NCBI GenBank assembly: GCA_016285515.1 | Contig: JAEEQW010000006.1 | Location: 78-64,077, forward strand | From: Bacteroidales bacterium | GTDB taxonomy: Bacteria; Bacteroidota; Bacteroidia; Bacteroidales; BM520 | Length of the DNA: 64,000 nucleotides | Reading direction: 5' to 3' | Part shown: piece after piece, positions 1 through 64,000 of the stretch | Layout: every line of letters starts with the position of its first letter | Numbering within the stretch: the first letter of the stretch is position 1 | Notes under the pieces: model-generated | What the model was told of the DNA's origin: nothing | Database searches by the model: none | The model's input: only the letters and a program-made list of their open reading frames with translations | Position numbers and translations under genes: made by a program

Positions 1-45
1 CTGCCGCTAGCGTTTATCCTGAGCCAGGATCAAACTCTTCATTGT
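1..45 (-). rRNA. rrs: 16S rRNA gene, extreme 5' end only (the gene runs off the left edge)
   Basis: The reverse complement of nt 1-40 is GAAGAGTTTGATCCTGGCTCAGGATAAACGCTAGCGGCAG. This is the universal 27F site AGAGTTTGATCCTGGCTCAG followed by a Bacteroidota-type GATnAACGCTAGC. The exact mature 5' end is uncertain. Confidence 0.9.
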
Positions 46-270
46 ATTATTTGTTTTTATTTATTTTCTCTGTCTCAAGGAATTGCTCTTTTACAGCCCC
101 GCTCGCCTTCACGGACAACATCTCGCCGTCCACTCGCCGCAGCACCTACCGGCACCGCAGCCGGCTCGCAGGACCTCTTCTCAAACCACTAGGTCTTCTA
201 TTTTGTGCTTCATTCTTTCAAAGAACTTCATCCGATTACGAAACTGTTTGTCTCGTTTCAAATGCGGGTG

Positions 271-278
271 CAAAAGTA
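271..278 (-). promoter_or_regulatory. Candidate Bacteroidetes -7 box (TACTTTTG) for the rRNA operon
   Basis: Plus-strand CAAAAGTA is TACTTTTG on the minus strand and matches TAnnTTTG. It lies about 230 nt upstream of the 16S 5' end. No clear -33 TTTG partner was seen. Confidence 0.3.
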
Positions 279-358
279 GTATAATTTTCGATAGTGGTAT
301 CACCTGCTATGAAAAAATCTTGTTAAAGAATGTTAAAATATAATTGTTTGGTTATCAG

Positions 359-1852
359 CTATTTATTTGAAAAAATAATGGTAATAATAGCTTGAATATC
401 CAAAATATTTATCACTCCATCACGGTTCACATCGGATTTCCCGATGCTAAAATGCTCAGGTGTTACGCCAATTATATAAGAACAAATCGAAATTATATCA
501 ATAACATCAACCGTACCGTCTTCATTTGCATCACCATAAAGGTAAAATTCATGCACACCTATATCTATTATATCGTCCAAAATTCTCGGATTGCCATAAA
601 AGTCGAATTCAGGAAGATGCAGACCTGTAGTATCCTGTGTTCCTCCATTGATTGCCGGACTTGAAGACTGAAGATGGCAGTCACCATTGGGCAAATCCAC
701 GAACAGCGGATCTTCATCGCTCATTTCTTCATACAACTGAAGAAATTGCTCATTATAAATCTTCTCACGTCCAAATTCAACGATACCATATCTGAACGAA
801 GGATGTGAATAAAGATCCCAGATGCAGATTTGTGAACTGTAAAGCGTATCGCCCGGTTTTTCTCCTGTGCTTTCCCATCGGTTACCCCAGAAAATACAGT
901 TGTTGAATACAGGATAGGCTTCCCCGAAGAACTGGACTCCACCGCCACCGCCGCCCCAACAGGTATTATTTACGACAACGAAGTTGTTTATAATTGGAGA
1001 GGAGATTGCACATGCCATACCTCCTCCATAATGCACGACATGATTGTTACGGAGAATTGCATTCGACATAACCACATTAAGATGACTGCTACGCTGGATC
1101 CCAATACCACCGGCATTTGTTGAATGATTGTTTTCAATCAAAGCTCTGTCAAGCACCACACTGCAACTGTCGAAATTAACGGCGCCGCCATAGCAGTTCG
1201 GACAGTCATTGTCATGAAAGTACATGTCCCTCATCTCAACATCACAATTGATAAAGAACATGCCACCACCATACATGTAAAGACTGACAGCCTCATCATA
1301 TATCCCAAGATTACCGTCAACCTCACAGTCATAAATATTAAAATTGGAATATTCGGCATACAATGCACCACCTTTAAATAATGTCAGATTGGATGTGAAC
1401 CTGCAATGTCCAATGGTGACATCTTCAACATTGGAAAACCTGACAGCACCGCCAAAATAAGGGTCCTCAATCATTTTGCCGTAGCTGAAATCGCAATATT
1501 CGAGCACAATAGGCCCGGTACACTCCGAAAAGGTGATGCCAGCCCATCCACCATCGAAACGATGTATATCATGAAAGTTAGTAGTATCTGTCACCGTAAA
1601 GACGATGTGGTTATATTCTGTTCCAACAGCAGACAAATCACCGCCTACGATTATCTTGAAATAACCGTCGAAAATCACCTTGGCTCCTTCAACTATAGTC
1701 AGCGACATACCTTTAGGTACAGTGACATCATCGACCACTAAAACTGTATCCGCATCCCATATACCTGACTGTTCTTCCGAAACTTCAATGGTCCGGGCGG
1801 AAATCACAATTGATAATAAGAATAATAACAGAAACGATAAAACTTTTTTCAT
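359..1852 (-). CDS. Secreted right-handed beta-helix (PbH1-repeat) protein with a C-terminal type-I dockerin
   Basis: The 497-aa ORF has an N-terminal signal peptide (MKKVLSFLLLFLLSIVISA). Its body has Gly/Asn-rich repeats typical of parallel beta-helix proteins (GGALYAE, GGGMFF, YGGAVNF, AGGIGI, YGGGMAC, WGGGGGGV). The C-terminus is a duplicated Ca-binding dockerin. Confidence 0.8.
   Translation of the reverse strand: MKKVLSFLLLFLLSIVISARTIEVSEEQSGIWDADTVLVVDDVTVPKGMSLTIVEGAKVIFDGYFKIIVGGDLSAVGTEYNHIVFTVTDTTNFHDIHRFDGGWAGITFSECTGPIVLEYCDFSYGKMIEDPYFGGAVRFSNVEDVTIGHCRFTSNLTLFKGGALYAEYSNFNIYDCEVDGNLGIYDEAVSLYMYGGGMFFINCDVEMRDMYFHDNDCPNCYGGAVNFDSCSVVLDRALIENNHSTNAGGIGIQRSSHLNVVMSNAILRNNHVVHYGGGMACAISSPIINNFVVVNNTCWGGGGGGVQFFGEAYPVFNNCIFWGNRWESTGEKPGDTLYSSQICIWDLYSHPSFRYGIVEFGREKIYNEQFLQLYEEMSDEDPLFVDLPNGDCHLQSSSPAINGGTQDTTGLHLPEFDFYGNPRILDDIIDIGVHEFYLYGDANEDGTVDVIDIISICSYIIGVTPEHFSIGKSDVNRDGVINILDIQAIITIIFSNK
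362..538 (-). other. Dockerin module (two F-hand-like Ca-binding segments)
   Basis: The sequence is YGDANEDGTVDVIDIISICSYIIG...SDVNRDGVINILDIQAIITIIF. It contains two DxNxDGxxxxxD loops, each followed by a helix, at the very C-terminus of the protein. Confidence 0.8.
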
Positions 1853-1857
1853 AGCCC

Positions 1858-2676
1858 TTATTTGTTTTTAATATATGTGTTTTTAAAAGAAGACACCTTT
1901 CCCACAGCAGATTTCAGAATATCATATTCATTGGTCGATTTTCTGATGCTTCCAGCATTTTTCTGAAAATAATTGACAAAGTCAACGAATTCATCCTCTG
2001 TCAGTCCATAATCATTGGTCATGACGTTTTTGAAGTCGGCAGAACGGATGTAATTATAAAAGGTTTCGGTACCTTTTTCAATTCTCTCAAGTTCTTCGAT
2101 TTTCTTTTCGGATTTGTTTTCATTGGAATTGAAAAGACCGCTGATAAAGCCTTTAATAGTAATACCCATTCCGAAATAGTCGAGTCCCTGGTTGTATGTT
2201 TCACGTTTCCATACAAGGTCCACATTGTCATCAAGTTTCACTTTCGGAATTTCCTGCGTACCCTTTTCAACACCTTGAACATCAACCTTCTCCTTTTTTT
2301 CCACAGGAAGAATAACAACAGACTGGGTAAGAGGAACCACGACTTCATGGAGGACATACACAACAGGTTTCAACTCAAATACCAGGACTTTATCGTAATA
2401 CTGACCGCAGGAAGCCACGTAAATGTCGCTTTTCCCATAATTTACTGATGAAAGATGAATTGTATCATTATCAGAAACATACAGTTCAAAATAACCGTTG
2501 AAATCCGAGACATCGGCATGATGTGAAGTGCTGTAAGCATGAACATCCCTTATTGGGTATCCGGTTTCAGAATCCTTCAGAATTCCACGGAAAACCTTAT
2601 AGTCCTGTGACCATAACATCATGGGCGCAAATAAAATAAAAAAGAATAATATCTTCTTATTCAGCAGCGTCATCAT
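1858..2676 (-). CDS. Carboxypeptidase-regulatory-like domain protein (function unknown)
   Basis: The 272-aa ORF has a signal peptide. A CarboxypepD_reg-like motif follows (FRGILKDSETGYPIRDVHAY...DFNGYFELYV). It overlaps the upstream gene by 20 nt, which suggests an operon. Confidence 0.65.
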   Translation of the reverse strand: MMTLLNKKILFFFILFAPMMLWSQDYKVFRGILKDSETGYPIRDVHAYSTSHHADVSDFNGYFELYVSDNDTIHLSSVNYGKSDIYVASCGQYYDKVLVFELKPVVYVLHEVVVPLTQSVVILPVEKKEKVDVQGVEKGTQEIPKVKLDDNVDLVWKRETYNQGLDYFGMGITIKGFISGLFNSNENKSEKKIEELERIEKGTETFYNYIRSADFKNVMTNDYGLTEDEFVDFVNYFQKNAGSIRKSTNEYDILKSAVGKVSSFKNTYIKNK

Positions 2677-3922
2677 CCACTAATTTATGAGCATAAATAT
2701 TGCCGTTTCTCAGAATCTCATCCTCATTTTCTACCTTTCTGTTTTCCATTAGCACCTTGCCGTTGCATATCACAGTATCGACATCGTTGCCATTGCCCGA
2801 ATAAACAATGTTGGAAATGAGATTGTAATTAGGTGTGAATGCGGGGGTATGCAAATCAAACAGCACAATATCAGCGAGATAACCTTCCTTGATGTCTCCA
2901 AGCTGCTTGTTCAGAATTATGCCACCGTTATGAGTTGCACACTTGAACATGTCAACCGCACTGCAGGCGGTAGGATCATCACGCCAGGCCTTTCCGATGA
3001 AAGACGCGACCTTCATAGTCTCAGTCATATCAAGGTTGTTTGAGGAGCTTACGCCATCAGTCCCCAAACCTACGGTAAGTCCCTTATCCTTCATCTCATG
3101 ATATTTGAAATGGTATCCTGATGCAAGTTTCAAATTGGAATTCGGATTATGGACTATCTTAACATCATTGTCAGCAAGCATCTGCATTTCCTCATCGTCA
3201 AGCCACAGACAATGGGCTATAATAAGACGAGGTGACAGAAGTCCGATTCTGTTGAGATATCTGACAGGCGTAACACCGTATTGTTTTTTGCAATTATCGC
3301 ATTCAAGGGGCGTTTCAGCCAAATGCATGTGAACAAGCAAGTCGTTGGCTTTGGAAAAATCCCTCAACCATTCAAGGATACGTGTTGAAACCGTATAGAC
3401 AGCATGGGGTGCAAGTGTGAAAGTTGTCAATTCCGTATTCTGATATTTGTTGAATGAACTTTCCACTTCATGGACTGTTTCATTGAAAGTCTTTGTGTGG
3501 TCGGAATCGAGGATGACTTTGCCCTGAAAGGAGCGAATACCCATTTCTTCAGCTGCTTCCCTACCGGCTGAGAGATTCCAATACATATCGTTGAAACAAG
3601 TCGTGCCGGTCTTTATCATCTCAAGACAGGCAAGTTTCATGGCATGATAGACTATTTCGCTGGTCAGCTTGGCTTCGTAAGGCCAAATCTTGTCTGACAG
3701 CCACGGTTCAAGTTCCATATCATCACCAAAACCTCTGAAAACTGTCATTGCAGCATGGGTGTGACAATTGACAAATCCTGGAACGGCGGCTTTTTCAGTA
3801 CCGTCTATAACTTTGTCAGCAACAACATTGATATTGGGAGCAATGGTTTTAATCTTATTGCCTTCAATCAGTATATCAGTTATATTATTGTACAATAATA
3901 CATTTTTGATAAGTATGCTCAT
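2657..3922 (-). CDS. mtaD: Amidohydrolase, 5'-methylthioadenosine/S-adenosylhomocysteine deaminase-like
   Basis: The 421-aa ORF has the metal-binding motif PGFVNCHTHAAMTVFRGFGDDMELEPWL, which is typical of MtaD/chlorohydrolase-type amidohydrolases. HMHLAET and a late GTDG motif are also present. Confidence 0.75.
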   Translation of the reverse strand: MSILIKNVLLYNNITDILIEGNKIKTIAPNINVVADKVIDGTEKAAVPGFVNCHTHAAMTVFRGFGDDMELEPWLSDKIWPYEAKLTSEIVYHAMKLACLEMIKTGTTCFNDMYWNLSAGREAAEEMGIRSFQGKVILDSDHTKTFNETVHEVESSFNKYQNTELTTFTLAPHAVYTVSTRILEWLRDFSKANDLLVHMHLAETPLECDNCKKQYGVTPVRYLNRIGLLSPRLIIAHCLWLDDEEMQMLADNDVKIVHNPNSNLKLASGYHFKYHEMKDKGLTVGLGTDGVSSSNNLDMTETMKVASFIGKAWRDDPTACSAVDMFKCATHNGGIILNKQLGDIKEGYLADIVLFDLHTPAFTPNYNLISNIVYSGNGNDVDTVICNGKVLMENRKVENEDEILRNGNIYAHKLVDDDAAE

Positions 3923-3925
3923 CTC

Positions 3926-6397
3926 TTAATATTTTACAGACAATTTTATATTAATAGCCCTACGAGTCAGATAATCAGGCACTCCACATTGATATCCTCT
4001 GATATCCGTCACCCATGTATATGAAATGGTATTGTATTTGTCAAGAACGTTCAGCACTTCGACTGTCAGCGACATGTCGCTTAATGCATCGAGGAAAGTG
4101 TGTGTTTTAACCTTATCGCTGACTATCTGCCAAGAAAGGCCGAGGTCGGCACGAAGATAGGAAGGATAACGGCGGGTATAGGACGATGAGAAAGGGCGCT
4201 TGTTTGGCGGCATTGCCGGCAGACCGGTGCCATACGTCAGATTAAGCTGCATTTTTATGTGAGGATAATTGGGGACGTAATCCTGCAAAAACAATGAAAA
4301 CATAAACCGCTGGTCAGTAGGACGCGGATAATAGTCACTGATGACATTTCCGACACTGTCGATTTGGCGTTCCATGGTTTTCATAAGTGAAACGCTGACC
4401 CAGGAATCGACTCCCTTTACCATTTCACCGGTTAATTTAACATCGATGCCGGTCGCATAACCTTCGGCAAGCATGTCGGGGTAATATTGAATCAGCACAT
4501 TATCAACAGTATATGGAATCAAATCATCCAAAAGCTTATAGTATGCTTCTGTTACAAACTTGAACGGGCGGTTCCAGATTCTGAGATTCCAATCGCATCC
4601 GGCGACAAAATGGATGGACTTCTGCGATTTAATATCGGTATGCAGGACACCATTTTCGTCTCGCATTTCACGATAGGAAGGCTGTTGGAAATAATAACCC
4701 GTTGAAAATCTGAAAAGCACATCCTTGCTCCATTTCTTCGGAATCAAAGAAAAAGTCAGACGCGGACTTACATCAAACTCCTTATTGACACTCAAATACG
4801 AAAATCTCAGTCCGTATGTAAGATTCATGTTGACCGAAGGAAGTTCAAACGACCACATATCCTGAGCGTATGCAGATGCCCTATGACAGTTAAGTGTGTT
4901 CTTCGCATTGGCTGAAGAATACATTGACAAAATGAATTCCGGCTGTTGTGAAGGGTCAGTAAAACCTATTGAGTCCGGTGTCGTTGGAATAGTATATCCC
5001 GCAGAATCAACGAGTTCCCATTCGCTCAGCACATCATAGACCGACTCATGACGATACTGGGCGCCAAAAGACAGATTATGATTACCATAAACAGTTGAAT
5101 ATTTGGCGTCTGCAGTATAGAATTGTGACTTATATCTATTGCGCGCATGTGACAGGAACGTACCGACACCCATGCTCTCGACCACATTGCCATAATCATC
5201 GGAACCCATATTGTTGTCGAGTTTCCCTATCCAATATTCACTCAACACATCATAATACTCGCTTTCAATGCTCTTATATCCCGAAAAAGTAAGACTTATA
5301 TTACTGATTTTCTGTGGCTTGTATAATAACGACAATGCCGCCATGCCATTTCTGAAGACATCGTTTTCATTACCTTCCATATACATATACATCCTGTACG
5401 ATTCCATAAGTGAACCAAAAGTGGTTTCTCTTGACTGCGGAACATAACTGTATTTGTTGCCGGAATAATTTCCGAGAAGGGAAATTTCCAATTTAGGGGA
5501 AACCGAATATGTCAGCAAAGTCTGAAAATCAGTGTAAGTCGGGTTATAATCACCTTTGGTATCCATAGTATTAATCAGATAAGCATTTGATTTATAACGG
5601 AATCCCACAAGATAGGTGAAGTTATCCAATTTATCTTCCACATGAATGGAGGAAGCCAGCAGACCTAAGGATAGAGAAGCGTGAAATTCGGTTGGTTTAC
5701 GATAGGTGATATCCAGTACTGACGACATCTTGTCGCCATATTTAGGTTCAAAACCGCCGGCAGAAAATGATATCGACGATACCAAGTCGGAATTGACGAA
5801 GCTCAATCCCTCCTGTTGTCCGGAGCGTGTAAGAAACGGCTTGAAGATTTCGATACCATTGACATATATGATGTTCTCGTCGAAATTACCGCCTCTGACA
5901 GAATACTGTGAACTCAGCTCATTGACGGATGAAACGCCGGGCAAAGTTTTTATCACCGCACCGATATCATTTGACGCATTTGGTATCATTAAGGCAGCCT
6001 TGGCATTAATGCGGTCGAACGTGGTGTTTCGGATGGTTTCGTCTTCAATGACAATAGTTTCCAGGTCTTGTGAAGAAACGACCATGTGAATATCGAATTT
6101 CCTTGATTCGCCGGGTTTCAATTTCACATTGATATAAGCGTTTTTATATCCGATGAAGGAAGCGACCACCTGAATGGTGGTGTCTGCGGGCAGTGACAGT
6201 TCATAATAGCCTTTTTCGTCAGTTGTAGTGCCCGTTGTACCATTTTCCACACACACCACATTGACAAGCTGAAGCGGTTTGCCATTGTCGGTAACCCTGC
6301 CGTAGATTGTGCCTTGTTGGGCCTGGAGACGGCAACACAAAAACAGGCACAGGAAAATCAAAGTGCAGAATATGCTATTTTTCAATCCATTCATCAT
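3926..6397 (-). CDS. TonB-dependent receptor-like outer-membrane protein with an N-terminal CarboxypepD_reg domain
   Basis: The 823-aa ORF has a signal peptide followed by QGTIYGRVTDNGKPL...DEKGYYEL. A plug-like region and a long beta-strand-rich barrel region follow. Confidence 0.75.
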   Translation of the reverse strand: MMNGLKNSIFCTLIFLCLFLCCRLQAQQGTIYGRVTDNGKPLQLVNVVCVENGTTGTTTDEKGYYELSLPADTTIQVVASFIGYKNAYINVKLKPGESRKFDIHMVVSSQDLETIVIEDETIRNTTFDRINAKAALMIPNASNDIGAVIKTLPGVSSVNELSSQYSVRGGNFDENIIYVNGIEIFKPFLTRSGQQEGLSFVNSDLVSSISFSAGGFEPKYGDKMSSVLDITYRKPTEFHASLSLGLLASSIHVEDKLDNFTYLVGFRYKSNAYLINTMDTKGDYNPTYTDFQTLLTYSVSPKLEISLLGNYSGNKYSYVPQSRETTFGSLMESYRMYMYMEGNENDVFRNGMAALSLLYKPQKISNISLTFSGYKSIESEYYDVLSEYWIGKLDNNMGSDDYGNVVESMGVGTFLSHARNRYKSQFYTADAKYSTVYGNHNLSFGAQYRHESVYDVLSEWELVDSAGYTIPTTPDSIGFTDPSQQPEFILSMYSSANAKNTLNCHRASAYAQDMWSFELPSVNMNLTYGLRFSYLSVNKEFDVSPRLTFSLIPKKWSKDVLFRFSTGYYFQQPSYREMRDENGVLHTDIKSQKSIHFVAGCDWNLRIWNRPFKFVTEAYYKLLDDLIPYTVDNVLIQYYPDMLAEGYATGIDVKLTGEMVKGVDSWVSVSLMKTMERQIDSVGNVISDYYPRPTDQRFMFSLFLQDYVPNYPHIKMQLNLTYGTGLPAMPPNKRPFSSSYTRRYPSYLRADLGLSWQIVSDKVKTHTFLDALSDMSLTVEVLNVLDKYNTISYTWVTDIRGYQCGVPDYLTRRAINIKLSVKY

Positions 6398-7121
6398 AGT
6401 CCCATCTTTGGATGTCCTTCTTCTTCTGTTCTTTCAAAGCCTTCTGCTCATCCTTGTCAACTTTGAAAGCGCCCGACTTCCATGCTTTGAAAAACTGCAT
6501 CCAGGCAAAGACATTCAACAAAGGATTGGTTGGAACAGAGCCCATCTTATAATATTTGTCGGTCTGTTGGTTTATGTAATACTTGTAATTGGCAGACCCG
6601 TCATTGGCATACAACTTATAAGCCGAACTCAGTCCCGCTTTTTCAAGATTCTTCAGTCCTATTGTTATGTCATCGTCAGGAATATCCATGTGAACAAAGG
6701 CATCAGCGAACTCTTCCTTCGAAGGCCACGGATAGATAACGGTTTCTTCGAGGAAAATAGTATCTCTAAACATCAATTGAAAAAGAGAATATCTGTCATT
6801 CCTTATTGTATCTGGAATCACATAAGTTGCAGGCTTAAAGCCAACGGACGTGAAATCAACAGTATCACCGCGTTGGGCAACAAAAGAAAAGAAACCGCCA
6901 AGGTCGGATATGGTACCGTACTTATATCCCGTCCGGCTGTTAGTCAGAATAATTGTCGCAAACGGAACAGCATTCAGACTGTCAGCCATTACCACGATTC
7001 CGGAAAACTGTATGAATGTTGAATCAACCCCCAACACCTTTTGCTGACATGAAGCGATATTTGTGACCGACATCAAAGTCAGAAATAAGGTGCAAAATAT
7101 TAACAGTCTTTTCTTCATCAT
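6375..7121 (-). CDS. Carboxypeptidase-like regulatory domain protein
   Basis: The 248-aa ORF has a signal peptide and then FSGIVVMADSLNAVPFATIILTNSRTGY..DLGGFFSF. It overlaps the downstream receptor gene by 23 nt. Confidence 0.6.
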   Translation of the reverse strand: MMKKRLLIFCTLFLTLMSVTNIASCQQKVLGVDSTFIQFSGIVVMADSLNAVPFATIILTNSRTGYKYGTISDLGGFFSFVAQRGDTVDFTSVGFKPATYVIPDTIRNDRYSLFQLMFRDTIFLEETVIYPWPSKEEFADAFVHMDIPDDDITIGLKNLEKAGLSSAYKLYANDGSANYKYYINQQTDKYYKMGSVPTNPLLNVFAWMQFFKAWKSGAFKVDKDEQKALKEQKKKDIQRWDYDEWIEK

Positions 7122-7202
7122 ATAAAAGGATAGAAATTACAAAAGTACAAAAAAATCCTCTAAAGCAGAGATTTTTTACTACTTTTGCAAAATTTTTGAT
7201 AA

Positions 7203-8615
7203 ATGAAAGAAGAAAAGATGAACTCTTTGCAGCAGAAGTTTGCAAAAAGTAAAGAAGAAGTTAATGAAGATTCCGCTAGTGATAGCCGAAACCATGAAGA
7301 AAGACGTGAACATTCACGCAGAAATGACACCATTTTGTCATCAGACGATTTCTCGATAGAGGAAAATGGTATTGAATACAAGCCAAAACGCAGATTCAAT
7401 AAAGAATACAGCCACACAAGACGCGACAAGCATTCGCGCCATTACAATAATGAAGAGCGTGAAGACAGACCACGCAGATATAACGATGATGAACGTTCTC
7501 GCAGATACCGCGATGATGATGACAACTACGGGCGTCCCCGCAGATATCATGATGATGATGAGCACAACGGCCGCAGGTCATTCTACAGCAGAAACGACAA
7601 TGAAAACCGTGAAGACAGCGATAACAGATACGGTCGCCGCTCCCGATACAACCATGATGAAAATGATGATGAACGCGGTAGAAGATTCAATAACCGTCAC
7701 CAGCGCAATAATCGCAATGAACACGAAGGGGAACGTAACGAAAACCGCAAAAGCAGATACAACGATCGCAGCAGCAGACCAAGACGTGACGGCGAAGACT
7801 TTAGAAACCGCCCTCAGCGTTTCAGCAGCGCACGCAAATACATCCATGATGATTCATCAGATGCCGAAAAGTTAAGCTATGGTCCAAAGGTAGCCAGAGA
7901 AGATGACGGTATGATACGTCTCAACAAATACATCTCTGATTCCGGCTACTGCTCAAGAAGAGAAGCCGATGACTTGATTTCATCAGGAAGCGTCAAAGTT
8001 AACGGCAAAGTGGTAGATGTTCTTGGCACCAAAATAAACAGGACCGACAAAGTGCAAATCGGCAATGAGACACTGCACAGCGAAAAGCTGAAATATCTGC
8101 TCCTCAACAAGCCAAAGGGTTATATAACCACAATGGATGACCCGCAAAAGCGCAATACTGTCCTGCAGCTTATCGATGACGCATGCAGGGAAAGACTATT
8201 CCCGGTAGGCCGTCTTGACAGAAAAACATCAGGACTGCTGCTCTTCACCAATGACGGGGAACTCGCCAATAAGCTTATGCATCCAAAAGGCAACATCTCC
8301 AAAGTATATCATGTCGTTCTCGACAAGTCTCTCACAAGAGCCGACTTAGAAACAATAGCAAACGGTATCGAACTTGAAGACGGCTACATAAAGGTTGACT
8401 CCATAGCATACGCTGACCCCAACGACAAAAAAGAAATAGGTGTTGAAATCCATTCGGGACGCAACCACATCGTGAGAAGAATCTTCGAATCTTTGGGCTA
8501 CACTGTGGTTAAACTTGACAGGACACTATATGCTGGTCTGACAAAAAAAGACCTCCCACGGGGTTCTTGGAGATTTCTAACCCAGCAGGAAGTCAATTTT
8601 CTGAAAATGTTATAA
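7203..8615 (+). CDS. rluB: 23S rRNA pseudouridine synthase, RsuA/RluB family, with a long charged N-terminal extension
   Basis: An S4 domain is present (IRLNKYISDSGYCSRREADDLISSGSVKVNGK). The catalytic motif is GRLDRKTSGLLLFTNDG. A TACTTTTG -7 box lies at 7180-7187. Confidence 0.85.
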   Translation: MKEEKMNSLQQKFAKSKEEVNEDSASDSRNHEERREHSRRNDTILSSDDFSIEENGIEYKPKRRFNKEYSHTRRDKHSRHYNNEEREDRPRRYNDDERSRRYRDDDDNYGRPRRYHDDDEHNGRRSFYSRNDNENREDSDNRYGRRSRYNHDENDDERGRRFNNRHQRNNRNEHEGERNENRKSRYNDRSSRPRRDGEDFRNRPQRFSSARKYIHDDSSDAEKLSYGPKVAREDDGMIRLNKYISDSGYCSRREADDLISSGSVKVNGKVVDVLGTKINRTDKVQIGNETLHSEKLKYLLLNKPKGYITTMDDPQKRNTVLQLIDDACRERLFPVGRLDRKTSGLLLFTNDGELANKLMHPKGNISKVYHVVLDKSLTRADLETIANGIELEDGYIKVDSIAYADPNDKKEIGVEIHSGRNHIVRRIFESLGYTVVKLDRTLYAGLTKKDLPRGSWRFLTQQEVNFLKML

Positions 8616-8630
8616 TTTGAAAAAATAAAT

Positions 8631-8638
8631 TATCTTTG
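8631..8638 (+). promoter_or_regulatory. -7 box TATCTTTG upstream of tRNA-Thr
   Basis: The sequence matches the Bacteroidetes TAnnTTTG consensus and lies 17 nt upstream of the tRNA 5' end. Confidence 0.45.
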
Positions 8639-8654
8639 CAGACGAAATAAAAAA

Positions 8655-8727
8655 GCCTTCTTAGCTCAGCTGGCAGAGCAATTCATTCGTAATGAATAGG
8701 TCTCCGGTTCGATCCCGGAAGAAGGCT
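8655..8727 (+). tRNA. tRNA-Thr (anticodon CGU)
   Basis: I folded the cloverleaf by hand. The acceptor stem is GCCTTCT/AGAAGGC. The anticodon stem is ATTCA/TGAAT with loop TTCGTAA. The T arm is TCCGG-TTCGATC-CCGGA. The discriminator is T. Confidence 0.9.
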
Positions 8728-8736
8728 CTTTCAATG

Positions 8737-9240
8737 TTACTTTTTCTCTGGAGCGGTTGAACTGCTCTTCTTTTCAGAACTGCGTGCTGAAGACGTGGCC
8801 TTAGTTGCAGTTGGCTCAGGCTTGTTAGTCGATGTTGAAGGAGCAGTAGTTATTGCGTTTTTATCCAATGATATTTTTTCTCCTTCCTTTACAATCGTAC
8901 CACCCATGCCAAGTTTCTTGACTTCCTTGAGAATATCGGCTTCCTTGATCTTTGCAGGGTCATATACCACTGTAATCAAATGAGTGCTGACATCTGCCTT
9001 GACATCCTGAACGCCTTTTACAAACGCCATATTCTTTTCAATCTTTGCCTTGCAGTTGTTGCAATCAATGTCGGCTTGAATGAGAACTGTCTTCTCTCCT
9101 TTTTTCACCTTAACATCCTTTGAAGGGGCGGCGGTGACGGTTTTAGCATTGGCAGAAGTCGTGCTGTTGCCATTACTTTGAGCATTTGCTGATATTGTGC
9201 ATGCCAAAACCATTGCAATAATTAAAAATAACTTTTTCAT
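8737..9240 (-). CDS. Heavy-metal-associated (HMA) domain protein, secreted
   Basis: The 167-aa ORF has a signal peptide. It has an HMA fold signature with a CNNC metal-binding motif (LIQADIDCNNCKAKIEKNMAFVKGVQDVKADV). The C-terminal tail is Ser/Thr/Lys-rich. Confidence 0.75.
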   Translation of the reverse strand: MKKLFLIIAMVLACTISANAQSNGNSTTSANAKTVTAAPSKDVKVKKGEKTVLIQADIDCNNCKAKIEKNMAFVKGVQDVKADVSTHLITVVYDPAKIKEADILKEVKKLGMGGTIVKEGEKISLDKNAITTAPSTSTNKPEPTATKATSSARSSEKKSSSTAPEKK

Positions 9241-9304
9241 CTTTTATTTTTTTTAGTTTAATAAATTCATACAAACTAAATAAATATGCAAAAATCAAGC
9301 CAGA

Positions 9305-11587
9305 CTAATCAAGAGTATATCTGAACCCCAAATAAACCTTTATTCCACTGATAGGTCCCCACACTCTCGATGAATCAAAATATTCCGAGAAAGGATTGTC
9401 GGCACAAACTATAGGATTTTCCTGTTTGTAATTGGTGAGATTCTCGCCGCCAAGATATATGCTCCATCTTCTGAAGTTCTTGGTAACCTGGGCATTCATA
9501 ATGCAATACACCGGCGATGAATCCTCAAAATCGTATATCTCGGGATGTTCATCCGCATAATCCGGTACAGGAAGGCGTTGGTCGCCGTTGACCTGTAATG
9601 TGTAGTCGAAACGCCACTTGTTGAGACGTGTGCCATATGACAGATTAAGCAAACCCTTATATCTGTTGACCATAGGCTTTCTCTCAAGTACGCTGTTGCG
9701 CTCAGTGATATCGCCTACATATTCCGACACCTTTACATCCTGATACCTGAAGGCAAGCACAACGTCGAGACCTTTAAACAGCTCATAGTTTCCTTCAATT
9801 TGAAAGACATTGGAGAATGACCTGCCAGGAAGATTGTAAAAATAAACATATCTGTAGTCATTGTCCATATCTACTATCACCTGATTCTTGAAATGAGTGC
9901 GATAAGCCGAAAGATTAAGTGTCAGTTCTTTCTCATTTATATGGAAATAACGAGTGTAGTTGATACCATAATTCCAGGCCTCCTCCATCTTCAAATTATC
10001 AATAATAACAAGTTGTTTGGAGCTTGCAAGCAATGATGAGTTTTCAGAAAGGATATGAGCGGTTCTATAACCCTTTCCCACTGAAGCGCGGAACACATTG
10101 TGTTCATTGAGCGTATATCTGACGTGAAAACGGGGAGTCACAAAAAAACCGTAGTTGTTGTGATAATCACCACGAATTCCAACTATGACAATAGGCAGAT
10201 TCTCCTTATGGAAAGTGTATTCAAAATAAGCGCCGGGAACACTTTCTGTCATAGTTAACACAGTGTCGTTCAGCACATTGCCTATTACAGGGGCCTCAGC
10301 GCCATCAACTGTGTTGATATGAAGATTTTCAACATAATCATCATAATAATAGCTCAGACCAGTAGAAAACGAATGAGCCTCATCGCCACCAATAATTCCC
10401 TGAAACACAGTGTTGAAATAGAAAGTCTTTTCAACAGCATCGTAAGTGTTCTTCCCATAAAAAGATGTCTGATTATGATATGCGCCTGACGATTTGAAGG
10501 CTATGTTGAAGTCATCATTGAACTCATGACCGCCCTTCAGCAAAGCTTCAAAACGTTTGGTCACGATATTGATACCATATAAGTCGCCGTTATTGGTATT
10601 TTTATAATAAGCCATCTGGCCGCCGGCACGATTTTCATACAATGCATTTAGTGCCATCTGAAGCATGGAGACAGCATCAATGCGGTATTTCCACTTGTTA
10701 CGGATATTGATGGTGGACATCATCGGCATGTCAAGAAACCCGTCGCCGTTATCATCATGTTTCATCTGCATATAACCCGCATGAAGCATAAGGTTGGTGG
10801 AAAGATGCTTGTTGAACTTGACTCTTCCGACAAAGTTGCCTTCACACATCATCATGCTGTTGAACATACCGTTTATGGCAATTTTTTCCTCATCATCAGG
10901 ATCTTTGGTGTTAGTGTTAATCTGTCCGGCAACGGCAGTGTAGCCGTCAACGACCGAAGAGCATCCTTTTGAAATCTGAATGGCCTTCATCCATGTTCCC
11001 GGAAGATACGACAGCCCGAAAGGCTGTGCCAATCCGTAAAGGTCAGGCACATTGTCAACCATCATCTGAGTATAAATTCCCGAAAGGCCCAGAAGCTGAA
11101 TCTGCTTGGCTCCAGTAACCGCATCGCTGTAGCTGACATCCACCGAGGCATTGGTCTCAAAACTTTCACCGAGATTGCAGCACGCCGCCTTACAAAGTTC
11201 AGCTCCAGTGATTTCCTGAACCGAACGGGAGGCCATACGGTCGATATGTGCCGAAGGTTCACGACTCACAATCCTAACTTCCTTCAATTCCTTGTTAATG
11301 CGAAGAAATATCTCAATATCCTTCTGTTTCCTTTCTACAGAAATGGTATCTTTTTCAAATCCTATATAACTTATAACCAACTGTTTATAAGACTTGGACG
11401 GACGCCTCAACTCGAAATATCCTTCAGCATCGGTGGCAGTGCCCTCAGTTGTATTCACCCAGTAAACATTCACACCCGAAATCGGATTCTTTTCCGAATC
11501 GCCATCTTCATATACATGACCTGTGATATTCTGTCCAAATAACATGGCCGGACAGACAGCCAACAATATCAAAAATAATTTTTTCAT
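9305..11587 (-). CDS. TonB-dependent receptor
   Basis: I moved the start to the internal MKKLFLILLAVCPAMLFGQ (ATG at 11587), which gives a proper signal peptide. A CarboxypepD_reg motif (ITGHVYEDGD...DAEGYFEL), a plug and a barrel follow. Confidence 0.8.
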   Translation of the reverse strand: MKKLFLILLAVCPAMLFGQNITGHVYEDGDSEKNPISGVNVYWVNTTEGTATDAEGYFELRRPSKSYKQLVISYIGFEKDTISVERKQKDIEIFLRINKELKEVRIVSREPSAHIDRMASRSVQEITGAELCKAACCNLGESFETNASVDVSYSDAVTGAKQIQLLGLSGIYTQMMVDNVPDLYGLAQPFGLSYLPGTWMKAIQISKGCSSVVDGYTAVAGQINTNTKDPDDEEKIAINGMFNSMMMCEGNFVGRVKFNKHLSTNLMLHAGYMQMKHDDNGDGFLDMPMMSTINIRNKWKYRIDAVSMLQMALNALYENRAGGQMAYYKNTNNGDLYGINIVTKRFEALLKGGHEFNDDFNIAFKSSGAYHNQTSFYGKNTYDAVEKTFYFNTVFQGIIGGDEAHSFSTGLSYYYDDYVENLHINTVDGAEAPVIGNVLNDTVLTMTESVPGAYFEYTFHKENLPIVIVGIRGDYHNNYGFFVTPRFHVRYTLNEHNVFRASVGKGYRTAHILSENSSLLASSKQLVIIDNLKMEEAWNYGINYTRYFHINEKELTLNLSAYRTHFKNQVIVDMDNDYRYVYFYNLPGRSFSNVFQIEGNYELFKGLDVVLAFRYQDVKVSEYVGDITERNSVLERKPMVNRYKGLLNLSYGTRLNKWRFDYTLQVNGDQRLPVPDYADEHPEIYDFEDSSPVYCIMNAQVTKNFRRWSIYLGGENLTNYKQENPIVCADNPFSEYFDSSRVWGPISGIKVYLGFRYTLD

Positions 11588-11718
11588 ACAATTCAAAATT
11601 TCCGTATCTGAATAATTGATAATAAATAATGAAGATATGCAGCATATCACCACATATCGTGCCCCGATGATATGAAACGTAAGACGTTTGCAACCAAAAC
11701 GGGGATGTTTGCAATCAA

Positions 11719-12204
11719 TTAACCGATGGGAAAAATCTTGGAATTATGGAAAATATTGACGATTTGCCTTGCGGTTCCGGCAAACAATACAGGTCGGAAC
11801 GTTTTCATACGATCATTTCCGTCAATCAGGCGATTGAACAAACTGACGTTGAAGTTTTCTGAGTTGTTTAATACCGGCATGAAAATCTCAAAACAATCAG
11901 CAGTCACATTGAACTCATCAATAAAACTGCAATACTGGCATAGGATAAGATAAATGCTTGACAATGAGCATGTATGCGACTGCACATGACAGTTGTCATT
12001 GTTGTCGGACTCATAACTGTCATGGTCATCATAGTGGACACAGTGGACATCATGGATTCCATCTTCAAAGAAGGATATTTCCATTTCATTGTCAACGAAG
12101 CATATATGTTCATACAGATGCAGACCTGTGGAGAAGATCAGCAGCAGAACAATCATGATGACGGTGATTATGTCAGTTATCAGATGTTTCATTTGTGTAT
12201 GCAT
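11719..12204 (-). CDS. Small His/Cys/Asp-rich single-pass membrane protein, first gene of the metal cassette
   Basis: The 161-aa ORF has an N-terminal TM helix (ITDIITVIMIVLLLIFSTGL). This is followed by LYEHICF...HDVHCVHYDDHD...CHVQSHTC...LCQYC. It may be related to the small HYC_CC_PP-type proteins that precede TonB receptors in Bacteroidota, but I did not verify this. Confidence 0.45.
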   Translation of the reverse strand: MHTQMKHLITDIITVIMIVLLLIFSTGLHLYEHICFVDNEMEISFFEDGIHDVHCVHYDDHDSYESDNNDNCHVQSHTCSLSSIYLILCQYCSFIDEFNVTADCFEIFMPVLNNSENFNVSLFNRLIDGNDRMKTFRPVLFAGTARQIVNIFHNSKIFPIG

Positions 12205-12212
12205 GCCTTAGA

Positions 12213-12274
12213 ATTGCAGCATAATTTTCTGCAATTAGGTTTGCAGCTGCAAAAATAGTAAATTTGCTGCAAAT
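12213..12274. promoter_or_regulatory. Three phased TTGCAG/CTGCAA palindromes upstream of the metal cassette
   Basis: The first is ATTGCAG(12213-12219)...CTGCAAT(12229-12235). The second is a perfect 14-bp palindrome, TTTGCAGCTGCAAA (12240-12253). The third is ATTTGCTGCAAAT (12262-12274). Their centres are about 22 bp apart. Confidence 0.45.
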
Positions 12275-12343
12275 GTCAGTCGATAATTGACAAAAAACGT
12301 TTTGAAGAGCGTGTAGGTGCCTATTTGCGTAAGGCTGACAATC

Positions 12344-14887
12344 TCAAAAAGGGGGTTTCAGAAACTTACCTTTTCTACTCCTCCCATCACCATCCACGCT
12401 CTCAACAAAATACAAGCCCGAGGCCCATTCCGAAACATCAAGTGTGATATGAGAAACTCCATTAACCGAAAACGTCTTCTGCCCCAAAGCGTTGTAAACA
12501 TTGATGAGCCCTGATTCTTCCATTTCAATTGTGATGGACGACACGGCAGGATTAGGATAAATCTTCAAGCCGTCGGGAACAAACTGACTCTCAACGATTC
12601 CAATGGGGTCAAAAGGGTCGTTGCCGTCAGTGAGCCAGTTGAGGCTGAAGTTGTAGAATACCGTCGAATAGCCCGAAGCACCCGCGTATTCTTCCTCAAC
12701 ATACAAACCGATTGTGCCGTCGGGAAGTACGCAGAGCGAAGAATAGGCCGAACTGTAGGGTACGATGCACTTGCTGACCGGCCAGGTCTCGCCCTCATCG
12801 TAACTCACATAGACCGTTACATCGGTACGCGAACTGCCGTAAGGCACCGAATGCAACAGTCGGTTGCGGTCGTGGCCTTGGTTTTCGGAGGAGAAACGAA
12901 TCATGTCGCCGTTGCAGGCGGGTGCAATGATGTCGTACCAAGTAGAAGTGTTGGGTAGCCAAGTTTCGCCGCCGTCCTCGGAGATGTTGTACCAACGCCG
13001 TCCCGAATGGCGGATGCTCATCAGGATGCGACCATCCACTAATTCAGTTACTTTGGCCTCATCCCCGCCTACCGAGGCACGCCCCGACACATGCCAAGTC
13101 TCACCGTTGTCGTCGGAATAGACGGCATAGTTGTTGAGCGACTGCGCCGTCGTCTCACGAATTGCGGCAACAAACATGATGCGACCCGTAGAGGTACGCA
13201 GGCCGTTGCCAGAGCCGAAGAACGAGGCGCGCCAAGTGCGCTGCTCCTCATAGATACAGTCATCACCGAAGATGAAATGAGTGATGTCTTCAGGCTCAGT
13301 CCAAGTCTGGCCGTTGTCGTAACTCCTTGAGATATAGGAGCGAATCGGGTTGGAGGGCGTTGAGTTCCAAAGTCCCACACCACCCACAAAGCCCGCGATG
13401 AGGCCGTTGTCGTCGTTGCTCCAGGCCAAGGCACAGTCACCGAAACCATGGTTGACACCAGTGCCCAAGGCGATGGTGTAAGGCTCACTCCAAGTGTGAC
13501 CTCCGTCGCAGCTGCGGTTGCACACGATGTCAATGTCTTGCGGCAGGTCGCCTTCGTTGTATTTGCGCTTGTCGGTGACGGCCACAATGCTTCCGTCCTT
13601 TGCCGTGATGACGGCAGGGATACGGTAATTCGTTGAATTGTAGTCACATGGCTGATAAATCAATTTATGTGCAAGGATGATTTCGCGACTGCCTGTGGGT
13701 GAAGGGTCGTCGAGTTCGTATGTTTCGTCTGCCGTCGTGATAGACTTCAACGAAGCATCGATGAAGTTGCCTTCGGTGGCGTTTTCGGCAACATGCGCCG
13801 CCACCCAAAGGTAGTTGGTGCCAGAAACCAGTTGTCCTCCGACGGGAATAGTTATATCTCCTGCCGCAGGATTGGCGTCTCCAATCAAAGTGGCGCCCTG
13901 CAGAGTACGCTCGTCGAAGAAATTGATGAGACCTGTCAAATAGACATTGATTCTCTCAATATCGTTTAAATCAGTGGTTCCTTCCAGATTGATGCGAAGT
14001 TCTTCAAGCCCAACCGAGGAATTGTCACCTCCAAAGTTCACGGTAGCCTTGAGAATCACATCGTTAGTATTGCCGCGACCCGTCTTACGGGTGTCTTGTG
14101 TCAACGTGACATTCAAGATTTCAACACCTCCAAAGTTGAAATTTACCATTTGCCCCTCGTGTCCATTACCTGAAAGGTCGGCTAAAAGGTTGCCGCTGAT
14201 GTTCTCTGTGGAGAAGTCGTAGGCGGCCAAAAGTCCATCACGCATGGTTGCCGAGAGGTCATATATATTGCTGTTATTCAAGTCAATGGAGATTTCCTCC
14301 GCATTGAGGCCAATGTTGTAGAATCTCACATTGCCGAACGAGCCGTTGCAGAAGTTGTTGGCCTGACCGCCATTGTTGCCAGCTCCGATGAACACGTCGT
14401 GCGTGTTGGTGACAGCCCAGCCGCCGACCGAGGCGACCCAAGCGTCGCTAGTTTCACCGTTGTGGTAGATGCGGATTTCGTCGTTGGCGCGATCCACGAC
14501 GAGTGCAAAGTGCATCCATTCACCTGCCGGCACCGTCACACCAGTATAGACCGACAGTGCGTGTCCCGTAGTTGAGGTGGGCGTATTGAGACCCAAAGAC
14601 TGACCTACGTTACCCGTTCCAAAGAACTCATAACCACTGCGTTCGTCGCCAGAACCTTGTACCGACATGTCGCGTTTGCATACATAGCGCGGCGTTGATG
14701 TATATGTCTCGTTGCGTACCCATCCCGTGAGGGTGAAACTCGCGTCTGCGGCGATGTCGAAATCCTCGTGATGCGGGATGACCAAATACTGGTCGGTGCC
14801 GTTGAAGGTGATGAAATGGCTGGGCTGTGCGAAAACACTTGCCCCTATTGCCATCAAAGCAATGATGAGGGTGTATCTTTTTTTCAT
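12344..14887 (-). CDS. Exo-alpha-sialidase with N-terminal LamG-like and BNR-associated domains and a T9SS C-terminal sorting domain
   Basis: The 847-aa ORF has a signal peptide and the YRIP motif (NYRIPAVITAKDGSIVAVTDKR). It has five Asp-box/BNR repeats (SCDGGHTW, SYDNGQTW, SDDNGETW, SEDGGETW, SYDEGETW). The C-terminal Por_Secre_tail-like sequence is LKIYPNPAVSSITIE...GLYFVESV. Confidence 0.85.
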   Translation of the reverse strand: MKKRYTLIIALMAIGASVFAQPSHFITFNGTDQYLVIPHHEDFDIAADASFTLTGWVRNETYTSTPRYVCKRDMSVQGSGDERSGYEFFGTGNVGQSLGLNTPTSTTGHALSVYTGVTVPAGEWMHFALVVDRANDEIRIYHNGETSDAWVASVGGWAVTNTHDVFIGAGNNGGQANNFCNGSFGNVRFYNIGLNAEEISIDLNNSNIYDLSATMRDGLLAAYDFSTENISGNLLADLSGNGHEGQMVNFNFGGVEILNVTLTQDTRKTGRGNTNDVILKATVNFGGDNSSVGLEELRINLEGTTDLNDIERINVYLTGLINFFDERTLQGATLIGDANPAAGDITIPVGGQLVSGTNYLWVAAHVAENATEGNFIDASLKSITTADETYELDDPSPTGSREIILAHKLIYQPCDYNSTNYRIPAVITAKDGSIVAVTDKRKYNEGDLPQDIDIVCNRSCDGGHTWSEPYTIALGTGVNHGFGDCALAWSNDDNGLIAGFVGGVGLWNSTPSNPIRSYISRSYDNGQTWTEPEDITHFIFGDDCIYEEQRTWRASFFGSGNGLRTSTGRIMFVAAIRETTAQSLNNYAVYSDDNGETWHVSGRASVGGDEAKVTELVDGRILMSIRHSGRRWYNISEDGGETWLPNTSTWYDIIAPACNGDMIRFSSENQGHDRNRLLHSVPYGSSRTDVTVYVSYDEGETWPVSKCIVPYSSAYSSLCVLPDGTIGLYVEEEYAGASGYSTVFYNFSLNWLTDGNDPFDPIGIVESQFVPDGLKIYPNPAVSSITIEMEESGLINVYNALGQKTFSVNGVSHITLDVSEWASGLYFVESVDGDGRSRKGKFLKPPF

Positions 14888-15056
14888 AGTATTTTGGATT
14901 TCCGTGAATTATTAGAAATTGTCAGGGGCAAAATTAAGATTATTCCGATGAATTTGCAACCATTTCTTTTTGCCAGCGAATTATGCCAGACACTATTACC
15001 ATATAAATAAAAAAGGGATGGGTGTGCAAAAAAGGCTATCTTTGCACTCGAATACT

Positions 15057-16454
15057 ATGACCATGTCCAACATCAACGATGAGCGAAAACTCAACGAGCG
15101 ATATAAAATGATGACAGAGCAGCCCGTCAAACGGCTGATCCTCAAGATGGCCGTACCGACCATCATCAGTATGCTCGTGACAACCATTTACAATATGGTG
15201 GACTCGTTTTATGTGGGGCATCTAAGCACCGAAGCCGTGGCAGGCGTAGGTGTCTCTTTTGCTTTCATGGCTTTCATCAACGCTTGCGGTTTCTTCTTCG
15301 GTCACGGCTCCGGCAACTACATCTCGCGTGCCTTGGGGGCCAAGCAAGGGCAGAACGCAGGGCGCATGGCAGCCACAGGATTCTTTACGCCGTTGATTGT
15401 TGGTGCTGTTGCCGGTTGTATTTGCCTGATATTCATCTCACCTTTGTCGCGGGCGATGGGCGCCACCGAGAGCATCCTACCCTACGCCAACGACTACTTA
15501 CGTTTCATCCTGATTGCCACACCTTTCATGATGTCGTCGCTGACACTCAACAACCAGCTGCGACTGCAAGGCAACGCTCGTTTCGGCATGATTGGCATCG
15601 CCTCGGGTGCCATCCTCAACATTATCCTCGACCCAATCTTCATCTTTGTGCTTGACATGGGTGTCAGCGGGGCTTCGCTGGCCACAGCGGTGAGCCAGTG
15701 CTTCGGTTGGTGCATCTTGCTTTGGAGTACCTCTCGACCAGGTAATGTCCATATCAAATTCAAGAATTTCATTCCTACCCTATACTATTACAAGGAAATC
15801 ACGCGAGGCGGCTTGCCTTCGCTGGCGCGACAGGCCTTGTCGGTGGTGTCAACCATCAGTCTAAACCGCATGGCAGTGCACTATGCCTTGCCTGGCAACG
15901 AAGCCTCCACCGTGGCTGCATTCACCATAGTATCGCGTATCACAATGTTCTGCTTTGCCATCGTCATCGGGTTCGGACAAGGCTTCCAGCCTGTATGCGG
16001 CTATAACTACGGCGCTAAACTTTATGCGCGTGTCAAAGAGAGTTATATGTTTTGCATTACGATTACCACAGCGTTTCTGATTGTTTTAGGAGCAGTGGTT
16101 TACTTCTTTGCTCCCGACATCATCTCGTGGTTCCGTGGCGAAGACTCCGAACTCATCCGCGTGGGCAGTCAGGCTTTGCGCTGGCAGTGCATCGCTTTCC
16201 CGCTGATGGGCATGTGTACCGCAACAAACATGCTGTTCCAAAACATTGGCTACACTTGGCAGGCCACACTGCTTTCGATGTGCCGACAAGGCTTGTATTT
16301 CATGCCTGCGGTCTTAATCATGCCTTGGCTGTTTGGCATCACAGGTCTCGAAGCCGCACAAGCCGTCGCCGATATTTGCACCTTCTTGACCTCGTTGCCG
16401 TTTGCTATATGGATTATTAGGGAACTAACCGCGAAGTCACAGCAGAATGTGTGA
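15057..16454 (+). CDS. MATE family efflux transporter
   Basis: The sequence is 12-TM-like and hydrophobic. The MATE N-terminal signature is PVKRLILKMAVPTIISMLVTTIYNMVDSFYVGHL. I chose the ATG at 15057 because it lies downstream of a TATCTTTG box. The ORF is open from 14970. Confidence 0.85.
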   Translation: MTMSNINDERKLNERYKMMTEQPVKRLILKMAVPTIISMLVTTIYNMVDSFYVGHLSTEAVAGVGVSFAFMAFINACGFFFGHGSGNYISRALGAKQGQNAGRMAATGFFTPLIVGAVAGCICLIFISPLSRAMGATESILPYANDYLRFILIATPFMMSSLTLNNQLRLQGNARFGMIGIASGAILNIILDPIFIFVLDMGVSGASLATAVSQCFGWCILLWSTSRPGNVHIKFKNFIPTLYYYKEITRGGLPSLARQALSVVSTISLNRMAVHYALPGNEASTVAAFTIVSRITMFCFAIVIGFGQGFQPVCGYNYGAKLYARVKESYMFCITITTAFLIVLGAVVYFFAPDIISWFRGEDSELIRVGSQALRWQCIAFPLMGMCTATNMLFQNIGYTWQATLLSMCRQGLYFMPAVLIMPWLFGITGLEAAQAVADICTFLTSLPFAIWIIRELTAKSQQNV

Positions 16455-16500
16455 CCTTGCCATCCGTGTTCAGGTTCCTCCATAATGTCTTAAACTGAAA

Positions 16501-16596
16501 AAAGTTGACACTTTTGGGAGCAATACCGAAAGTGTCCATGAAGGCCTTCAAAAATCGTTTAGTGGACACTTTTTTATATCAAAATGTGTCTATGAA
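16501..16596 (+). promoter_or_regulatory. Two pairs of direct repeats upstream of the first ATPase gene
   Basis: One pair is AAAGTTGACACTTTT (16501) and TTAGTGGACACTTTT (16558). The other pair is AAAGTGTCCATGAA (16529) and AAATGTGTCTATGAA (16582). A TATATTTG -7 box follows at 16609-16616. Confidence 0.4.
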
Positions 16597-16636
16597 ATAA
16601 AAAATGCATATATTTGCAGCGTAAAAACAGAATATT

Positions 16637-18079
16637 ATGCAAGAGATAATTGGCAGAAAAACAGAGCGAAAAGAGCTTGACCGACTTTATGAATCGGGTA
16701 GGCCGGAGTTTGTGGCGGTTTATGGACGCCGGCGCGTAGGGAAAACTTTCCTTATCCGTGAGCATTTTGCAGGACGTTTCGCATTCTGCCACACGGCCAT
16801 CTCGCCGGCAGATTTTCAGGGTCGGAAAACCGACTTGAAGAAAGAACAGTTGCGAGCGTTTTGTTTTAGTATTCAGCAGTTTGGCGGCGATTGGGACGAG
16901 ATGCCCAACGATTGGTTTGAGGCTTTCGCCTGCCTTCGTTCGATGCTTGAACATCGGGGTGAAACGGGACGCAAGTTGGTCTTCATAGATGAACTTCCGT
17001 GGATGGATGTCACGCGGTCGGAGTTTGTGTCGGCGCTTGAGCATTTTTGGAACGGTTGGGGCGCCGGCCGGACTGATTTGATGCTTGTCGTTTGCGGCTC
17101 GGCGGCTTCTTGGATGAACGACAAAATCATCAACAATACGGGTGGACTTTATGGCCGCCTCACTTACGAAATGCATCTTTCACCGTTCAATTTGGCGGAA
17201 TGTGAGCAGTTCTATCACTCGCGCGGCATCAGCATGGACCGTTACGACCAAGTGCAGAGTTATATGGTTTTTGGAGGTATCCCATATTACCTCAATTATC
17301 TCAAACCCTACAACAGCCTTTCTGAAAACATTGATAATCTGTTTTTTGCCAAAAACGGGCGGTTAGTGAAAGAATTTGAGCGGTTGTATAGCTCTTTGTA
17401 TTCCCATTCGGAGAAATATGTGGAAATCGTGCGCTTGCTGTCCACCAAGCGGAGTGGTTTCACGCGAAAGGAAATCGCCGAAGGAACTTCGAACGCTTAT
17501 AACGGAAGGCTTACCAAGATGCTACAATCGTTGGAAAAGAGTGATTTTATTGTCAGTTACACCTATTTTGGCGGCAGTGCGCGGGATGTCTATTACAAGT
17601 TGGTGGACAGGCTTTCGCTGTTCTTTCTATATTTCCTCGACGGGAAAAACCCAAGCAGGCAGGGCTTTTGGACAAAGAATTTACGCACGCCTGAACTGAA
17701 CACTTGGCGTGGCTTGGCTTTTGAAGAGGTGTGTCTGCTTCATCAAGCACAAATCAAGAGAGCATTGGGATTTGGTGCGGTGGATGCCCCTGCTGCGCCT
17801 TGGATAAGCAAAACTGGAAACGCGCAAGTGGATTTGCTGTTCGACCGTAGCGACCGCGTGGTGAATCTGTGCGAAATGAAGTTCACTGCTGACATTCTCA
17901 CCATAGATGCTGATTATGATGCCGAACTTCGCCAAAAAGTGGAACGCTTTGCGGAAGATACAGCTTGCAAAAAGTCCATTCACCTTTCTTTGGTAACCAC
18001 TTACGGACTGACAAAAAACAAGTATTCAGGTCGTTTTCAATCAGTTGTGACGATAGACGAGCTTTTCAATGAGACTTAA
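16637..18079 (+). CDS. ATP-binding protein, archaeal-type ATPase (Arch_ATPase/DUF234-like)
   Basis: The 480-aa ORF has a Walker A motif (VYGRRRVGKTFL) and a Walker B-like motif (LVFIDELPWM). Its overall layout resembles the orphan AAA ATPases common in Bacteroidales. Confidence 0.7.
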   Translation: MQEIIGRKTERKELDRLYESGRPEFVAVYGRRRVGKTFLIREHFAGRFAFCHTAISPADFQGRKTDLKKEQLRAFCFSIQQFGGDWDEMPNDWFEAFACLRSMLEHRGETGRKLVFIDELPWMDVTRSEFVSALEHFWNGWGAGRTDLMLVVCGSAASWMNDKIINNTGGLYGRLTYEMHLSPFNLAECEQFYHSRGISMDRYDQVQSYMVFGGIPYYLNYLKPYNSLSENIDNLFFAKNGRLVKEFERLYSSLYSHSEKYVEIVRLLSTKRSGFTRKEIAEGTSNAYNGRLTKMLQSLEKSDFIVSYTYFGGSARDVYYKLVDRLSLFFLYFLDGKNPSRQGFWTKNLRTPELNTWRGLAFEEVCLLHQAQIKRALGFGAVDAPAAPWISKTGNAQVDLLFDRSDRVVNLCEMKFTADILTIDADYDAELRQKVERFAEDTACKKSIHLSLVTTYGLTKNKYSGRFQSVVTIDELFNET

Positions 18080-18128
18080 TGTGTGTGTGCTGTGCTGCTC
18101 TCAAAATAGTAGCCATCCCGAAAGAGGC

Positions 18129-18212
18129 AAAAATCTCAAAAATGTGTAAAATTGATGGTTGAAAAATCTCAAAAATGTGTATATTTGCCGTGTCAAAAAT
18201 CTCAAAAATGTG
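18129..18212 (+). repeat. Three perfect 18-bp direct repeats, AAAAATCTCAAAAATGTG, phased at 33 bp in the ATPase promoter/leader
   Basis: The copies are at 18129-18146, 18162-18179 and 18195-18212. A TATATTTG -7 box (18180-18187) sits between copies 2 and 3. The ATG is at 18221. Confidence 0.85.
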
Positions 18213-18220
18213 CGAATAGT

Positions 18221-19576
18221 ATGATGATGAAGAGGAAAATATACAGCCAACTCCTTGATTGGAAACGAAATAGGAGAGGCGAAGTGGCATTGCTCATTGA
18301 AGGGGCACGACGCATCGGAAAAAGTTACATTGTTGAAGAGTTCGGAAAACGCGAATACGATTCCTATCTGCTCATCGATTTCAGCAAGGCACCGCACATC
18401 GTCCGCGAGTGGTTTGACTTGTATCTGGAAGACCTTGACACCTTGTTTTTATATTTGAGCCAACGTTATCAAGTCAAGTTGTATCCCCGTAAATCATTAA
18501 TTATCTTTGACGAAGTCCAACTTTGTCCGAGGGCAAGGGCAGCCATCAAGTTCTTGGTGGCGGATGGCCGTTATGATTACATAGAAACGGGTTCGCTTAT
18601 GAGCATCAAGAAGAACACGCAGAGCATTGTGTTGCCCTCTGAAGAGCGCACTATCAAGATGTATCCCATGGATTTTGAGGAGTTTCTTTGGGCCACGGGA
18701 AACGACATGCTTATGGATCTTGTCCGCAAGATGTTCGAGCAGCGGAAGCCTATGGGGCAAATGTTTCATAGGCAGGTCATGGACTTGTTCCGCTTGTACA
18801 TGATTGTTGGCGGTATGCCTCAAGCGGTTGTCAAGTATTTGGAATCCAAGGATTTTGGCGAAGTGGATGCCATTAAACGCGATGTTTTGGACATTTACCG
18901 CAACGACATTTTCAATTACGCCGGCGAGCAAGCCGACAAGGTAGTGAACATTTTTGACCAAATCCCTTCGCAATTGTCGAAGCACGAGAAGAAATTCCGT
19001 CTTTCCGCCTTGAAGCCTGGTGCACGATACCGTGATTGGAACAATGCTTTCTTTTGGTTGAAGGATGCCCGTGTCGCCAACATCTGCTACAATTCAACTG
19101 AACCGAATGTGGGTTTGAGGATGAATGAAAGCCGCACTACGCTCAAGTGCTATCTCAATGATACCGGGCTGCTTATCAGCCAAGCTTTCGATGAGCGAGG
19201 CATTGTGTCGTCGGAAATATACCAGAAGCTGTTGTTCGGAAAATTGGAGGCCAACATGGGCATGATTATGGAAAACGTTGTGGCCCAGATGCTGACTGCT
19301 GCCGGGTATAACCTCTATTTCTTCAGCAAGTCGTCGGAAAAGAAAGAGGAACGCATGGAAATCGATTTCCTGTTGCTGAAAAGCAAGGTGACCAGCCGGC
19401 ACAACATCATCCCCATTGAGGTGAAAAGCGGCAAGAACTACACTTTGTCATCGCTTTCGAAACTGATTGGGACTTATTCGGAAAACATTACTTCTCCTAT
19501 TGTGTTGCATGCCGCCGATTACAAACAAGAAAATGGAATCACATATTTGCCACTCTATATGACGCCACTGTTGTGA
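18221..19576 (+). CDS. AAA family ATPase (AAA_14 plus DUF4143-like C-terminal domain)
   Basis: I placed the start at MMMKRKIYSQLLDWK. Walker A is IEGARRIGKS and Walker B is LIIFDEVQ. The N-terminus is typical of this orphan ATPase family. Confidence 0.75.
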   Translation: MMMKRKIYSQLLDWKRNRRGEVALLIEGARRIGKSYIVEEFGKREYDSYLLIDFSKAPHIVREWFDLYLEDLDTLFLYLSQRYQVKLYPRKSLIIFDEVQLCPRARAAIKFLVADGRYDYIETGSLMSIKKNTQSIVLPSEERTIKMYPMDFEEFLWATGNDMLMDLVRKMFEQRKPMGQMFHRQVMDLFRLYMIVGGMPQAVVKYLESKDFGEVDAIKRDVLDIYRNDIFNYAGEQADKVVNIFDQIPSQLSKHEKKFRLSALKPGARYRDWNNAFFWLKDARVANICYNSTEPNVGLRMNESRTTLKCYLNDTGLLISQAFDERGIVSSEIYQKLLFGKLEANMGMIMENVVAQMLTAAGYNLYFFSKSSEKKEERMEIDFLLLKSKVTSRHNIIPIEVKSGKNYTLSSLSKLIGTYSENITSPIVLHAADYKQENGITYLPLYMTPLL

Positions 19577-19704
19577 ATGCTGCTCTCAAAATAAGGGTGG
19601 AAAAATGACATTTTCTTCGATGAGGAAGACAAAAACGTGGGGAGGGCAACGCACCCGATCTCATCCACCACTCCGATCGTGGCTGCCAGTTATTGCAGCG
19701 GTAA

Positions 19705-20325
19705 TCACTTCAACGTGAACCCTTTGCCGTTCCATGCGAGCTTCTTCTGGGTGCCGTCGCTGAAGAAGACATCGATATCCTTGCCTTTCTGGGGCAGACG
19801 GAAGGTGACTTCTCCGCGTACTTCATCACCCAACCCGAGCAGTTCCTGGTCAATGAAATAGAGCTTCTGGGTAGCGTTGTCGTAAACGAAAACATACAAG
19901 CCGGTAAACTCGGTGAAGGCGGGCTTGCCGTTTAGTGTAACAATTACATTCTCGGCGAAAAGTTTGTGCTTTTTGTCGTCACAATTCCAATAGCACATCT
20001 CAGTGGCAGAGCTGTACCCCATCTCGTCTTCAGCGGTTTCAAAACAAACATACCCGTTCTTTGCATCGACAGTGACTTTCTCACCGTTTTCGAATGGCTC
20101 GTTTTTGCGGTATTTTTTCCACATGCCGTGCAAAAAACTTTGATGTTCGTCTTGCGGGTCGCTCAGATAGGTCGTCACAAAATTCTCGATGTTAGGGGTT
20201 TTAACGGTGCCAACGTCGCCGTTTTCCGTCAGGTTCTTAAATGGATCTTGCGCTTTTGCCACACTGGGAATGACAGACATCAGAAGCATGGCGGCAGCGG
20301 CCAAAATGATTGTGCGTGTTTTCAT
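19705..20325 (-). CDS. Secreted hypothetical protein
   Basis: The 206-aa ORF has a clear signal peptide (MKTRTIILAAAAMLLMSVIPSVAKAQ). I did not recognise any domain. Confidence 0.6.
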   Translation of the reverse strand: MKTRTIILAAAAMLLMSVIPSVAKAQDPFKNLTENGDVGTVKTPNIENFVTTYLSDPQDEHQSFLHGMWKKYRKNEPFENGEKVTVDAKNGYVCFETAEDEMGYSSATEMCYWNCDDKKHKLFAENVIVTLNGKPAFTEFTGLYVFVYDNATQKLYFIDQELLGLGDEVRGEVTFRLPQKGKDIDVFFSDGTQKKLAWNGKGFTLK

Positions 20326-20530
20326 CTTCTTGAATTGTTAAGGTTATGAGTTGCAAATATAGTTTATTTTGAAAAACTTCGTAAATTTGGACTTCAAAAT
20401 TACTTTTTGCAGATGAAGAACTATGTTGAAGAACTCCGATAGCGCGGAATGCTGGCCCAAATTATGCCAGGCACTGCCTATTATCACGATTTATTATTAT
20501 TTTTGCAACAAAAACAAATACAATAACATC

Positions 20531-21304
20531 ATGAGACTCTTATTAATCAGCAACTCCACCAACTTCGGGGAGACCTACCTTGCCTGGGCATGCAACCAAA
20601 TCGAATTCTTCTGCCTGCAAAACAACCTCAATAAGGACAGTCGCATCATCTTCGTGCCTTTCGCCGGAGTCAACATCGCTGGGAAAGCCTATCCCGACAG
20701 CTATGACGCCTACGAGGCCCGCGTGCAGAAGGTGTTCAGCGAGAAATTCGGGTTCGATAACTTCAGCTCGGTGCATCACTATGATGATAAAGTGAAAGCC
20801 GTTCGTGAAGCCGACCTCATCGTGGTGGGCGGCGGCAACACTTTCCACCTGGTGGCGGAGATGCACAAATACGGCCTGATGGACGCCATCCGTGAGCGCG
20901 CCCTGGCTGGTATACCTTACATCGGATGGAGCGCCGGCAGCAACGTGGCCTGCCCAACGCTCTGCACCACCAACGACATGCCTATCGTGCAGCCGGCATC
21001 ATTCAAGACCCTCAACTTGGTGCCGTTCCAGATCAATCCGCATTATCTCGACCCGCATCCGGAGATAGACAAGATGATTAAACACGGCGGCGAGACACGC
21101 CAAGACCGCATCAACGAATATCTCGCCGTGAACCAACAGATGGTGGTGGTGGGCTTGCGTGAAGCCACCTCGCTGTGGGTCACCGACGGCAAGATGATGC
21201 TTAAAGGCGGCAAGAAAATGATTGTGATGCAATACGGCAAGGAAGCTGTCGAGATCGAGCCAAACACCGATGTGACGTTCCTGCTCGGCAGCCCGATGGC
21301 CTAA
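20531..21304 (+). CDS. pepE: Dipeptidase E (peptidase S51)
   Basis: The start MRLLLISNST is typical of PepE. The motifs VGGGNTFHL and GWSAGSNV (nucleophile Ser) are present. A TATTTTTG box lies upstream. Confidence 0.8.
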   Translation: MRLLLISNSTNFGETYLAWACNQIEFFCLQNNLNKDSRIIFVPFAGVNIAGKAYPDSYDAYEARVQKVFSEKFGFDNFSSVHHYDDKVKAVREADLIVVGGGNTFHLVAEMHKYGLMDAIRERALAGIPYIGWSAGSNVACPTLCTTNDMPIVQPASFKTLNLVPFQINPHYLDPHPEIDKMIKHGGETRQDRINEYLAVNQQMVVVGLREATSLWVTDGKMMLKGGKKMIVMQYGKEAVEIEPNTDVTFLLGSPMA

Positions 21305-21386
21305 CGCGCCTTGTGCGGTAGCACGTCCCTGTGCCGAAGAAACTTGTGAATATCATGGTGGAATAAGGAATCTTTCAATTGTTCCA

Positions 21387-21458
21387 AAAATGTGTTTTCT
21401 TTGACTGAAAAATATCAGAAAATGTGATTTTTTGATTATTTTTGTAGCCGAAAATGTG
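21387..21458 (+). repeat. Three AAAATGTG-core direct repeats phased at 32 bp, with the same architecture as 18129-18212
   Basis: The cores are at 21387-21394, 21419-21426 and 21451-21458. A TATTTTTG -7 box (21437-21444) sits between copies 2 and 3. The ATG is at 21469. Confidence 0.7.
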
Positions 21459-21468
21459 ATTTAACAAT

Positions 21469-21561
21469 ATGGAACTACTTGAAAGAAAGGTAGATAAGTT
21501 TCTTTATTTTCTTGCTTTCCTGTTGAAGCGGTTTTTGAGAGAGAAGTCAATTTCTCTTTAA
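21469..21561 (+). pseudogene. 5' remnant of an AAA_14/DUF4143-type ATPase gene
   Basis: The sequence starts MELLERKVDKFL, like the N-terminus of the ATPase at 18221 (KRKIYSQLLDW). It degenerates and stops after 30 codons. It keeps the triple-repeat promoter. Confidence 0.4.
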
Positions 21562-21656
21562 TCCGTTTCCGCAAGGGTCGTTGAACTGGTCGAAACGTCC
21601 GTGTACGTGTAAACCTTCCAAACATACACCCCATCAGGCCAATTGCCTGCATCAAT
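21558..21656 (-). pseudogene. 3' remnant of a T9SS C-terminal domain
   Basis: The minus-strand translation is IDAGNWPDGVYVWKVYTYTDVSTSSTTLAETD*. This parallels EDWPSGVYVWKV...VSTSSTTFVETGKWVKE of the ORF at 31107. The frame is closed by a TAG immediately upstream. Confidence 0.55.
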
Positions 21657-21690
21657 CTACGTCATCCCTCAAATCAGCAAGACAAATTCT

Positions 21691-22857
21691 TCAATAACTC
21701 ATTCCAAAATGCCATAATGGGATGATATTTTCATAGCCGTATTCTATGTCATCCTTCACGATGAAAGCGTCTTTGACCTGAGCGATTTGCTTCTTGCCTT
21801 TGTTCCTGCCGCCCACTTCGAATGTCATTCCATTAACAATGAAATCGGCGACCTTTGAAGCGAAAACCTTTTGATTGACTTGCATTTGCGAAAGGAAGAA
21901 AGTCTCCCGAAGGTTGCCGACATCGGGCTTTCCTTCCGAGAGAGCGTAGATGAGATTGGTGTTGCCCAAGTAGAGTTTTTCCAACTTACCGAAGTTTTTC
22001 ATGCCGTCGTCCTGGTGCCTGAGCGACATGAGCAGTCTGGACTTCTCCAAATGGAAAGTCAAGTCAGCCACGGTGCCACGGTCGCACACCATGGCCGCAC
22101 CGATTTCCGTGTAGTTGGGTTTGAAAGGCACGCTCTGCGAGATGATGAACAGCAACTGCTTGAGTTTCCGCGAGGTGGCGATGTTCATCTTTGCATAGGT
22201 CGGAATGTCATTTTCAACGGTCTGGTTGATTACGTTGTTGAGACGCGTCGCGTAGTCGGTCTCGTTCCAAAAAGGATAGTATCCAGTTTTGAGGTAGTCG
22301 TCGAACAAGGCCAATGGACGTTCTCCGGATGGGAAAGTCACTTTGTGGCGAACGATTTCCTCGAAGCTCACTGGCGGCAGGTCTATGCCTTTGGCCATGG
22401 CCAAAAACTCCCTGAACGATAGCCCTGCAAGGACATAGGTAATAACGCGGCGACTCAGGTCGGCTATGCCCTTGTACAAATCAAGGATGGACGAACCCGT
22501 GACAACCACTTGCAACTGAGGACAGTAGTCGTAAATCATCTTCAGTTCCGTTGACCATGAAGGGTATTTGTGGATTTCGTCAATGTATAGCCTTTGTCCG
22601 CCCTTGCGGTAGAACTCGTTGGCGGTATCAAAGAGTGAATGTTGCCCGAAATACACATTGTCCGCACTGAAATATAGGGTATGCTCAATGCCGTCCTGCT
22701 TGATTTTCTGAAGTATAAGCGTTGTCTTGCCCACGCCACGCTCGCCGAGTATGGCAATCATGCGGTTGTTCCAATTGATGCGGTAGTGCAGGTAGCGCCA
22801 GAAACCACTGGGTGTTTCGTCCAGTTTTGCGTAAAACAATTCATACAGCTTTTCCAT
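21691..22857 (-). CDS. AAA family ATPase (AAA_14 plus DUF4143-like)
   Basis: The 388-aa ORF has Walker A (LGERGVGKTTL) and Walker B (RLYIDEIHK). The C-terminal part is DUF4143-like. Confidence 0.75.
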   Translation of the reverse strand: MEKLYELFYAKLDETPSGFWRYLHYRINWNNRMIAILGERGVGKTTLILQKIKQDGIEHTLYFSADNVYFGQHSLFDTANEFYRKGGQRLYIDEIHKYPSWSTELKMIYDYCPQLQVVVTGSSILDLYKGIADLSRRVITYVLAGLSFREFLAMAKGIDLPPVSFEEIVRHKVTFPSGERPLALFDDYLKTGYYPFWNETDYATRLNNVINQTVENDIPTYAKMNIATSRKLKQLLFIISQSVPFKPNYTEIGAAMVCDRGTVADLTFHLEKSRLLMSLRHQDDGMKNFGKLEKLYLGNTNLIYALSEGKPDVGNLRETFFLSQMQVNQKVFASKVADFIVNGMTFEVGGRNKGKKQIAQVKDAFIVKDDIEYGYENIIPLWHFGMSY

Positions 22858-22906
22858 GATTCCTCCTGATTAATGCCGCAAAATTACACAAAAAAATCAA
22901 ATAGCG

Positions 22907-23014
22907 GAAATTTTTCCACGTTTTTTATAAATAACGAGGAATTTTTTTCTCAGTTTTAAATAATACTGACTTTCCCTGAAAAAGGTTGACAGATTTGGGT
23001 AACTTTCCCTGAAA
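22907..23014 (-). repeat. Four phased (30-33 bp) repeat elements upstream of the minus-strand ATPase
   Basis: The plus-strand elements are GGAAATTTTTCC (22907), GGAATTTTTTTC (22939) and ACTTTCCCTGAAA (22969 and 23002). A TAATTTTG -7 box on the minus strand lies at 22879-22886. Confidence 0.55.
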
Positions 23015-23151
23015 TGCCAAAACAAAAACCTTCAATTCCGCAAAAATCATGATATTTCGGGAATTTGATAAAAAACTTGTATATTCGCTTATCCAGATAC
23101 CGATTTCAAAGTTGTCACCCTTGACAACATTGAAGAATTTCTGTTACCGCT

Positions 23152-23190
23152 TCAATAACTCATCCCAAAATGCCAAAGCGGGATGACGTT
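23152..23190 (-). pseudogene. 3'-terminal remnant of another DUF4143-type ATPase gene
   Basis: The minus-strand translation is NVIPLWHFGMSY*. It matches the C-terminus NIIPLWHFGMSY* of the ORF at 21691. A stop codon lies immediately upstream. Confidence 0.5.
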
Positions 23191-23265
23191 TTACTGTAGA
23201 GACACACGGCCGTGCATCTCTTCTTTTGCATTATAATTTACATGCAAGTTATAACAATCTAAAAT

Positions 23266-25026
23266 TCAACTATTCAATGCTTTATTTCTTAAAAACGACA
23301 CCATTTTTTCTTGGGTTTCGAAAATGGTTTTCAACTTCTTTTCGTACCGTTTTATGGAGGAATAATCCCTATTGAGGAGGATAGCTGCCTGTTTTTCGTC
23401 CATGCCAAGCAGATAAAGATGGCACAGGTTAACCAAAACAGTGTTGGTCTTCACCCCACGCTGCCTAAGAAAGATCTCGAATGAGCCAAAATATTGGGTG
23501 ACTATGAAATCTAACTGTTGAAGTTGTGCATCTCTAAGGATGAGTTGGGGATAGTCCGATGGAGTGGCTGAGCGTTTGATATTTATACCATGAATTGAAT
23601 GTATGATGTCTTGGCAAAGAGTCTCATTCAAGAATCGTTCATAGTCGTTCCATGCTTTGGTTTGAGATGAGTCATTGACAAGTGTTTTGTTTTCAATATG
23701 GTTTAGTTTCTTTTTGTTTTTGATGTAGAATAAAGCAATGACCAAAATGATGATGAGTAGTCCACTAGTCACTGTTATTACCAATCTAATATTCTTTTCT
23801 GTTCTCAGCTGATGCTGCCGCTCCAAAGTTTTTTGTCGGAAGGCATAATACAATTCGGTTAATTGGGATTTTATAGCACTTTGGTTTTCCTCTTGGTTTG
23901 CAAAAGGTATCAAGAAATTGGCATACTCTATAATTTCCGTGTCTCGACCTTGAGATTTACAAATTTCAACCTGCCATTCGGCAGCTTGCTTTTTGGATGC
24001 AATGCTTTGGGTTTCATGAAAAACTTTGTCTAAATGAATCCACGCGGAATCATACATGATTTCGTGAAAGAAAACTTCACCAATTGTCAAATGTCGTGAC
24101 AAGCATTCTCTTTCGCTTTCTGACAGACTAATTAGTTTTTGTAATTGGAACAAAGCAGCTTCTTTTGAATTATCTTTTTTGTATGAAAGGTATGCGAGAT
24201 GTGTTGCAAGATCTCTATATGTGATGTTGTCTGTGTCAGGCAGACAACTTAAGCCTTCCATGTAATACTTCCAGGCAGAATCATTATAGTTCATCATATC
24301 ATATTGAGAACCTATTCTGTTCATTACCCATGCCTTATGCCACGGAGTGGCATCGTATTTCCTATAATACGAAAGAGAGCTCTGCCCGAAATAAATGGAC
24401 TGCTCATGAAGATACAGGTCTGAAAACAAACTATTCAAATGCGTGTATGCCAAAGCCATGAATCGTGCCTTACGCCCCACCAAATCCTTTTCCTCAAATA
24501 TTGCTTCCATGACCTCCAATGCCTTCATGTATTCCTTGCAGGCCTGTACCACACTGTCGTTTTCGTAATACTCCACACCATTAATATAATGTGCCCGCGC
24601 ATCCAAAAACGCAATGTTTTGGACATTTTTGGCGGACGCACGCGGTGCGTACCTACGGCCGTCCGTCTTATATCCATCCGCTGCAACTATCGAATCAAAA
24701 TAATCCACCGCTTTCAGCAGTTGCTCGCGGTTGCTCTGTTCGTAGTCGTTTTTATACAGCAATTCCGAAATCAGCATCTGGCAATAATGTTCCTCAAACT
24801 CATCCAAGCTGTCCGCCTCTGCGTTACCCGCAAACTCCAACATCACCGTCAAAGCACTATCTGGCCGCAGCCACATCAGCGAGTCAATTTCCTCTAAAGC
24901 CTCATGCACGGCAGTCCCACTCTGAGAGGGGGTGTCAGTCAGGACGGAGGAATCAGGAGAACCTCCACACCTCACCATCACAGCAAGCAGAAACCCCAAT
25001 CCTAATATGTGCCACAAGCATTTCAT
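23266..25026 (-). CDS. Membrane-anchored TPR-like sensor with a C-terminal LuxR/GerE-like HTH (one-component regulator)
   Basis: The 586-aa ORF has a lipoprotein-like signal (LLAVMVRCGG) and about 400 aa of helical repeats. A single TM helix (LVITVTSGLLIIILVIALFYI) follows. The C-terminus is LVNLCHLYLLGMDEKQAAILLNRDYSSIKRYEKKLKTIF. Confidence 0.6.
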   Translation of the reverse strand: MKCLWHILGLGFLLAVMVRCGGSPDSSVLTDTPSQSGTAVHEALEEIDSLMWLRPDSALTVMLEFAGNAEADSLDEFEEHYCQMLISELLYKNDYEQSNREQLLKAVDYFDSIVAADGYKTDGRRYAPRASAKNVQNIAFLDARAHYINGVEYYENDSVVQACKEYMKALEVMEAIFEEKDLVGRKARFMALAYTHLNSLFSDLYLHEQSIYFGQSSLSYYRKYDATPWHKAWVMNRIGSQYDMMNYNDSAWKYYMEGLSCLPDTDNITYRDLATHLAYLSYKKDNSKEAALFQLQKLISLSESERECLSRHLTIGEVFFHEIMYDSAWIHLDKVFHETQSIASKKQAAEWQVEICKSQGRDTEIIEYANFLIPFANQEENQSAIKSQLTELYYAFRQKTLERQHQLRTEKNIRLVITVTSGLLIIILVIALFYIKNKKKLNHIENKTLVNDSSQTKAWNDYERFLNETLCQDIIHSIHGINIKRSATPSDYPQLILRDAQLQQLDFIVTQYFGSFEIFLRQRGVKTNTVLVNLCHLYLLGMDEKQAAILLNRDYSSIKRYEKKLKTIFETQEKMVSFLRNKALNS

Positions 25027-25244
25027 GTTCGCAAAGTTAGTAATAATTCGTCAAACTCAATCAAAAATCTTCCCCTTTCAAAGGAGGTGGTCGCGGGCTG
25101 GGACACATGAAAAAACAACCGTTCCGTTGTTATCAAGCATCAAATTGCAGTATTTATAGTCATGTTTTGGCACTAAATATTCGTTTTAAACCAACATCTT
25201 CTGTGTAATAGAATTCACATCATCTGTATCAGGTGGCTCAAGGA

Positions 25245-25778
25245 CTATTTCGAAAAATTTGTGAATCTATACTCCAACCCTATTTGTAAGTTTAATGACC
25301 TGTTATAGTTATGATAAATGAAACATGAAGACACGTTCATCCAAAAGTTTGAAAAAAGTCGTCTGCTGAACATTATTCCAATATTTGCCCCATATCCATA
25401 ATTGTTTTCACCGAAGTAAGTATCAACTGTTTTTTTCTCCCCTTGTACACCCTGATAAGTAGAGGTCTTCTTATAGTCAACAAGTCTTGTCTCAAAAATT
25501 CCGGCCAATCCCGACAGACTGTAATGCTCGTTATTGATGAATTTATAACTGAATACTATTGGAATGGCAACATATTTGAACCTATACTCCACATTACCTT
25601 TTTGGGTTGAGTCATTAATATCAAAATCTTGTGAATAGGTGTTAGTCGAATAGGCTCCCCCGAAACTTATTTTAAATCTGTTAAAGTTGAATGCCGGCAT
25701 CACTGCAACAGCATAATTGAAATAAAAATGATCGTGAGGAAAATCGATAATATAAAAGTATCCACCACATATTTCCAC
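25245..25778 (-). CDS. Outer-membrane beta-barrel-like protein, apparently lacking a signal peptide (possibly truncated)
   Basis: The 177-aa ORF has alternating aromatic/hydrophobic beta-strand patterns, and LQIGLEYRF lies near its end. The N-terminus MEICGGYFYIIDF is not a signal peptide. Confidence 0.35.
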   Translation of the reverse strand: MEICGGYFYIIDFPHDHFYFNYAVAVMPAFNFNRFKISFGGAYSTNTYSQDFDINDSTQKGNVEYRFKYVAIPIVFSYKFINNEHYSLSGLAGIFETRLVDYKKTSTYQGVQGEKKTVDTYFGENNYGYGANIGIMFSRRLFSNFWMNVSSCFIYHNYNRSLNLQIGLEYRFTNFSK

Positions 25779-25803
25779 TGATGGATAAACTTTTTCAGAC
25801 CAT

Positions 25804-26910
25804 TCATTGAAATATCAGATTGACAGTCGCCACAATGTCAAGTATGTTTATAATGCCGTCATTGTTAACATCGGCATTTGTGAATTCAATGGATTCAATA
25901 TCCGACATCATAAAAGATATTATACACTGAATATCATTAACATCGACTTTCATGTCTCCGTTTGCATCACCAGGCATTTCAGACGAATGACGGAACAGTC
26001 TATCCCTGTAGGCGAAAATACTTCCGTTGGACGATTGGAAAAGTCTGCTGATATTTATATCATATTCCATTCCGGAATTTATGTATTCCCACGTTTCTCC
26101 GTTATCAGATAAACGGTACACGCCAAACGGAGCAATATCCTTAAAGAATGTATTGTCAAAGGCGCCATATATATCATCTTCAGCGGTTATCATTATATCT
26201 ATAAATATTCCAGGATACTGAGACACAATAACCTGCCACGACTGTCCGTTGTCATCGGATTTATACACTCCCTCAGATGATGAAAGAAAGATGACTCCCT
26301 GGGAATTACTTGCCGCACCTGTACCGTAAAAATAAATTTTGTTCAGACTCGTCGGCTCCCACGTCATACCATAATCGTACGACAGAAAGAAACCACCTTC
26401 GCCATTATATGAAAAAGTACACAATATTAACATGCCATTGACCTCATAAATTTTATAAGCATAGCCCGAAACCGGCACATTTAAATTCGTCCACGTATCA
26501 CCGTAATCATGTGATATGTGTATTCCATACCAGTCAAGTCTTCCCACAATTATTACGCTGTCATTTGCATACAGGATCCCTTTATTAACCGGTATCTGTA
26601 TGGTGTCCCAGATTAAAGCATCATCAGACGAATACAGCAGCTGATTCCCATGATTGACGTATATCACATCATTATCATCTATGTAAACATTTCCACAGGA
26701 CACTGACATTCCTGTCAGATTCCATTCGTTTCCATTATTCGTCGATTTGTACAGACCATGATTTGTGGCGGCATACAGATTACCATTGGAAGTTCCGTCA
26801 ATATTGACGAGATTGCAACTGTCCGGCAAGGCGATTTCCGTCCAGAAATTCTGTGACATGGCAAATGATGCTATACTCATCATTATTGCTATCATTGTAA
26901 ACTTTTTCAT
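25804..26910 (-). CDS. BNR/Asp-box beta-propeller protein with a C-terminal dockerin
   Basis: The 368-aa ORF has a signal peptide. It has six Asp-box-like repeats (STNNGNEW, SSDDALIW, SHDYGDTW, SYDYGMTW, SDDNGQSW, SDNGETW). The C-terminus is a duplicated dockerin. Confidence 0.75.
   Translation of the reverse strand: MKKFTMIAIMMSIASFAMSQNFWTEIALPDSCNLVNIDGTSNGNLYAATNHGLYKSTNNGNEWNLTGMSVSCGNVYIDDNDVIYVNHGNQLLYSSDDALIWDTIQIPVNKGILYANDSVIIVGRLDWYGIHISHDYGDTWTNLNVPVSGYAYKIYEVNGMLILCTFSYNGEGGFFLSYDYGMTWEPTSLNKIYFYGTGAASNSQGVIFLSSSEGVYKSDDNGQSWQVIVSQYPGIFIDIMITAEDDIYGAFDNTFFKDIAPFGVYRLSDNGETWEYINSGMEYDINISRLFQSSNGSIFAYRDRLFRHSSEMPGDANGDMKVDVNDIQCIISFMMSDIESIEFTNADVNNDGIINILDIVATVNLIFQ
25807..25971 (-). 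other. Dockerin module
   Basis: The sequence is GDANGDMKVDVNDIQCIISFMMS...ADVNNDGIINILDIVATVNLIFQ. Its second segment is nearly identical in pattern to the dockerin at 362-538 (DVNRDGVINILDIQAIITIIF). Confidence 0.8.
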
Positions 26911-26912
26911 AA

Positions 26913-29900
26913 CTATAGTATTATTATTTTTTTATTTTTTTCTATTTTACCATTAATTTTAAGAATGCAAAAATACATTTTTTTCTGTAAATCATTTATT
27001 TCTATCTGATAATTTCCTGTATCTTTGATACCTTCAGCATAATGATGCACTACATTACCCAAAATATCATAAATAATAATATCCACATTACATTCATTAC
27101 TAATATAATAATCTACCATTGTTAAACCATTTGATGGATTCGGGAAAACATTAATACTTGTTGCTTGTGTATCAACAATTAAAGTGTTCCCTTTAGGCTT
27201 ATCAATGAAGGGTAATAAAGATAGCAGATGATTTCTGTTGTCAATAAAATGTTCAAAGTCACTTGGAATGTATTCAGGCATTGATGAAGTGTAACTAATA
27301 GTTTTTTCACCGTTTTCTATTCTCAGATATAAATTCTGTAAGTCAATAACTGCAAAAATACTGTCTTCTGTCGAAGATGGTGATGCCAGAATTGTTTCAT
27401 ACCAGTTAATTGCATCTTGCCAACGCTTCAAGAATTCATTACATTTATTGGCAAGTATTCCAGCAAGTTTTAATAAATGAATGTCTGTTATTCCTAAATA
27501 GTATTCCCTTAGCTGAGAATAATCACCGGCACATAATTCTTCTAAAAACAAAATCATTTTCATGGATGATAATGCATAGGAATTCTCTGGATATTGGGCA
27601 ATAATCGCTTTAAACTCTTCATAAGCTGAAGAATAATCATTATTTTTAATTAAGTTTATGGCATCATAATACATTCCTTCAACGATATTTTCTGATTTAC
27701 TTGGATTTTCAGGTATCCATACAGGTAGATAGTTGAAGTAAATGTAAGGGAAAATATCCTGCTGATTATTGAAATTATTACCCCAATAGTTGTTAGAAAC
27801 ATTATATATTGTTGTAGAATCAGGAGACAGTGTTTGGCTAAAATACAATAAAGGAATAGTATCATTGTCTTCATCTATGATCTTATTATATCTGAATGTA
27901 GCCGGAAAAGCATTGCTTGATACATATATTTCATAACTATCATTGTCTTTTATTTGCTGACCAGAAAGTAATGGACTTTGACTTCCTTGTACTGATACAT
28001 TAGATATGTTTAGCATTCTGACACCAGTAACATTGTGATAAATATTATTGTCGGTTATAACACCTGAAGAATTATATAAATCTATTCCTCTTGTACAATT
28101 TGTGATTATATTATCTGATACTTCAGCTGGCAATGTGAGAGAATTTCCTGAATCATTGATGCTGACAGCTATTCGGCATCCTGATATTTCATTATTGTTG
28201 ATCTTATAATAATCATAATTATCCACACTTATTCCATCTAAATTCACGTTGTTAATTTTGTTATTTACAAAGAAAACACTTTTGTTACTAACATTATCAC
28301 ATGGGATATTGTTAAAAGATATATATGAATTATTTAATGTTGTATTGGTTACCGAAGCGTTACAGCAAATGTTAACATGCCTGCAATTATTAAAAACACA
28401 GCTGTCAAAAGATACCAATTGTAAATTATTTGCATAAATGTTGCAATTATTGAAAATTGTTTTATTAAACAGAACATTAGATGAAGTATTTATGATAATA
28501 TCCAGGGTATCGCTTTGTGATGATGCAAATATCACACTGTCACCTATAACAAAATCACCATTGATTATTATACGGTTATGTCCTTTTTTTGCAGTAATTG
28601 TATTATAACCCAATAAAGACAAACAACTGCCAGACTCAATAGTAATATTACTGTTGTACATATCCAAATTGGAATTGTTGTCAAATGTAACAGTTGTGCT
28701 GTCACTTACAATCGGATTAAAACGTGATATTTTATTGTTGTTGTATGATACATCAGCAGTAATAGGTGTCTCATGCTGCATTAAATCATATTCAATTGAT
28801 AACTGAGTTTGGCTATTGTTTTCTATTACAACTCCTGAAACATTGCAAGGCAATTCAAACACTTCTCCCCATCTGTGGTCAACTAATGAAAGATTGTTTA
28901 TTGTTCCTTCATACAAACCATGTATGTCAGATTCTCTAATATCAAAAAAAAGTTTTTTAACCTCAAACTGGCTATAAAAAGTATTGAGATCAATACCAAT
29001 TTCTATGGGGTTTTCATCTATTCCATGGATTGGTAAATATCCACCATGATTATCAAATGTATATAAAAGAATCGTTGAGTCTGGCGATAAATCATTGCAA
29101 TTATCTGAATATCCTATTGAAAATTCAAGAGCTCCACGGCCTGAGTGATACACGTTCAACTTCAATAATAATTCAGGTAAATATGTATCATGTACGTTTA
29201 ACACTTGAAGCCTATGACCTATAATAGAACCAACATTATTTGTTAACAAACGATATGGCATATATACAAACCCATCATCATTATAGCTGGTTCCCCATGA
29301 ATTTGCAACTTTTACGGCACCTATTTCCCATAAACTCATGCTGTCAGGTGGGTTAGTATAGACTCCATCTCCATTAAAATCATATTTGATACTGTCATTG
29401 TAGCCCACTATAGTCATTGCATGAGCGACATTAATATTTGTACCCCACCGTATAACAATATGTTTACCAGCATCATAACTATCCTCAGGTAGTATATCGT
29501 AAATTTCTGAATTATAATTTGCTTTACATAAGAAATATGCAAGACCACCTGATTCCTCACCTTGTGCATGGTCATTAAGCCAATGCTTTAAGGTATTCAA
29601 CCCATTCGGAGTAGAGACGTCAATATAGGATAAACTATCTGCAACTTTATTGTTCAGTGCAAGATAATAATTATTATATCCTGTTTCCCAAACTTTATCT
29701 ACACCTAAACCTATTGCATCTGGATTAATTAAATCTCCATATTCTTTAACACTTGGAACGCCAAATTCTTTTATTATTTTAATACCACCCAAAAAAGTGC
29801 TTCCATTTGAGCCACTACCCTGATTTAGAAAATTGTATGTAAAATGAGTAGGATATTGGTTTTGGGAATATGAAGCAGATAAATTTCTGATTCTGTCAAC

Positions 29901-30215
29901 TTCATAGGTGAATATATATGCTATTCCTGCAGCTTGTGCACAACTGCCGTTCGTTTGGTGAAAAATAGGTCTAAACCATATTTTTTCTGAGTTATCTACC
30001 ATAAAAGGTAGAGGAGTGGATTCAGCTATATTATTCAAAATCAATTGATTGATACCTTTTGTCTCATCAGGATAGTCTGCCAAAGTATCTATTCCGCCTG
30101 TCCACCATGGTTCACCATTTGGATTAGGATTACAATTAATAGCTTGCGCACTAATTGTAAAGTTTATGAAACAAAAACAAATAACAAATAACAATAGTTT
30201 AATAAGTTTTACCAT
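26913..30215 (-). CDS. Papain-like (C1) cysteine peptidase fused to beta-helix and TPR-like regions, with a T9SS C-terminal domain
   Basis: The 1100-aa ORF has a catalytic Cys context (QTNGSCAQAAGIAY), a His context (AHAMTIVGYND) and an Asn/Trp context (KVANSWGTSY). The middle is an Asn-rich PbH1-like region. The C-terminus is INVFPNPSNGLTMVDYY...IIIYDILGNVV... Confidence 0.7.
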   Translation of the reverse strand: MVKLIKLLLFVICFCFINFTISAQAINCNPNPNGEPWWTGGIDTLADYPDETKGINQLILNNIAESTPLPFMVDNSEKIWFRPIFHQTNGSCAQAAGIAYIFTYEVDRIRNLSASYSQNQYPTHFTYNFLNQGSGSNGSTFLGGIKIIKEFGVPSVKEYGDLINPDAIGLGVDKVWETGYNNYYLALNNKVADSLSYIDVSTPNGLNTLKHWLNDHAQGEESGGLAYFLCKANYNSEIYDILPEDSYDAGKHIVIRWGTNINVAHAMTIVGYNDSIKYDFNGDGVYTNPPDSMSLWEIGAVKVANSWGTSYNDDGFVYMPYRLLTNNVGSIIGHRLQVLNVHDTYLPELLLKLNVYHSGRGALEFSIGYSDNCNDLSPDSTILLYTFDNHGGYLPIHGIDENPIEIGIDLNTFYSQFEVKKLFFDIRESDIHGLYEGTINNLSLVDHRWGEVFELPCNVSGVVIENNSQTQLSIEYDLMQHETPITADVSYNNNKISRFNPIVSDSTTVTFDNNSNLDMYNSNITIESGSCLSLLGYNTITAKKGHNRIIINGDFVIGDSVIFASSQSDTLDIIINTSSNVLFNKTIFNNCNIYANNLQLVSFDSCVFNNCRHVNICCNASVTNTTLNNSYISFNNIPCDNVSNKSVFFVNNKINNVNLDGISVDNYDYYKINNNEISGCRIAVSINDSGNSLTLPAEVSDNIITNCTRGIDLYNSSGVITDNNIYHNVTGVRMLNISNVSVQGSQSPLLSGQQIKDNDSYEIYVSSNAFPATFRYNKIIDEDNDTIPLLYFSQTLSPDSTTIYNVSNNYWGNNFNNQQDIFPYIYFNYLPVWIPENPSKSENIVEGMYYDAINLIKNNDYSSAYEEFKAIIAQYPENSYALSSMKMILFLEELCAGDYSQLREYYLGITDIHLLKLAGILANKCNEFLKRWQDAINWYETILASPSSTEDSIFAVIDLQNLYLRIENGEKTISYTSSMPEYIPSDFEHFIDNRNHLLSLLPFIDKPKGNTLIVDTQATSINVFPNPSNGLTMVDYYISNECNVDIIIYDILGNVVHHYAEGIKDTGNYQIEINDLQKKMYFCILKINGKIEKNKKIIIL

Positions 30216-30283
30216 GATATTTTTTTTATAATTAATACATCATATGAATTTGTACATCCATTTCATACATTATAGATTTTTTA

Positions 30284-30667
30284 TTAATTAGTTACCGTAA
30301 ATTCACCATAATACACGTCCCCATTGGAGAGTGTAAATGTAACAACATAATTGCCAGTGTTGGAAATGTTAATTTGCAAGCTGTTTGGAGTAAGCACCGA
30401 AAGGCTTTCCACAGAGGCACCAACAGACGTAGTAATTTCCAACACAACTTGGCCAATGTTTACAGAGAAATCCGCAGTGAACGTGTGACCGTTGATAGAA
30501 GCTTGGATGGTGGAACCTTTAGGAACACCTTGCACATGAGCCTCCTTAATTTGAATATGACTGTGTTCATCTGATAAAAATGCTTCATTAGCATCACACA
30601 ATATTATTGGTATCATCAAGCCAAGCAGCAAAAAAATTTTTTTGATTTTTCTATATCGCATACGCAT
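30284..30667 (-). CDS. Small secreted Ig-like protein (DUF3244-like)
   Basis: The 127-aa ORF has a signal peptide. Its beta-rich body ends in GNYVVTFTLSNGDVYYGEFTVTN, a pattern I associate with DUF3244. I did not verify this. Confidence 0.45.
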   Translation of the reverse strand: MRMRYRKIKKIFLLLGLMIPIILCDANEAFLSDEHSHIQIKEAHVQGVPKGSTIQASINGHTFTADFSVNIGQVVLEITTSVGASVESLSVLTPNSLQINISNTGNYVVTFTLSNGDVYYGEFTVTN

Positions 30668-30754
30668 ATTTTTTTATTCAAAAATATAGTGAAATCCAAA
30701 AAATAAGACAAAATAAATAGTTGCAAATTGTTGCAAGTTATAATAATCTAAAAT

Positions 30755-30975
30755 TCAACTATTTATTATTTTATTTCTTAAAAACGACACCATTTTTTCT
30801 TGGGTTTCGAAAATGGTTTTCAACTTCTTTTCGTACCGTTTTATGGAAAAATAATCCCTATTGAGGAGGATAGCTGCCTGTTTTTCGTCCATGCCAAGCA
30901 GATAAAGATGGCACAGGTTAACCAAAGCAGTGTTGGTCTTCACCCAACACTGCCTAAGAAAGATCTCGAATGATC
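30755..30975 (-). pseudogene. Truncated duplicate of the 3' end (HTH region) of the regulator gene at 23266..25026
   Basis: About 245 bp at 30731-30975 align nearly base for base with 23245-23495. The 62-aa ORF differs from the regulator C-terminus at only a few residues. The upstream part of the gene is absent. Confidence 0.8.
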
Positions 30976-30980
30976 CAAAA

Positions 30981-31062
30981 CATCCAATTGTTGATTATCG
31001 CCCATAATGTTGCCTGATTGCATGATTTGGCCCATGAGGCTGGTGATGTGGTATGCGGTTTG
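30981..31062 (-). pseudogene. Internal fragment of a T9SS C-terminal domain
   Basis: The minus-strand translation is QTAYHITSLMGQIMQSGNIMGDNQQLD. It parallels QNAYRITNLMGQTLQSGTLMGDNQQLD, which is encoded at 32598-32678. Confidence 0.7.
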
Positions 31063-31106
31063 TTACTTACCCGCATCGTAAAGCCCTACACAACTGCATA
31101 ACAACG

Positions 31107-32521
31107 CTATTCCTTCACCCACTTCCCCGTTTCCACAAAGGTTGTTGAGCTTGTCGAAACCGTTGAACCTGAAGTCCCTGACCTTGAGGTAGCTGAGCTT
31201 GTGGGCACTTCGACAGGCTCAGTGCCCACCATCACCTTCCAAACATACACCCCCGAAGGCCAATCTTCGGCATTAATCGCCGTCACATGCTCCGTGAGGG
31301 TTTGTCTGTGGATGAGCCTTCCATTCATGTCATACACCTCCACATGGGCCTTGCAGGGCCGCAACATTGTGACAGTCGTACGGATATTGAGCGTATTGCC
31401 ACCCGGATTGGGATAAGCAACAGCCACTTTCAGGCCATTGTCGTGAGCCTCGTCAATGCCTACAAACGCTTCAGCGGAGAACTTCGTAAGAATGTAATGG
31501 TTGATGTTTGCGTTATCGAGTTCGTGGCAATATGAAAGCAGAAGTACTCCGCCGTCACGCGTAACGTAATACGAGTTGCAGTTGAGGTTGGTCCTTTCCT
31601 GATAAGGATAATACACCTCCTGCACCAACTCAAAATTGCGGTTCAGTTTCTCTATCATTATCCACGAATCATGGTTGCGCCACAGGCCACGATGCATTTG
31701 TCACCGTATGATTTTTCCTCGTCCGTTATTTTTGCGGCGTTTTTACTGGTATGGTAATGCACATAGCCAATCTCGTTGCTTACCATCTGGTCGTTGAAGG
31801 CATACGGGTCGCTGCCCCGGTCGCCCAGCGATATGCCTTTGTGTATGAGCATATTCCCATCAAAATCCATTTTGAAGAAAAACAACGAGTCCAAGGCATA
31901 ATTGTTATACCTCGTCTGAGTTTTTGTGTAAGAACCAACAATGCATCCATCCTCCACAAAAGCGGAAGTCAGCTTTATTTTCGCCATACTGATATTGTAA
32001 GGGTGAAACGGTGTCGACTGATAATACGCCGCATTGTTCGTTGTATCGAGTGGAATCAAGTATTCCATGGAATCAATCATATTGAGGTCGTTGTCCATCT
32101 TATAGAAATACAGATACGCCTTGTCGGAGTAGTCGAGCACGAAATTGGCGCAATCAGGGTCTCGGTCAGGAAGGAAATGCCCCATAACAATGATGTTGTG
32201 GTCGGGGGCTTCTATGATGTATTGGTCATCAGAGCGGTACCCGAATCTCGACCAGCAAACCTCCTTTTGCAAAACGCCATCAGAAGAGAACTTCATCAGA
32301 CCAGGATTCTCACTGTAGTTCCCGTTCACATTGTTGTTCCTCCAAGAAGCATTAACGATGATGTCGCCAGATTCAAACTCAGTAAGCGACTGCATGCAAT
32401 TCGGCCGAATGGAATCATAACCGTCATATATTCTCACATATTCCCATTCTTGTGCTGCGGTCTTCATCCCTAATAGCAGAGCAAAAGCCAATAATGCAAA
32501 TTGTAGTCTTGTTTTCATCAT
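31107..32521 (-). pseudogene. T9SS-sorted secreted protein split into two overlapping reading frames (frameshift or sequencing error)
   Basis: ORF 31658..32521 carries the signal peptide and N-terminal body. ORF 31107..31697 carries the rest plus the CTD (VAYPNPGGNTLNI...VEVYDMNGRLI...WPSGVYVWKV). The two frames overlap at 31658-31697. Confidence 0.55.
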
Positions 32522-32526
32522 TTCAT

Positions 32527-34281
32527 TTATTTCACAATAAATTTCACCGTCGCACTGTCAATGGTAAGGAGATACATGCCAACAGGCAAAGCCGAAACAT
32601 CCAATTGTTGGTTATCGCCCATGAGGGTGCCTGATTGCAGGGTTTGGCCCATGAGGTTGGTGATGCGGTATGCGTTTTGTTGTAGAGACGCACGGCCGTG
32701 CGTCTCAATGCCGTGCATATCTACAAAAAGAACGCTATTGGTCGGGTTGGGATATACCATCAGTTTTGAAGCAGAAAATTCCTTTACATTTTCATAACCC
32801 ATAGGACGAGGGATGGGAAAGCCTGCATTAATACCTTCGACATCTTCAACCCAAACACATTGCCCCATCGCACCTGCGTTCAACGCTTCGAGCAGGTCAG
32901 TGGTTCCGTGCAAAGTCTCATCAAGGATCCACGTTGTTGCCGTAGCGCCAGGGTTGAAAGCGCATGAATTCGGAATATGTACCCAACTATTGGAACCTAT
33001 GTTGTAAACATACGTTGTAATTGATTCATTACCCGTCCAATAACAATCAATAATCAATGTATCACTAAAAATCGCAGGGACAATATGTCCATACCACTCA
33101 CTCATTATGTTTGGATTAGAAGGCTTGATGATGGCTCCAGCGTTATACACATTACGTATGTACTCATCATGGAGTGGAGTGCTTGCTATTCCGCCCATTT
33201 GGATGAGGAGCGGGTCATCGCCAGTATAAACAGCGGTTAAATCTCCACGATTATAGCAATTGTAAATAGTTCCGTCGGCACCTGAAATGCCGCCCATCAT
33301 AATTTCATCATCGTTGACACCTGTAAGTAACGCTGCATTGCCACAACATGACATAGTAGTGAATAAGGCTGTCCCGATGATGCCTCCCGTATTCATGCCA
33401 CCCGTGATTTTACCCGATTCCTGATTGAAACAATATGTGATTTCACAATCACTTCCGCCTTGTCCCACCATGCCTCCGGCAGTACCTTCCGAAACAATTT
33501 CACCGTAATTGACACAGTTTTTGATGATAAAATCACCTTCACCTACGATGCCTCCGGCAAAAGTCCAACCATTTACATAACCATGATTCACACAATGGTC
33601 TATGACGAGATGACCGTTATCAATAATCGTTTTGCTGACAATTCCTCCACATCTTTCGTTTTCGCGGACTTTGGCATTGTTGACGCAGTTTTTGATGAAA
33701 ACAGTGTCGGATTCACCGAGATCGACATCACAAAGACCGATGATTCCACCATTGGCTACAGCGCTGAAAATCTCAATAAGACCGTCCACAGTGCAATCCA
33801 GGACATTGGTGTTTTTCGCTTTGCCTATGAGAATTCCACCAATTGCAGAATATACGTATTCCTGCTCATATTCCAAAACTGTGGCATTTTCAAGACTTAC
33901 ATTTATTATCGTAGCATTTTCTGTAATTGCAAACAATCCAGAAGTCTTTTGTCCGTTTATATATAGCCCACTAATTACATGACCATCGCCATCAAATACA
34001 CCTGTAAAAGTGCGGATACTGCCAATAGGAGTCCATAACAAAGAGTCGCCATCGTTTAAAATAATGTCGTCCGTTAGAACATAATAGGCATCGCCCCCTG
34101 AGCCGTCGTTGGTCTGCTGCGCAAGAAATGCCAATTGTTCCGCTGTAGCAATTTGGTAAGGATTACCTGATGTGCCGTTACCGCCATTGTATGATTCGGC
34201 TATAGAGCCGTCCCAAGGTATTTGTGCTGCGACCGTCATCCCGACTGCGAGCAAAACAAATAGAATAAAACACTTTTTCAT
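32527..34281 (-). CDS. GLUG-motif repeat protein with a T9SS C-terminal domain
   Basis: I placed the start at MKKCFILFVLLAVGMTVAAQ (ATG at 34281). GG(I/M)xG motifs recur (GGIIGL, CGGIVSK, AGGIVGE, AGGMVGQ, TGGIIGT, MGGISGA, MGGIAST). The CTD is MVYPNPTNSVLFVD...YRITNLMGQ...GMYLLTI. Confidence 0.7.
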   Translation of the reverse strand: MKKCFILFVLLAVGMTVAAQIPWDGSIAESYNGGNGTSGNPYQIATAEQLAFLAQQTNDGSGGDAYYVLTDDIILNDGDSLLWTPIGSIRTFTGVFDGDGHVISGLYINGQKTSGLFAITENATIINVSLENATVLEYEQEYVYSAIGGILIGKAKNTNVLDCTVDGLIEIFSAVANGGIIGLCDVDLGESDTVFIKNCVNNAKVRENERCGGIVSKTIIDNGHLVIDHCVNHGYVNGWTFAGGIVGEGDFIIKNCVNYGEIVSEGTAGGMVGQGGSDCEITYCFNQESGKITGGMNTGGIIGTALFTTMSCCGNAALLTGVNDDEIMMGGISGADGTIYNCYNRGDLTAVYTGDDPLLIQMGGIASTPLHDEYIRNVYNAGAIIKPSNPNIMSEWYGHIVPAIFSDTLIIDCYWTGNESITTYVYNIGSNSWVHIPNSCAFNPGATATTWILDETLHGTTDLLEALNAGAMGQCVWVEDVEGINAGFPIPRPMGYENVKEFSASKLMVYPNPTNSVLFVDMHGIETHGRASLQQNAYRITNLMGQTLQSGTLMGDNQQLDVSALPVGMYLLTIDSATVKFIVK

Positions 34282-34433
34282 TAGGAGTACTTTTTTGTCA
34301 CAAAAATATAACAAAAAACCGCCAAAAATACCATTTCCATCGGCCAATCCACTATTTTCTTTAAAAACATTGTTGAATACCAACGGATTACAAAAAGTTT
34401 TTCCACAAAAAATTGGGGGAAATCCACCCGAAA

Positions 34434-35819
34434 TCAGCCTACAAACTGTCTCCAAAGCACCTCAAACGAATCGACTTGCGTCTTCTTCTTGATGTTAGAA
34501 CGGTATTTCGAGATGGTGTTCTCGCGCAGGTCGAGGATGTCGGCGATTTCCTTCATGCGGAAGGGAAAATATGAAAGCACGCAAACATCGAGCTCAGTCT
34601 CGTTCAAGTCTGGATGGGCGACCTTCAGTCGTACCAAGGCATCGGGGTAGGCCTCTTCGAACACTTCAAGGATGCGCTTGGCCTTGTTGTTAAATCGGTC
34701 GTTATAGATAGCCTCCGCCTTTATAAAAAGTGTCTCCAACGCCTTGGCTTCCAAAGTGCCTCGTGCTTCCTGCAAGTCACGTCGGATGACTTCGTGCTCT
34801 TGGTTCATCCTTCTGCGGTAGCGACGATGGTAAATGACAAAGGCAATGGCAGCCAACAGCAGCAATGCCACGACCACATAAACGAAATGCAACACCTTTG
34901 CCTTTTGAGTCGCTTTCTGCGCGCGTAAACCAGCCAAACGCGCATCGCGTTCAGTCTTGTATTGTTCATATTGCTTCACGGCCAACAGCCCATCGCTCAC
35001 CCGCTCTGATTCAGCTTGCACGTATGAGGTTTGGAAACTCTGGCAAAATGCTGAACTATCAGCGTTTTGGTCTTCTTCATAGACCTGTGCCAAAAGCGAC
35101 ATGACGACTCCCTTCTCCACATCGTCACGCTCCATGTCCAAGATTTTCAGCAGATATGGTTTGGCCTCCGCCTTCCTGCCAGAGAAAAACAAATTCATTC
35201 CCATGCATACCGAATCGCCTTTGGAGTCTATGCCTCGCCGTACCTTGAAAGCGATAATTTCTCGCTGCACCTGCAAACAGGAGTCAATTTGGTTGTTGTC
35301 GAAATACAAACTGGACAAAAGATTTCGGGCACCAATGTAGTCCCAAACATTGTCGGAAACTGTGTCCAAATACGGGATTGACTGGTTCAAATGGAACTGC
35401 GCCGAATCATTTTCCTTAACTGTCTCGAAAGCACTTGCCAGCATCCATCCTGTACGAGCCATCCAAACGGTGTCATTGATGGCCTTTTGATAGTTTAACG
35501 CCCAACGCAACGCATCAATCTCAGCATTGTTCTCCATCTTACTTCCGAATATATGTGCCATCTGATAATAGGCCCGCGAGGCCAAAAGCATATCTTCAGC
35601 GGTCATGTCGTCTGGAACATACTCCAATTTTTCGGCCACTCGGATGAAATGCGGAAACGCCGCCAACAAACTGTCTTGACTCGAAAGCACAAATCCACTA
35701 TCATATTGAATCTGAGCCTCTTGAAAATCCGCTTCCGAAGCATGTTGAACATTCCTTCCACAAGCAACCATTGCAAGCAGGAAACACAGGAGAATGATAT
35801 TCAACAGGTGTTTTTTCAT
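34434..35819 (-). CDS. Membrane-anchored TPR-like sensor with a C-terminal LuxR/GerE-like HTH (paralogous architecture to 23266..25026)
   Basis: The 461-aa ORF has a lipoprotein signal (LLAMVACG) and a helical repeat region. A TM helix (VVVALLLLAAIAFVIY) follows. The C-terminus is ELDVCVLSYFPFRMKEIADILDLRENTISKYRSNIKKK. Confidence 0.6.
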   Translation of the reverse strand: MKKHLLNIILLCFLLAMVACGRNVQHASEADFQEAQIQYDSGFVLSSQDSLLAAFPHFIRVAEKLEYVPDDMTAEDMLLASRAYYQMAHIFGSKMENNAEIDALRWALNYQKAINDTVWMARTGWMLASAFETVKENDSAQFHLNQSIPYLDTVSDNVWDYIGARNLLSSLYFDNNQIDSCLQVQREIIAFKVRRGIDSKGDSVCMGMNLFFSGRKAEAKPYLLKILDMERDDVEKGVVMSLLAQVYEEDQNADSSAFCQSFQTSYVQAESERVSDGLLAVKQYEQYKTERDARLAGLRAQKATQKAKVLHFVYVVVALLLLAAIAFVIYHRRYRRRMNQEHEVIRRDLQEARGTLEAKALETLFIKAEAIYNDRFNNKAKRILEVFEEAYPDALVRLKVAHPDLNETELDVCVLSYFPFRMKEIADILDLRENTISKYRSNIKKKTQVDSFEVLWRQFVG

Positions 35820-35915
35820 GGGTGCAAAGATAAATCAATTCAAAACAATTCCCTCTGATTTTTGATTGGTTTTTGACAAATAATTGGTATTTTTGCAAAA
35901 TAAAAACTTTTAAAA

Positions 35916-37928
35916 ATGGCAGAATCAGAAAACATTCCGAAAGGGTTACCGGAAAATGCCCACCGTGAACTGAAACCAGGTGAGACATACGAACCCATAC
36001 TATCAAAAGACAAAAGATATAAAGAAGTTACAGTATGGTCTGTGACAATTGGCTTGCTGATGACCATATTGTTTTCAGCAGCTGCCGCCTATCTCGGCTT
36101 AAAGGTGGGACAGGTCTTTGAAGCGGCCATACCTATAGCGATTATAGCCATTGGTCTGTCGGGAGTTGCAAAGAAAATTGATGCGCTGTCTCAAAATGTC
36201 ATCATACAGTCGATTGGCGGCTGCTCCGGTGGCGTGGTTGCCGGTGCAATATTCACATTGCCTGCTTTGTACATTCTGCAAGGCAAAGGCTACAGTATCA
36301 GCATCAATTACTGGCAGGTGTTTCTAAGCTCGCTGCTTGGCGGTGTTCTCGGAATTTTATTTCTAATACCTTTCAGAAGATATTTTGTGAAGGAACAACA
36401 TGGAAAATATCCTTTCCCGGAAGCCACTGCCACCACACAGGTGCTTGTCAGCGGACAAAAGAAGGGTAAAGATTCGATGTTGCTGGTTATCAGTGGTTTG
36501 ATAGGCGGATTGTACGATTTTATAGTTTCAACCTTCGGTTGGTGGAGTGAGACCATAACCACAAGGATGATAGGCTGGGGCAACACTCTTGCCAACAACG
36601 CAAAACTGATGTTCAAGGTCAACACCGGTGCTGCAGTCCTCGGATTGGGATACATCATCGGCCTCAAATATGCCTTCATCATCTGCTGCGGCTCGCTGTT
36701 AGTATGGTTCATCATCATCCCCGGCATGAACATCTTCTGGGGCAATCAGGTGATAGACCTTATGAACACAGGTATCACACAGACCATAGGTGAGATGTCA
36801 CCCGAAGCAATTTTTTCAGGATATGCACGTCACATTGGCATCGGCGGCATCGCTATGGCCGGTCTCATCAGCATCATCAAATCATGGGGCGTAATCAAAT
36901 CATCGGTCAAACTTGCCACAAATGAATTCAAAGGAAAGAAAAACACAGATATAACTGTTGACCGCACTGACAAAGACTTGTCCATGAAATTCATTGTCAT
37001 GGGTATCATTGTGGTGCTCATCATCACATTTTTATTCTTCTGGTTCGGAGTAGTCCACAACGCAGGTCATGCCGTCATAGGCATTCTGGTTGTCGCTGTG
37101 ATATCGTTCTTGTTCACTACTGTGGCTGCCAACGCAATTGCAATAGTAGGTTCAAACCCTGTCAGTGGAATGACGCTTATGACTCTGATACTTGCATCAT
37201 TGGTGATGGTTGCTGCAGGACTTAGCGGTTCTGACGGAATGACGGCAACGCTGATAATAGGTGGGGTTGTTTGCACTGCTCTTGCAGTTGCAGGTGCTTT
37301 CATCACCGACCTGAAAGTCGGGTATTGGATAGGCACAACTCCGAGGAATCAGGAAATCTGGAAGTTTGTCGGTGTAATCGTTGCAGCCGCAACAGTTTCA
37401 GGCGTAATAATGGTATTGAACAAAGCATACGGATTCGTAGGTGACAGTGCTCTTGTGGCACCGCAGGCCAATGCGATGTCAGCGGTGATAGAACCGATGA
37501 TGTCAGGCGGAAATGCACCATGGCTACTTTACGGCATAGGTGCAGCCATCGCACTGATTCTCACGCTGATAAAAGTTCCGGCTCTTCCATTTGCATTAGG
37601 TATGTTCATCCCTATCGACCTCAACATCCCTCTTCTTATAGGCGGAGCAATCGCATGGTACGTGAACACACGCAGCAAAAACGAAAAGCTCAACGCAGCA
37701 CGCTACAACAGAGGCACACTCATCGCATCGGGCTTCATCGCCGGTGGCGCTCTCATGGGCGTTGTAAGCGCAATCCTCAAATTCGCCAACGTCAACCTCA
37801 CAGCCATGACCGCATCGGGAGAACCTTTCTCCTCAACATCTCTTGCAGGACTTATCGCCCTGATAATGTACATAGCCCTCATCATATACATGATATGGGA
37901 TTCAAAACGCGCTAAAATTGATGATTAA
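35916..37928 (+). CDS. OPT family oligopeptide transporter
   Basis: The 670-aa polytopic membrane protein has an N-terminal KPGETYEPILS plus many TM segments, which is typical of bacterial OPT transporters. A TATTTTTG box lies at 35888-35895. Confidence 0.8.
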   Translation: MAESENIPKGLPENAHRELKPGETYEPILSKDKRYKEVTVWSVTIGLLMTILFSAAAAYLGLKVGQVFEAAIPIAIIAIGLSGVAKKIDALSQNVIIQSIGGCSGGVVAGAIFTLPALYILQGKGYSISINYWQVFLSSLLGGVLGILFLIPFRRYFVKEQHGKYPFPEATATTQVLVSGQKKGKDSMLLVISGLIGGLYDFIVSTFGWWSETITTRMIGWGNTLANNAKLMFKVNTGAAVLGLGYIIGLKYAFIICCGSLLVWFIIIPGMNIFWGNQVIDLMNTGITQTIGEMSPEAIFSGYARHIGIGGIAMAGLISIIKSWGVIKSSVKLATNEFKGKKNTDITVDRTDKDLSMKFIVMGIIVVLIITFLFFWFGVVHNAGHAVIGILVVAVISFLFTTVAANAIAIVGSNPVSGMTLMTLILASLVMVAAGLSGSDGMTATLIIGGVVCTALAVAGAFITDLKVGYWIGTTPRNQEIWKFVGVIVAAATVSGVIMVLNKAYGFVGDSALVAPQANAMSAVIEPMMSGGNAPWLLYGIGAAIALILTLIKVPALPFALGMFIPIDLNIPLLIGGAIAWYVNTRSKNEKLNAARYNRGTLIASGFIAGGALMGVVSAILKFANVNLTAMTASGEPFSSTSLAGLIALIMYIALIIYMIWDSKRAKIDD

Positions 37929-37938
37929 TACATACAAC

Positions 37939-39156
37939 ATGGAAAAACTATTAGATAAATTTTTAAGATACATTTCGGTTGACACACAGTCGGACCCTGA
38001 GTCTGAAAGTCAGCCGAGCACACAGAAACAGTTCAACCTTCTCAACATGCTCCTTAACGAGCTGAAGGCAATGGGAATAGAAGCAACCCTTGACGAATAT
38101 GGTTATGTTATGGCCTCCATCCCGTCAAACACCGGCAAAAACATTCCGCCTATAGGTTTCATTTCACACGTTGACACTTCGCCAGACGCTTCCGGAACCG
38201 ACATCAAACCGCAGATTATCAAAAACTACGATGGCGGTGACATACTGCTCAACAAGGAGAAAAACCTGTCACTAAAAGTCTCGGAATTCCCCGAGATGGC
38301 ACAGTATAAGGGACAAACGATGATTACCACCGACGGCAATACGCTTCTCGGTGCCGATGACAAAGGCGGTGTGGCAGCCATAATGTATGCGGCAGAATAC
38401 ATCATGGAACATCCTGATTTCAAGCATGGTGAGATTAAAATAGGCTTCACGCCCGATGAAGAGATAGGCCGCGGTGTGGCAAAGTTTGATGTCAAGAAAT
38501 TCGGTGCAAAATATGCCTACACAATTGACGGCGGTGAAATCGGAGAACTCGAATATGAAAATTTCAACGCAGCAGCTGCAAAAGTCCACATCCAGGGCCG
38601 CAACATACACCCCGGATATGGCAAAGGCAAGATGATAAATGCAATTCTTGTGGCAATGGAACTCAACGGAATGCTCCCAGTGGAACAGCGTCCTGAATTC
38701 ACTTGCGACTACGAAGGATTCATCCATATCATCAACTTTGCAGGAACTGTGGAGGAATCAACCATGCAATACATCATCCGTGACCACGACACCTCAAAAT
38801 TCGAGGCAAAAAAGCAAATAATTGCCGATGCTGTCGATTTCATCAACAAAAAATACGGCAACATTGTAACACTGGAAATTAAGCACCAGTACAACAACAT
38901 GCGCCAGCAGGTTGAACCGCATTACCAGATTATCGAAAAGGCAATAAAAGCCATGGAAATGGCAGGAATAAAGCCGAAAATCCAGCCTATCAGAGGAGGT
39001 ACAGACGGAGCCAATCTGTCGTTTATGGGTCTTCCGTGTCCCAATATCTTTGCCGGAGGCCACAACTTCCACGGAAAAATGGAATACGTCCCTCTCGAAA
39101 GCATGGAAAAAGCTTCACAGGTCATACTCAACATCATCAAATTATTTACTGAATAA
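37939..39156 (+). CDS. pepT: Peptidase T (tripeptide aminopeptidase, M20B)
   Basis: The start is MEKLLDKFLRYISVDTQSDPES. The motifs HVDTSPD, GADDKGG and FTPDEEIG are present. Confidence 0.85.
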   Translation: MEKLLDKFLRYISVDTQSDPESESQPSTQKQFNLLNMLLNELKAMGIEATLDEYGYVMASIPSNTGKNIPPIGFISHVDTSPDASGTDIKPQIIKNYDGGDILLNKEKNLSLKVSEFPEMAQYKGQTMITTDGNTLLGADDKGGVAAIMYAAEYIMEHPDFKHGEIKIGFTPDEEIGRGVAKFDVKKFGAKYAYTIDGGEIGELEYENFNAAAAKVHIQGRNIHPGYGKGKMINAILVAMELNGMLPVEQRPEFTCDYEGFIHIINFAGTVEESTMQYIIRDHDTSKFEAKKQIIADAVDFINKKYGNIVTLEIKHQYNNMRQQVEPHYQIIEKAIKAMEMAGIKPKIQPIRGGTDGANLSFMGLPCPNIFAGGHNFHGKMEYVPLESMEKASQVILNIIKLFTE

Positions 39157-39157
39157 C

Positions 39158-39757
39158 ATGAAAAGACATCTTGTCACAATAATTGCCATAATCGCCGCAT
39201 TGTGTATCACGGCATGCAACAACCAGCAGGGCAAAAAGAAAGAAACAACTGAAAAAGGGACTGTTTCAAACACAGCTGATAAGACGATGACTCCCGAGGA
39301 ACAGGCTCGACACGATTCACAGATTTTCAGAGCAGCCGTTGACAATGAAATGAGGAAAATAGTTCCTAATATGAATACCAACAACGTTGTCATGGAAAAT
39401 GCAAATGAAGTCTCCGACAATGACACCACCATATATGAACTCACCAACAAGCTTACAACATTCCCTCAGTTTCAGGGTGGAATGGACAAACTTCCCTTGT
39501 TCCTGCAGACACATCTCGTATATCCTCAATCAGCACAGGATATAAGGGCACAAGGAATTGTCAAGGTATGGTTTATCATAGAAAAAGACGGTTCCATAGG
39601 CAATGTCGGCATAGAGGAAGGATTCAACAAAGCCTGTGAAGAAGAGGCAATACGTGTCGTCAAGCTGTTTCCGAAATGGGAACCCGGCAAGGTCGGCAAC
39701 AAACCCGTCCGTGTCAGAATGGTGCTTCCAATAAATTATTCAATCCAATTTCAATAA
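39158..39757 (+). CDS. Energy transducer TonB-family C-terminal domain lipoprotein
   Basis: I placed the start at MKRHLVTIIAIIAALCITAC. The C-terminal TonB_C-like sequence is FPQFQGGMDKLPLFLQTHLVYPQSAQDIRAQGIVKVWFIIEKDGSI...PGKVGNKPVRVRMVLPINY. Confidence 0.7.
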   Translation: MKRHLVTIIAIIAALCITACNNQQGKKKETTEKGTVSNTADKTMTPEEQARHDSQIFRAAVDNEMRKIVPNMNTNNVVMENANEVSDNDTTIYELTNKLTTFPQFQGGMDKLPLFLQTHLVYPQSAQDIRAQGIVKVWFIIEKDGSIGNVGIEEGFNKACEEEAIRVVKLFPKWEPGKVGNKPVRVRMVLPINYSIQFQ

Positions 39758-39769
39758 AATAATCAATTC

Positions 39770-40711
39770 ATGTCAAACTTCATTTTTTTACAATCGACCG
39801 AAGCAATAGCCTCAGCACAAGCTGCCGCCGATTCTATAAAGAACAGCGGCGAAACTGCCATTAAAGCCCTTGGGTCAAAAAGTCCTGATGAGATTGTTTC
39901 ATCCCTCACTGAATCGGCGATTCATTTCGGACTGAAGGTGCTTGCCGCCCTCGTTATTTTAGGTTTGGGGGCATGGATTATCAAAATGGTGCGCAAAGGG
40001 GTGCGCAAACGCATGGGCAAACGTAAGGAAAACGATTCTGCGCTGATATCATTCACCGACAGCCTTGTGTCCATAATTCTTTGGATTCTGCTTATATGCT
40101 CAACTATAGCCGCTTTGGGCATTAACACCACCGGCCTGGCTGCCCTTCTCGCTGCAGGTGGCATGGCAATAGGCATGGCTATGAGCGGAACTGTACAGAA
40201 TTTCACCGGCGGAATCATGCTGCTCATCTTTAAGCCTTTCAAATCCGGTGACTTCATAGAGGCACAAGGATTCTCCGGCACCGTTAAAGAAATGAACATT
40301 GTGAGCACAAAAATCATCACCGTTGACAACAAGGAAATCATCATCCCAAACGGTGCCCTTTTCAACGGCACCATCAATAACTACTCATCACAGACGCTGC
40401 GACGTGTGGATTGGGGTGTTGACGTGTCATACGGCTCTGACAGTGAGGCTGTCAAAAAGGAAATCATGCAGATACTCATTGCCGACAAGAGAGTGCTTGA
40501 CTCTTCCACATCAGGGGCACAGGATCCCTTCATTGCACTTGCCGCCATGAAGGAGAGCAGCATAGAATACACCGTGCGCGCCTGGGTCAAATCGTCCGAC
40601 TATTGGGGTGTAAAGTTCGATATCAACGATGCCATATACACTACCCTTCCTAAGAAGGGAATATCCTTCCCATTCCCTCAGTTGGACGTTCACATGATAA
40701 AGGAATCATAA
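39770..40711 (+). CDS. Mechanosensitive ion channel (MscS family)
   Basis: There are three TM segments. The conserved sequence is FKPFKSGDFIEAQGFSGTVKEMNIVSTKIITVDNKEIIIPNGALFNGTINNYS. Confidence 0.85.
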   Translation: MSNFIFLQSTEAIASAQAAADSIKNSGETAIKALGSKSPDEIVSSLTESAIHFGLKVLAALVILGLGAWIIKMVRKGVRKRMGKRKENDSALISFTDSLVSIILWILLICSTIAALGINTTGLAALLAAGGMAIGMAMSGTVQNFTGGIMLLIFKPFKSGDFIEAQGFSGTVKEMNIVSTKIITVDNKEIIIPNGALFNGTINNYSSQTLRRVDWGVDVSYGSDSEAVKKEIMQILIADKRVLDSSTSGAQDPFIALAAMKESSIEYTVRAWVKSSDYWGVKFDINDAIYTTLPKKGISFPFPQLDVHMIKES

Positions 40712-40749
40712 ATTTTGCGATAATTGCGATGCAATTAAATTATTTATTG

Positions 40750-40757
40750 TACATTTG
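40750..40757 (+). promoter_or_regulatory. -7 box TACATTTG upstream of tRNA-Leu
   Basis: The sequence matches TAnnTTTG and lies 23 nt upstream of the tRNA 5' end. Confidence 0.4.
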
Positions 40758-40779
40758 CAGCGCAAAACAAATCCGCAAA

Positions 40780-40861
40780 GCCCGAGTGGCGGAATAGGTA
40801 GACGCGACGGTCTCAAAAACCGTTGAGGTAACTCGTGCCGGTTCGATTCCGGCCTCGGGTA
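40780..40861 (+). tRNA. tRNA-Leu (anticodon CAA), class II with a long variable arm
   Basis: The acceptor stem is GCCCGAG/CTCGGGT. The anticodon stem is ACGGT/ACCGT with loop CTCAAAA. A long variable arm is present. The T arm is GCCGG-TTCGATT-CCGGC. Confidence 0.9.
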
Positions 40862-40869
40862 CATAAAAA

Positions 40870-41439
40870 ATGGCAAAGTATCTTATTGTAGGTCTGGGTA
40901 ATCCAGGGGAAGAATATGAACGTTCACGCCATAACATCGGATGGATGGTGGCAGACGAACTCACCAAAGATGTTGCCGAACCCTTTACTGCCGAACGCTA
41001 TGGATTTGTAAGAACCATGCGCTACAAAGGCAGAATCCTGATAGTCCTCAAACCCACAACTTTCATGAACCTCAGCGGCAAAGCCGTCAGATATTGGTTG
41101 GATAAGGAGAATATCCCTTTGGAAAACCTTCTCGTTATCTCTGACGACCTTGACCTCGACTTGGGCAGAATAAGAATCAAAACCAAAGGCAGCGGTGGCT
41201 CACACAACGGTCTGAATAATATCATTGAAACACTTAACACACAGCAGTTCAGTCGTATGCGTTTTGGAATAGGACACGATTTCAACTATGGCGAACAGAT
41301 AGATTATGTCCTTGGAAAAATTTCAGACGAAGAAATGAAAAACAATATCCAGCCACGCCTCGAAATCGCAGCAGAAGCCATAAAAAGTTTCGTGACAGCA
41401 GGTCCCAGTTTCACCATGTCAAACTTCAACAACAAATAA
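40870..41439 (+). CDS. pth: Peptidyl-tRNA hydrolase
   Basis: The N-terminus MAKYLIVGLGNPGEEYERSRHNIGWMV is the canonical Pth N-terminus. Confidence 0.9.
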   Translation: MAKYLIVGLGNPGEEYERSRHNIGWMVADELTKDVAEPFTAERYGFVRTMRYKGRILIVLKPTTFMNLSGKAVRYWLDKENIPLENLLVISDDLDLDLGRIRIKTKGSGGSHNGLNNIIETLNTQQFSRMRFGIGHDFNYGEQIDYVLGKISDEEMKNNIQPRLEIAAEAIKSFVTAGPSFTMSNFNNK

Positions 41440-41454
41440 TTAATTTCTTTAATC

Positions 41455-43068
41455 ATGTCAACAAAAACCAAAATATACTTGCCGCTCATCATTGTATGCT
41501 CAATCATTGCAGGTCTGTTTCTTGCAACCTACATCATGCCTGTGGGAAACTTGCCTCAACAAAACAATACAGAACAAGGCACCGCAAGATTCAACAAACT
41601 CATTAATCTTCTCGATGCCAAATACGTCGATTCTGTTGACAACTACGAACTTGAAGCAATAGCAATGGAAAAGATGCTTGATGAACTTGACCCGCATTCG
41701 GTTTATCTCAACTCCAAAGACCTGAAATCGAGCGATGAGGCTATGCAAGGCAATTTCGAAGGCATCGGTGTGCAGTTCAGAATCGAAGAAGACACTATTT
41801 TCATCGTTCAGACCATACAAGGCGGCCCTTCTGAAAAAGTGGGAATAAGAGCCGGTGACAGGATAGTTAAAGTCAACGACAGTATAGTTGCAGGAGTAGG
41901 TATCAAAAACGAAGACGTCCAGCATTTGCTCAAAGGTCCGAAAGGAACCGAGGTCAATGTTGGAATTGTTCGCCGCGGCATCACAGACACACTCTACTAC
42001 AATATCGTCAGAAATGTAATTCCCAACACGAGCGTCGATATAGCATATATGATTGATGACTCCACCGGTTTCATCAAGATTTCATCCTTTTCAATGACAA
42101 CATCGCAGGAATTCAGCGAGGCCCTCTCCAGACTGAAATTCTTAGGGATGACCAATTTAATCCTTGATTTGCGATACAACGGCGGAGGTTTGCTGAAGTC
42201 TGCAATTGAAGTCTCGTCACAATTTCTGAAGAAGAATTCTCTCATTGTTTTCACCGAAGGCCTCAACTCTCCGCGTGTTAACGGTGTAGCTCTCAGCAAA
42301 GGCAAATTCCTTGACGGAAATCTTGTAATTCTTGTCAATGAGGCATCAGCCTCGGCAAGTGAAATCGTAGCCGGTGCAATACAAGACCACGACAGAGGTG
42401 TCATCGTGGGAAGAACAACTTTCGGAAAAGGTCTCGTCCAAGAACAAATGCAGCTTGACGACAGCTCTGCCGTCCGCATCACGGTAGCAAGATACCACAC
42501 CCCAAGCGGCAGATGTATCCAACGCTCATACGCAAACGGCAAGGAAAAATATTATGAGGAATACTACGAACGCTACCTGTCGGGTGAACTTGAATTTGCC
42601 GACAGCATTCATACTGTGGATACCACCAAACAATATTTTACCGACAATGGCAGAATCGTTTATGGCGGAGGCGGTATCACCCCTGATGTCTTCGTACCAA
42701 TCGAAGACTACAAAGACAATGATTTCTACTACCAAATCATCAATAAATCTGTCATTTTCAAATACGCTTTCAACTACACCGACAGCAATCGTGATATGCT
42801 GATGAAACAATTTCCCACTGCAAAAGATTTTATCAACAAATTTACGGTAACTCCAAAAATGATGAATGACATTTTAGAAGAAGCCGAAAAGAATAACATC
42901 ACAATAAATACCACTGAATATCAAGAAGTTAAAAAAGAAATAGCTATACTTACAAAATCTTATATCGGAAGAAATCTTTTCGATTACGAAGGTTTTTATC
43001 CTGTTTATAATTCCATGGACAAGGAGGTAAAAAAGGCTGTGGAAGTCATACATAATGGCAATTATTAA
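41455..43068 (+). CDS. ctp: S41 family C-terminal processing peptidase
   Basis: An N-terminal TM segment is present. A PDZ region (GIGVQFRIEEDTIFIVQTIQGGPSEKVGIRAGDRIVKVND) follows. The S41 catalytic region is LVNEASASASEIVAGAIQDHDRGVIVGRTTFGKGLVQ. Confidence 0.85.
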   Translation: MSTKTKIYLPLIIVCSIIAGLFLATYIMPVGNLPQQNNTEQGTARFNKLINLLDAKYVDSVDNYELEAIAMEKMLDELDPHSVYLNSKDLKSSDEAMQGNFEGIGVQFRIEEDTIFIVQTIQGGPSEKVGIRAGDRIVKVNDSIVAGVGIKNEDVQHLLKGPKGTEVNVGIVRRGITDTLYYNIVRNVIPNTSVDIAYMIDDSTGFIKISSFSMTTSQEFSEALSRLKFLGMTNLILDLRYNGGGLLKSAIEVSSQFLKKNSLIVFTEGLNSPRVNGVALSKGKFLDGNLVILVNEASASASEIVAGAIQDHDRGVIVGRTTFGKGLVQEQMQLDDSSAVRITVARYHTPSGRCIQRSYANGKEKYYEEYYERYLSGELEFADSIHTVDTTKQYFTDNGRIVYGGGGITPDVFVPIEDYKDNDFYYQIINKSVIFKYAFNYTDSNRDMLMKQFPTAKDFINKFTVTPKMMNDILEEAEKNNITINTTEYQEVKKEIAILTKSYIGRNLFDYEGFYPVYNSMDKEVKKAVEVIHNGNY

Positions 43069-43089
43069 TATATTTGCAAAAATAAAAAT

Positions 43090-43770
43090 ATGATAAATAT
43101 GAAAAAGTACTTAGCAGAAATGTTCGGAACCATGGTATTGGTTCTTTTGGGATGCGGTACAGCCGTCAGTTTGAATTGCGGCATCGACCCTGCATCAGTA
43201 ATCGGCACAGCATGTGCTTTCGGTCTTGCAGTAGTAGCCATGGCTTACACCATCGGCAATATTTCAGGATGTCACATTAACCCTGCAATCACGCTTGGTT
43301 GCTGGATTGCCAAACGCATCAGCGGCAAAGATGCCATAATGTATATGGTATTCCAATGCATTGGAGCCTTCATTGGTTCTGCAATTTTGTATCTGATGGT
43401 CTCCATGCTTGGAGCCGAAGGCACAACAACTGGTGCAAATGTATGCTCGGAAGGACCTGTAACAGGAATGATTATCGAGATTTTCCTGACATGCGTGTTT
43501 GTCCTCGTAGTTCTCGGTACAACCGACTCCAAGAAAGGAGCAGGTAACCTTGCCGGTCTCGCCATCGGTATTTCATTAATAGTAGTTCATTTGGTAGGCA
43601 TTCACTATACAGGTACGTCAGTTAACCCTGCACGTTCACTCGCTCCTGCCGTTTTCGAAGGCGGTGAAGCTCTGAAACAGGTGTGGGCTTACATTGTCGG
43701 TCCTTTCATCGGTGCTGTTCTTGCTGCACTCATTTGGTGTCTGATTGGCAATGAACCTGCTAAAAAATAA
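43090..43770 (+). CDS. aqpZ: Aquaporin (MIP family)
   Basis: Two NPA boxes are present (GCHINPAITL and GTSVNPARSL). The start could be 43090 or 43099. Confidence 0.9.
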   Translation: MINMKKYLAEMFGTMVLVLLGCGTAVSLNCGIDPASVIGTACAFGLAVVAMAYTIGNISGCHINPAITLGCWIAKRISGKDAIMYMVFQCIGAFIGSAILYLMVSMLGAEGTTTGANVCSEGPVTGMIIEIFLTCVFVLVVLGTTDSKKGAGNLAGLAIGISLIVVHLVGIHYTGTSVNPARSLAPAVFEGGEALKQVWAYIVGPFIGAVLAALIWCLIGNEPAKK

Positions 43771-43804
43771 TTTACATTTTCTTTCCCAATGTATTAGAAT
43801 TATG

Positions 43805-43840
43805 GTGAGAGTGTCTGATGATGCTCTCACTTTTTATTTT
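43805..43840 (+). terminator. Rho-independent terminator after aqpZ
   Basis: The stem is GTGAGAG (43805-43811) paired with CTCTCAC (43824-43830). TTTTTATTTT follows. Confidence 0.75.
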
Positions 43841-43869
43841 ATAAATCGTTATCAATCAATATTATCATT

Positions 43870-45990
43870 ATGAAAAAAACTTTACTTTTATGTTTAATAG
43901 CTGTGACTTGCACCGCATTGTCATCATGCAGAAATGAAAACAAAAACGTGGAAACAAACTTATTGCTAAAACCATTCGACACTCCATACGGTGTTCCGCC
44001 TTTCGACAAAATCAAAAACAGTGACTTTCTGCCTGCATTTCAATTTGGCATCGACCAACAAAATGCTGAAATAGAAGCCATTATCAACAATACTGACACT
44101 CCGGATTTTGAAAATACAATCTGGGCTTTCGACAAGTCGGGTGAAGACCTCAACAGAATAACCTCAACTTTCATGGCTCTTTTTGAGAATCATTGCACTC
44201 AAGAAATTCAGCAGCTTGCTGAAACCATATTTCCAATGCTCTCACAACATGAAGACAACATCACCATGAACGACCAACTGTTTCAGAAGATAAAAAGCGT
44301 TTACGACAATCGTGAAAAGCTCAATCTTGACAGTGACCAGATGATGGTAGTCAACAAATATTATGAGGATTTCGTAAGAAATGGTGCCAATTTAAGTGCT
44401 GAAGACAAAGAGCAACTTAAAAAAGTCAACTTACAATTGTCATCACTCTTCCTGAAATTCAGCAGCAACCTTCTTGCAGAGACAAACAATTTCAAACTTT
44501 ATATTGACAATCCTGAAGACCTTTCCGGTCTTTCCAAGGAAATTATCGACCAAGCTGCTCTTGCCGCTGAAAATGACGGAAACAAGGGCAAATGGCTGTT
44601 TTCTCCGACATTCACTTCCATGCTTCCTTTCCTTCAGTTTTCCGACAGAAGAGATTTGAGGGAAAAACTCTATCGCGGTTATTTCATGCGCGGTCTCAAC
44701 AATAACGCCAACGACAATCGCGAGACAGTTGACAGCATCGTCAATCTTCGTGTACGCAAGGCACATCTCCTTGGTTACAATTCATTCGGACAATATCAGA
44801 TTGCAGAAAATATGGCCAAAGATGCAGATGTAGCATATAATTTCATACTTGATATTTACAATCAGGCTCTCAAGGTTGCCAAAAACGAAGTCGTTGAAAT
44901 GCAAAAGATTATCAAAAAAGAAGGTGGCAAATTCAAACTTGCATCCTGGGATTGGTGGTACTATGCGGAGAAGGTCCGCAAAGCCAAATATAACCTTGAC
45001 GAAAACGAACTTAAGCCTTATTTCAAACTCGAAAATGTCAGAGACGGCATGTTTCTTCTGACCAATAAGCTCTATGGCCTTAAATTTGAGAAACTTGAAG
45101 ATATTCCGACTTATTTCCCTGATGTTGAAGTTTTCAAAGTCACCGAAGCCAACAATGACTTAGTTGGTCTCATCTACCTCGACTACTATCCGCGTCCGGA
45201 AAAAGGTCAGGGAGCATGGTGCGAAAGTCTCAGAGTCGGTACTGACGACATCAATGGCAAAAGAGTCTATCCTATTGCCACAATAACATGCAACTTCCCC
45301 AAACCAACAGCAGACGCTCCTTCATTGCTGTCCTTTGACGAGGCCGAAACTCTGTTCCATGAATTTGGTCATGCCGTTCAGAATCTCTTCTCATACAACA
45401 AATATTCACGTATAAGCGGCAATTTCCCTCGCGACATGGTTGAGCTTCCATCACAGATTATGGAAAACTGGTGCAGCGAGCCTGAAATGCTTCGTCTTTA
45501 TGCACGCCATTATCAGACAAATGAAGTCATTCCTGACGAACTTATCAACAAAATCGTAAAAAGCAGCACTTTCAATACAGGCTTCAACACCACAGAACTG
45601 CTTGCCGCTTCACTTCTCGACCTCAAATGGCATGCAAAGACAACTGAAAAGACCGAAGATGTGGTTAAATTCGAAAGTGACTGCATGAAAGAAATCCATC
45701 TGATTGATGAAATCCTGCCACGTTACCGTTCTACTTACTTCAAACATATTTTCGACGGTGACGGCTATGCAGCAGGTTACTATGTCTATACATGGGCTGA
45801 AGTTCTTGACAAGGATGCATTCCAGGCATTCAAGGAAACGGGCGACATATTCAACAAAGAAATAGCAGCCAAATTCCGTAACTATGTATTAACCAACATC
45901 GGACAGGATGAACCAATGGCTCAATACGTCAAATTCAGAGGAAAAGAACCATCCAACGAACCATATTTACGCGCAAGGGGATTAAAATAG
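43870..45990 (+). CDS. dcp: M3 family metallopeptidase, peptidyl-dipeptidase Dcp-like
   Basis: The 706-aa ORF has a lipoprotein-type signal and the zinc motif FHEFGHAV. Its length and layout are typical of Dcp/oligopeptidase A. Confidence 0.85.
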   Translation: MKKTLLLCLIAVTCTALSSCRNENKNVETNLLLKPFDTPYGVPPFDKIKNSDFLPAFQFGIDQQNAEIEAIINNTDTPDFENTIWAFDKSGEDLNRITSTFMALFENHCTQEIQQLAETIFPMLSQHEDNITMNDQLFQKIKSVYDNREKLNLDSDQMMVVNKYYEDFVRNGANLSAEDKEQLKKVNLQLSSLFLKFSSNLLAETNNFKLYIDNPEDLSGLSKEIIDQAALAAENDGNKGKWLFSPTFTSMLPFLQFSDRRDLREKLYRGYFMRGLNNNANDNRETVDSIVNLRVRKAHLLGYNSFGQYQIAENMAKDADVAYNFILDIYNQALKVAKNEVVEMQKIIKKEGGKFKLASWDWWYYAEKVRKAKYNLDENELKPYFKLENVRDGMFLLTNKLYGLKFEKLEDIPTYFPDVEVFKVTEANNDLVGLIYLDYYPRPEKGQGAWCESLRVGTDDINGKRVYPIATITCNFPKPTADAPSLLSFDEAETLFHEFGHAVQNLFSYNKYSRISGNFPRDMVELPSQIMENWCSEPEMLRLYARHYQTNEVIPDELINKIVKSSTFNTGFNTTELLAASLLDLKWHAKTTEKTEDVVKFESDCMKEIHLIDEILPRYRSTYFKHIFDGDGYAAGYYVYTWAEVLDKDAFQAFKETGDIFNKEIAAKFRNYVLTNIGQDEPMAQYVKFRGKEPSNEPYLRARGLK

Positions 45991-45994
45991 CCTT

Positions 45995-46951
45995 ATGACA
46001 ACCAATATCATAATTTCCAATCAAACCAACCCGTACCTCAATTTGGCGGTTGAAAACCACCTGTTGAAAACCAACAACAGGGACACCATTTCCATGTTTC
46101 TATGGAAAAACAGGCATACGGTGGTTATTGGAGCCAATCAGAACCCCTTTTCTGAATGTGATTTAGACAAACTCATCGGTGACGGCGGGTTTCTTGCCCG
46201 CCGCAATACCGGTGGCGGTGCCGTTTATCACGACCTCGGCAACATCAATTTTTCTTTTGTCGCACACCAATCAAACTTCAACATACTCAAACATTTCTCC
46301 GTAATACAGAATGCGCTTCGCGATTATGGATTGGAAACGTCCATTTCCGGTCGCAACGACTTGACTTTCGAGGGCAGGAAATTTTCAGGCAATGCCTTCA
46401 GCAACAGCAAATCAAACTGTCTTCACCATGGAACCCTGCTGATAAAATCTGATATGGAAAAAATAAGCAGATACCTCATCGTCAAACCTGTAAAACTTAT
46501 GAAACACGGTGTCAAGTCAGTTGCCAATCGCATAATCAACCTGTCGGAAGTCGCCAATATCACTTCCGACAACATAATGCCCCATCTTATAGATGCCTTC
46601 GAAAATATCTATGAAAGCAAGGCAAACATCCTTGATTTCGAAGAACTGAGCAATATTCCCGAAGTGCAAAGGACAAGCGACTTATATGGCTCCGAAAAAT
46701 TTCTATACGGAAAATGGCGCAGTTTCAACGCCAATTATTCTTTTCAATATGACTGGGGCAACGTGGAGATAGCCATGACCATAGATGAAAAAAAGGCTGT
46801 CATCACTTCGATTGAAATCGCTTCCGACAGCCTGTATCCTGATGCTATAAATCACACCTGTGAACTTCTCACCGGTGCAAGCATCCTAACCCCACCTTCC
46901 ACCGACAACGCAATAATCAGGGATATTATCAAATCCTTATACGAAAATTAA
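45995..46951 (+). CDS. lplA: Lipoate--protein ligase
   Basis: The motifs RRNTGGGAVYHDLGNINFSF and GRKFSGNAF...HHGTLL are present. Confidence 0.85.
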   Translation: MTTNIIISNQTNPYLNLAVENHLLKTNNRDTISMFLWKNRHTVVIGANQNPFSECDLDKLIGDGGFLARRNTGGGAVYHDLGNINFSFVAHQSNFNILKHFSVIQNALRDYGLETSISGRNDLTFEGRKFSGNAFSNSKSNCLHHGTLLIKSDMEKISRYLIVKPVKLMKHGVKSVANRIINLSEVANITSDNIMPHLIDAFENIYESKANILDFEELSNIPEVQRTSDLYGSEKFLYGKWRSFNANYSFQYDWGNVEIAMTIDEKKAVITSIEIASDSLYPDAINHTCELLTGASILTPPSTDNAIIRDIIKSLYEN

Positions 46952-49420
46952 CTATTTGCGTACCAGTTTATACATAAACGGTTTGGCATTCACGCTCTTG
47001 ACAGACACAATATAAATGCCCGGATTCCATGATGCCACATCTATTTTCTCCTTGTCGGATTCTGCCTGTCTTACCAAAACCTGCTGACCGATAACATCAT
47101 AGACCACAATCTGTTCAAGGTTTTCACCTTTGACGACAAAATATGAATCTGCAGGGTTAGGATAAACCATGATATTATTGGTTATATCCGCAATGCCATC
47201 GAATACTTTTACTTGAGAGTCAATCATTTCCGATTCACAGCCATTAACATTATAATATGCTGTAACACCATAATAATAATTACCGCCAGGAACGTTTCTG
47301 TCAGTATAGGTATTCGAATTTATTGGTGATTCCGTAAGGAGATTGCCATCTCTGTAAATATAATATCTGGCTCCATCGGCAGCCAGATCCCATGTCATGG
47401 TAACCGTATTTGGGACGGTAGCGTCAAGTTCGAGAGAAGAAGGCATAACACAGACAGCATCAACCAAAATCGTTGCCATTTCCGAATAGCAACCATAATT
47501 GTAAACTACCCTTACTCCATATTCCGATTCTTCATCATTCGACTGTATTGAATAAGATGTAATGTTATCCGGCACAGATTCGATAAAATAGCCATCCTGA
47601 TAAATTTGAAAGCCCGTAACTGACTGCACATTAGGTTTGTTCCATGAAAGTATCACATTGTCGGGATTCACCACAGCACTGAGATTACCAACTGGTTCAA
47701 ACAATGAATGGTCGGTATAATTGAAAGTCTGTGAGAAATAGCCGCCACTTACTCCCTCATTATTGTAAGGTGTGACGCTCCAAGTATAACTTCTGTAATC
47801 CAAGTTGTCAACTTCCACTTCATTTTCATCGGTGATAAACTCTCTTGAATAATAGTTGCCACCCTCCATATACGACAATGATAAAAGATAATGGTCACCA
47901 GTTGCGTCCCATGAAAAAGTGACTGTATTGTCGCAATTATCGGTCGCCTTCATGTTAGTGACATTAACATCACATGAGGAAGTAGGAATATTATCAATTA
48001 TCAGACGGCATCCCATTGCACCATAACCGGTTACTGGAACGACATCGTTATTTTCATCAATAAAATATGACATCACATCAGTCTCATCATAGCATAAATC
48101 GGAAGTTCCGGTGATCGGTTCAATCATCAGGAGATAGGTTCCGAATTGTGGAAAGCGGAGATATGGCAGTATAATATTCCCAAAACCGCCAATCATATCA
48201 CTATTTTTGGAGATTTCGTATGTGAAGAATGGAAGTGTCAGGTTAGGTTCAGACCCGTTGAATATATTATCGGCTGTCTGATAAAAATAAAATGAAACCT
48301 TAAATTTGTCCCCAACGTGTGACGATTGTGAGAAAGCAAGCTGTATTCCATTGATTACATGAGTTTTGGATGGGATGGCAAACAGATTGCCTATCATCCC
48401 ACTATTGCTGTAGCCAGCGGAAAACGAGTTAACGGAATCGACAGCGTAGATATTCTCAGTTATGACTTTTATTTCAGAAGCATAATTGTCAGATGGATTC
48501 TGATCAATCGAATCCATAACTATTTCGTAAGATACAAGGTTGGTACCCATCACAAAATTGAGCAAAGAAGGAATGCCTACCACATCAGATGCGGAGCCAG
48601 GGGAGATTTCAACAGGGGTTGTCTGGCCGATAAGAGAATTATTGACAAATGCCTTAAGATAAGCGTTATGGGCAATATTTCTGCCGTTATTATGAATGAT
48701 GCACTGATAGAACGACAATTCAGGAGTAATCTGTTCGAAATACTCTTGAAGTTTGGCATTAAGCGCATCTATCTGAGACAAAGGGATTTGGACAAAGTTG
48801 AAGACTCCATCGAAAGGAATTGTAGGTTCAATGGTGATATCATTATCAAGGTTTGAAATAATTTCAATGCCGTCAACAGCAAATACGCCGCCGTCAAATC
48901 CAGTAACAACCCAGGCGAACCTCATATTTGTTCCCGCATAGCTTGCCAAATCCACGTACCTGTGTTTCCATTGATATCCCGAGAATTGAGGAGTGTTATT
49001 GGCATCCCACATTTGGGTCCAGTTAGTTCCACCATCGTTTGAAATCATGAATTTAATGGTTGCGCCAGGATTTCCACTGCCACCGACAGGTAATTTGCTC
49101 CAATTGAACATCGCATAAAACGACATCAGGGAATTCTGAGGAATATAAATCAATGGTGACACAAGCCATTCATCCTGTTCCGGGCCGCTTTCAGCGACAG
49201 GAACTATAGCGGAGTAAAGACTGTTCTCATCTATTGTTGAGAAATTGACCTCACCATTACCTTGTATCCAAGTGGCCGTACTGTTGGTAGTTGTGATTGT
49301 CCATTCATCAGGAGGAAAAACATAGTCAAATCCTTCGGAAACTACGACAGTCCTGGTATTCTGAGCAAACGTAACTGTTGCAAAGAGAGAAATCAAACTT
49401 AATAATAATATCTTTTTCAT
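46952..49420 (-). CDS. T9SS-sorted surface protein with an N-terminal choice-of-anchor-J/MAM-like domain and Fn3-like repeats
   Basis: I placed the start at MKKILLLSLISLFATVTFAQ (ATG at 49420). The N-terminal sequence is EGFD...PPDEWT...WI...DEWLVSP. The CTD is MVYPNPADSYFVV...VVYDVIGQQV...GIYIVSV. Confidence 0.7.
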   Translation of the reverse strand: MKKILLLSLISLFATVTFAQNTRTVVVSEGFDYVFPPDEWTITTTNSTATWIQGNGEVNFSTIDENSLYSAIVPVAESGPEQDEWLVSPLIYIPQNSLMSFYAMFNWSKLPVGGSGNPGATIKFMISNDGGTNWTQMWDANNTPQFSGYQWKHRYVDLASYAGTNMRFAWVVTGFDGGVFAVDGIEIISNLDNDITIEPTIPFDGVFNFVQIPLSQIDALNAKLQEYFEQITPELSFYQCIIHNNGRNIAHNAYLKAFVNNSLIGQTTPVEISPGSASDVVGIPSLLNFVMGTNLVSYEIVMDSIDQNPSDNYASEIKVITENIYAVDSVNSFSAGYSNSGMIGNLFAIPSKTHVINGIQLAFSQSSHVGDKFKVSFYFYQTADNIFNGSEPNLTLPFFTYEISKNSDMIGGFGNIILPYLRFPQFGTYLLMIEPITGTSDLCYDETDVMSYFIDENNDVVPVTGYGAMGCRLIIDNIPTSSCDVNVTNMKATDNCDNTVTFSWDATGDHYLLSLSYMEGGNYYSREFITDENEVEVDNLDYRSYTWSVTPYNNEGVSGGYFSQTFNYTDHSLFEPVGNLSAVVNPDNVILSWNKPNVQSVTGFQIYQDGYFIESVPDNITSYSIQSNDEESEYGVRVVYNYGCYSEMATILVDAVCVMPSSLELDATVPNTVTMTWDLAADGARYYIYRDGNLLTESPINSNTYTDRNVPGGNYYYGVTAYYNVNGCESEMIDSQVKVFDGIADITNNIMVYPNPADSYFVVKGENLEQIVVYDVIGQQVLVRQAESDKEKIDVASWNPGIYIVSVKSVNAKPFMYKLVRK

Positions 49421-49488
49421 TGATAATTGTAATAAATAATAAACGATTCTACAGCAGTCATTATTATACTTATCCAAAACAAACAGAG

Positions 49489-49516
49489 AAAAAAAAGGGG
49501 AGACTAAAATCCCCCC
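49489..49516 (-). terminator. Rho-independent terminator of the giant gene
   Basis: The minus-strand RNA is GGGGGGA-UUUUAG-UCUCCCC, a 7-bp stem with one G-U pair. A U8 run follows. It lies 25 nt after the stop at 49541. Confidence 0.8.
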
Positions 49517-49540
49517 TTTTTTAATTAATATGTGTTATGA

Positions 49541-52500
49541 TTATTTACTAACGATAACACGTTTCTGAATAGCGTTACCATCATTGTTAATGATGTTGAA
49601 GATATAAACGCCTGATGACATATCAGAAGTGGAAACTGTTATTGAGTTAGCATCCACGCTTATATTTCTTACAACCTGACCAAGACTGTTGTAGATAGTA
49701 ATACTGTTCATGTTTTCACATTCAATAGTTACATCACCAGCAGTTGGGTTAGGATAAACATTAACACTGATGTTGAAATCATCAATACCTGTTTCTACAG
49801 CTACGTTAACTGTGCTTGGCAGTGATTCTGAACCATCAGGGCAAACTTCAGTAACTGTGTAGGAATAAGTACCGGAAGGAATGTTTACATAATCAACATA
49901 GGTTGTACCAGCATATTGTGAAGCGATAAGTTCACCTTGTCTGTAGATGTTATAAACCTGACCATCGATGAAGTCAAGAGGTTTATCCCATGTAAGGGTT
50001 ACATTTGGCTGACCACCAGCATTATCGTATACGGCTCTGAGGTTCTCAACTGGGAATCCGCCGCAAGCGAATGAACCGCTGAATGGGTTGGAGAGATTAG
50101 ATTCAACTCCATCGAAGCATACAACTGAGATATTGTAAACATAATCATCGTAAGAATTGATACCACTATCAACGTAAGTAGGTTGATCAACAGAAGCGAT
50201 CTTCACATTGTTCCTGTAAACATTGTATGTAAATGTACCATTTGTAGGAGCTGTCCAGTATAATGTCACTGTACCATCATTAAAGTTGAAAGCACCATAG
50301 AGGTCTGTAACAGCTGGGCATTCAGGAGCAACGGAGCTCTGGCAATCTGATGCTGAGTAGTAAGCGTAACCATACTGAGCCTTTACACAGTATTCATAGA
50401 TACCGTAATCAGGAGTGTCAGTATAAGTCAGGACTTCAGCAGCAACTGTTGCAACAACTTCGCTGTTTCTTGTGATGACGTAACCTGTCAAATCACCATA
50501 CTTGTCATTAGGAGCACCCCAAGTCATCACAATGTCACCACCATTAGGTACAGCTGTGAAATTCTTAGGAGCGTTAAGAGAAATCTGGAATTCTTCATTT
50601 GCAGGGATTGAAGAGCCTTGAGCATAATTAACTACAACAGTAATTGTCTGAAGGGCAACTTCATCTACTGAGCCGAAGAACTGAGGATCAACAACTGTTA
50701 CAGGATTATCAACAACGCCTGATACTGTGTAAGAAACTGCACCTGGCATTGCTGGCCATGTAGCTAAGAATGACAAGTTTTCATTGTCAACTGAGATATA
50801 AGTTACAGGCGGGAAGATTTCAGCAACAGTGATTGACTTGCAGACTGGTTGTGATACTACATAATTGTTATTTGATGCAAGATAAGAAACTGTAATACAA
50901 TAGTTATAAGTTGTATTGCCATTTTCTATATAATCAGTGTATGTAGTCTCGTTAATATTATAAATGTCAGCGAGATAAGCACCGTTTCTTGTAATTGTGT
51001 AGTAAACGAAGTCATTGTATGTATCAAGAGGAGCATTCCATGTAAGAGTTAATTCTTCGAAATTCTGACTTACATTCAAGTTAGAAATTTCATTAACGTC
51101 ATTAATGAATGTGCTTGAAGTACGATCTGAAGTACCGTATTCGTAAATAGCCTCAACTGAAACAGTGTGAACATCTTCGGTAGCAAGTTTGCAGATATAG
51201 CTCATATCTGATGTCATTCCTACCTTAACATTATCAATGTAAACATTGTAGTATTCAACTGCCAAAGGATAAGCAACCTGCCATGAAACGTCAGCTGTCA
51301 TGTTGACAACGATAGGTTGGTTAAGAATTACAGCTGGGAACATAGCACCCTGTTCGATAGTGATTGGGTGGCAGATTTCATCTGTAGAAACGATACCCTG
51401 AGGACCGTACTCTATAGTGATACAATATGTATATGCGCCAGGAACTGTAAGATAGTCAGTGAATGTGGTGTCATTGATATTATAGATATCGATAGGTGAT
51501 GAACCACCGGTAATATGATATCTGTAGAAGTCATTGAATCTGTCACTTGGACATGGATCCCAAGTTAATTCAACAATATTAAGAGATGGATTAGATACTC
51601 TGAAGTTGTGAATTTCATTGACTTCGATATCAACGTAATCTGTAACAAAATCTGACATACCGTTTGCATAAACTGCAGCTACACCGATTATATAAGTATC
51701 TTCTTCAACGAACTTGATAGTTGCGGTAGTTTCTGTAGTGTTGAGTGTAATGTAAGAATTATTACCCTGAACAGCAGATACGATATAGTATAATGGGTCT
51801 GAACCTGCGGTTGGTACCCAAGTTACAACAGCTGTCAAGTTTTCATGGTCAATATCCATTGAAACTACAGGATACAAACCATCTTCAACGAAGTGAGCTG
51901 TAAATACGCGGTCGTTTGTGATATAGAATGAATATTGAGTGCCGAAAGCAACTACGTTACCGTTTTCATCGGTCCAACTTACGAATTCATAACCGTCATT
52001 AACTGTTGCTGTTAATGTTACAAATTCATTTAAGAGATATGTACCGGCACCAGCTACTGTACCACCTTCTACAGGATCAACGTTTATAGTTACAGTGTGG
52101 TATTCGATAGCGAAGTGAGCTGTAAATGTACGGTCGCTTGTAATATTGAATGAATATTGAGCACCGGAAGCAACTACGTTGCCAGCTTCATCTGTCCAGT
52201 TCACAAATTGGTAATCACCGTTAGGAGTTGCTGTCAATGTTACTAATTCATCTAAGAGATATGTACCAGCACCGGTTACTGTACCACCGTCTGCAGGATC
52301 AACATTCAAAGTTACTGTGTAGTACTCGATAGCGAAGTGAGCTGTAAATGTGCGGTCGCTTGTAATATAGAATGAATATTGAGGACCGAAAGCAACTACG
52401 TTGCCAGCTTCATCTGTCCAGTTCACAAATTGGTAATCACCGTTAGGAGTTGCTGTTAATGTTACCATGTCATTGTAAATATATGTACCAGCACCGGTTA

Positions 52501-55500
52501 CTGTACCACCGTCTGCAGGGTCAACAGTTACAGTTACAGTGTAAGAGTCCATAGCGAAGTGAGCAACAAGAGTTCTGTTTACGGTTGCTATGAATGTGTA
52601 AGTGTCATCAGTTGAAATTTCAGCACCATTTTCTGTCCAGTTAATGAAGTAATATCCAGGGAATGGGTAAGCTATCAAATTAACTGTAGAACCTACGATG
52701 TAAGAACCAGCACCTGAAACAACACCATATTCTTCAGGATCAGCTGAAGCTGTGATAGTGATTGATTCAATGCTGAACTGAGCCATCAACCAAACGTTAT
52801 CATTAACAGTGAAAGAATAAGTTGCATCAGAAGAGATAAGAGCACCAGCTGAATACCAACCATCGAATGAGTAGTTTTCAGCAGGAACAGCTGTCAGGGT
52901 TGCAACGTCACCGCAATTGTAAGGGTTGGAAACACCTGTAATAGTACCGCCCTCTGTTGGGTTGACCCAAGCAGTGACTGTATATGAAGCCTGAGTGAAG
53001 TGTGCAAAAATGGTTATGTCTTCTGCAGCAATGAATGAGTAAGGATTATCGTAACTGAGGATATTACCGTTAGCATCAGCCCAATATTCAAAGGTATAGC
53101 AATCATCTGCAATTGCAAAAAGCTGAACCATATCACCAACATGGTAGAGGCCACCGCCTATAACGATACCGCCTGTTGAATAAGTGGAAACTTCAATGTT
53201 AACCGTTGTTACAGTGAAATTAGCATTTAATACACAATCTTCAACAACTGTGAATGAGAAGGAGTTATCACCTGAAACTATATTACCTTCGTTATTTGTC
53301 CAATAATTGAAAGTATAGCCATCATTTGCAGTAGCTGTAACGGTTGCTATGTCATGCTGTGTATAAACACCACCGCCAGTTACTGTACCAGCTTCTGCTG
53401 GGATAGCATTTACTATAACTGTATATTCTGCTAATTCATCAACTGTGATGAGGCCAGGGAATGGAGCGTATGAATAAAGGATATTACCAACCATACCACT
53501 CAAAACACTGTTTGTGATTGGGAGGAGATAGTAACCTTCTTCTGGAGCTGTTACACCAAATGTGCAAATCACACCGTTTTCACCTGAAATTGCTGTAGGA
53601 GGAATTGAATATCCGAGAATTCTCAGAACATTGTTATCGATAACGCTGGCAACAATATAGAAGTTGCTGTTTGTTCTGTCTGTAACTACAGCTGAACCGT
53701 CAACGTATGTCAGTTCACCGAGTTCGATATCGAACTGGAATCCATAAACATCATCAACAGGATTATTCAAGCTTACTGGAACTGTAATTTCTTCAGTTGC
53801 ATAGCCGAACAGGTTCTGAGGAATTGACAGAGTGTTTACTGATGAGAAGTAAGCTACCAAATCACGGTCTTCTGTAGCTGTGAATGACAATACTGGAGAC
53901 TCTGAAATGGAAATGTTGTTTTCCATCCAGTACATGAATGCATAACCCATAGCAGGAGTTGCTATGAGTGTAACCACGTCACCATAGCTATAAACACCGC
54001 CACCCAATACTGAGCCACCATCAACAGGATCAGCAGCTACTGTAATTGTAACGTCCAGTACGAAGTTAGCGATTAAAGTACGGCTCTCAACTACAACGAA
54101 TGTGTAAGAATTATCTAAACTGATTACATTGTCAAAATCATCTGTCCAATTTACAAATGTGTAACCTTCAGCAGCAGTAGCTGTCAAAGTAACGATATCA
54201 CCAGTCTCATAAACACCGGCACCGGTAATAGTACCACCTTCAGCAGGATTTGCGATTGCATTAATAACATATTCCTGCATTGCACCTACGATAACGAGAC
54301 CTGACAGAGGAGCGTATGAATAAAGGATATTACCTGCTTCATCACTCAAAACGTCATTTGTGATTGGGAGGAGGTAATTACCTTCTGCAGATGGCATTAC
54401 ATCAAATGTGCAGATGTCACCATAAGTTCCTGAAACAGGTGTTGGAGGAATTGAATATCCGAGAACTCTCAGGACATTGCCATCGATAACGGTAGCAACA
54501 ATATAGAAGTTGCTGCTTGTTCTGTCTGCAACTGTAGCTGATCCTTCAACGTATGTCAGATCACCGAGTTCGATATCGAACTGGAAGCCGTAAACATTAT
54601 CGATAGGATTATCGAGATATACAGGGACTGTTACAGGTTTGTCAACATAACCGATGAGGTTGGTTGGTATTGACAAAGTATTTATTGATGAGAAATAAGC
54701 AACTAAATTGAGGTCTTCGACAGCTGTGAATGACCAGAAAGCATCTGTTGAAACAATCTCATTGTCCTTCAGCCACCATCTGAATGCATAACCTTCAGCT
54801 GGGATAGCATTGACAATAACTTCGCTGCCGTATGGATAAACGCCACCGCCTGTTACTGTACCACCTTCTGTAGGATTTGCAGTAACTGTGATGTTGACTG
54901 ATGAGAAATTAGCAACAAATGAATGGTTTGCAGTAGCAACAAATGTCCATGAAGCATCTGTTGTTATTTCTGCACCGTTTTCTGTCCAGTTAATGAATGC
55001 GTAACCTTCAGCAGGGAATGCTGTCATTGTAACAGCAGCACCAATTGCGTAAACGCCAGCACCGGTTACAGTACCACCTTCAGCAGGATTTGCAACAGCT
55101 TCAACAGTAACACCGGAAATAGTGAGAGTACCATCAACTGTAGTAACGTTGTAGAGACCACCATCTACGTTTGACAGAACTGCACCATCAAGTGTCAAAG
55201 GATATACTCCGTTTTCGGCAGCCTGGAACTGGATTAAGCAGACAGGACCGTCAACACCGTCAATTTGTGCTGGTGGAATAGAATAGTCAAGAACTCTCAG
55301 AACATTGTCACTAATAGGCATTGCCATGATAATATGTGAATCGGAAAGTCTGTATGTCTTTTCAATTCCAACATAAGTCAATCCCTCAGGAATAGTTACA
55401 TCAAACTGGAAGCCGTAAACAACATCATTTGTGTTGTGCAAGTTTATTGGAACGTCTGTTACAACACCAGGAAGACCTGTTACACTTTCAACACTGATAA

Positions 55501-58500
55501 CATTGTTATTGGCGAAGTTTGCAACAAGATTTCTGTCAGAAACCAAAGTGAATGAATAAGTCTTATCTGCTGAAACTTCAACTCCGTTTTCTGTCCAATT
55601 TACGAATGTGTAATCATTTTCATCAAAAGAAACTGCAGTCAGAGTAACAACATCACCGTAGTAATAAGGATTGTCAAGACCCATAACCAAGCCATGACCT
55701 TCTGGATTTACTGTTACATTCACATAATAAGTATTGTGTAAGAAGTAAGCGACGAGGTCGCGGTCTTCAGTAGCAGTGAATTCATACAGTGCGTTTCTTG
55801 AAACTATATTTCCATCTTCTATCCAGCAGACGAATGAATAACCGATTTCAGGAGAAGCGCTAACTGCGACTGTTGCGCCGTAGATATATGCGCCACCACC
55901 TGTTACTGTACCGCCTTCTTCAGGGATAGCTGAAACTGTAATGTTAATCTGAGAAACAGAAAGTGTTCCATCTACGGTTGTCACATGGTACAAACTGCCA
56001 TCGATACCTGAAATAGCTGCTGTTGTTGCATCAATGTTCATTGGATAATCACCTGTCTCTGCTGCAACAACTTGAATAGTACAAATAGGACCTTCAGTTC
56101 CGAAAATTGCCTCTGGAGGCATTGCATAATCAAGGATTCTGATTACATTGCTCTTTCCATCAATAGGCATTCCCATGATGACGTGTGCTTCGGAAAGTCT
56201 GTCTGACTTTTCTACACCAACAAAAGTAAGACCATCAGGAAGAGTTATATCAAACTGGAAGCCATAAACAACATCATTATGATTAGTCAAATCAACAGGA
56301 ATATTGACTACAGTGTTTGGAAGAGCTTCCACATCTTCAACTACGAGGTAGTTATTGTAAACGAAGTTTGCAACAAGATTTCTGTCGGATGTTACTGTAA
56401 ATGAATAAGTTTCATCTTTTGAAACGATTACGCCATCTTCTGTCCATGAAATAAATGCATAATCATCGGAAGGTACTATTGCAGTCAAAGTGGCAACATC
56501 ACCATAATGATATGGATTGTCAACACCGCTGATTGTACCGAAACCTTCAGGATTTACATTTGCAGTGATATAATAATCAATGAGTTCGAAGTTAGCAACG
56601 AGGTTGCGGTCTACAGTAGCAGTAAATTCATACTGTGCGTTTCCTGTAACTATACTGCCATTTTCTGTCCAGTAGAGGAATGAATAACCGATTGCAGGAT
56701 AAGCGTTAACTACAACTGTTGTGCCATAGATATATGCACCGCCACCTGTTACTGTACCACCTTCTTCAGGAAGAGCAGAAACTGTAATGTTAACCTGAGA
56801 AACAGAAAGTGTTCCGTTTACGGTTGTCAAATGGAACAGACTGCCATCGATACCTGAAATAGCTGCTGTTGTTGCATCAACGTTCATTGGATAATCACCT
56901 GTCTCTGTTGCAACAACTTGAATAGTACAAATAGCACCTTCAGTTCCTGAAATAGCCTCTGGAGGCATTGCATAATCAAGGATTCTGATTACATTGCCAG
57001 CAATAGGCATTGCCATGAGGATGTGTGATTCGGAAAGTCTGTCTGACTTTTCTACACCAACAAAAGTAAGACCGTCAGGAATAGTTATATCAAACTGGAA
57101 GCCATAGACGACATCATTATGATTAATCAAATTAACAGGAATATCGACTAAAACGTTTGGAAGAGATTCAACATCTTCAACTACGAGGAAGTTATTGTAA
57201 ACGAAGTTAGCAACAATAACCATGTCGGATGTTACTGTAAATGAATAAGTCTCATCTTGTGAAACAACCACTCCATTTTCAGTCCATGCATCAAATGCGT
57301 ATTCATCGGAAGCTGGTGTTGCAGTCAAAGTGGCAACATCACCATAATGATAAGGATTGTCAACGCCGCTGATTGTACCGAAACCATCAGGATTTACAAT
57401 TGCAGTGATATAATAATCAACGAGTTCGAAGCAAGCAACAAAGCTGCGGTCGAGACCTGCTGCAAATATGTAAGGATTGTCGGTATATTCAGTCTCTCCT
57501 TCTTTCCAATATAAGAAAGCATAGCCTATATTAGGAGTAGCAGTAAGAGTAACTGTTTCACCTATATAATATACACCGTTGCCTGTGAAAGTACCACCGT
57601 CAATAGGATCAGCTGTCACGAAGATATTGACATCTTCGATAGTCAGAAGACCGTCAACAGTTTCGCTATAAAGTACATTACCCATCATGTCGGTTAAAAC
57701 TTCATTCTGAATAGCAAGGGTGAAAGTGCCTTCAACAGGAGCTGTGACATCAAATGTACAGATTGCACCGTCAGTGCCTGCCAATGGAACAGGTGGCATT
57801 GAATAGTCGATGACTCTCAGTACGTTGCCTGATATAACTTCTGCTGAAATATGGTGACTGTCATCATCTCTGTCAGTCAGGGCAATAGAGCCATAAACGT
57901 ATGTCATATCACCCAGTGGAATATCGAACTGGAAGCCATAAACCAAATCAACATCATTGTCGAGATCAACATTGATTGTTGCAGGCTGATCCACATGACC
58001 CATTAATGTTGTTGGAATAGACAGGACATTGACACCGATGAAATGAGCCACAAGATTTCTGTTACCTCTGACAGTGAAAGTGTAGATTGCATCGTCGGAA
58101 ACAACCAAACCGTTTTCTGTCCAGTTGGTAAACATATATCCGTCAGCTGGTGTAGCGGTCAGGACTGCTGTTTCAAAGTGATTATATGCACCTTCGCCAG
58201 TCACGACACCACCTTCAGCAGGATTAGCTGTTACACTAATATAATAGGTATTGAGTGACATAACAGCAATCAGTACGCGGTCAGCACCTGCTATGAATGT
58301 ATATTCAGGTGTTGAAGCAACGATAACTCCGTTTTCCAACCAGTCAACAAATGTATAACCCTCGTTAGGTGTTACGGTAACTGTAACTTGTTCTCCTGTG
58401 AAATATACGCCTGTACCGGTAGTAACACCGCCTTCCATAGGAACTGTGACAGCTTCGATATTAACGTCATCGATAGCCAGTTCTCCATCGCGTGTCTCAC

Positions 58501-60856
58501 AATAGAGAATATTTCCGTACAAATCGGAAAGAACAGGATCTGTAATAGTCAGTGGGAATACTTCCTCAGAGTGGGCTACAATCTCTAAAGTAACGATAGC
58601 ACCATCAGTTCCTGGAACAGCTGTAGGAGGCATTGAATAGCCGACTATTCTCAGAGTATTGTTTTCATAAAGGGTTGTGTTAACAACGAAATTTTCATTA
58701 GTTCTGTCAGTAACAGCTAATGAGCCATCAACATATTCGAGTTCACCAAGAGGAATGTCGAATTGGAATGCATAAACATCATCAATGTAATTATGCAGAT
58801 TGATAGCAATTTCCACGTTATTTTCACTATGAGCCACATAGTTGCCTATCCAAAGGACATTCAAAGGAAGGAAGTTGGCAACCAAGTTACGGTTTCCGGT
58901 AACGATGAAACTGTACTCTTCATCATTTGAAACTTCCACTCCATCTTCAGTCCAGTTGATGAATGCATATTCAGGAGCATGAACTGCTGTAAGCAGAGCT
59001 GTCTGTCCGTTGAGATATGTACCATAACCAGCAACCGAACCACCTTCAGCAGGATTAACTGTTGCGTTTATAATATATTGTTCAGTGCCGGAGATAACGA
59101 CATTGATACCAACAGGGATTGCATAATATTGATCAGAGTAAACAGCATATACCTGGAAATAATAGCTGCCTGCAGGATATATATTAATATAGGTATTGGT
59201 TTCAGAAGTGTAAGTCTCGTCATTTACCGTAATCATGTAACCTGTAAGACCTTCCTGTGTAGGAGCGTCCCATGTCAAAGTGATTTGGCCGTCACTTGTT
59301 GTGCTGGCAACGAGATTTGCGATAGGTTCAAGACCAACGTATGCGGAAGTGGCAACAGGTACTGATACACAACCATCAACATAGTTGGCAACAACTTCAT
59401 AGTCATAGGAATTATAGAATTCCACGTCAAAGTCAGCATACTCTGTACCTGTTGTGGTGTATGAAGCTATTAACACATCTGAATATGGAACATATTTGTT
59501 GATTGTATAATATTCAATCAAATGAGTTGTAAAAGGAGCTGTCCATGCGACATTTACCATCTTGACATTTAAAACTCCCTGAGCAGCTGTCAGTTCGGTA
59601 ACAGGATAGCCGCATTCAACAGGAAGGTTTATAATGCTTGTGCAAAAATCTTCGCTGGCACAACCATCATAAACTGCATTAACGCAGAAATGATAGTCAC
59701 CTGCTTCCATACCGCTGAGTGTGTACTCTGTCAGTTCTGTGAAAGCAACTTTGACACAAGTTCCGGCATTATCGTTAAAGCATCTTACTTCATAACCCAA
59801 AACATTAGGATTTACTGGAGCGGTCCAATAAACAGCTATTGTTCTTTCTTCAGGGTTAGCCATGCCATAGATGTTGGAAATATTATTGTCATCATCAACG
59901 CAGAAATACAAAGTGATATTTTTCTCTACCACTCTTGAATCGCATAAAACACCGTTATCGTTATGGGCAACAACGATGCCATAAGTATAAGTATGAGTTA
60001 CATGTGGCAAATCGGCATCAACGTAAGTGAAGATACCACCATCAACTTGAGCAATTTCAACATTATCGCGGTAGATTATATAATGGTCAACCGTTTCAAC
60101 GTTAGGAATTGACTTGGAAGCGATCACGTTAGCAGGCTTATAGACATTCATGTTGTCGATAGGCTCGATATCGCCCCAGCCCTTCTGACCGTCTTCGTTA
60201 GGATAATCGACCACAGCACAGATATACCAGCTGATAGGAGCTGAGTGGCTGTTTTCATATACATAGTCGAACTCAACACCATCGAGGGAAATGAGGTTAC
60301 TATAACCGTTAACGGCACCTTCCTCTGTAAATCTCAGAGTACTCAAGTTTTCACCTGTAGCCTTGACTGCTATAATAAGATCCTGAGTTTTGTCAATTTC
60401 TGTTCCAACAGAAACATAGTTAAAGGCGTCAGCAACTGCATCGGTAACCGTATATGAGTTAACGCGAGTGGCTGTAAAATCGCCTGAAGCCGGACCATTA
60501 GGGTCAGCTGTATAAACATCGACCTGATAATGGACACCTGTTGTTACAGTAGGGATGAACTTTACTTTTTCCAAAGTGAAAGGATAATCCGCTGTACTTG
60601 GGTATTCTGCAAGGACGCTTGCAGGAATTCTGAAAGCCATCCACAGAACGTTATCAGCCAATGTTCCTATTTCATTTGCTGGAGAGCCTTCGTAGTACTT
60701 GATTTCACTACTTGTAGGCAACTGCCAGTTCAGAGTGACATCATCATAATCTGCTGTCACTTCGAATTGTGAGACCGGACGACATTCGGTTCCCTGTGCC
60801 TGCGCAAAGAATGGAATCAGGCACATCACACTTAAGATTAATAAAATTTTTTTCAT
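49541..60856 (-). CDS. Giant (3771 aa) T9SS-sorted scaffoldin-like surface protein: N-terminal Fn3-like region, seven cohesin-like modules interleaved with 20 Listeria-Bacteroides repeats, a C-terminal Fn3-like array and a Por_Secre_tail CTD
   Basis: The ORF is one uninterrupted frame. The signal peptide is MKKILLILSVMCLIPFFAQA. Repeats of the form NPAEGGTVTGAGVY...VTLTATP.EGY.F.NWTENG...Y.F....R.LVA.F recur 20 times. VYGFQFDI modules recur 7 times. The CTD is VNVYPNPTAGDVTIE...ITIYNSLGQVV...GVYIFNI. Confidence 0.9.
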   Translation of the reverse strand: MKKILLILSVMCLIPFFAQAQGTECRPVSQFEVTADYDDVTLNWQLPTSSEIKYYEGSPANEIGTLADNVLWMAFRIPASVLAEYPSTADYPFTLEKVKFIPTVTTGVHYQVDVYTADPNGPASGDFTATRVNSYTVTDAVADAFNYVSVGTEIDKTQDLIIAVKATGENLSTLRFTEEGAVNGYSNLISLDGVEFDYVYENSHSAPISWYICAVVDYPNEDGQKGWGDIEPIDNMNVYKPANVIASKSIPNVETVDHYIIYRDNVEIAQVDGGIFTYVDADLPHVTHTYTYGIVVAHNDNGVLCDSRVVEKNITLYFCVDDDNNISNIYGMANPEERTIAVYWTAPVNPNVLGYEVRCFNDNAGTCVKVAFTELTEYTLSGMEAGDYHFCVNAVYDGCASEDFCTSIINLPVECGYPVTELTAAQGVLNVKMVNVAWTAPFTTHLIEYYTINKYVPYSDVLIASYTTTGTEYADFDVEFYNSYDYEVVANYVDGCVSVPVATSAYVGLEPIANLVASTTSDGQITLTWDAPTQEGLTGYMITVNDETYTSETNTYINIYPAGSYYFQVYAVYSDQYYAIPVGINVVISGTEQYIINATVNPAEGGSVAGYGTYLNGQTALLTAVHAPEYAFINWTEDGVEVSNDEEYSFIVTGNRNLVANFLPLNVLWIGNYVAHSENNVEIAINLHNYIDDVYAFQFDIPLGELEYVDGSLAVTDRTNENFVVNTTLYENNTLRIVGYSMPPTAVPGTDGAIVTLEIVAHSEEVFPLTITDPVLSDLYGNILYCETRDGELAIDDVNIEAVTVPMEGGVTTGTGVYFTGEQVTVTVTPNEGYTFVDWLENGVIVASTPEYTFIAGADRVLIAVMSLNTYYISVTANPAEGGVVTGEGAYNHFETAVLTATPADGYMFTNWTENGLVVSDDAIYTFTVRGNRNLVAHFIGVNVLSIPTTLMGHVDQPATINVDLDNDVDLVYGFQFDIPLGDMTYVYGSIALTDRDDDSHHISAEVISGNVLRVIDYSMPPVPLAGTDGAICTFDVTAPVEGTFTLAIQNEVLTDMMGNVLYSETVDGLLTIEDVNIFVTADPIDGGTFTGNGVYYIGETVTLTATPNIGYAFLYWKEGETEYTDNPYIFAAGLDRSFVACFELVDYYITAIVNPDGFGTISGVDNPYHYGDVATLTATPASDEYAFDAWTENGVVVSQDETYSFTVTSDMVIVANFVYNNFLVVEDVESLPNVLVDIPVNLINHNDVVYGFQFDITIPDGLTFVGVEKSDRLSESHILMAMPIAGNVIRILDYAMPPEAISGTEGAICTIQVVATETGDYPMNVDATTAAISGIDGSLFHLTTVNGTLSVSQVNITVSALPEEGGTVTGGGAYIYGTTVVVNAYPAIGYSFLYWTENGSIVTGNAQYEFTATVDRNLVANFELIDYYITANVNPEGFGTISGVDNPYHYGDVATLTAIVPSDDYAFISWTEDGVIVSKDETYSFTVTSDRNLVANFVYNNYLVVEDVEALPNTVVNIPVDLTNHNDVVYGFQFDITLPDGLTFVGVEKSDRLSEAHVIMGMPIDGKSNVIRILDYAMPPEAIFGTEGPICTIQVVAAETGDYPMNIDATTAAISGIDGSLYHVTTVDGTLSVSQINITVSAIPEEGGTVTGGGAYIYGATVAVSASPEIGYSFVCWIEDGNIVSRNALYEFTATEDRDLVAYFLHNTYYVNVTVNPEGHGLVMGLDNPYYYGDVVTLTAVSFDENDYTFVNWTENGVEVSADKTYSFTLVSDRNLVANFANNNVISVESVTGLPGVVTDVPINLHNTNDVVYGFQFDVTIPEGLTYVGIEKTYRLSDSHIIMAMPISDNVLRVLDYSIPPAQIDGVDGPVCLIQFQAAENGVYPLTLDGAVLSNVDGGLYNVTTVDGTLTISGVTVEAVANPAEGGTVTGAGVYAIGAAVTMTAFPAEGYAFINWTENGAEITTDASWTFVATANHSFVANFSSVNITVTANPTEGGTVTGGGVYPYGSEVIVNAIPAEGYAFRWWLKDNEIVSTDAFWSFTAVEDLNLVAYFSSINTLSIPTNLIGYVDKPVTVPVYLDNPIDNVYGFQFDIELGDLTYVEGSATVADRTSSNFYIVATVIDGNVLRVLGYSIPPTPVSGTYGDICTFDVMPSAEGNYLLPITNDVLSDEAGNILYSYAPLSGLVIVGAMQEYVINAIANPAEGGTITGAGVYETGDIVTLTATAAEGYTFVNWTDDFDNVISLDNSYTFVVVESRTLIANFVLDVTITVAADPVDGGSVLGGGVYSYGDVVTLIATPAMGYAFMYWMENNISISESPVLSFTATEDRDLVAYFSSVNTLSIPQNLFGYATEEITVPVSLNNPVDDVYGFQFDIELGELTYVDGSAVVTDRTNSNFYIVASVIDNNVLRILGYSIPPTAISGENGVICTFGVTAPEEGYYLLPITNSVLSGMVGNILYSYAPFPGLITVDELAEYTVIVNAIPAEAGTVTGGGVYTQHDIATVTATANDGYTFNYWTNNEGNIVSGDNSFSFTVVEDCVLNANFTVTTVNIEVSTYSTGGIVIGGGLYHVGDMVQLFAIADDCYTFEYWADANGNILSYDNPYSFIAAEDITIFAHFTQASYTVTAWVNPTEGGTITGVSNPYNCGDVATLTAVPAENYSFDGWYSAGALISSDATYSFTVNDNVWLMAQFSIESITITASADPEEYGVVSGAGSYIVGSTVNLIAYPFPGYYFINWTENGAEISTDDTYTFIATVNRTLVAHFAMDSYTVTVTVDPADGGTVTGAGTYIYNDMVTLTATPNGDYQFVNWTDEAGNVVAFGPQYSFYITSDRTFTAHFAIEYYTVTLNVDPADGGTVTGAGTYLLDELVTLTATPNGDYQFVNWTDEAGNVVASGAQYSFNITSDRTFTAHFAIEYHTVTINVDPVEGGTVAGAGTYLLNEFVTLTATVNDGYEFVSWTDENGNVVAFGTQYSFYITNDRVFTAHFVEDGLYPVVSMDIDHENLTAVVTWVPTAGSDPLYYIVSAVQGNNSYITLNTTETTATIKFVEEDTYIIGVAAVYANGMSDFVTDYVDIEVNEIHNFRVSNPSLNIVELTWDPCPSDRFNDFYRYHITGGSSPIDIYNINDTTFTDYLTVPGAYTYCITIEYGPQGIVSTDEICHPITIEQGAMFPAVILNQPIVVNMTADVSWQVAYPLAVEYYNVYIDNVKVGMTSDMSYICKLATEDVHTVSVEAIYEYGTSDRTSSTFINDVNEISNLNVSQNFEELTLTWNAPLDTYNDFVYYTITRNGAYLADIYNINETTYTDYIENGNTTYNYCITVSYLASNNNYVVSQPVCKSITVAEIFPPVTYISVDNENLSFLATWPAMPGAVSYTVSGVVDNPVTVVDPQFFGSVDEVALQTITVVVNYAQGSSIPANEEFQISLNAPKNFTAVPNGGDIVMTWGAPNDKYGDLTGYVITRNSEVVATVAAEVLTYTDTPDYGIYEYCVKAQYGYAYYSASDCQSSVAPECPAVTDLYGAFNFNDGTVTLYWTAPTNGTFTYNVYRNNVKIASVDQPTYVDSGINSYDDYVYNISVVCFDGVESNLSNPFSGSFACGGFPVENLRAVYDNAGGQPNVTLTWDKPLDFIDGQVYNIYRQGELIASQYAGTTYVDYVNIPSGTYSYTVTEVCPDGSESLPSTVNVAVETGIDDFNISVNVYPNPTAGDVTIECENMNSITIYNSLGQVVRNISVDANSITVSTSDMSSGVYIFNIINNDGNAIQKRVIVSK
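51885..52550 (-). repeat. Three tandem, near-identical 219-bp coding repeats (Listeria-Bacteroides repeat units 18-20)
   Basis: The protein unit is YTVT..VDPADGGTVTGAGTY....VTLTATPNGDYQFVNWTDEAGNVVA.G.QYSF.ITSDRTFTAHFAIEY, repeated three times. The DNA copies are visibly near-identical, for example around 52120-52250 versus 52340-52470. Confidence 0.85.
53444..53833 (-). other. Cohesin-like module 7 (subtype A), approximate bounds
   Basis: The sequence is LSIPQNLFGYATEEITVPVSLNNPVDDVYGFQFDIELGELTYVDGSAVVTDRTNSNF. The FQFD codons are at 53729-53740. Confidence 0.6.
54290..54679 (-). other. Cohesin-like module 6 (subtype A), approximate bounds
   Basis: The sequence is LSIPTNLIGYVDKPVTVPVYLDNPIDNVYGFQFDIELGDLTYVEGSATVADRTSSNF. 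The FQFD codons are at 54575-54586. Confidence 0.6.
55115..55504 (-). other. Cohesin-like module 5 (subtype B), approximate bounds
   Basis: The sequence is VYGFQFDVTIPEGLTYVGIEKTYRLSDSH...VDGTLTI. The FQFD codons are at 55400-55411. Confidence 0.6.
55964..56353 (-). other. Cohesin-like module 4 (subtype B), approximate bounds
   Basis: This is a near-duplicate of module 3 (VYGFQFDITLPDGLTFVGVEKSDRLSEAH). The FQFD codons are at 56249-56260. Confidence 0.6.
56804..57193 (-). other. Cohesin-like module 3 (subtype B), approximate bounds
   Basis: The sequence is LVVEDVESLPNVLVDIPVNLINHNDVVYGFQFDITIPDGLTFVGVEKSDRLSESH...VNGTLSV. The FQFD codons are at 57089-57100. Confidence 0.6.
57638..58027 (-). 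other. Cohesin-like module 2 (subtype A), approximate bounds
   Basis: The sequence is NVLSIPTTLMGHVDQPATINVDLDNDVDLVYGFQFDIPLGDMTYVYGS...VDGLLTI. The FQFD codons are at 57923-57934. Confidence 0.6.
58472..58861 (-). other. Cohesin-like module 1 (subtype A), approximate bounds
   Basis: The sequence is NVLWIGNYVAHSENNVEIAINLHNYIDDVYAFQFDIPLGELEYVDGSLAVTDRTNENF...TLRIVGYSMPPTAVPGTDGAIVTLEIV...RDGELAI. The FQFD codons are at 58757-58768. Confidence 0.6.
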
Positions 60857-61029
60857 AAATTTGAATTTTATTGATTATTACTTTATTTTTCTAACCATTT
60901 AATATTCAATAATATAGCACGCCACTCGAACGCATAGTGCCCTACACGCCCAAGCATTGTACTTTATCTTGCAAATATATAATAAATTTGCGAAATACCG
61001 TATCTTATTGGATTTTTTTTAACCGATTG

Positions 61030-62265
61030 TTAATAACTTTTTCTAAAATCAACCAACTTGTTGATTTCCAATATAATTACACGTGAAACATTGCTATTTG
61101 ATTGAACAATATGAAGACAATTTTTCTTGGTTTCACTGTAAATTTTTTCGTAAGATAGTTTTTCTATAATATTTCTAAAATCGCTCTCATTTGAGATACT
61201 AAATCCCCCTTTGGAGTCCACCAGCATTACCGCTTCATTATATTTGAGGTATTTCGGTCCGAAAATAACCGGTATCCCATATACAACAGCCTCAAGAGTG
61301 TTGTGAATACCTTTGCCGAAACCTCCGCCCACATAGGCTATGTCGGCATATCTGTACAGATATGCAAGTTTGCCTATGCAATCAATCACCATCACTTTGT
61401 TCCCATAATCATAACCGGTCTCATACTGGGAATAATACACAACATTGCCGTCAAACAGTCTGCTGATTCTTTCCAAATTGTCCCGGTCAATCAGGTGAGG
61501 TGCCAATATTATTCTGTAATCGGCAAGGGCATCCATTGAATTGTGAATGATGGCCTCATCCGGTTCCCAAGAGCTGCCTGCTATGAACACCTTGCCGTCA
61601 CCCTTGAAATCACTGACTTTTTCATCAACGAAATCTGAATTGGCTATTTCAACCACCCTGTCGAATCTGGTATCACCAGTAACCGACACATTCTCAATTG
61701 AAATACTGTTGAGAAGCCGCTTTGACTCTTCGTTCTGGACAAAGAAACGAGTTACCTTCCTTAACGTTTTCACCGCCGGATACCCATACCATTTGAAGAA
61801 ATACTGGCTTTCCCGGAAGATGCTTGAAACGAAAAACTGCGGAATATTCCTGTCATACATGATTTTGATAAAATTAAACCAAAAGTCATATTTGCAGAAA
61901 ATGGCACACACCGGTTTTACAATGTCAAGGAAACGGCTGGCGTTTCTCCTGGTATCCGCAGGCAGATAGGCATAATAATCCACTTCCCCAATATTCCTTC
62001 TATGGTTAAATCCTGAAGGAGAAAAGAAAGTGACGAGGACTTTATTGTTTGGATGTTGTCGTTTCAAGCTGATTATCAACGGTATTGCCTGCTCATACTC
62101 CCCAAGGGAAGCACAATGGAACCATACAATACCATCACCATGTTCAATCGTTTCAAGCAAGGCAAAAAGTCCTTTGCGGCCATTAACCCATTCCTTGGCT
62201 TTCTGATTAAACGGAGCTGACAAATGTATAAGAGCTGAATATATCTTAATGAGCAGGTTATACAT
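61030..62265 (-). CDS. waaA: 3-deoxy-D-manno-octulosonic acid (Kdo) transferase
   Basis: The 411-aa ORF starts MYNLLIKIYSALIHLSAPFNQKAKEWVNGRKG and contains VWFHCASLGEYEQAIPLI. This is typical of WaaA/KdtA. Confidence 0.8.
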   Translation of the reverse strand: MYNLLIKIYSALIHLSAPFNQKAKEWVNGRKGLFALLETIEHGDGIVWFHCASLGEYEQAIPLIISLKRQHPNNKVLVTFFSPSGFNHRRNIGEVDYYAYLPADTRRNASRFLDIVKPVCAIFCKYDFWFNFIKIMYDRNIPQFFVSSIFRESQYFFKWYGYPAVKTLRKVTRFFVQNEESKRLLNSISIENVSVTGDTRFDRVVEIANSDFVDEKVSDFKGDGKVFIAGSSWEPDEAIIHNSMDALADYRIILAPHLIDRDNLERISRLFDGNVVYYSQYETGYDYGNKVMVIDCIGKLAYLYRYADIAYVGGGFGKGIHNTLEAVVYGIPVIFGPKYLKYNEAVMLVDSKGGFSISNESDFRNIIEKLSYEKIYSETKKNCLHIVQSNSNVSRVIILEINKLVDFRKSY

Positions 62266-62267
62266 TT

Positions 62268-63041
62268 TTAGTAGTAATAGTAGTCTTTAGGTGTTTTCGG
62301 ATACAACGGCAACAACCATCCGACCTTGATTCCAACGTATAAGTCGTGTTTCCAGGACTTGTCTGAAGACATGGTGTCGAAATTGTATGGGCGGATGTTT
62401 CTTGTATAGCCATATACCGCTTCAAGTGCACCGTAAAAGTTGAAAAGTGTGTTATCAGCAAAGTTGATGAAACCAAACTGAGCACCAGCCGAAGGCCCGA
62501 CTGATAACCTGTCGTACCCTTTTTTATAATCGGATGACAATTCGGGCACATCGTCTTCGAAGACATCTATTCTTATCTTATGAGTCATAAGGCCCAGCCC
62601 GCCGGTAAAGAAAAGACCCGAATTGGGGTTCAGGGATTTGATTGGATAGAGTCTGCCCATTCTGAGAAGTATCTGATGCCCCCTTTCATATAGAGTGACT
62701 ATGGCTTCCTGACCGCTTCTGTTGATAATATACCCTGAAGATGCATAAAGATATTTGAGCAGCTCTGTCTGATTCTTCACAACATTGCCGAAAACATAAC
62801 CCCAGTCTATCCCTATCATCAGATTGGTATTTGTTTTATAGGAAAATCCGCCGCCAATAGTCGAATTGACACCAAACCATTCGGTCTGTGCACCAAGCGG
62901 AACCTGAAAAGAATATGCAACTTTTACAAACGGAATGTTTATGCATGAATCCGCAACACTCTGACAATTACCATGCTGACCAGACATTACCACCGGCAGC
63001 AGCAATATGATGACACTAATATTCCGTATAAATTTTATCAT
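62268..63041 (-). CDS. Hypothetical outer-membrane (beta-barrel-like) protein
   Basis: The ORF is open to 63119. I prefer the internal start MIKFIRNISVIILLLPVVMSG because it gives a signal-peptide-like N-terminus. The body is rich in Gly and aromatic residues in alternating strands. It lies 2 nt upstream of waaA. Confidence 0.45.
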   Translation of the reverse strand: MIKFIRNISVIILLLPVVMSGQHGNCQSVADSCINIPFVKVAYSFQVPLGAQTEWFGVNSTIGGGFSYKTNTNLMIGIDWGYVFGNVVKNQTELLKYLYASSGYIINRSGQEAIVTLYERGHQILLRMGRLYPIKSLNPNSGLFFTGGLGLMTHKIRIDVFEDDVPELSSDYKKGYDRLSVGPSAGAQFGFINFADNTLFNFYGALEAVYGYTRNIRPYNFDTMSSDKSWKHDLYVGIKVGWLLPLYPKTPKDYYYY

Positions 63042-63129
63042 TCCGCAAAAGTAGTTAAAAAAAACGGTTATTTGTTTTTTATTTCTATTTTTGCAATCCT
63101 CAAAATAAATTTTTTTCAAAAGCGATTAT

Positions 63130-64000
63130 ATGACAACTATAACGATATACTACATAGTCTTTATCCAAGCCCTGTTCACAACAATTATTTTATATAATCT
63201 GAAGAACAAATCATCTTCAACGAATTTGCTTGTGGCACTAATCGCATGGGCTTCTTTGCACATATTATTCAATATATTACGGTACTCCTATCCTGATTCG
63301 TTTTCCAGATTCATGCCTTTGGAACCGTTCGTTTTTGCCATCGGACCGCTTATGCTGCTGTATCTGAGAGCAACTCTCAGGAAAATTCCTGTTACTTCCA
63401 CTGTGAATATTCTGCATTTCATACCTTATATTTTCTTTTTTTCACTGTCGTTGCTGTATCAGGACAAACCCTTCGTCTTCAGGATACAAGGATTCAAAAA
63501 TACCAACATCAGTGTGGCTATGCTGATTATCTACTGTGTGTTTTCATACATTTCAATATTCATATATTCTATTTTATGTTGGACTAACATCAACAAGGCC
63601 AAAAAGAACATTGAAGACTTCTATTCATACGAGAAATCAAAGAAACTCATATACTGGTTCAGGCTGCTTACAATAACAATGTTCATCATGTACACCATCC
63701 CCACATTGTTGGGAATAATGAGCGTAATCAGTCAGAACGACACATTTGACACATCAATAATCATAACAATAGGTTACGGATTAATATGTTATATGACAGT
63801 TTATTTCATGATAAAATCACCGGAGGTTTTCACTGGTGACGAAACTGAAAACCCTTGGGAACTGAGCACTTCCGCAAAAAAAGTCTCATACGGCAAATCA
63901 CAGCTTCCAAAGGAAATGCTGGACAAATGCATTGAGAAGCTGAAAGCTTTGATGGACAACGACAAAATATACCTTGATCCGGATCTAAGTCTCGATGAAG
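63130..64000 (+). CDS. Membrane-bound AraC-family transcriptional regulator, N-terminal part (runs off the right edge)
   Basis: This ORF is not in the supplied track because it is open-ended. I translated it by hand from the ATG at 63130: MTTITIYYIVFIQALFTTIILYNL... There are about 6 TM segments. Then ...KCIEKLKALMDNDKIYLDPDLSLDE is the usual lead-in to an AraC HTH domain. Confidence 0.6.
   Translation, partial: MTTITIYYIVFIQALFTTIILYNLKNKSSSTNLLVALIAWASLHILFNILRYSYPDSFSRFMPLEPFVFAIGPLMLLYLRATLRKIPVTSTVNILHFIPYIFFFSLSLLYQDKPFVFRIQGFKNTNISVAMLIIYCVFSYISIFIYSILCWTNINKAKKNIEDFYSYEKSKKLIYWFRLLTITMFIMYTIPTLLGIMSVISQNDTFDTSIIITIGYGLICYMTVYFMIKSPEVFTGDETENPWELSTSAKKVSYGKSQLPKEMLDKCIEKLKALMDNDKIYLDPDLSLDE

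Follow-up and report, generated by a model that had tools for sequence, protein, structure and literature searches.

Cohesin-dockerin assembly is the textbook principle of Gram-positive cellulosomes, and type IX secretion system (T9SS) tails at the C-terminus are the textbook means of surface attachment in Bacteroidota. Within the FCB group of diderm bacteria, a cellulosome-like complex was predicted for Candidatus Stygibacter (Cloacimonadota) from an Antarctic lake (PMC8542988). Dockerins are also known from rumen Bacteroidetes, which contribute 8.8% of rumen dockerins in one survey, with several bins containing 11 each; the bins listed in these surveys are without cohesins, and no link to T9SS tails or exchange of such tails was drawn (PMC6487960, PMC6071333).

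Here, a stretch of 64,000 nucleotides from a Bacteroidales bacterium (contig JAEEQW010000006.1, assembly GCA_016285515.1), referred to as the window, was analyzed together with the rest of the genome. Its features are collected in Table 1.

Table 1. Features of the window around the dockerin gene and of the cohesin scaffold.
Feature	Position	Strand	Basis
16S rRNA 5' end, cut by window end	1..45	-	Rfam RF00177, 31.5 bits, model positions 1-45
-7 motif TACTTTTG, downstream of dockerin gene stop codon	271..278	-	Pattern search
Secreted beta-helix / choice-of-anchor-Q / dockerin protein gene, 497 aa	359..1852	-	ORF list, Pfam, NCBIfam, homologues
Type I dockerin, aa 439-491, two calcium loops	380..538	-	PF00404, PDB matches
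Choice-of-anchor Q domain, aa 391-436	545..682	-	NCBIfam NF041518, 27 bits, cut-off 25
Right-handed parallel beta-helix body, aa ~20-390, GGA/GGG...FxxN-type rungs repeated	683..1795	-	Pfam, AlphaFold, fold matches
Predicted Sec (SPase I) signal peptide, aa 1-19 (MKKVLSFLLLFLLSIVISA/RT)	1796..1852	-	Read from translation and alignment
Secreted protein, 272 aa, weak full-length BamP resemblance	1858..2676	-	Pfam, NCBIfam
Cytoplasmic amidohydrolase, 421 aa, without signal peptide	2657..3922	-	Amidohydro_1 216.9 bits (Pfam)
TonB-dependent-receptor-like outer-membrane protein, 823 aa (CarboxypepD_reg, Plug, barrel)	3926..6397	-	Pfam
CarboxypepD_reg-like secreted protein, 248 aa	6375..7121	-	Pfam 28.2 bits, below cut-off (about 32)
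Bacteroidetes-type -7 motif TACTTTTG	7140..7147	-	Pattern search TAnnTTTG; 19 nt upstream of first gene's ATG
Second dockerin-only client, BNR/sortilin-type propeller and dockerin	25804..26910	-	Dockerin_1 33.9 bits, BNR, Sortilin-Vps10
Scaffold, 3771 aa: seven cohesin modules, 20 InlB-B-type repeats, fn3 domains, T9SS C-terminal domain	49541..60856	-	Pfam, hhalign, Foldseek

A dockerin in the position of a T9SS sorting domain

The last gene of a five-gene minus-strand string encodes a 497-aa protein whose C-terminal module is a true dockerin, as the initial annotation had recognized. Pfam matched Dockerin_1 (PF00404) to aa 439-490 with 37.3 bits (cut-off 22.9), covering profile positions 1-53 of 57, and the same module reached 41.8 bits in a six-frame scan of the genome with PF00404. 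Two tandem segments of ~22 residues make it up, and in both of them a D-x-[ND]-x-D-G-x5-D loop precedes a helix. By direct reading both calcium loops are canonical, DANEDGTVDVID being followed by the helix IISICSYIIG and DVNRDGVINILD by the helix IQAIITIIF. When the whole 497-aa protein was searched against PDB sequences, the sole matches were dockerin modules, aligned to aa 438-496, and the alignment with the Clostridium acetobutylicum dockerin 6kg9 is residue for residue. The module also fits the consensus of the dockerins of this genome well (alignment with 28 others). In the structure model the dockerin region has low confidence (pLDDT 30-40), which probably reflects the mixed C-termini of the input alignment.

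The part preceding the dockerin likewise agrees with the initial description of a secreted beta-helix protein. Beta_helix (PF13229) scored 48.2 bits, and the AlphaFold model is well predicted over aa ~20-330. The Sec-type signal peptide was read by eye, with a putative cleavage site, and no lipobox cysteine is present in it when the translation is read. A PL or GH28-like identity of the beta-helix, which had also been considered, did not hold up: no Pfam match to GH28, pectate-lyase or chondroitinase B families was obtained at E <= 0.1, and Foldseek searches with the beta-helix body returned generic beta-helices only (E ~1e-4, TM 0.15-0.36). Therefore, no enzyme class can be assigned. Invariant polar residues of the body are H213-D214-N215, D228, Q253-R254 and H274.

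The 497-aa protein is a member of a family widespread in Bacteroidales, with a T9SS domain as the usual C-terminus; the YPNP tail motif was found in 107 of its 120 homologues. Pfam gave no match to the T9SS tail PF18962 in the 497-aa protein itself, and homologues of ~50% identity from elsewhere have the T9SS C-terminal domain exactly at the position of its dockerin. In alignment A1, conservation extends to aa ~436 (...DIGVHEF), the last segment in common with the T9SS-tailed homologues. Beyond this point the query, P0002 and P0003 continue with a dockerin and the other members with a YPNP-type tail of ~95 aa; such a tail is present in the 11 more distant homologues of the alignment. In a tree of the homologues, which was midpoint-rooted and gave long-branch warnings, the dockerin forms group in a single clade (SH-aLRT 99) that is flanked on either side by T9SS-tailed sequences; the sister relation to P0006 reached an SH-aLRT of only 83. 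Same-family homologues exist at 28-35% identity, and no paralogue of the protein was found in the genome. It is concluded that the dockerin replaced the T9SS sorting domain exactly after the choice-of-anchor Q domain (aa ~437), with a single origin.

Choice-of-anchor families are named for the differing C-terminal sorting signals of their members. A literature search joining dockerin and choice-of-anchor did not find the dockerin described as an alternative anchor. That the dockerin occupies the usual position of the family's T9SS sorting domain had been overlooked in the initial annotation.

Cohesin scaffolds and the dockerin repertoire

The initial annotation had pointed to a scaffoldin about 50 kb away from the dockerin gene. 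With the Pfam Cohesin model this 3771-aa protein gave no match, not even when isolated modules were searched at E <= 10. Therefore, cohesin identity was established by structure and by comparison with another cohesin of the genome that is Pfam-positive (59.5 bits). The scaffold modules aligned to this Pfam-positive cohesin with an hhalign probability of 99.8% (E 1e-28), a cohesin module was modeled with a pLDDT of 93.7, and its best 50 Foldseek matches in the PDB were all cohesins (TM 0.66-0.83). The protein is thus indeed a multi-cohesin scaffold with seven modules, and a candidate docking partner of the dockerin protein.

Across the genome, 24 cohesin modules were counted in at least six proteins, 20 of them in three large scaffolds with T9SS tails at their ends, among them the 3771-aa protein. 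In one further protein, cohesin, dockerin and T9SS tail occur together, and on contig C19 another dockerin gene is followed directly by that of a single-cohesin lipoprotein of 178 aa (lipobox LGTTMC, then an N/Q/S-rich linker). There were 4 places at which the Pfam cohesin model, alone or with neighbours summed, reached its cut-off, and for annotation the lesson is that most of these cohesins escape it. No cellulose-binding module (CBM) was detected in the scaffolds by Pfam.

About 37 dockerin proteins are encoded in the genome, and their genes are spread over at least 20 contigs, in line with the dispersed arrangement proposed initially; the further proposal of a regulon is not supported. The domains of 25 of them were scanned. 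The scanned set comprises C25 (three, gingipain-like), C10, M14 and PPAD proteins, two Omp28 proteins, a BspA-type LRR protein, one alpha/beta hydrolase, and BNR propeller and beta-helix domains. No glycoside hydrolase domain was found among these 25, which, with the lack of a CBM in the scaffolds, departs from the make-up of a plant-fibre-degrading cellulosome; if the binding is real, the composition would point to protein degradation or adhesion, not to fibre degradation. Eight proteins have a module of ~110 aa, module X, between the dockerin and a T9SS tail. Module X was considered as a short cohesin and rejected, as hhalign to the cohesin profile gave 2.4% probability and a PDB profile search was empty. 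SprA is encoded in the genome, together with 69 Por_Secre_tail matches above the family cut-off.

Dockerins and this type of cohesin co-occur in three of 13 genomes of the family, and neither is found in the other 10. The studied genome is a 54-contig metagenome-style assembly, and two related genomes show the same pattern. The cohesin-dockerin kit of this uncultured bacterium is specific to its small rumen clade. This distribution bears on the idea that the C-terminal module is a calcium-binding stabilizing repeat, or an orphan dockerin-like repeat, with no cohesin partner, of the kind seen in many non-cellulosomal proteins. Lone dockerin matches are common, 20 of 61 Bacteroidales genomes having at least one, and two dockerin-rich genomes (41 and 15 matches) are without a cohesin of this type. 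Against a partnerless repeat stand the perfect co-occurrence within the family (3/3 vs 0/10), the nearly complete profile match, the two intact loops and the fit to the genome consensus, which make it extremely unlikely.

Taking the swap and the scaffolds together, it is fairly probable that the exchange of tail for dockerin left the protein held non-covalently, through its dockerin, on a scaffold exported by the T9SS, and that its place in the gene string is a recent juxtaposition. In this scheme the 497-aa beta-helix protein would be exported by the Sec pathway, while the T9SS would export the cohesin scaffold and anchor it to the surface. The dockerin would then bind a cohesin of the scaffold, whereas for its relatives with tails the T9SS sortase would make the attachment covalent. 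Provided that the binding is real, the result would be a modular, non-covalent surface display layer on top of the T9SS in a rumen bacterium.

Since the 497-aa protein has neither a T9SS tail nor a lipobox, no known route leads it across the outer membrane. The scheme therefore raises the question of how a folded, tail-less protein passes this membrane, and an answer could bring to light type IX secretion mediated by a carrier. Were the protein periplasmic, a surface scaffold would be out of its reach. It may accordingly be asked whether a dockerin-only protein stays in the periplasm, tethered by a cohesin such as that of the 178-aa lipoprotein, or is released by vesicles or lysis. The SPase I signal peptide in a protein without tail or lipobox fits this proposal, as does the existence of the single-cohesin lipoprotein, which is without an obvious acidic surface-export signal. 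However, each of the 107 homologues with a tail is predicted to be T9SS cargo, either secreted or at the surface. The other dockerin proteins, gingipain-like, C10 and M14 peptidases together with adhesin-like proteins, are of types that work extracellularly in known systems, and most of the cohesins reside in the three T9SS-tailed scaffolds. Periplasmic retention, or release by vesicles or lysis, is thus unlikely.

A further possibility is that the dockerin addresses the protein to the T9SS by an indirect route and takes over the job of the sorting domain. The protein would be loaded in the periplasm onto a cohesin of a tailed scaffold or adaptor, and the folded complex would pass through the SprA translocon. 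This would account for the fact that about 29 proteins, from families typical of T9SS cargo, could dispense with their own tails; the T9SS moves folded proteins, and tailed cohesin carriers exist, including the protein with cohesin, dockerin and tail. However, we know of no precedent for hitch-hiking through the T9SS, and a client-loaded scaffold of 3771 aa would be a very large substrate, which makes export by this route unlikely. If true, it would amount to hitch-hiking type IX secretion and would turn covalent surface attachment into something exchangeable and modular.

The five-gene string and its transcription

The five minus-strand ORFs lie at exactly the coordinates and spacing given in the initial annotation, and from 7121 to 359 the genes overlap by 23 nt at the first junction and by 20 nt at the third, with gaps of 3 nt at the second and 5 nt at the fourth. 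The domain assignments of the neighbours stood in part. In the 823-aa protein, Pfam detected CarbopepD_reg_2 (55.8 bits) and Plug (29.5 bits) in addition to the barrel, which agrees with a TonB-receptor-like protein. The amidohydrolase was also confirmed; it is of the TRZ/ATZ, MTA/SAH or 5'-deoxyadenosine deaminase type, with NCBIfam scores of 320-410 bits that are below the equivalog cut-offs. Both small proteins annotated as CarboxypepD_reg fall below the Pfam cut-offs, the 248-aa protein with 28.2 bits and the 272-aa protein with 17.4 bits for CarbopepD_reg_2 (cut-off 32.2). The latter resembles BamP over aa 8-268 of its 272 residues, with 34.2 bits vs a cut-off of 230 (NCBIfam). PDB sequence searches with the barrel protein and the BamP-like protein matched N-terminal CarboxypepD_reg-type domains and nothing else.

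The motif at 7147-7140 is the only -7 motif upstream of the string; on the minus strand of 359-7147, one further copy was found, at 3065-3072 within the amidohydrolase gene. The TAnnTTTG motif was used in place of a sigma-70 promoter scan, which is uninformative for Bacteroidota. A single terminator-like site is located within the string on the minus strand, at 2350-2337 in the 272-aa gene, and it is weak; the 6 terminator-like sites found in total equal the shuffle expectation of 6.0. The string thus has the same-strand, minimally spaced layout free of internal terminators that is expected of an operon. Metatranscriptome contigs extend across the junction at 6375-6397 in six runs, across 3922-3926 in two and across 2657-2676 in one. 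By contrast, 1852/1858 is crossed by none that is bona fide RNA; the contigs are of low depth and may include DNA carry-over. Four runs labeled 'GENOMIC RNA-Seq' (X1-X4) were counted as DNA and kept out of the operon question, because they cover genes, intergenic DNA and a divergent gene at an even depth of 4-8x. With three of the four junctions spanned by metatranscriptome contigs, tight spacing and a lone upstream -7 motif, co-transcription as proposed initially is plausible, and the five genes probably form one transcript.

Downstream, the dockerin gene borders on an rRNA operon, at whose start it lies and whose direction it shares, as had been noted. The Rfam match places the 5' end of the 16S rRNA on the minus strand at the window end, and the contig ends 77 nt beyond the window edge at the 16S rRNA. 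The copy of TACTTTTG between the dockerin gene and the 16S rRNA is likely the -7 box in the promoter of the rRNA operon, and from 359 to 45 the minus strand showed no terminator-like site.

The string had been interpreted initially as linking a scaffoldin client to an outer-membrane uptake module. As a functional uptake operon, a dockerin enzyme bound to the scaffold would feed its products to the TonB-dependent receptor encoded upstream. The tight packing with overlaps, the probable co-transcription of most of the string, and its retention in relatives at 96, 89 and 67% identity would agree with such an operon. However, of 61 Bacteroidales genomes sampled, 58 have the TonB-receptor-like barrel gene, mostly in a single copy and irrespective of dockerins, and its conserved neighbour is only the small partner: the 248-aa gene lies upstream of it in nine of 11 other genomes examined. 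Across the order, the first two string genes are the only conserved neighbours. The SusC model TIGR04056 matches aa 30-117 of the 823-aa protein, its N-terminal domain, and no more (35 bits vs a cut-off of 368), and no SusD-like ORF was found in the string by ORF list and Pfam, so that a SusC/SusD-type locus is not present. The amidohydrolase encoded between barrel and beta-helix genes is cytoplasmic, and neither Pfam nor Foldseek detected a CAZy-type catalytic family in the beta-helix protein.

Nor is the string a conserved five-gene unit. The complete set is confined to relatives of at least 67% identity, and in one genome of the same genus the string is present without the beta-helix gene. 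The T9SS-tailed homologues of the beta-helix protein adjoin the genes for methylmalonyl-CoA mutase and yfhO. Both of these are present in the studied genome, yet lie apart, and therefore the beta-helix gene was relocated, not duplicated. An uptake operon is thus highly improbable, and the link to an outer-membrane uptake module is not upheld. The string is probably a recent, lineage-specific juxtaposition of a universal pair of barrel and partner, a deaminase-type enzyme, a BamP-like protein and the beta-helix gene. Its packing implies no functional link to uptake, and for annotation this means that tight packing beside a TonB-like gene is no evidence of an uptake operon.

Comparison with known systems

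The predicted complex of Candidatus Stygibacter is similar in having signal-peptide proteins with C-terminal dockerins, a C25 gingipain-like peptidase among them, and a non-catalytic scaffold of ~3755 aa whose cohesins are arranged in tandem and whose T9SS-type C-terminal domain serves to attach it to the surface (PMC8542988). It differs in phylum and in habitat, an Antarctic lake compared with the rumen. Its scaffold contains CBM2/CBM3 and its clients GH18 and GH57, whereas here InlB-B-type repeats were found and no glycoside hydrolase in the 25 scanned proteins. Replacement of a tail by a dockerin within one protein family and the resulting export problem are not reported there (PMC8542988).

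The clostridial and ruminococcal type I pairs (e.g. PDB 1ohz, 2vn5, 6kgc, 5n5p) share with this system the duplicated 22-residue calcium-loop dockerin and the same jelly-roll cohesin fold (TM up to 0.83). Their hosts are monoderm Firmicutes in which the scaffolds are anchored by SLH domains or sortase; here, the host is diderm and the scaffolds have T9SS tails. Their clients are cellulases, in contrast to the peptidases and adhesin-like proteins of this genome. At dockerin positions 10-11 the residues are hydrophobic here, V-I and I-L, unlike the Ser-Thr of Clostridium thermocellum dockerins.

Also comparable are the T9SS type A cargo proteins (PF18962), such as the gingipains of Porphyromonas gingivalis. 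By the count given above, the great majority of the homologues are such cargo, many of the dockerin proteins come from the classic cargo families C25, C10, M14 and PPAD, and the N-terminal Sec signal peptide, by reading, is present in the 497-aa protein. Unlike this cargo, however, the 497-aa protein is tail-less, and therefore it can neither be recognized by the translocon nor attached by PorU sortase as is known for such cargo. As in other choice-of-anchor Q proteins (NF041518), the Q domain sits just ahead of the C-terminal anchor: it ends at aa 436, and the dockerin begins at aa 439. Within one protein family, a T9SS tail has thus been exchanged for a dockerin, cleanly and with a single origin, while the scaffolds keep their T9SS tails.

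A dockerin in place of the T9SS tail

Both domains claimed for the 497-aa protein from its sequence were matched by Pfam, Beta_helix with 48.2 bits and Dockerin_1 with 37.3 bits (cut-off 22.9) at aa 439-490. The two calcium loops of the dockerin, DANEDGTVDVID and DVNRDGVINILD, are canonical, and a PDB sequence search with the whole protein returned dockerin modules only, aligned to aa 438-496.

A search of ∼5.8 billion proteins identified 267 relatives, among which Dockerin_1 was found only in the two closest clusters (98 and 67% identity). The remaining relatives (39-52% identity, 509-590 aa) matched the query only to aa ∼437, and many were annotated with the type IX secretion (T9SS) sorting domain Por_Secre_tail. 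All sequences aligned together as far as ...DIGVHEF (aa ∼436), after which the query and its homologues P0002 and P0003 continued with a ∼60-aa dockerin and the rest with a ∼95-aa YPNP-type tail; the YPNP motif was present in the tail of 107 of the 120 homologues listed. In a tree of the body only, the three dockerin forms grouped as a single clade (SH-aLRT 99), flanked on either side by tail-bearing sequences; this tree was midpoint-rooted with long-branch warnings, and support for the sister grouping was only 83. Immediately before the junction, at aa 391-436, lies a choice-of-anchor Q domain (NCBIfam), a class that presumably takes its name from the alternative C-terminal anchors that follow it. 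The source genome contains the beta-helix body only once. The swap of tail for dockerin is the best-supported result of this analysis. In the literature, as far as it was searchable (coverage is incomplete), neither a tail-to-dockerin replacement within one family nor a dockerin as a "choice of anchor" was found.

The structure model of the protein was good at aa ∼20-330 and poor beyond 400 (mean pLDDT 69), the latter probably due to the mixed C-termini in the input alignment. Foldseek with the body returned only generic right-handed beta-helices (E ∼1e-4, TM 0.15-0.36), including PL6 chondroitinase B, rhombotarget A, GH28, AlgG, NosD and phage tailspikes, and no CAZy-type Pfam family was matched; a PL or GH28 identity is not supported. 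Some homologues carry Chlam_PMP repeat annotations and the sequence itself contains GGA/GGG...FxxN-type rungs. From these results, the body is an adhesin-like surface protein or else an unclassified enzyme acting on glycans.

Cohesin and dockerin proteins of the source genome

The scaffold proposed ∼50 kb from the dockerin gene is real. No Pfam cohesin was matched in this 3771-aa protein; it contains seven ∼132-aa modules centred on a VYGFQFD motif, and their profile aligned to a Pfam-positive cohesin (59.5 bits) of another source-genome protein with a probability of 99.8% in hhalign (E 1e-28). The fold of module 1 was predicted with a pLDDT of 93.7, and a Foldseek comparison of it with the PDB gave cohesins for all of the best 50 matches (TM 0.66-0.83). 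An HMM built from the seven modules identified 24 cohesin modules in six ORFs of the genome (table), and the cohesin side is thus larger than Pfam shows. The C47 protein resembles an adaptor, able in principle both to hold a client and to dock onto another scaffold. In the C19 lipoprotein, the lipobox LGTTMC is followed by an N/Q/S-rich linker; its cohesin scored 29.5 bits with Pfam and 89 bits with the genome-specific HMM, and its gene lies directly downstream of that for an 874-aa dockerin protein. The same small cohesin ORF was present in both related genomes (G066:C65 and G071:C241). The source genome also encodes SprA and has 69 Por_Secre_tail matches above the family cut-off.

Coordinates and modules of the features discussed (window positions unless a contig or locus is named)
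Feature	Position	Strand	Length (aa)	Modules or remarks
16S rRNA, 5' end	1-45	-
TACTTTTG promoter motif	278-271	-
Beta-helix/dockerin ORF	1852->359	-	497	ORF listing
272-aa ORF	2676->1858	-	272	ORF listing
Amidohydrolase ORF	3922->2657	-	421	ORF listing
Barrel ORF	6397->3926	-	823	ORF listing
248-aa ORF	7121->6375	-	248	ORF listing
TAnnTTTG motif	3072-3065	-		internal to amidohydrolase gene
TAnnTTTG motif	7147-7140	-		19 nt before ATG of first string gene
RluB-type pseudouridine synthase	7203-8615	+		S4 and PseudoU_synth_2 at aa ∼239-429
Window scaffold	49541-60856	-	3771	7 cohesins, 20 InlB-B-type repeats, fn3 domains, T9SS tail
Cohesin protein	C25		2466	8 cohesins, T9SS tail
Cohesin protein	C25		1239	5 cohesins, T9SS tail
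Cohesin ORF cut by contig end	C45			at least 2 cohesins
Cohesin-dockerin protein	C47:32639-37675 (L069)	-	1675	N-terminal cohesin, dockerin, ∼110-aa unknown module, T9SS tail
Cohesin lipoprotein	C19:29774-30328 (L074:772-1308)	-	178	1 cohesin

The dispersal of dockerin genes expected by the initial annotation was borne out. Dockerin_1 had 37 matches above cut-off in the genome, ∼29 of them at the extreme C-terminus and one N-terminal, and eight dockerins are followed by ∼190-210 aa ending in a T9SS tail. Among the 25 dockerin proteins scanned for partner domains, peptidases were represented by three C25 gingipain-like domains, one C10 with a Spi inhibitor propeptide and one M14 carboxypeptidase; the other partners were a Porphyromonas-type peptidyl-arginine deiminase, two Omp28, a BspA-type LRR, an alpha/beta hydrolase, a BNR propeller and the 497-aa beta-helix. 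Many of these families are classic T9SS cargo, and no glycoside hydrolase was found among the 25. A complex built from such proteins would serve proteolysis or adhesion and not the breakdown of cellulose.

The eight proteins with dockerin and T9SS tail are spread over contigs C2, C20, C25, C39, C47 and C52 (loci L041, L043, L045, L060, L063, L067, L069 and L072) and share a conserved ∼110-aa module between the two domains, with the consensus ...VYTIENGVLY...AYS.DG...G.YAL.NV...LGI. This module has no PDB sequence relative, and its assignment as a cohesin was rejected (hhalign 2.4%).

The five-gene string

The five minus-strand ORFs and their coordinates agreed exactly with the ORF listing. The CarboxypepD_reg label of the two small proteins was found only below threshold (Pfam 28.2 and 17.4 bits, both under the cut-offs). 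In transcription order, adjacent ORFs overlap by 23 nt, are separated by 3 nt, overlap by 20 nt and are separated by 5 nt, a tight spacing. On the minus strand of 359-7200, just two copies of the Bacteroidetes -7 motif TAnnTTTG are present (table). Low-depth metatranscriptome contigs covered parts of all five genes. Contigs from six runs bridged the first junction, those from two runs the second and those from a single run the third; junction 1852/1858 was bridged by none. The string is probably transcribed together.

Several observations speak against a functional unit, and the proposed link of the dockerin protein to an outer-membrane uptake operon is not supported. The barrel gene is near-universal (58 of 61 Bacteroidales genomes, mostly single copy) and adjoins its upstream 248-aa partner in 9 of the 11 other genomes examined, while the amidohydrolase gene follows it in near relatives only. 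The amidohydrolase itself lacks a signal peptide; in NCBIfam it is similar to MTA/SAH or 5'-deoxyadenosine deaminases. A same-genus genome has the partner, the barrel, a 278-aa ORF and the amidohydrolase in place, without the beta-helix gene. In other Bacteroidales (loci L007 and L010), T9SS-tailed beta-helix homologues have a conserved position, with methylmalonyl-CoA mutase on one side and a yfhO-family membrane protein, a glycosyltransferase, a CMP-sugar synthetase and NeuB-type nonulosonic-acid genes on the other, a context that hints at involvement with surface glycans of the cell itself. In the source genome, the mutase and yfhO genes are on separate contigs, and the glycosyltransferase, NeuB and CMP-sugar genes of that cluster were not found. 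It is concluded that the string is a recent juxtaposition and gives no evidence for a scaffold-to-receptor pathway.

The CarboxypepD_reg-Plug-barrel protein and its CarboxypepD_reg-like partner (3926-7121, minus strand) constitute a near-universal, mostly single-copy Bacteroidales pair. Both small string proteins gave weak matches to BamP, in the 272-aa protein over the whole length (NCBIfam 34 bits vs a cut-off of 230). In the BAM complex of Bacteroidota, BamP is an accessory subunit located in the periplasm (PMC12611786), and the matches hint at a possible plug- or regulator-type partner for a barrel. Divergent to the string, the RluB-type protein is extended at its N-terminus by ∼230 aa of low complexity in which R, D, E, N and H are abundant; its counterpart in the 67%-identity relative is still longer (530 aa).

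As had been noted, the dockerin gene abuts an rRNA operon, and the contig ends 77 nt past the window start. No terminator-like structure was found at 46-358, between the dockerin gene stop codon (359) and the rRNA leader, and a promoter motif lies within this interval (table); read-through from the string into the rRNA operon is therefore possible.

Export and phyletic distribution

Most likely, the 497-aa protein would be exported by Sec and cleaved by SPase I, its dockerin would load calcium, and it would then be captured non-covalently by a cohesin on a scaffold exported through T9SS and anchored at the cell surface, as suggested by the cohesins, the dockerin proteins and their phyletic pattern. 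The protein has neither a T9SS tail nor a lipobox, which leaves outer-membrane passage as the gap in this course. Possibly it is carried piggyback on tail-bearing cohesin proteins, or released by vesicles or lysis. It may also be retained in the periplasm, e.g., on the 178-aa lipoprotein cohesin; the residues after the cysteine of this lipoprotein, NSTNVSS..., do not contain the acidic signal for surface export known from other Bacteroidota.

The source genome (2.58 Mb, 54 contigs) is 98% complete. The nearest public relatives of the gene are in ruminant metagenome-assembled genomes (96% identity in a water buffalo abomasum Bacteroidales bacterium and 89% in a second), and the locus was also found in sheep, bovine and other gut metagenomes and metatranscriptomes. 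Three of 13 same-family genomes contain dockerins (36, 19 and 24 matches) and the same three contain scaffold-type cohesins (24, 8 and 21) as well as the dockerin form of the 497-aa gene (89-100% identity); the other ten have neither dockerins nor these cohesins. Most of the 61 genomes of the order sample have zero or one dockerin. From this pattern, the cohesin-dockerin kit is a clade-specific gain, and its two halves travel together.

In four unrelated Bacteroidales (G017:C15, G020:C1, G033:C12 and G049:C87), a single cohesin of the scaffold type has a dockerin-coding stretch 1-3 kb off on the same contig; these may be minimal cognate pairs and the starting point of the expanded system. Two further order-sample genomes, G057 and G054, have 41 and 15 Dockerin_1 matches, most of which cover profile positions 8-56, and no scaffold-type cohesin was found in them; their dockerins either bind a different cohesin class or are modules serving another purpose.

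The 497-aa protein is a member of a T9SS cargo family probably re-anchored by a dockerin, in a cohesin-dockerin system that is specific to this clade and wired to T9SS. Dockerins of Bacteroidetes are known from rumen surveys, for the most part unaccompanied by cohesins (PMC6487960, PMC6071333). Closest among published cases is a cellulosome-like complex described in silico for Ca. Stygibacter (Cloacimonadota), in which a cohesin scaffold of 3755 aa carries a T9SS-type tail and dockerins occur on GH18, GH57, S8 and C25 proteins (PMC8542988).

What the first reader, a model, noticed from the sequence alone, without database searches (positions are those of the whole stretch)
25807..25971. Export paradox: dockerin occupies the C-terminal position where a T9SS sorting domain would be needed
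Six complete proteins in this window carry a C-terminal Por_Secre_tail domain: the sialidase, the C1 peptidase, the split protein, the GLUG protein, the 841-aa protein and the scaffoldin. The two dockerin proteins have only a Sec signal peptide. They have no lipobox Cys and no T9SS CTD, and the dockerin is their extreme C-terminus. In a diderm cell they would stay periplasmic unless another route exists. One possibility is that the dockerin itself is a cryptic export signal. A second is that they piggy-back on the scaffoldin before or during T9SS transit. A third is release in OMVs. A fourth is that the complex assembles in the periplasm. Any of these would be mechanistically new.
Basis: inference. 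Interest (0 to 1): 0.7.

Follow-up and report, generated by a model that had tools for sequence, protein, structure and literature searches.

The report
Dockerin replaces T9SS sorting domain
An uncultured rumen Bacteroidales bacterium encodes a cellulosome-like docking system in which two proteins carry a dockerin exactly where their relatives carry the outer-membrane export tag. How these two proteins reach the cell surface is therefore a real and testable open question.

Summary
Window 25807-25974 (- strand) encodes a dockerin (Pfam E=3.7e-8) at the extreme C-terminus of a 368-aa Sec-signal BNR/sortilin propeller (DocB). A second dockerin protein (DocA, 359-1852) and six T9SS type A CTD proteins are also confirmed.

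The 3771-aa "scaffoldin" is real. It has seven cohesin modules: the AlphaFold model's top 50 PDB matches are all cohesins, and two of five modules tested pass Pfam's Cohesin cut-off. It also has a T9SS CTD.

New here: in both dockerin proteins the dockerin sits exactly where homologues carry a Por_Secre_tail CTD. For DocB the swap lies inside a conserved two-gene cassette (C1-like peptidase-CTD plus propeller). DocB's dockerin is under purifying selection.

No missed CTD, lipobox or frameshift was found, so the export question stands. I favour hitch-hiking on the scaffoldin through the T9SS (about 0.4), but this is inference.

The architecture is not unprecedented. A CTD-scaffoldin with signal-peptide dockerin enzymes was predicted in Cloacimonadota, and dockerins are reported in rumen Bacteroidetes. 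In other lineages dockerin and CTD occur in one protein. I rate it a new variant of a known kind.

The parts
25804..26910 (-). DocB gene: 368-aa protein with a Sec/SPI signal peptide, a BNR/sortilin-type beta-propeller and a C-terminal dockerin
   Evidence: Pfam Sortilin-Vps10, BNR and Dockerin_1. PDB sequence hits to sortilin, GH74 and Ycf48 propellers and to CelS dockerin.
25807..25974 (-). Dockerin module of DocB (aa 313-368), the feature in the finding. It has two Ca-binding loops and forms the extreme C-terminus.
   Evidence: Dockerin_1 E=3.7e-8. It has 0 amino-acid changes against 3 synonymous changes relative to L001, while the body has 29 changes in 291 codons.
26851..26910 (-). DocB signal peptide (about aa 1-20, cleavage predicted at AMS|Q). 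No lipobox.
   Evidence: Read directly from the sequence; regex and first-Cys check.
26913..30215 (-). 1100-aa C1-like cysteine peptidase with beta-helix, TPR-like region and T9SS type A CTD. It lies 2 nt upstream of DocB and is its conserved cassette partner.
   Evidence: Por_Secre_tail 1023-1099, Beta_helix and NosD. The same gene pair is found in L001, L002, L003 and L019. Homologue L020 hits Peptidase_C1.
25245..25778 (-). N-terminally truncated OMP_b-brl_2 gene remnant directly downstream of DocB. It is not a CTD.
   Evidence: Pfam match to profile positions 38-167 only, and no signal peptide. The intact 223-aa version is in L028; the window lacks 262 nt that include its 5' end.
359..1852 (-). 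DocA gene: 497-aa protein with an SPI signal, a right-handed beta-helix, a choice-of-anchor Q domain and a C-terminal dockerin
   Evidence: Beta_helix and Dockerin_1. choice_anch_Q at 391-436. AF2 gives a beta-helix body with most 10-residue blocks at pLDDT 85-98.
362..538 (-). Dockerin module of DocA (aa 439-497)
   Evidence: Dockerin_1 E=3.2e-9. PDB hits to C. acetobutylicum and C. cellulolyticum type I dockerins. 47% identical to DocB's dockerin although the protein bodies are unrelated.
49541..60856 (-). Scaffoldin-like gene: 3771 aa with an SPI signal, fn3-like domains, seven units of (cohesin + two Flg_new_2 domains) at a period of about 280 aa, further Flg_new_2 and fn3 domains, and a T9SS type A CTD
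   Evidence: Flg_new_2 in 20 stretches, fn3 and Por_Secre_tail. Cohesins shown.
58451..58882 (-). Cohesin module 1 (aa 659-802)
   Evidence: AF2 model pLDDT 88.6. Foldseek top 50 PDB hits are all cohesins (probability 1.0, TM up to 0.78).
57617..58048 (-). Cohesin module 2 (aa 937-1080)
   Evidence: Member of alignment A1; local HMM E=3.6e-66.
56783..57214 (-). Cohesin module 3 (aa 1215-1358)
   Evidence: Member of alignment A1.
55943..56374 (-). Cohesin module 4 (aa 1495-1638)
   Evidence: Member of alignment A1.
55094..55525 (-). Cohesin module 5 (aa 1778-1921)
   Evidence: Pfam Cohesin PF00963 E=2.4e-6, 28.2 bits against a cut-off of 24.1, covering profile positions 3-139 of 139.
54269..54700 (-). 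Cohesin module 6 (aa 2053-2196)
   Evidence: Member of alignment A1.
53423..53854 (-). Cohesin module 7 (aa 2335-2478)
   Evidence: Pfam Cohesin E=1.2e-5, 26 bits against a cut-off of 24.1.
49544..49759 (-). T9SS type A C-terminal sorting domain of the scaffoldin (aa 3700-3771)
   Evidence: Por_Secre_tail E=5.4e-12 and TIGR04183 E=5.1e-11.
46952..49477 (-). 841-aa protein with choice-of-anchor J, fn3 and a T9SS CTD. It is the conserved downstream neighbour of the scaffoldin.
   Evidence: Domain hits. The same neighbour follows the scaffoldin orthologue in L005.

Best explanation
SHOWN (about 0.9 confidence). The segment encodes a type-I-like dockerin at the extreme C-terminus of a Sec-exported BNR/sortilin beta-propeller (DocB). 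A second dockerin protein (DocA, a beta-helix) is also encoded. A 3771-aa surface protein carries seven cohesins and a T9SS type A CTD. Together they form a cellulosome-like cohesin-dockerin display system in an uncultured ruminant-gut Bacteroidales bacterium. Both dockerin proteins belong to families whose other members are T9SS cargo. In both, the dockerin replaces the CTD at the same domain boundary. For DocB this happened inside a conserved peptidase-CTD/propeller cassette.

INFERRED mechanism (about 0.4). DocA and DocB cross the inner membrane by Sec and fold in the periplasm. Their dockerins bind Ca2+ and dock onto cohesins of the scaffoldin while it is still periplasmic. They then cross the outer membrane as non-covalent passengers of the scaffoldin through the T9SS translocon. 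The scaffoldin's CTD is the only sorting signal, so the cohesin-dockerin pair supplies the CTD in trans. The scaffoldin then stays on the surface as CTD cargo does, displaying up to seven passengers.
For: Anatomy:
- Dockerin_1 lies above Pfam's cut-off in both proteins.
- The seven repeats have a cohesin fold and sequence.
- The scaffoldin carries a CTD.
- There are only two dockerins and seven cohesins in the window.
- The two dockerins are 47% identical with invariant Ca-loop residues, although the protein bodies are unrelated. This fits a shared cohesin partner.
- Best solved-structure matches for both cohesin and dockerin are clostridial type I pairs.

CTD-to-dockerin swap:
- DocA's homologues are about 40-50% identical and about 509-590 aa long. 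Of the 120 listed, 118 match all of DocA except the dockerin, and only P0043 and P0044 carry one. Those inspected end in Por_Secre_tail right after the shared IDxGxxE motif.
- 25 of 39 distant DocB homologues are propeller plus Por_Secre_tail. None has a dockerin.
- Peptidase homologues at 30-33% identity are flanked by CTD proteins (L020-L026). Most are about 420-440 aa. BNR/Sortilin hits are clear in L020 and weak in L024 and L025.

Selection on the dockerin:
- DocB's dockerin has 0 changes in 57 codons, against 29 in 291 for the body.
- DocA's dockerin has omega about 0.4 against a 67% orthologue.

No other export signal: no lipobox and no CTD of any type. The stop codon is conserved in homologues.

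Feasibility: the T9SS moves folded proteins, and SprA is a very large barrel (review PMC9251779). Piggy-back export of signal-less partners is established for Tat and peroxisomes (same review).
Against: - No experiment or paper in the searched library shows protein hitch-hiking through the T9SS.
- Cohesin-dockerin binding was not tested or modelled here.
- A 35-47 kDa folded passenger on a cohesin would be a tight fit for the translocon.
- In other lineages dockerin proteins keep their own CTD (L007 C25 peptidase, L018, and six of the top 150 dockerin hits). A dockerin alone is therefore not generally treated as sufficient.
- DocA and DocB lie 23-48 kb from the scaffoldin and are not co-transcribed with it.
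- The organism is uncultured, so localisation is unknown.
Confidence: 0.4

Rival explanations
1. Assembly outside the cell after non-specific release. DocA and DocB accumulate in the periplasm. They leave in outer-membrane vesicles or through cell lysis, and are then captured by scaffoldin already displayed on the same or sister cells.
For: - This needs no new secretion mechanism.
- OMV-borne hydrolases are documented for rumen Fibrobacter and for gut FCB bacteria (cited in PMC5831590 and PMC8810776).
- Cohesin-dockerin capture from the medium is how clostridial cellulosomes assemble (established knowledge).
- The anatomy fits this equally well.
Against: - Two independent families gave up a working CTD for a dockerin. 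If the result were an inefficient, lysis-dependent route, this would be a large loss of function. Yet the dockerin is under strong purifying selection.
- Soluble lumenal OMV cargo is not surface-exposed until the vesicle breaks.
Confidence: 0.25
2. The dockerin proteins are periplasmic and are never displayed. The dockerin has a periplasmic role, such as transient binding to scaffoldin in transit or Ca-dependent stabilisation. Alternatively, the swap is a recent change of little functional consequence.
For: - Sec signal only.
- Dockerin-like modules are widespread outside cellulosomes (Peer et al. 2009, as cited in PMC8542988 and PMC6487960).
- The DocB cassette looks recently transferred: 95% DNA identity between different genomic contexts. 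Part of its dockerin conservation could therefore reflect youth.
Against: - DocA's dockerin is kept, with intact Ca loops, in a 67%-identical orthologue with saturated synonymous divergence (pS 0.79 in the body).
- Both protein bodies belong to families that are otherwise T9SS-secreted.
- The only cohesins in the window are on a surface-destined protein.
Confidence: 0.15
3. An unrecognised direct route. Either the dockerin or another feature of these proteins is itself recognised by the T9SS, or a different outer-membrane exporter is encoded elsewhere in the genome.
For: - New CTD classes have been added over time. NCBIfam lists types A and C, and a type B is known from the literature.
- 51 of the top 150 dockerin-profile hits end with the dockerin and have no CTD, so the architecture is common.
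- DocA is the last gene of a conserved operon that contains an 823-aa CarboxypepD_reg/Plug outer-membrane barrel.
Against: - A dockerin is a helical EF-hand pair and is unrelated to the beta-sandwich CTD.
- There was no hit to any CTD model.
- Dockerin and CTD co-occur in single proteins elsewhere. That would be redundant if the dockerin were a signal.
- The taxonomy of the 51 C-terminal-dockerin hits is unknown, and many may be monoderm Firmicutes.
Confidence: 0.1
4. Artefact: a wrong gene model or a chimeric assembly hides a CTD or lipobox, or joins genes from different organisms.
For: - The window has a mosaic G+C content: about 50% at 12-23 kb and 30-36% at 25-31 kb.
- One assembly breaks 346 bp after DocB.
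Against: - Identical gene ends occur in independent assemblies and samples.
- No CTD is found downstream in any frame. The downstream ORF is an OMP remnant.
- An independent 27-kb contig links a DocB allele to DocA (L028 and L010, both from JAEEGH010006988.1).
- Scaffoldin orthologues with the same neighbours are present in two Bacteroidales or Marinilabiliales MAGs.
Confidence: 0.03

Closest known systems
Predicted cellulosome-like complex of Candidatus Stygibacter (Cloacimonadota), PMC8542988
   Same: - Signal-peptide enzymes with C-terminal dockerins.
- One giant (3755-aa) non-catalytic protein with tandem cohesins and a T9SS-type CTD.
- An FCB-group diderm.
- Inferred from metagenomes only.
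   Different: - A different phylum and habitat (Antarctic lake versus ruminant gut).
- That scaffoldin carries CBM2/CBM3; this one has none detected and uses Flg_new_2 spacers.
- The passengers there are GH18, GH57, S8 and C25 enzymes. Here they are a beta-helix and a BNR propeller.
- That paper does not raise the outer-membrane crossing problem ('outer membrane' occurs 0 times).
- It does not report CTD-to-dockerin swaps.
Clostridial type I cohesin-dockerin cellulosomes (C. thermocellum, C. cellulolyticum, C. acetobutylicum)
   Same: - A multi-cohesin scaffoldin plus proteins with a C-terminal dockerin.
- Best structural and sequence matches for both modules are type I pairs.
- Duplicated Ca-binding loop-helix segments in the dockerin.
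   Different: - Those hosts are monoderms, where Sec export is enough to reach the surface.
- Anchoring there is by SLH or sortase, not a T9SS CTD.
- Those scaffoldins have a CBM3 and the passengers are cellulases. No CBM and no recognised glycoside hydrolase family were found here.
- Sequence identity of the modelled cohesin module to cohesins in the PDB is only 9-19%.
Canonical T9SS type A CTD cargo (TIGR04183/PF18962)
   Same: - The homologues of DocA and DocB, the scaffoldin and five other window proteins are of this kind.
- They share the same SPI signals and the same body domains.
   Different: DocA and DocB lack the defining C-terminal beta-sandwich signal. A dockerin occupies its place.
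Hitch-hiker (piggy-back) export in Tat and in peroxisomal import
   Same: A folded, signal-less partner is carried across a membrane by non-covalent binding to a partner that bears the signal (review PMC9251779).
   Different: It involves different machines and membranes. It has never been shown for the T9SS in the literature searched. The parallel is a mechanistic analogy only.

Membership tests
Dockerin type I (PF00404) | Profile match above the curated threshold | tested here: met
   DocB 33.9 bits and DocA 37.3 bits, against a cut-off of 22.9.
Dockerin type I (PF00404) | Two duplicated segments, each a 12-residue EF-hand-like Ca loop (D-x-N/D-x-D-...-D) followed by a helix | tested here: met
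   DocB loops at 315-326 and 347-358. DocA loops are DANEDGTVDVID and DVNRDGVINILD. The loop residues are invariant in alignment A2.
Dockerin type I (PF00404) | Dockerin three-dimensional fold | tested here: inconclusive
   The AF2 model of DocA gives pLDDT below 50 for residues 436-497. The alignment there is dominated by CTD-bearing homologues.
Dockerin type I (PF00404) | Ca2+-dependent binding to a cognate cohesin | not testable with these tools
   This needs binding assays or multimer modelling.
Cohesin (PF00963) | Profile match above the curated threshold | tested here: met
   Met in part. Modules 5 and 7 score 28.2 and 26 bits against a cut-off of 24.1. Modules 1-3 get no Cohesin hit alone, and the full-length protein gets none. 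The profile of all seven modules hits the R. flavefaciens cohesin 5n5p at E=0.002.
Cohesin (PF00963) | Cohesin beta-sandwich (jelly-roll) fold | tested here: met
   Model pLDDT 88.6. All top 50 Foldseek PDB hits are cohesins, with probability 1.0 and TM up to 0.78.
T9SS type A cargo (TIGR04183/PF18962), applied to DocA and DocB | C-terminal beta-sandwich sorting domain at the extreme C-terminus | tested here: not met
   No type A, B or C hit at E<=0.1. The local CTD HMM is negative while the six positive controls score E<=1e-19.
T9SS type A cargo, applied to the scaffoldin | Sec signal plus a C-terminal type A CTD | tested here: met
   TIGR04183 E=5.1e-11 at 3700-3769. N-terminal signal MKKILLILSVMCLIPFFAQA|QG.
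Bacterial lipoprotein (SPII) | Lipobox with an invariant Cys at the signal-peptide cleavage site | tested here: not met
   The first Cys is at residue 32 in DocB and 111 in DocA. No lipobox pattern occurs in the first 40 residues.
Cellulosome in the strict sense | Scaffoldin with several cohesins plus dockerin-bearing proteins | tested here: met
   Seven cohesins and two dockerin proteins.
Cellulosome in the strict sense | Cellulose-binding CBM on the scaffoldin and cellulase or hemicellulase passengers | tested here: not met
   No CBM or GH family was found in Pfam or NCBIfam for the scaffoldin, DocA or DocB. The only weak hit is F510_1955 glycosylhydrolase, 71 bits against a cut-off of 175. 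DocA is a generic beta-helix.
Cellulosome in the strict sense | Anchoring by SLH or sortase in a monoderm | tested here: not met
   The scaffoldin ends in a T9SS CTD. The host is a T9SS-bearing Bacteroidales.

The most novel reading that the evidence does not exclude
The T9SS can export non-covalent complexes. A cohesin-dockerin pair acts as a sorting signal supplied in trans, so CTD-less proteins ride out on a CTD-bearing scaffoldin. Lineages can then convert ordinary T9SS cargo into scaffold-displayed cargo simply by swapping the CTD for a dockerin.
Probability: 0.35. Interest if true: 0.85.

Novelty: new variant of a known kind. Interest (0 to 1): 0.6.

Why it matters
Cellulosome-type assembly is understood only in monoderm Firmicutes, where Sec export is enough. 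Bacteroidota are usually said to lack cohesins and dockerins (for example PMC5831590).

This window shows a complete set in a T9SS-bearing diderm: a seven-cohesin scaffoldin with a CTD and two matching dockerin proteins. In two unrelated protein families the T9SS export tag was exchanged for a dockerin. That makes a specific hypothesis testable with simple reporter constructs: hitch-hiking of folded complexes through the T9SS.

If the hypothesis is right, it changes the rule 'one CTD per cargo'. It also gives a modular way to display or secrete proteins from Bacteroidota. If it is wrong, it tells us these abundant rumen 'dockerin' proteins are not surface enzymes.

The result also warns that domain-count surveys under-call divergent cohesins. 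Pfam reported no Cohesin hit on the full-length scaffoldin.

Tried and rejected
1. Missed CTD or lipobox, or a wrong gene model. Rejected. NCBIfam, Pfam and a local CTD HMM are negative. The downstream ORF is an OMP remnant. The stop codon is conserved in five close homologues and several assemblies.

2. A cohesin hidden in DocB's operon partner (the 1100-aa peptidase) or elsewhere in the window. A cohesin HMM run over all six frames found only the seven scaffoldin modules. The PDB sequence search of the peptidase was uninformative. A divergent cohesin type in the peptidase was not excluded structurally.

3. Word-indexed search with the dockerin alone. It returned only short fragments and gave no architectures. 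It was replaced by the exhaustive profile search.

4. AF2 model of DocA to confirm the dockerin fold. The dockerin region had pLDDT below 50 because the alignment there is mostly CTD homologues. Foldseek gave only generic beta-helix matches for the body.

5. Naming the organisms behind the dockerin and cohesin hits. No names are on record.

6. Positional orthology of DocA with its CTD-bearing homologues. Rejected. Those homologues sit in other genomic contexts, so DocA is a relocated paralogue. DocB's swap, by contrast, is syntenic.

7. Literature search for T9SS protein hitch-hiking or piggy-backing. None was found.

Full report
**1. The observation**

The - strand ORF 25804..26910 encodes a 368-aa protein, which I call DocB.
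- Pfam finds Sortilin-Vps10/BNR propeller repeats and Dockerin_1 at residues 313-360 (E=3.7e-8, above the curated cut-off).
- The finding's coordinates 25807-25971 are residues 314-368.
- Two canonical Ca-binding loops (DANGDMKVDVND and DVNNDGIINILD) are each followed by a helix. The protein stops 10 residues after the second loop.
- The N-terminus is an SPI-type signal (…SFAMS|QNF) with no Cys before residue 32.

A second protein, DocA (359..1852, 497 aa), has an SPI signal, a right-handed beta-helix, an NCBIfam 'choice-of-anchor Q' domain (391-436) and Dockerin_1 at 439-490 (E=3.2e-9).

Neither protein matches any T9SS sorting domain. NCBIfam types A, B and C give no hit at E<=0.1. A local HMM built from 15 CTDs is also negative, although it scores all six window CTD proteins at E<=1e-19.

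One of them is split into two overlapping ORFs in different frames.

**2. The scaffoldin is real**

Pfam on the full 3771-aa protein (49541..60856) reports 20 Flg_new_2 stretches, fn3 and a C-terminal Por_Secre_tail, but no Cohesin. Reading the sequence shows seven repeats of about 140 aa with a VYGFQFD motif, at a period of about 280 aa.

Evidence that these repeats are cohesins:
- A profile of the seven repeats hits the Ruminococcus flavefaciens cohesin 5n5p (E=0.002) and, weakly, the Clostridium perfringens NagJ cohesin.
- An AlphaFold model of repeat 1 has mean pLDDT 88.6. All of its top 50 Foldseek matches in the PDB are cohesins, with probability 1.0 and TM up to 0.78.
- Scanned singly, repeats 5 and 7 pass Pfam's Cohesin gathering score.
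- A six-frame HMM scan finds no other cohesin and no other dockerin in the window.

The best solved relatives of both the cohesin model and the two dockerins are clostridial type I pairs. The two dockerins are 47% identical to each other although their protein bodies are unrelated. This is expected if they serve the same cohesins.

**3. The new result: the dockerin replaces a T9SS CTD**

DocA:
- It has hundreds of homologues. The 120 best listed are about 40-50% identical and about 509-590 aa long.
- 118 of them cover everything except the dockerin. Only P0043 (98%) and P0044 (67%) carry a dockerin.
- Those inspected end in a Por_Secre_tail domain that begins just after the shared IDxGxxE motif. 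Several of these CTD hits are weak and below Pfam's cut-off. They still have the YPNP hallmark and the right length.

DocB:
- 25 of 39 distant homologues (about 400 aa) are propeller plus Por_Secre_tail, and none has a dockerin.
- The three close homologues (87-91% identical) all end in the same dockerin.

DocB's swap is also syntenic:
- DocB starts 2 nt after the stop of a 1100-aa C1-like peptidase/beta-helix/TPR/CTD protein. This pair recurs in L001, L002, L003 and L019.
- In metagenomic relatives of the peptidase at 30-33% identity (L020-L026), the adjacent gene encodes a CTD protein, in most cases of about 420-440 aa. BNR/Sortilin hits are clear in L020 and weak in L024 and L025.
- The ancestral cassette was therefore peptidase-CTD plus propeller-CTD. 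In this lineage the propeller's CTD became a dockerin.

**4. The dockerins are maintained**

Against L001, DocB's dockerin has 0 amino-acid and 3 synonymous differences in 57 codons. The propeller has 29 amino-acid differences in 291 codons. A naive binomial probability of zero changes is about 0.003.

DocA's dockerin, compared with a 67%-identical orthologue whose synonymous sites are saturated, has omega about 0.4 and keeps all Ca-loop residues.

**5. Artefacts excluded**

- The stop codon right after the dockerin is conserved in all close homologues and in independent assemblies and samples (GCA_016648615.1, GCA_016648415.1, JGI 3300041006, ENA and Logan contigs).
- Downstream of DocB lies an N-terminally truncated OMP_b-brl_2 gene, not a CTD.
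- An independent 27-kb contig carries a DocB allele at one end and DocA at the other (L028 and L010). The two dockerin genes therefore belong to one genome.
- Scaffoldin orthologues (85-88% identical cohesins, same neighbours) occur in a water-buffalo Bacteroidales MAG and in a MAG labelled Marinilabiliales.

**6. Context in other lineages**

- More distant cohesin-bearing loci show dockerin and CTD in the same protein. L007 has a C25 gingipain-like peptidase with Dockerin_1 and Por_Secre_tail. L018 has Flg_new_2, Dockerin_1 and Por_Secre_tail.
- L006 has CotH, a dockerin and a cohesin-like module in one protein.
- An exhaustive profile search with the dockerin found 14,413 cluster representatives at E<=1e-3. 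Among the top 150, 51 end with the dockerin and have no CTD. Six have an internal dockerin followed by a CTD. Ten also contain this cohesin subtype. The taxonomy of these hits is unknown.
- Dockerin and CTD are therefore not mutually exclusive. The terminal, CTD-less dockerin is one of several architectures.

**7. Mechanism**

What is shown:
- DocA and DocB have a Sec signal only.
- A dockerin occupies the CTD slot in both.
- The cohesins sit on a T9SS-exported protein.

What is inferred is the route across the outer membrane. I favour hitch-hiking (about 0.4): the dockerin binds a cohesin in the Ca-containing periplasm, and the complex leaves through the T9SS using the scaffoldin's CTD. My reasons:
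- It explains why two unrelated T9SS cargo families could exchange their CTD for a dockerin without losing their destination.
- It explains why the dockerin is then conserved.
- The T9SS is held to move folded proteins, including very large ones (review PMC9251779). Piggy-back export is established for Tat and for peroxisomes (same review).

Points against:
- There is no precedent in the searched literature.
- There is no binding evidence here.
- The steric fit would be tight.
- CTD-retaining dockerin proteins exist elsewhere.

The rivals are release by OMVs or lysis followed by capture (about 0.25), periplasmic residence (about 0.15), an unrecognised direct route (about 0.1) and artefact (about 0.03).

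**8. Comparison with what is known**

- Dockerins in rumen Bacteroidetes have been counted in metagenomes (PMC6487960; PMC6071333, which lists Bacteroidetes bins with 11 dockerins and 0 cohesins).
- Other authors state that Bacteroidetes lack cohesins and dockerins (PMC5831590).
- The closest described system is the predicted Cloacimonadota complex: a 3755-aa cohesin scaffoldin with a CTD, plus signal-peptide enzymes with C-terminal dockerins (PMC8542988). That paper does not discuss how the dockerin enzymes cross the outer membrane.
- This locus is not a cellulosome in the strict sense. It has no CBM, no recognised cellulase and no SLH or sortase anchor.
- I class it as a new variant of a known kind: a T9SS-anchored cohesin-dockerin display system in Bacteroidales. 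The CTD-to-dockerin swaps are the new and most informative feature.

**9. Verdict**

The export question is real and is now better founded, but it is a hypothesis and not a demonstrated mechanism.
- Interest is 0.6.

Noticed in passing
window 25803-30421: The peptidase-CTD plus DocB pair is a discrete AT-rich module of about 4.6 kb (30-36% G+C against about 41-44% in the flanks). It is 94-95% identical at the DNA level to L001 and L019. Homology ends exactly at DocB's stop codon, and L001's other neighbours are unrelated. This looks like a horizontally exchanged cassette.
   Followed up: partly
window 25245-25803; L028 1241-1504: The ORF downstream of DocB is an OMP_b-brl_2 gene that has lost its 5' end and signal peptide. 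A variant contig (L028) has the intact 223-aa gene and 262 more nucleotides. That contig's DocB allele is only 92% identical to the window at the DNA level, while the rest of the flank is 99.7% identical. This points to allelic replacement with a breakpoint inside the OMP gene.
   Followed up: partly
window 31107-32521: The 'split' CTD protein consists of two overlapping ORFs in different frames (31658..32521 and 31107..31697). This is a frameshift, so either a pseudogene or a sequencing error. Its CTD is followed or interrupted by a stretch of about 35 Ser/Thr-rich residues before the last strand.
   Followed up: no
window 12000-23000: A block with higher G+C (about 47-53% against about 41%). 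It holds the sialidase-CTD gene, a large membrane-protein ORF (14970..16454, not domain-scanned) and several large ORFs that look like AAA-type ATPases; one of them (21691..22857) is recorded with PF13173 AAA_14. It is possibly a genomic island. In another assembly this region lies on a separate 27-kb contig.
   Followed up: partly
window 359-7121; L008, L009, L010: DocA is the last gene of a conserved operon: a CarboxypepD_reg protein (248 aa), a CarboxypepD_reg/Plug outer-membrane barrel (823 aa), an amidohydrolase (421 aa), a 272-aa protein, then DocA. The order is kept in a 67%-identical orthologue. CTD-bearing homologues of DocA sit in other contexts.
   Followed up: partly
window 49541-60856: Pfam reports no Cohesin hit on the full-length 3771-aa protein. 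Two of five modules pass the gathering score when scanned alone. Surveys that count Pfam or dbCAN domains on whole proteins may therefore under-call cohesins in Bacteroidota. This could explain bins reported with 'dockerins but no cohesins'.
   Followed up: partly
L006 7280-10969; L007 3-2957 and 6339-9470; L016 5112-16090; L018 10001-10942: Other cohesin and dockerin architectures occur in related metagenomic loci.
- L006: CotH, dockerin and a cohesin-like module in one protein.
- L007: a cohesin-like protein with LTD and CTD, next to a C25 peptidase with dockerin and CTD.
- L016: LRR_5 (BspA-like) proteins ending in a dockerin; the 2029-aa one (P0334) also has a cohesin-like module.
- L018: Flg_new_2, dockerin and CTD.
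   Followed up: partly
window 1790-1852 (DocA signal peptide): DocA's predicted mature N-terminus begins with Arg (…VISA|RTIEV). Its homologues have Gln at that position (…|QTIEV, …|QIVEV), as do DocB and the scaffoldin. This is a departure from the Gln after the cleavage site that is usual in Bacteroidetes SPI substrates.
   Followed up: no
window 359-1852 (DocA body): The best structural match of the DocA beta-helix model is 'Rhombotarget A' (9cdu and 9cdv). The TM score is low (0.36-0.38). From my own knowledge, that beta-helix family uses another kind of C-terminal sorting signal. This fits the 'choice-of-anchor' label.
   Followed up: no

What the first reader, a model, noticed from the sequence alone, without database searches (positions are those of the whole stretch)
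49541..60856. T9SS-anchored scaffoldin-like giant protein with seven cohesin-like modules in a Bacteroidales genome
The 3771-aa minus-strand ORF has a Sec signal peptide and a Por_Secre_tail-type T9SS C-terminal domain. Between about aa 665 and 2470 it carries seven modules of about 130 aa that recur every 825-850 nt. The FQFD codons are at 58757, 57923, 57089, 56249, 55400, 54575 and 53729. Each module follows the cohesin (PF00963) pattern as I know it. It opens with a strand plus 'G....v.vpV.L.N....vyGFQFDi.....l.yv.g'. The middle is 'gNvlRi.gYs.pp....G.dG.ic.f.v.a...G...l.i'. It closes with 'vdG.l.i'. Every module is bracketed by Listeria-Bacteroides (Flg_new/TIGR02543-type) repeats, 20 in total. 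The order is LBR-Coh-LBR seven times, followed by seven more LBRs and an Fn3-like array. Two unlinked genes in the same window end in canonical dockerins. Multi-cohesin scaffoldins are established for Gram-positive cellulosomes that are anchored by SLH domains or sortase. A seven-cohesin scaffoldin delivered and attached by the type IX secretion system would be a different, essentially undescribed way to build a cell-surface multi-protein complex.
Basis: partly seen in the sequence, partly recalled or inferred. Interest (0 to 1): 0.9.

Follow-up and report, generated by a model that had tools for sequence, protein, structure and literature searches.

The report
Type IX-secreted seven-cohesin scaffold protein
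A rumen Bacteroidales genome encodes a giant secreted protein with seven genuine but unannotated cohesin modules, part of a cohesin-dockerin protein-assembly kit that is wired to the Gram-negative type IX secretion system rather than to a Gram-positive cell wall.

Summary
The ORF is 3771 aa. It has seven 139-aa modules marked by FQFD, 20 Listeria-Bacteroides repeats and a type A T9SS C-terminal domain. Two other genes in the window end in Pfam-significant dockerins.

The modules are real, divergent cohesins. Three of the seven pass Pfam's PF00963 threshold when scanned alone. An AlphaFold model (pLDDT 92) gives cohesins as all 50 listed PDB fold matches.

The same MAG has a second locus with 8-cohesin and 5-cohesin T9SS proteins next to a dockerin+CTD protein. 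That makes at least 20 cohesins in one genome. The module family covers 3401 clusters (50% identity) in metagenomes. It often carries a T9SS CTD, and sometimes a dockerin in the same chain.

One dockerin cargo belongs to a family in which 118 of the 120 best homologues end in a T9SS CTD instead of a dockerin.

Dockerin binding, surface anchoring and the route by which CTD-less dockerin proteins cross the outer membrane were not tested.

There is precedent. A CTD-bearing tandem-cohesin scaffoldin was inferred in silico for Cloacimonadota in 2021, and cohesin and dockerin counts have been reported for rumen Bacteroidetes bins. I rate this a new variant of a known kind, of fairly high interest.

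The parts
60972..60979 (-). Bacteroides-type -7 promoter box TAtaTTTG, about 116 nt upstream of the ATG
   Evidence: Read directly from the sequence. It matches the TAnnTTTG consensus, which I know from the Bacteroides promoter literature. This is a consensus match only.
60797..60856 (-). Sec (SPI-type) signal peptide, aa 1-20: MKKILLILSVMCLIPFFAQA|QG
   Evidence: Translation, judged by inspection. No predictor was available.
59072..60796 (-). N-terminal region, aa 21-595, with weak Fn3/Ig-like repeats and no CBM
   Evidence: Pfam fn3 in 3 stretches (53.6 bits). The PDB sequence search gave only weak Fn3 hits.
58868..59071 (-). LBR 1 (Flg_new_2 / InlB B-repeat)
58457..58870 (-). Cohesin 1 (class A), aa 663-800
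   Evidence: AF2 pLDDT 92.3. All 50 listed Foldseek PDB hits are cohesins. HMM score 204 bits.
58037..58459 (-). LBR 2-3
57623..58039 (-). Cohesin 2 (class A), aa 940-1078
   Evidence: 46-53% identical to cohesins 1, 6 and 7. No Pfam hit when scanned alone.
57197..57625 (-). LBR 4-5
56786..57202 (-). Cohesin 3 (class B), aa 1219-1357
   Evidence: 84-85% identical to cohesin 4
56357..56788 (-). LBR 6-7
55940..56362 (-). Cohesin 4 (class B), aa 1499-1639
   Evidence: PF00963 35.7 bits, E 1.2e-8, profile positions 3-139 of 139
55508..55942 (-). LBR 8-9
55103..55513 (-). Cohesin 5 (class B), aa 1782-1918
   Evidence: PF00963 28.4 bits
54686..55105 (-). LBR 10-11
54272..54691 (-). Cohesin 6 (class A), aa 2056-2195
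   Evidence: 69% identical to cohesin 7
53840..54265 (-). LBR 12-13
53426..53845 (-). Cohesin 7 (class A), aa 2338-2477
   Evidence: PF00963 26.1 bits
51884..53419 (-). LBR 14-20, seven consecutive repeats. The last three form a 222-nt DNA tandem repeat.
49784..51883 (-). C-terminal spacer region, aa 2992-3691, with Fn3-like repeats that have no significant family match
49544..49783 (-). T9SS type A C-terminal sorting domain
   Evidence: PF18962 46.3 bits and TIGR04183 42.4 bits, at the extreme C-terminus
49489..49516 (-). Intrinsic terminator directly after the stop codon: GGGGGGA-loop-TCTCCCC followed by T8
   Evidence: Read directly from the sequence
359..1852 (-). Candidate partner 1: Sec signal + right-handed beta-helix + C-terminal type I dockerin (nt 362-547), no CTD
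   Evidence: Pfam. PDB dockerin matches. The AF2 beta-helix core has pLDDT above 90. 118 of its 120 best homologues carry a T9SS CTD instead of a dockerin.
25804..26910 (-). Candidate partner 2: Sec signal + BNR/sortilin-like beta-propeller + C-terminal type I dockerin (nt 25807-25983), no CTD
   Evidence: Pfam. PDB sortilin, GH74 and dockerin matches.

Best explanation
The gene encodes a non-catalytic scaffold protein. It is exported first by Sec and then by the type IX secretion system. Seven divergent but genuine cohesin modules are held apart by rigid pairs of Listeria-Bacteroides repeats. The cohesins fall into two sequence classes arranged A-A-B-B-B-A-A.

It is one of at least three multi-cohesin T9SS proteins in this Bacteroidales MAG, carrying 7, 8 and 5 cohesins. 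These cohesins most likely bind the type-I-like, Ca-binding dockerins found on other secreted proteins of the same organism. The result would be a multi-protein array at or near the cell surface, a Gram-negative counterpart of a cellulosome-type scaffoldin. The known cargo are beta-helix, beta-propeller and repeat proteins rather than recognised cellulases.

Shown here: the domain identities, the architecture, co-occurrence within one genome, the linkage of this cohesin family with dockerins and T9SS CTDs, and replacement of a CTD by a dockerin in one cargo family.

Inferred: cohesin-dockerin binding, cell-surface attachment after CTD cleavage, and what the complex does.
For: Cohesin identity:
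- PF00963 passes the gathering threshold for M4, M5 and M7 scanned alone.
- 21 of 37 family modules hit PF00963 and no other family competes.
- The AF2 model has pLDDT 92.3. All 50 listed Foldseek PDB hits are cohesins of type I, II, III or archaeal origin, with TM 0.58-0.81.
- A family profile against PDB sequences gives the 5n5p cohesin at E 3e-8, and 13 of 16 hits are cohesins.

T9SS: CTD hits above cut-off. Five further full-length CTD proteins and two short CTD-like ORFs lie in the window.

Dockerins: two in the window, each with both Ca loops intact.

Same assembly, GCA_016648615.1: a second locus has three adjacent genes. These are a dockerin+CTD protein, an 8-cohesin+17-LBR+CTD protein and a 5-cohesin+6-LBR+CTD protein.

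Family-level linkage:
- 3401 clusters at 50% identity match the module profile.
- Of the top 150, 97 have a CTD by a broadened HMM and 21 carry a dockerin in the same chain.
- Of 80 metagenome loci found with this genome's dockerins, 29 encode this cohesin family within 6 kb. Of 132 dockerin ORFs, 23 also contain a cohesin.

CTD-to-dockerin swap at an exact junction in the beta-helix cargo family.

The 3771-aa form recurs in several independent assemblies, so it is not an assembly artefact.
Against: - No binding test was possible.
- The window's two dockerin proteins have no CTD and no lipoprotein signal, so nothing known would take them across the outer membrane.
- No CBM is present on the scaffold, and no recognisable CAZyme domain on the three dockerin proteins seen. 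The parallel with cellulosomes is architectural only.
- Four of the seven modules do not reach Pfam significance when scanned alone. A whole-protein scan misses PF00963 entirely.
- Assignment of the two loci to one genome rests on MAG binning.
- No T9SS machinery genes lie in the window.
Confidence: 0.6

Rival explanations
1. The protein is a giant T9SS surface adhesin. Its cohesin-fold modules serve only as structural or ligand-binding beta-sandwiches, for example binding host, plant or other-cell surfaces, and do not bind dockerins. The dockerins in the genome have unrelated roles.
For: LBR (InlB B-repeat) arrays and Fn3-like arrays are typical of Bacteroidales surface adhesins, and NCBI names the orthologues 'InlB B-repeat-containing protein'. 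There is no CBM, and the cargo are not CAZymes. The dockerin proteins lack an outer-membrane export signal. Non-cellulosomal cohesins without known partners exist, for example 2xdh from Archaeoglobus, among the best fold matches.
Against: Cohesins of this family and dockerins are fused in one polypeptide in 21 of the 150 closest relatives, and are neighbours in 29 of 80 dockerin loci. In the same MAG a dockerin+CTD gene sits directly next to two multi-cohesin genes. A Q-x-D motif in strand 3 and an R...Y motif in strand 5 are conserved in at least 18 of the genome's 20 cohesins.
Confidence: 0.2
2. The scaffold is exported by the T9SS but released rather than anchored, as free protein or on vesicles. 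It would act as a soluble cross-linker of dockerin proteins away from the cell.
For: From my knowledge of the T9SS literature, type A CTD cargo in non-Porphyromonas Bacteroidota are often released rather than attached to LPS. Nothing in the sequence distinguishes anchoring from release.
Against: A long Fn3-like stalk of about 700 aa lies between the last LBR and the CTD. It looks like a spacer that projects the array away from a membrane attachment point. This is inference only.
Confidence: 0.1
3. The surface cohesins capture dockerin-bearing enzymes secreted by other rumen organisms, such as Ruminococcus ('enzyme piracy'), rather than the cell's own proteins.
For: This would solve the export problem for CTD-less dockerin proteins. 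The rumen is rich in free dockerin enzymes from Firmicutes (PMC6487960).
Against: The genome encodes its own dockerins, and their second segments are nearly identical to each other (DVN[RN]DG[VI]INILDI). Cohesin-dockerin pairs are generally species-specific (PMC6487960 introduction).
Confidence: 0.05

Closest known systems
Cellulosomal scaffoldins of Clostridia and Ruminococcus (CipA, ScaA/ScaB; PDB 1ohz, 4fl4, 5n5p)
   Same: A non-catalytic protein with tandem cohesins of the same jelly-roll fold. The dockerins in the same genome have duplicated Ca-binding segments. Several scaffold proteins occur per genome, and relatives include cohesin+dockerin 'adaptor' architectures.
   Different: - The host is Gram-negative.
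- Export and attachment use a T9SS CTD instead of SLH, sortase or an anchoring scaffoldin.
- The linkers are folded LBR pairs rather than Pro/Thr-rich segments.
- There is no CBM.
- The known cargo are not recognised CAZymes.
- Sequence identity to solved cohesins is only 9-20%.
Ca. Stygibacter (Cloacimonadota) 3755-aa scaffoldin-like protein with tandem cohesins, CBM2/3 and a T9SS-type CTD (Williams et al. 2021, PMC8542988)
   Same: The same concept: a tandem-cohesin scaffold with a CTD for self-surface attachment in a member of the FCB group, plus dockerin proteins that carry only a signal peptide. Both cases were inferred from sequence alone.
   Different: A different phylum and habitat. 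The Stygibacter protein has CBMs, and its dockerins sit on GH18, GH57 and peptidases. Here there is no CBM, the spacers are LBRs, there are at least three scaffolds per genome, and there is evidence that a dockerin replaced a CTD.
Non-cellulosomal cohesin-dockerin pairs (Archaeoglobus fulgidus cohesin 2xdh; Clostridium perfringens NagJ/NanJ cohesin-dockerin toxin complexes 2jh2, 2ozn, 2vo8)
   Same: Cohesin fold (TMq 0.79 to 2xdh) used outside cellulose degradation.
   Different: Those proteins carry one or a few cohesins on enzymes, not a 7-module scaffold, and have no link to the T9SS.
Giant T9SS surface proteins of Bacteroidota built from repeats (SprB-type adhesins, LBR/InlB-B-repeat proteins)
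   Same: Size, Sec signal plus type A CTD, and long arrays of small folded repeats (PMC9251779).
   Different: Those are not known to carry cohesins. Here cohesins are interleaved at a regular period of about 280 aa.

Membership tests
Cohesin (Pfam PF00963) | Sequence match to the family model above the curated threshold (24.1 bits) | tested here: met
   Scanned alone, M4 scores 35.7, M5 28.4 and M7 26.1 bits. M1, M2, M3 and M6 give no hit alone but are 33-85% identical to the hitting modules. 21 of 37 family members hit PF00963. A whole-protein scan misses it.
Cohesin (Pfam PF00963) | Nine-stranded beta-sandwich jelly-roll fold | tested here: met
   The AF2 model of M1 has pLDDT 92.3 and is all-beta. 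All 50 listed Foldseek PDB matches are cohesins, with probability 1.0 and TMq 0.58-0.81.
Cohesin (Pfam PF00963) | Ca-dependent, high-affinity binding of a dockerin | not testable with these tools
This needs ELISA, ITC or AF-Multimer.
Cellulosomal scaffoldin | Several tandem cohesins on a non-catalytic secreted protein | tested here: met
   Seven cohesins and no catalytic domain in Pfam or NCBIfam.
Cellulosomal scaffoldin | Carbohydrate-binding module that targets the substrate | tested here: not met
   No CBM family in Pfam or NCBIfam at E<=1. The N- and C-terminal regions give only weak Fn3 matches.
Cellulosomal scaffoldin | Dockerin-bearing plant-cell-wall enzymes in the same genome | tested here: inconclusive
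   Three dockerin proteins were seen: beta-helix, BNR propeller and a CarboxypepD_reg-repeat giant. None has a recognised GH, PL or CE domain. The beta-helix resembles PL6, GH28 and tailspike folds only generically, with TM of 0.39 or less. The whole genome was not available.
Cellulosomal scaffoldin | Cell attachment through SLH, sortase or a type II dockerin | tested here: not met
   None of these is present. The C-terminus is a T9SS CTD.
T9SS type A cargo | C-terminal sorting domain (TIGR04183 / PF18962) at the extreme C-terminus | tested here: met
   42.4 bits (cut-off 23) and 46.3 bits (gathering threshold 27), at aa 3700-3769 of 3771.
T9SS type A cargo | N-terminal Sec signal peptide | tested here: met
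   MKKILLILSVMCLIPFFAQA|QG, by inspection. No predictor was run.
T9SS type A cargo | T9SS machinery in the genome, and CTD cleavage and attachment by PorU/PorV | not testable with these tools
   No machinery genes lie in the 64-kb window. Five other full-length CTD proteins in the window argue indirectly that the system is present.
Dockerin type I (PF00404), the two partner genes | Family match above threshold and two F-hand Ca-binding segments (D-x-[ND]-x-D-G-...-D) | tested here: met
   37.3 and 33.9 bits against a gathering threshold of 22.9. Both loops are intact in both proteins. Both match solved dockerins.
Listeria-Bacteroides repeat (Flg_new_2, PF18998) | Family match | tested here: met
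   20 stretches, 758.5 bits. Positions were mapped.

The most novel reading that the evidence does not exclude
In these Bacteroidales the dockerin acts as a trans-acting substitute for the T9SS sorting domain. Proteins that have only a Sec signal and a C-terminal dockerin would bind, in the Ca-containing periplasm, to cohesins on a folded CTD-bearing scaffold. They would then be carried through the SprA translocon with it ('hitch-hiking'). One CTD would export and anchor up to seven passengers.

The evidence that does not exclude this, and mildly suggests it:
- The beta-helix cargo belongs to a family in which 118 of the 120 best homologues end in a T9SS CTD, and only this lineage ends in a dockerin, at the same junction.
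- The T9SS moves folded proteins through a very large barrel (PMC9251779).
- CTD-less dockerin proteins, and cohesin+dockerin proteins with only a signal peptide, are common among relatives.
Probability: 0.15. Interest if true: 0.9.

Novelty: new variant of a known kind. Interest (0 to 1): 0.68.

Why it matters
Cohesin-dockerin assembly is treated as a hallmark of Gram-positive cellulosome producers. Rumen Bacteroidota are described as lacking it (PMC5831590; PMC9177762).

This work shows a Bacteroidales MAG with at least 20 cohesins on three T9SS cargo proteins. These cohesins belong to a family of thousands of metagenomic clusters that annotation pipelines label only as 'InlB B-repeat' proteins or hypothetical proteins. 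If the cohesins bind their dockerins, Bacteroidota have a second, unrecognised way to organise surface proteins alongside PULs, and rumen 'cellulosome gene' censuses undercount it.

The CTD-to-dockerin swap also yields a concrete, testable question about T9SS cargo recognition: can a protein be exported by piggy-backing on a CTD-bearing partner? Finally, the LBR-spaced cohesin array is a ready-made modular display scaffold for engineering Gram-negative bacteria.

Tried and rejected
1. Whole-protein Pfam and NCBIfam scans gave no cohesin hit. Only isolated modules gave hits. This explains why public annotation misses the cohesins.
2. The search for homologous proteins found nothing, either with the 7-module alignment or with module 4 alone. 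This is a limit of the word index, because the exhaustive search found 3401 clusters.
4. PDB sequence searches of the N-terminal 580 aa and the C-terminal 700 aa gave only marginal Fn3 hits. No function was assigned to these regions.
5. The AF2 model of the beta-helix cargo has a core pLDDT above 90. Foldseek returned only generic right-handed beta-helix matches (PL6, GH28, tailspikes, AlgG) with TM of 0.39 or less, so no activity could be assigned. The dockerin part of that model is unreliable because the MSA has a CTD at that position.
6. BLASTP between the beta-helix+dockerin protein and the neighbouring 1100-aa beta-helix+CTD protein showed no homology. They are not paralogues.
7. Peer et al. 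2009 (non-cellulosomal cohesins) could not be read.
9. TRF cannot see the period of about 840 nt because its limit is 500. The repeat finder did see it.
10. The 'generic Ig/CARDB-like domain' reading was rejected. No such family competes with Cohesin among 37 modules, and no non-cohesin fold appears among the 50 listed matches.
Full report
OBSERVATION. The minus-strand ORF at 49541..60856 is real: 3771 aa with an ATG start. FQFD occurs exactly seven times, at aa 697, 975, 1253, 1533, 1816, 2091 and 2373. The seven 139-aa modules align over their whole length at 33-85% pairwise identity, with 21 invariant columns. DNA-level direct repeats show the same periods. Pfam finds Flg_new_2 20 times (758 bits) and Por_Secre_tail at aa 3700-3768. 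NCBIfam finds TIGR04183. My domain map reads: signal peptide; about 575 aa of weak Fn3-like repeats; LBR; [Coh-LBR-LBR]x6; Coh; LBRx7; about 700 aa of spacer; CTD. The two dockerins are confirmed at ORF 359..1852(-) and ORF 25804..26910(-). A six-frame HMM scan finds no further cohesin or dockerin in the window. The gene has a Bacteroides-type -7 box upstream and a strong hairpin plus T8 terminator just after the stop codon, so it looks monocistronic.

WHAT THE MODULES ARE. A whole-protein Pfam scan does not report Cohesin. Scanned alone, M4, M5 and M7 pass the PF00963 gathering threshold of 24.1 bits, with 35.7, 28.4 and 26.1 bits. An AlphaFold2 model of M1, built on the 7-module alignment, has mean pLDDT 92.3 and is all-beta. 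In a Foldseek search of the PDB, all 50 listed matches are cohesins. They include types I, II and III, the archaeal non-cellulosomal cohesin 2xdh and the C. perfringens cohesins, at probability 1.0, TMq 0.58-0.81 and 9-20% identity. A 37-module family profile hits the R. flavefaciens cohesin 5n5p at E 3e-8, and 13 of its 16 PDB hits are cohesins. Of those 37 modules, 21 hit PF00963 individually and no other family competes. The 'generic Ig/CARDB' alternative is therefore rejected. The seven modules form two classes. Class A is M1, M2, M6 and M7 (43-69% identical). Class B is M3, M4 and M5 (55-85%). Identity between classes is 33-40%.

CONTEXT AND SYSTEM. The window comes from NCBI assembly GCA_016648615.1 and JGI metagenome 3300041006. 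Orthologues are named 'InlB B-repeat-containing protein [Bacteroidales bacterium]', so the cohesins are unannotated in public records. The 3771-aa form recurs in several independent assemblies. Close relatives lie in a water-buffalo Bacteroidales MAG and in a MAG labelled Marinilabiliales.

An exhaustive profile search finds 3401 clusters (50% identity) at E<=1e-3 and 246 at E<=1e-30. Among the top 150, most carry three modules and one carries fourteen. By a broadened local HMM, 97 end in a T9SS CTD. Twenty-one carry a dockerin in the same chain, and 19 of those have no CTD. Pfam confirms Cohesin, Dockerin_1 and Por_Secre_tail on a sample, including a C10 peptidase-LBR-Coh-Doc-CTD protein.

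The second-best hit is encoded in the same assembly as the window. That locus (L008) has three adjacent genes. The first is a 2484-aa repeat protein with a dockerin followed by a CTD. The second is a 2466-aa protein with 8 cohesins, 17 LBRs and a CTD. The third is a 1239-aa protein with 5 cohesins, 6 LBRs and a CTD. The MAG therefore has at least 20 cohesins, which are 26-86% identical and form about 11 clusters at 50% identity. It also has at least three dockerins. I then scanned metagenomes with this genome's dockerins. Of the 80 loci kept, 36 hold two or more dockerin ORFs and 29 encode this cohesin family within 6 kb. Of 132 dockerin ORFs, 23 also contain a cohesin.

HOW IT MOST LIKELY WORKS. 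Shown: Sec signal (by inspection), type A CTD, seven cohesins, canonical dockerins in the same genome, and tight family-level linkage between cohesin, dockerin and CTD. Inferred: the protein crosses the outer membrane through the T9SS. Its CTD is removed and it is attached to, or released at, the surface. Its cohesins then bind dockerin-bearing proteins, and the LBR pairs act as rigid spacers. The second Ca-binding segments of the two window dockerins are almost identical (DVNRDGVINILDI and DVNNDGIINILDI), which suggests a shared specificity. Across all 20 cohesins of the MAG, the best-conserved positions include Q-x-D in strand 3 and R...Y in strand 5. From memory, these strands belong to the dockerin-binding 8-3-6-5 sheet of clostridial cohesins. 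I did not test that here.

AN UNRESOLVED PROBLEM AND A CLUE. Both window dockerin proteins have an ordinary Sec signal, no lipobox cysteine and no CTD. No known route would take them across the outer membrane to a surface scaffold. The beta-helix cargo has 246 homologues. Of the best 120, 118 end in a T9SS CTD. This count comes from a local HMM. Twenty of them carry a precomputed PF18962 annotation. Only the window's own cluster and one relative at 67% identity end in a dockerin, and the junction is at exactly the same point after the conserved ...IDxGxxE motif. So in an otherwise T9SS-secreted family, a dockerin replaced the sorting domain. This fits the dockerin being an alternative ticket to the surface. 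It raises the speculative possibility that cargo docks onto the scaffold in the periplasm and is co-exported. The T9SS does transport folded proteins (PMC9251779). I found no report of hitch-hiking through it.

COMPARISON WITH WHAT IS KNOWN. In architecture this is a scaffoldin. It fails two classical scaffoldin features: there is no CBM, and there is no SLH, sortase or type II dockerin anchor. The three cargo proteins seen are not recognisable CAZymes, and the beta-helix is only generically PL6-, GH28- or tailspike-like. The closest published idea is the 3755-aa tandem-cohesin, CBM and CTD protein inferred for Ca. Stygibacter in Cloacimonadota (PMC8542988). For rumen Bacteroidetes, the literature holds only counts. 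Dockerins are 8.8% and cohesins 1.7% Bacteroidetes-assigned in one bovine metagenome (PMC6487960). One Prevotellaceae RUG has a two-cohesin protein (PMC5830445). Camel-rumen Bacteroidetes bins have up to 11 dockerins and a few cohesins (PMC6071333). Other papers state that Bacteroidetes lack these modules (PMC5831590; PMC9177762). A 2024 genome-wide census of cellulosome producers does not mention Bacteroidota or the T9SS (PMC11557425).

VERDICT. The cohesin and T9SS interpretation is supported at the sequence and fold level. Binding, anchoring and biological role remain inferred. The novelty is real but not categorical, so I rate this a new variant of a known kind. The added findings are the multi-scaffold system in one MAG, the size of the unannotated family and the CTD-to-dockerin swap. 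Interest 0.68.

DEAD ENDS.

Noticed in passing
window 359-1852 (-), and P0172-P0291: The beta-helix+dockerin protein belongs to a family in which 118 of the 120 best homologues end in a T9SS CTD. Only two end in a dockerin, joined at the identical point. A dockerin has replaced a T9SS sorting domain.
   Followed up: yes
L008 (same assembly, GCA_016648615.1), genes at 2363-9817, 10001-17401 and 17546-21265: A second locus in the same MAG has three adjacent genes: a 2484-aa dockerin+CTD protein, an 8-cohesin/17-LBR/CTD protein and a 5-cohesin/6-LBR/CTD protein.
   Followed up: yes
window 25804-30215 (-): The BNR+dockerin gene starts 2 nt after the stop of an 1100-aa beta-helix+CTD gene, so the two are a likely operon. 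This stretch has unusually low GC (0.32-0.34, against 0.40-0.45 elsewhere), which suggests a horizontally acquired island.
   Followed up: partly
window 12344-14887 (-) and the 12-16 kb region: A segment of higher GC (about 0.50) carries a Laminin_G_3 + BNR sialidase-like protein with a T9SS CTD. Together with the giant protein, the window holds six full-length CTD-bearing ORFs and two short CTD-like ORFs.
   Followed up: partly
window 30943-31062 and 31107-31697 (-): Two short ORFs (40 and 196 aa) give weak CTD matches. The CTD-like stretch in the longer one is internal (aa 95-159). They may be a disrupted or decayed T9SS cargo gene.
   Followed up: no
L003 7280-10969; L013, L034 and L035 (metagenome loci): A recurrent 'X-dockerin-cohesin' architecture, with the dockerin followed about 70 aa later by a cohesin in the same chain. 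It occurs in a Bacteroidaceae MAG and in metagenome contigs. Such proteins could chain head-to-tail.
   Followed up: partly
window 16637-19576 (+) and 21691-22857 (-): Three AAA_14/DUF4143-type ATPase genes are clustered within 6 kb. Their function is unknown and they appear unrelated to the finding.
   Followed up: no
window 1858-2676 (-): The ORF immediately upstream of the beta-helix+dockerin gene (5-nt gap) gives a weak BamP-family match: 34 bits against a cut-off of 230. This is not significant, but BamP is an outer-membrane biogenesis factor.
   Followed up: no
window 51889-52564: The last three LBRs form a 222-nt tandem repeat at 81-86% DNA identity, much more recent than the other repeats. 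Orthologues carry 6 or 7 cohesins and range from 3348 to 3848 aa, so copy number varies between strains.
   Followed up: partly
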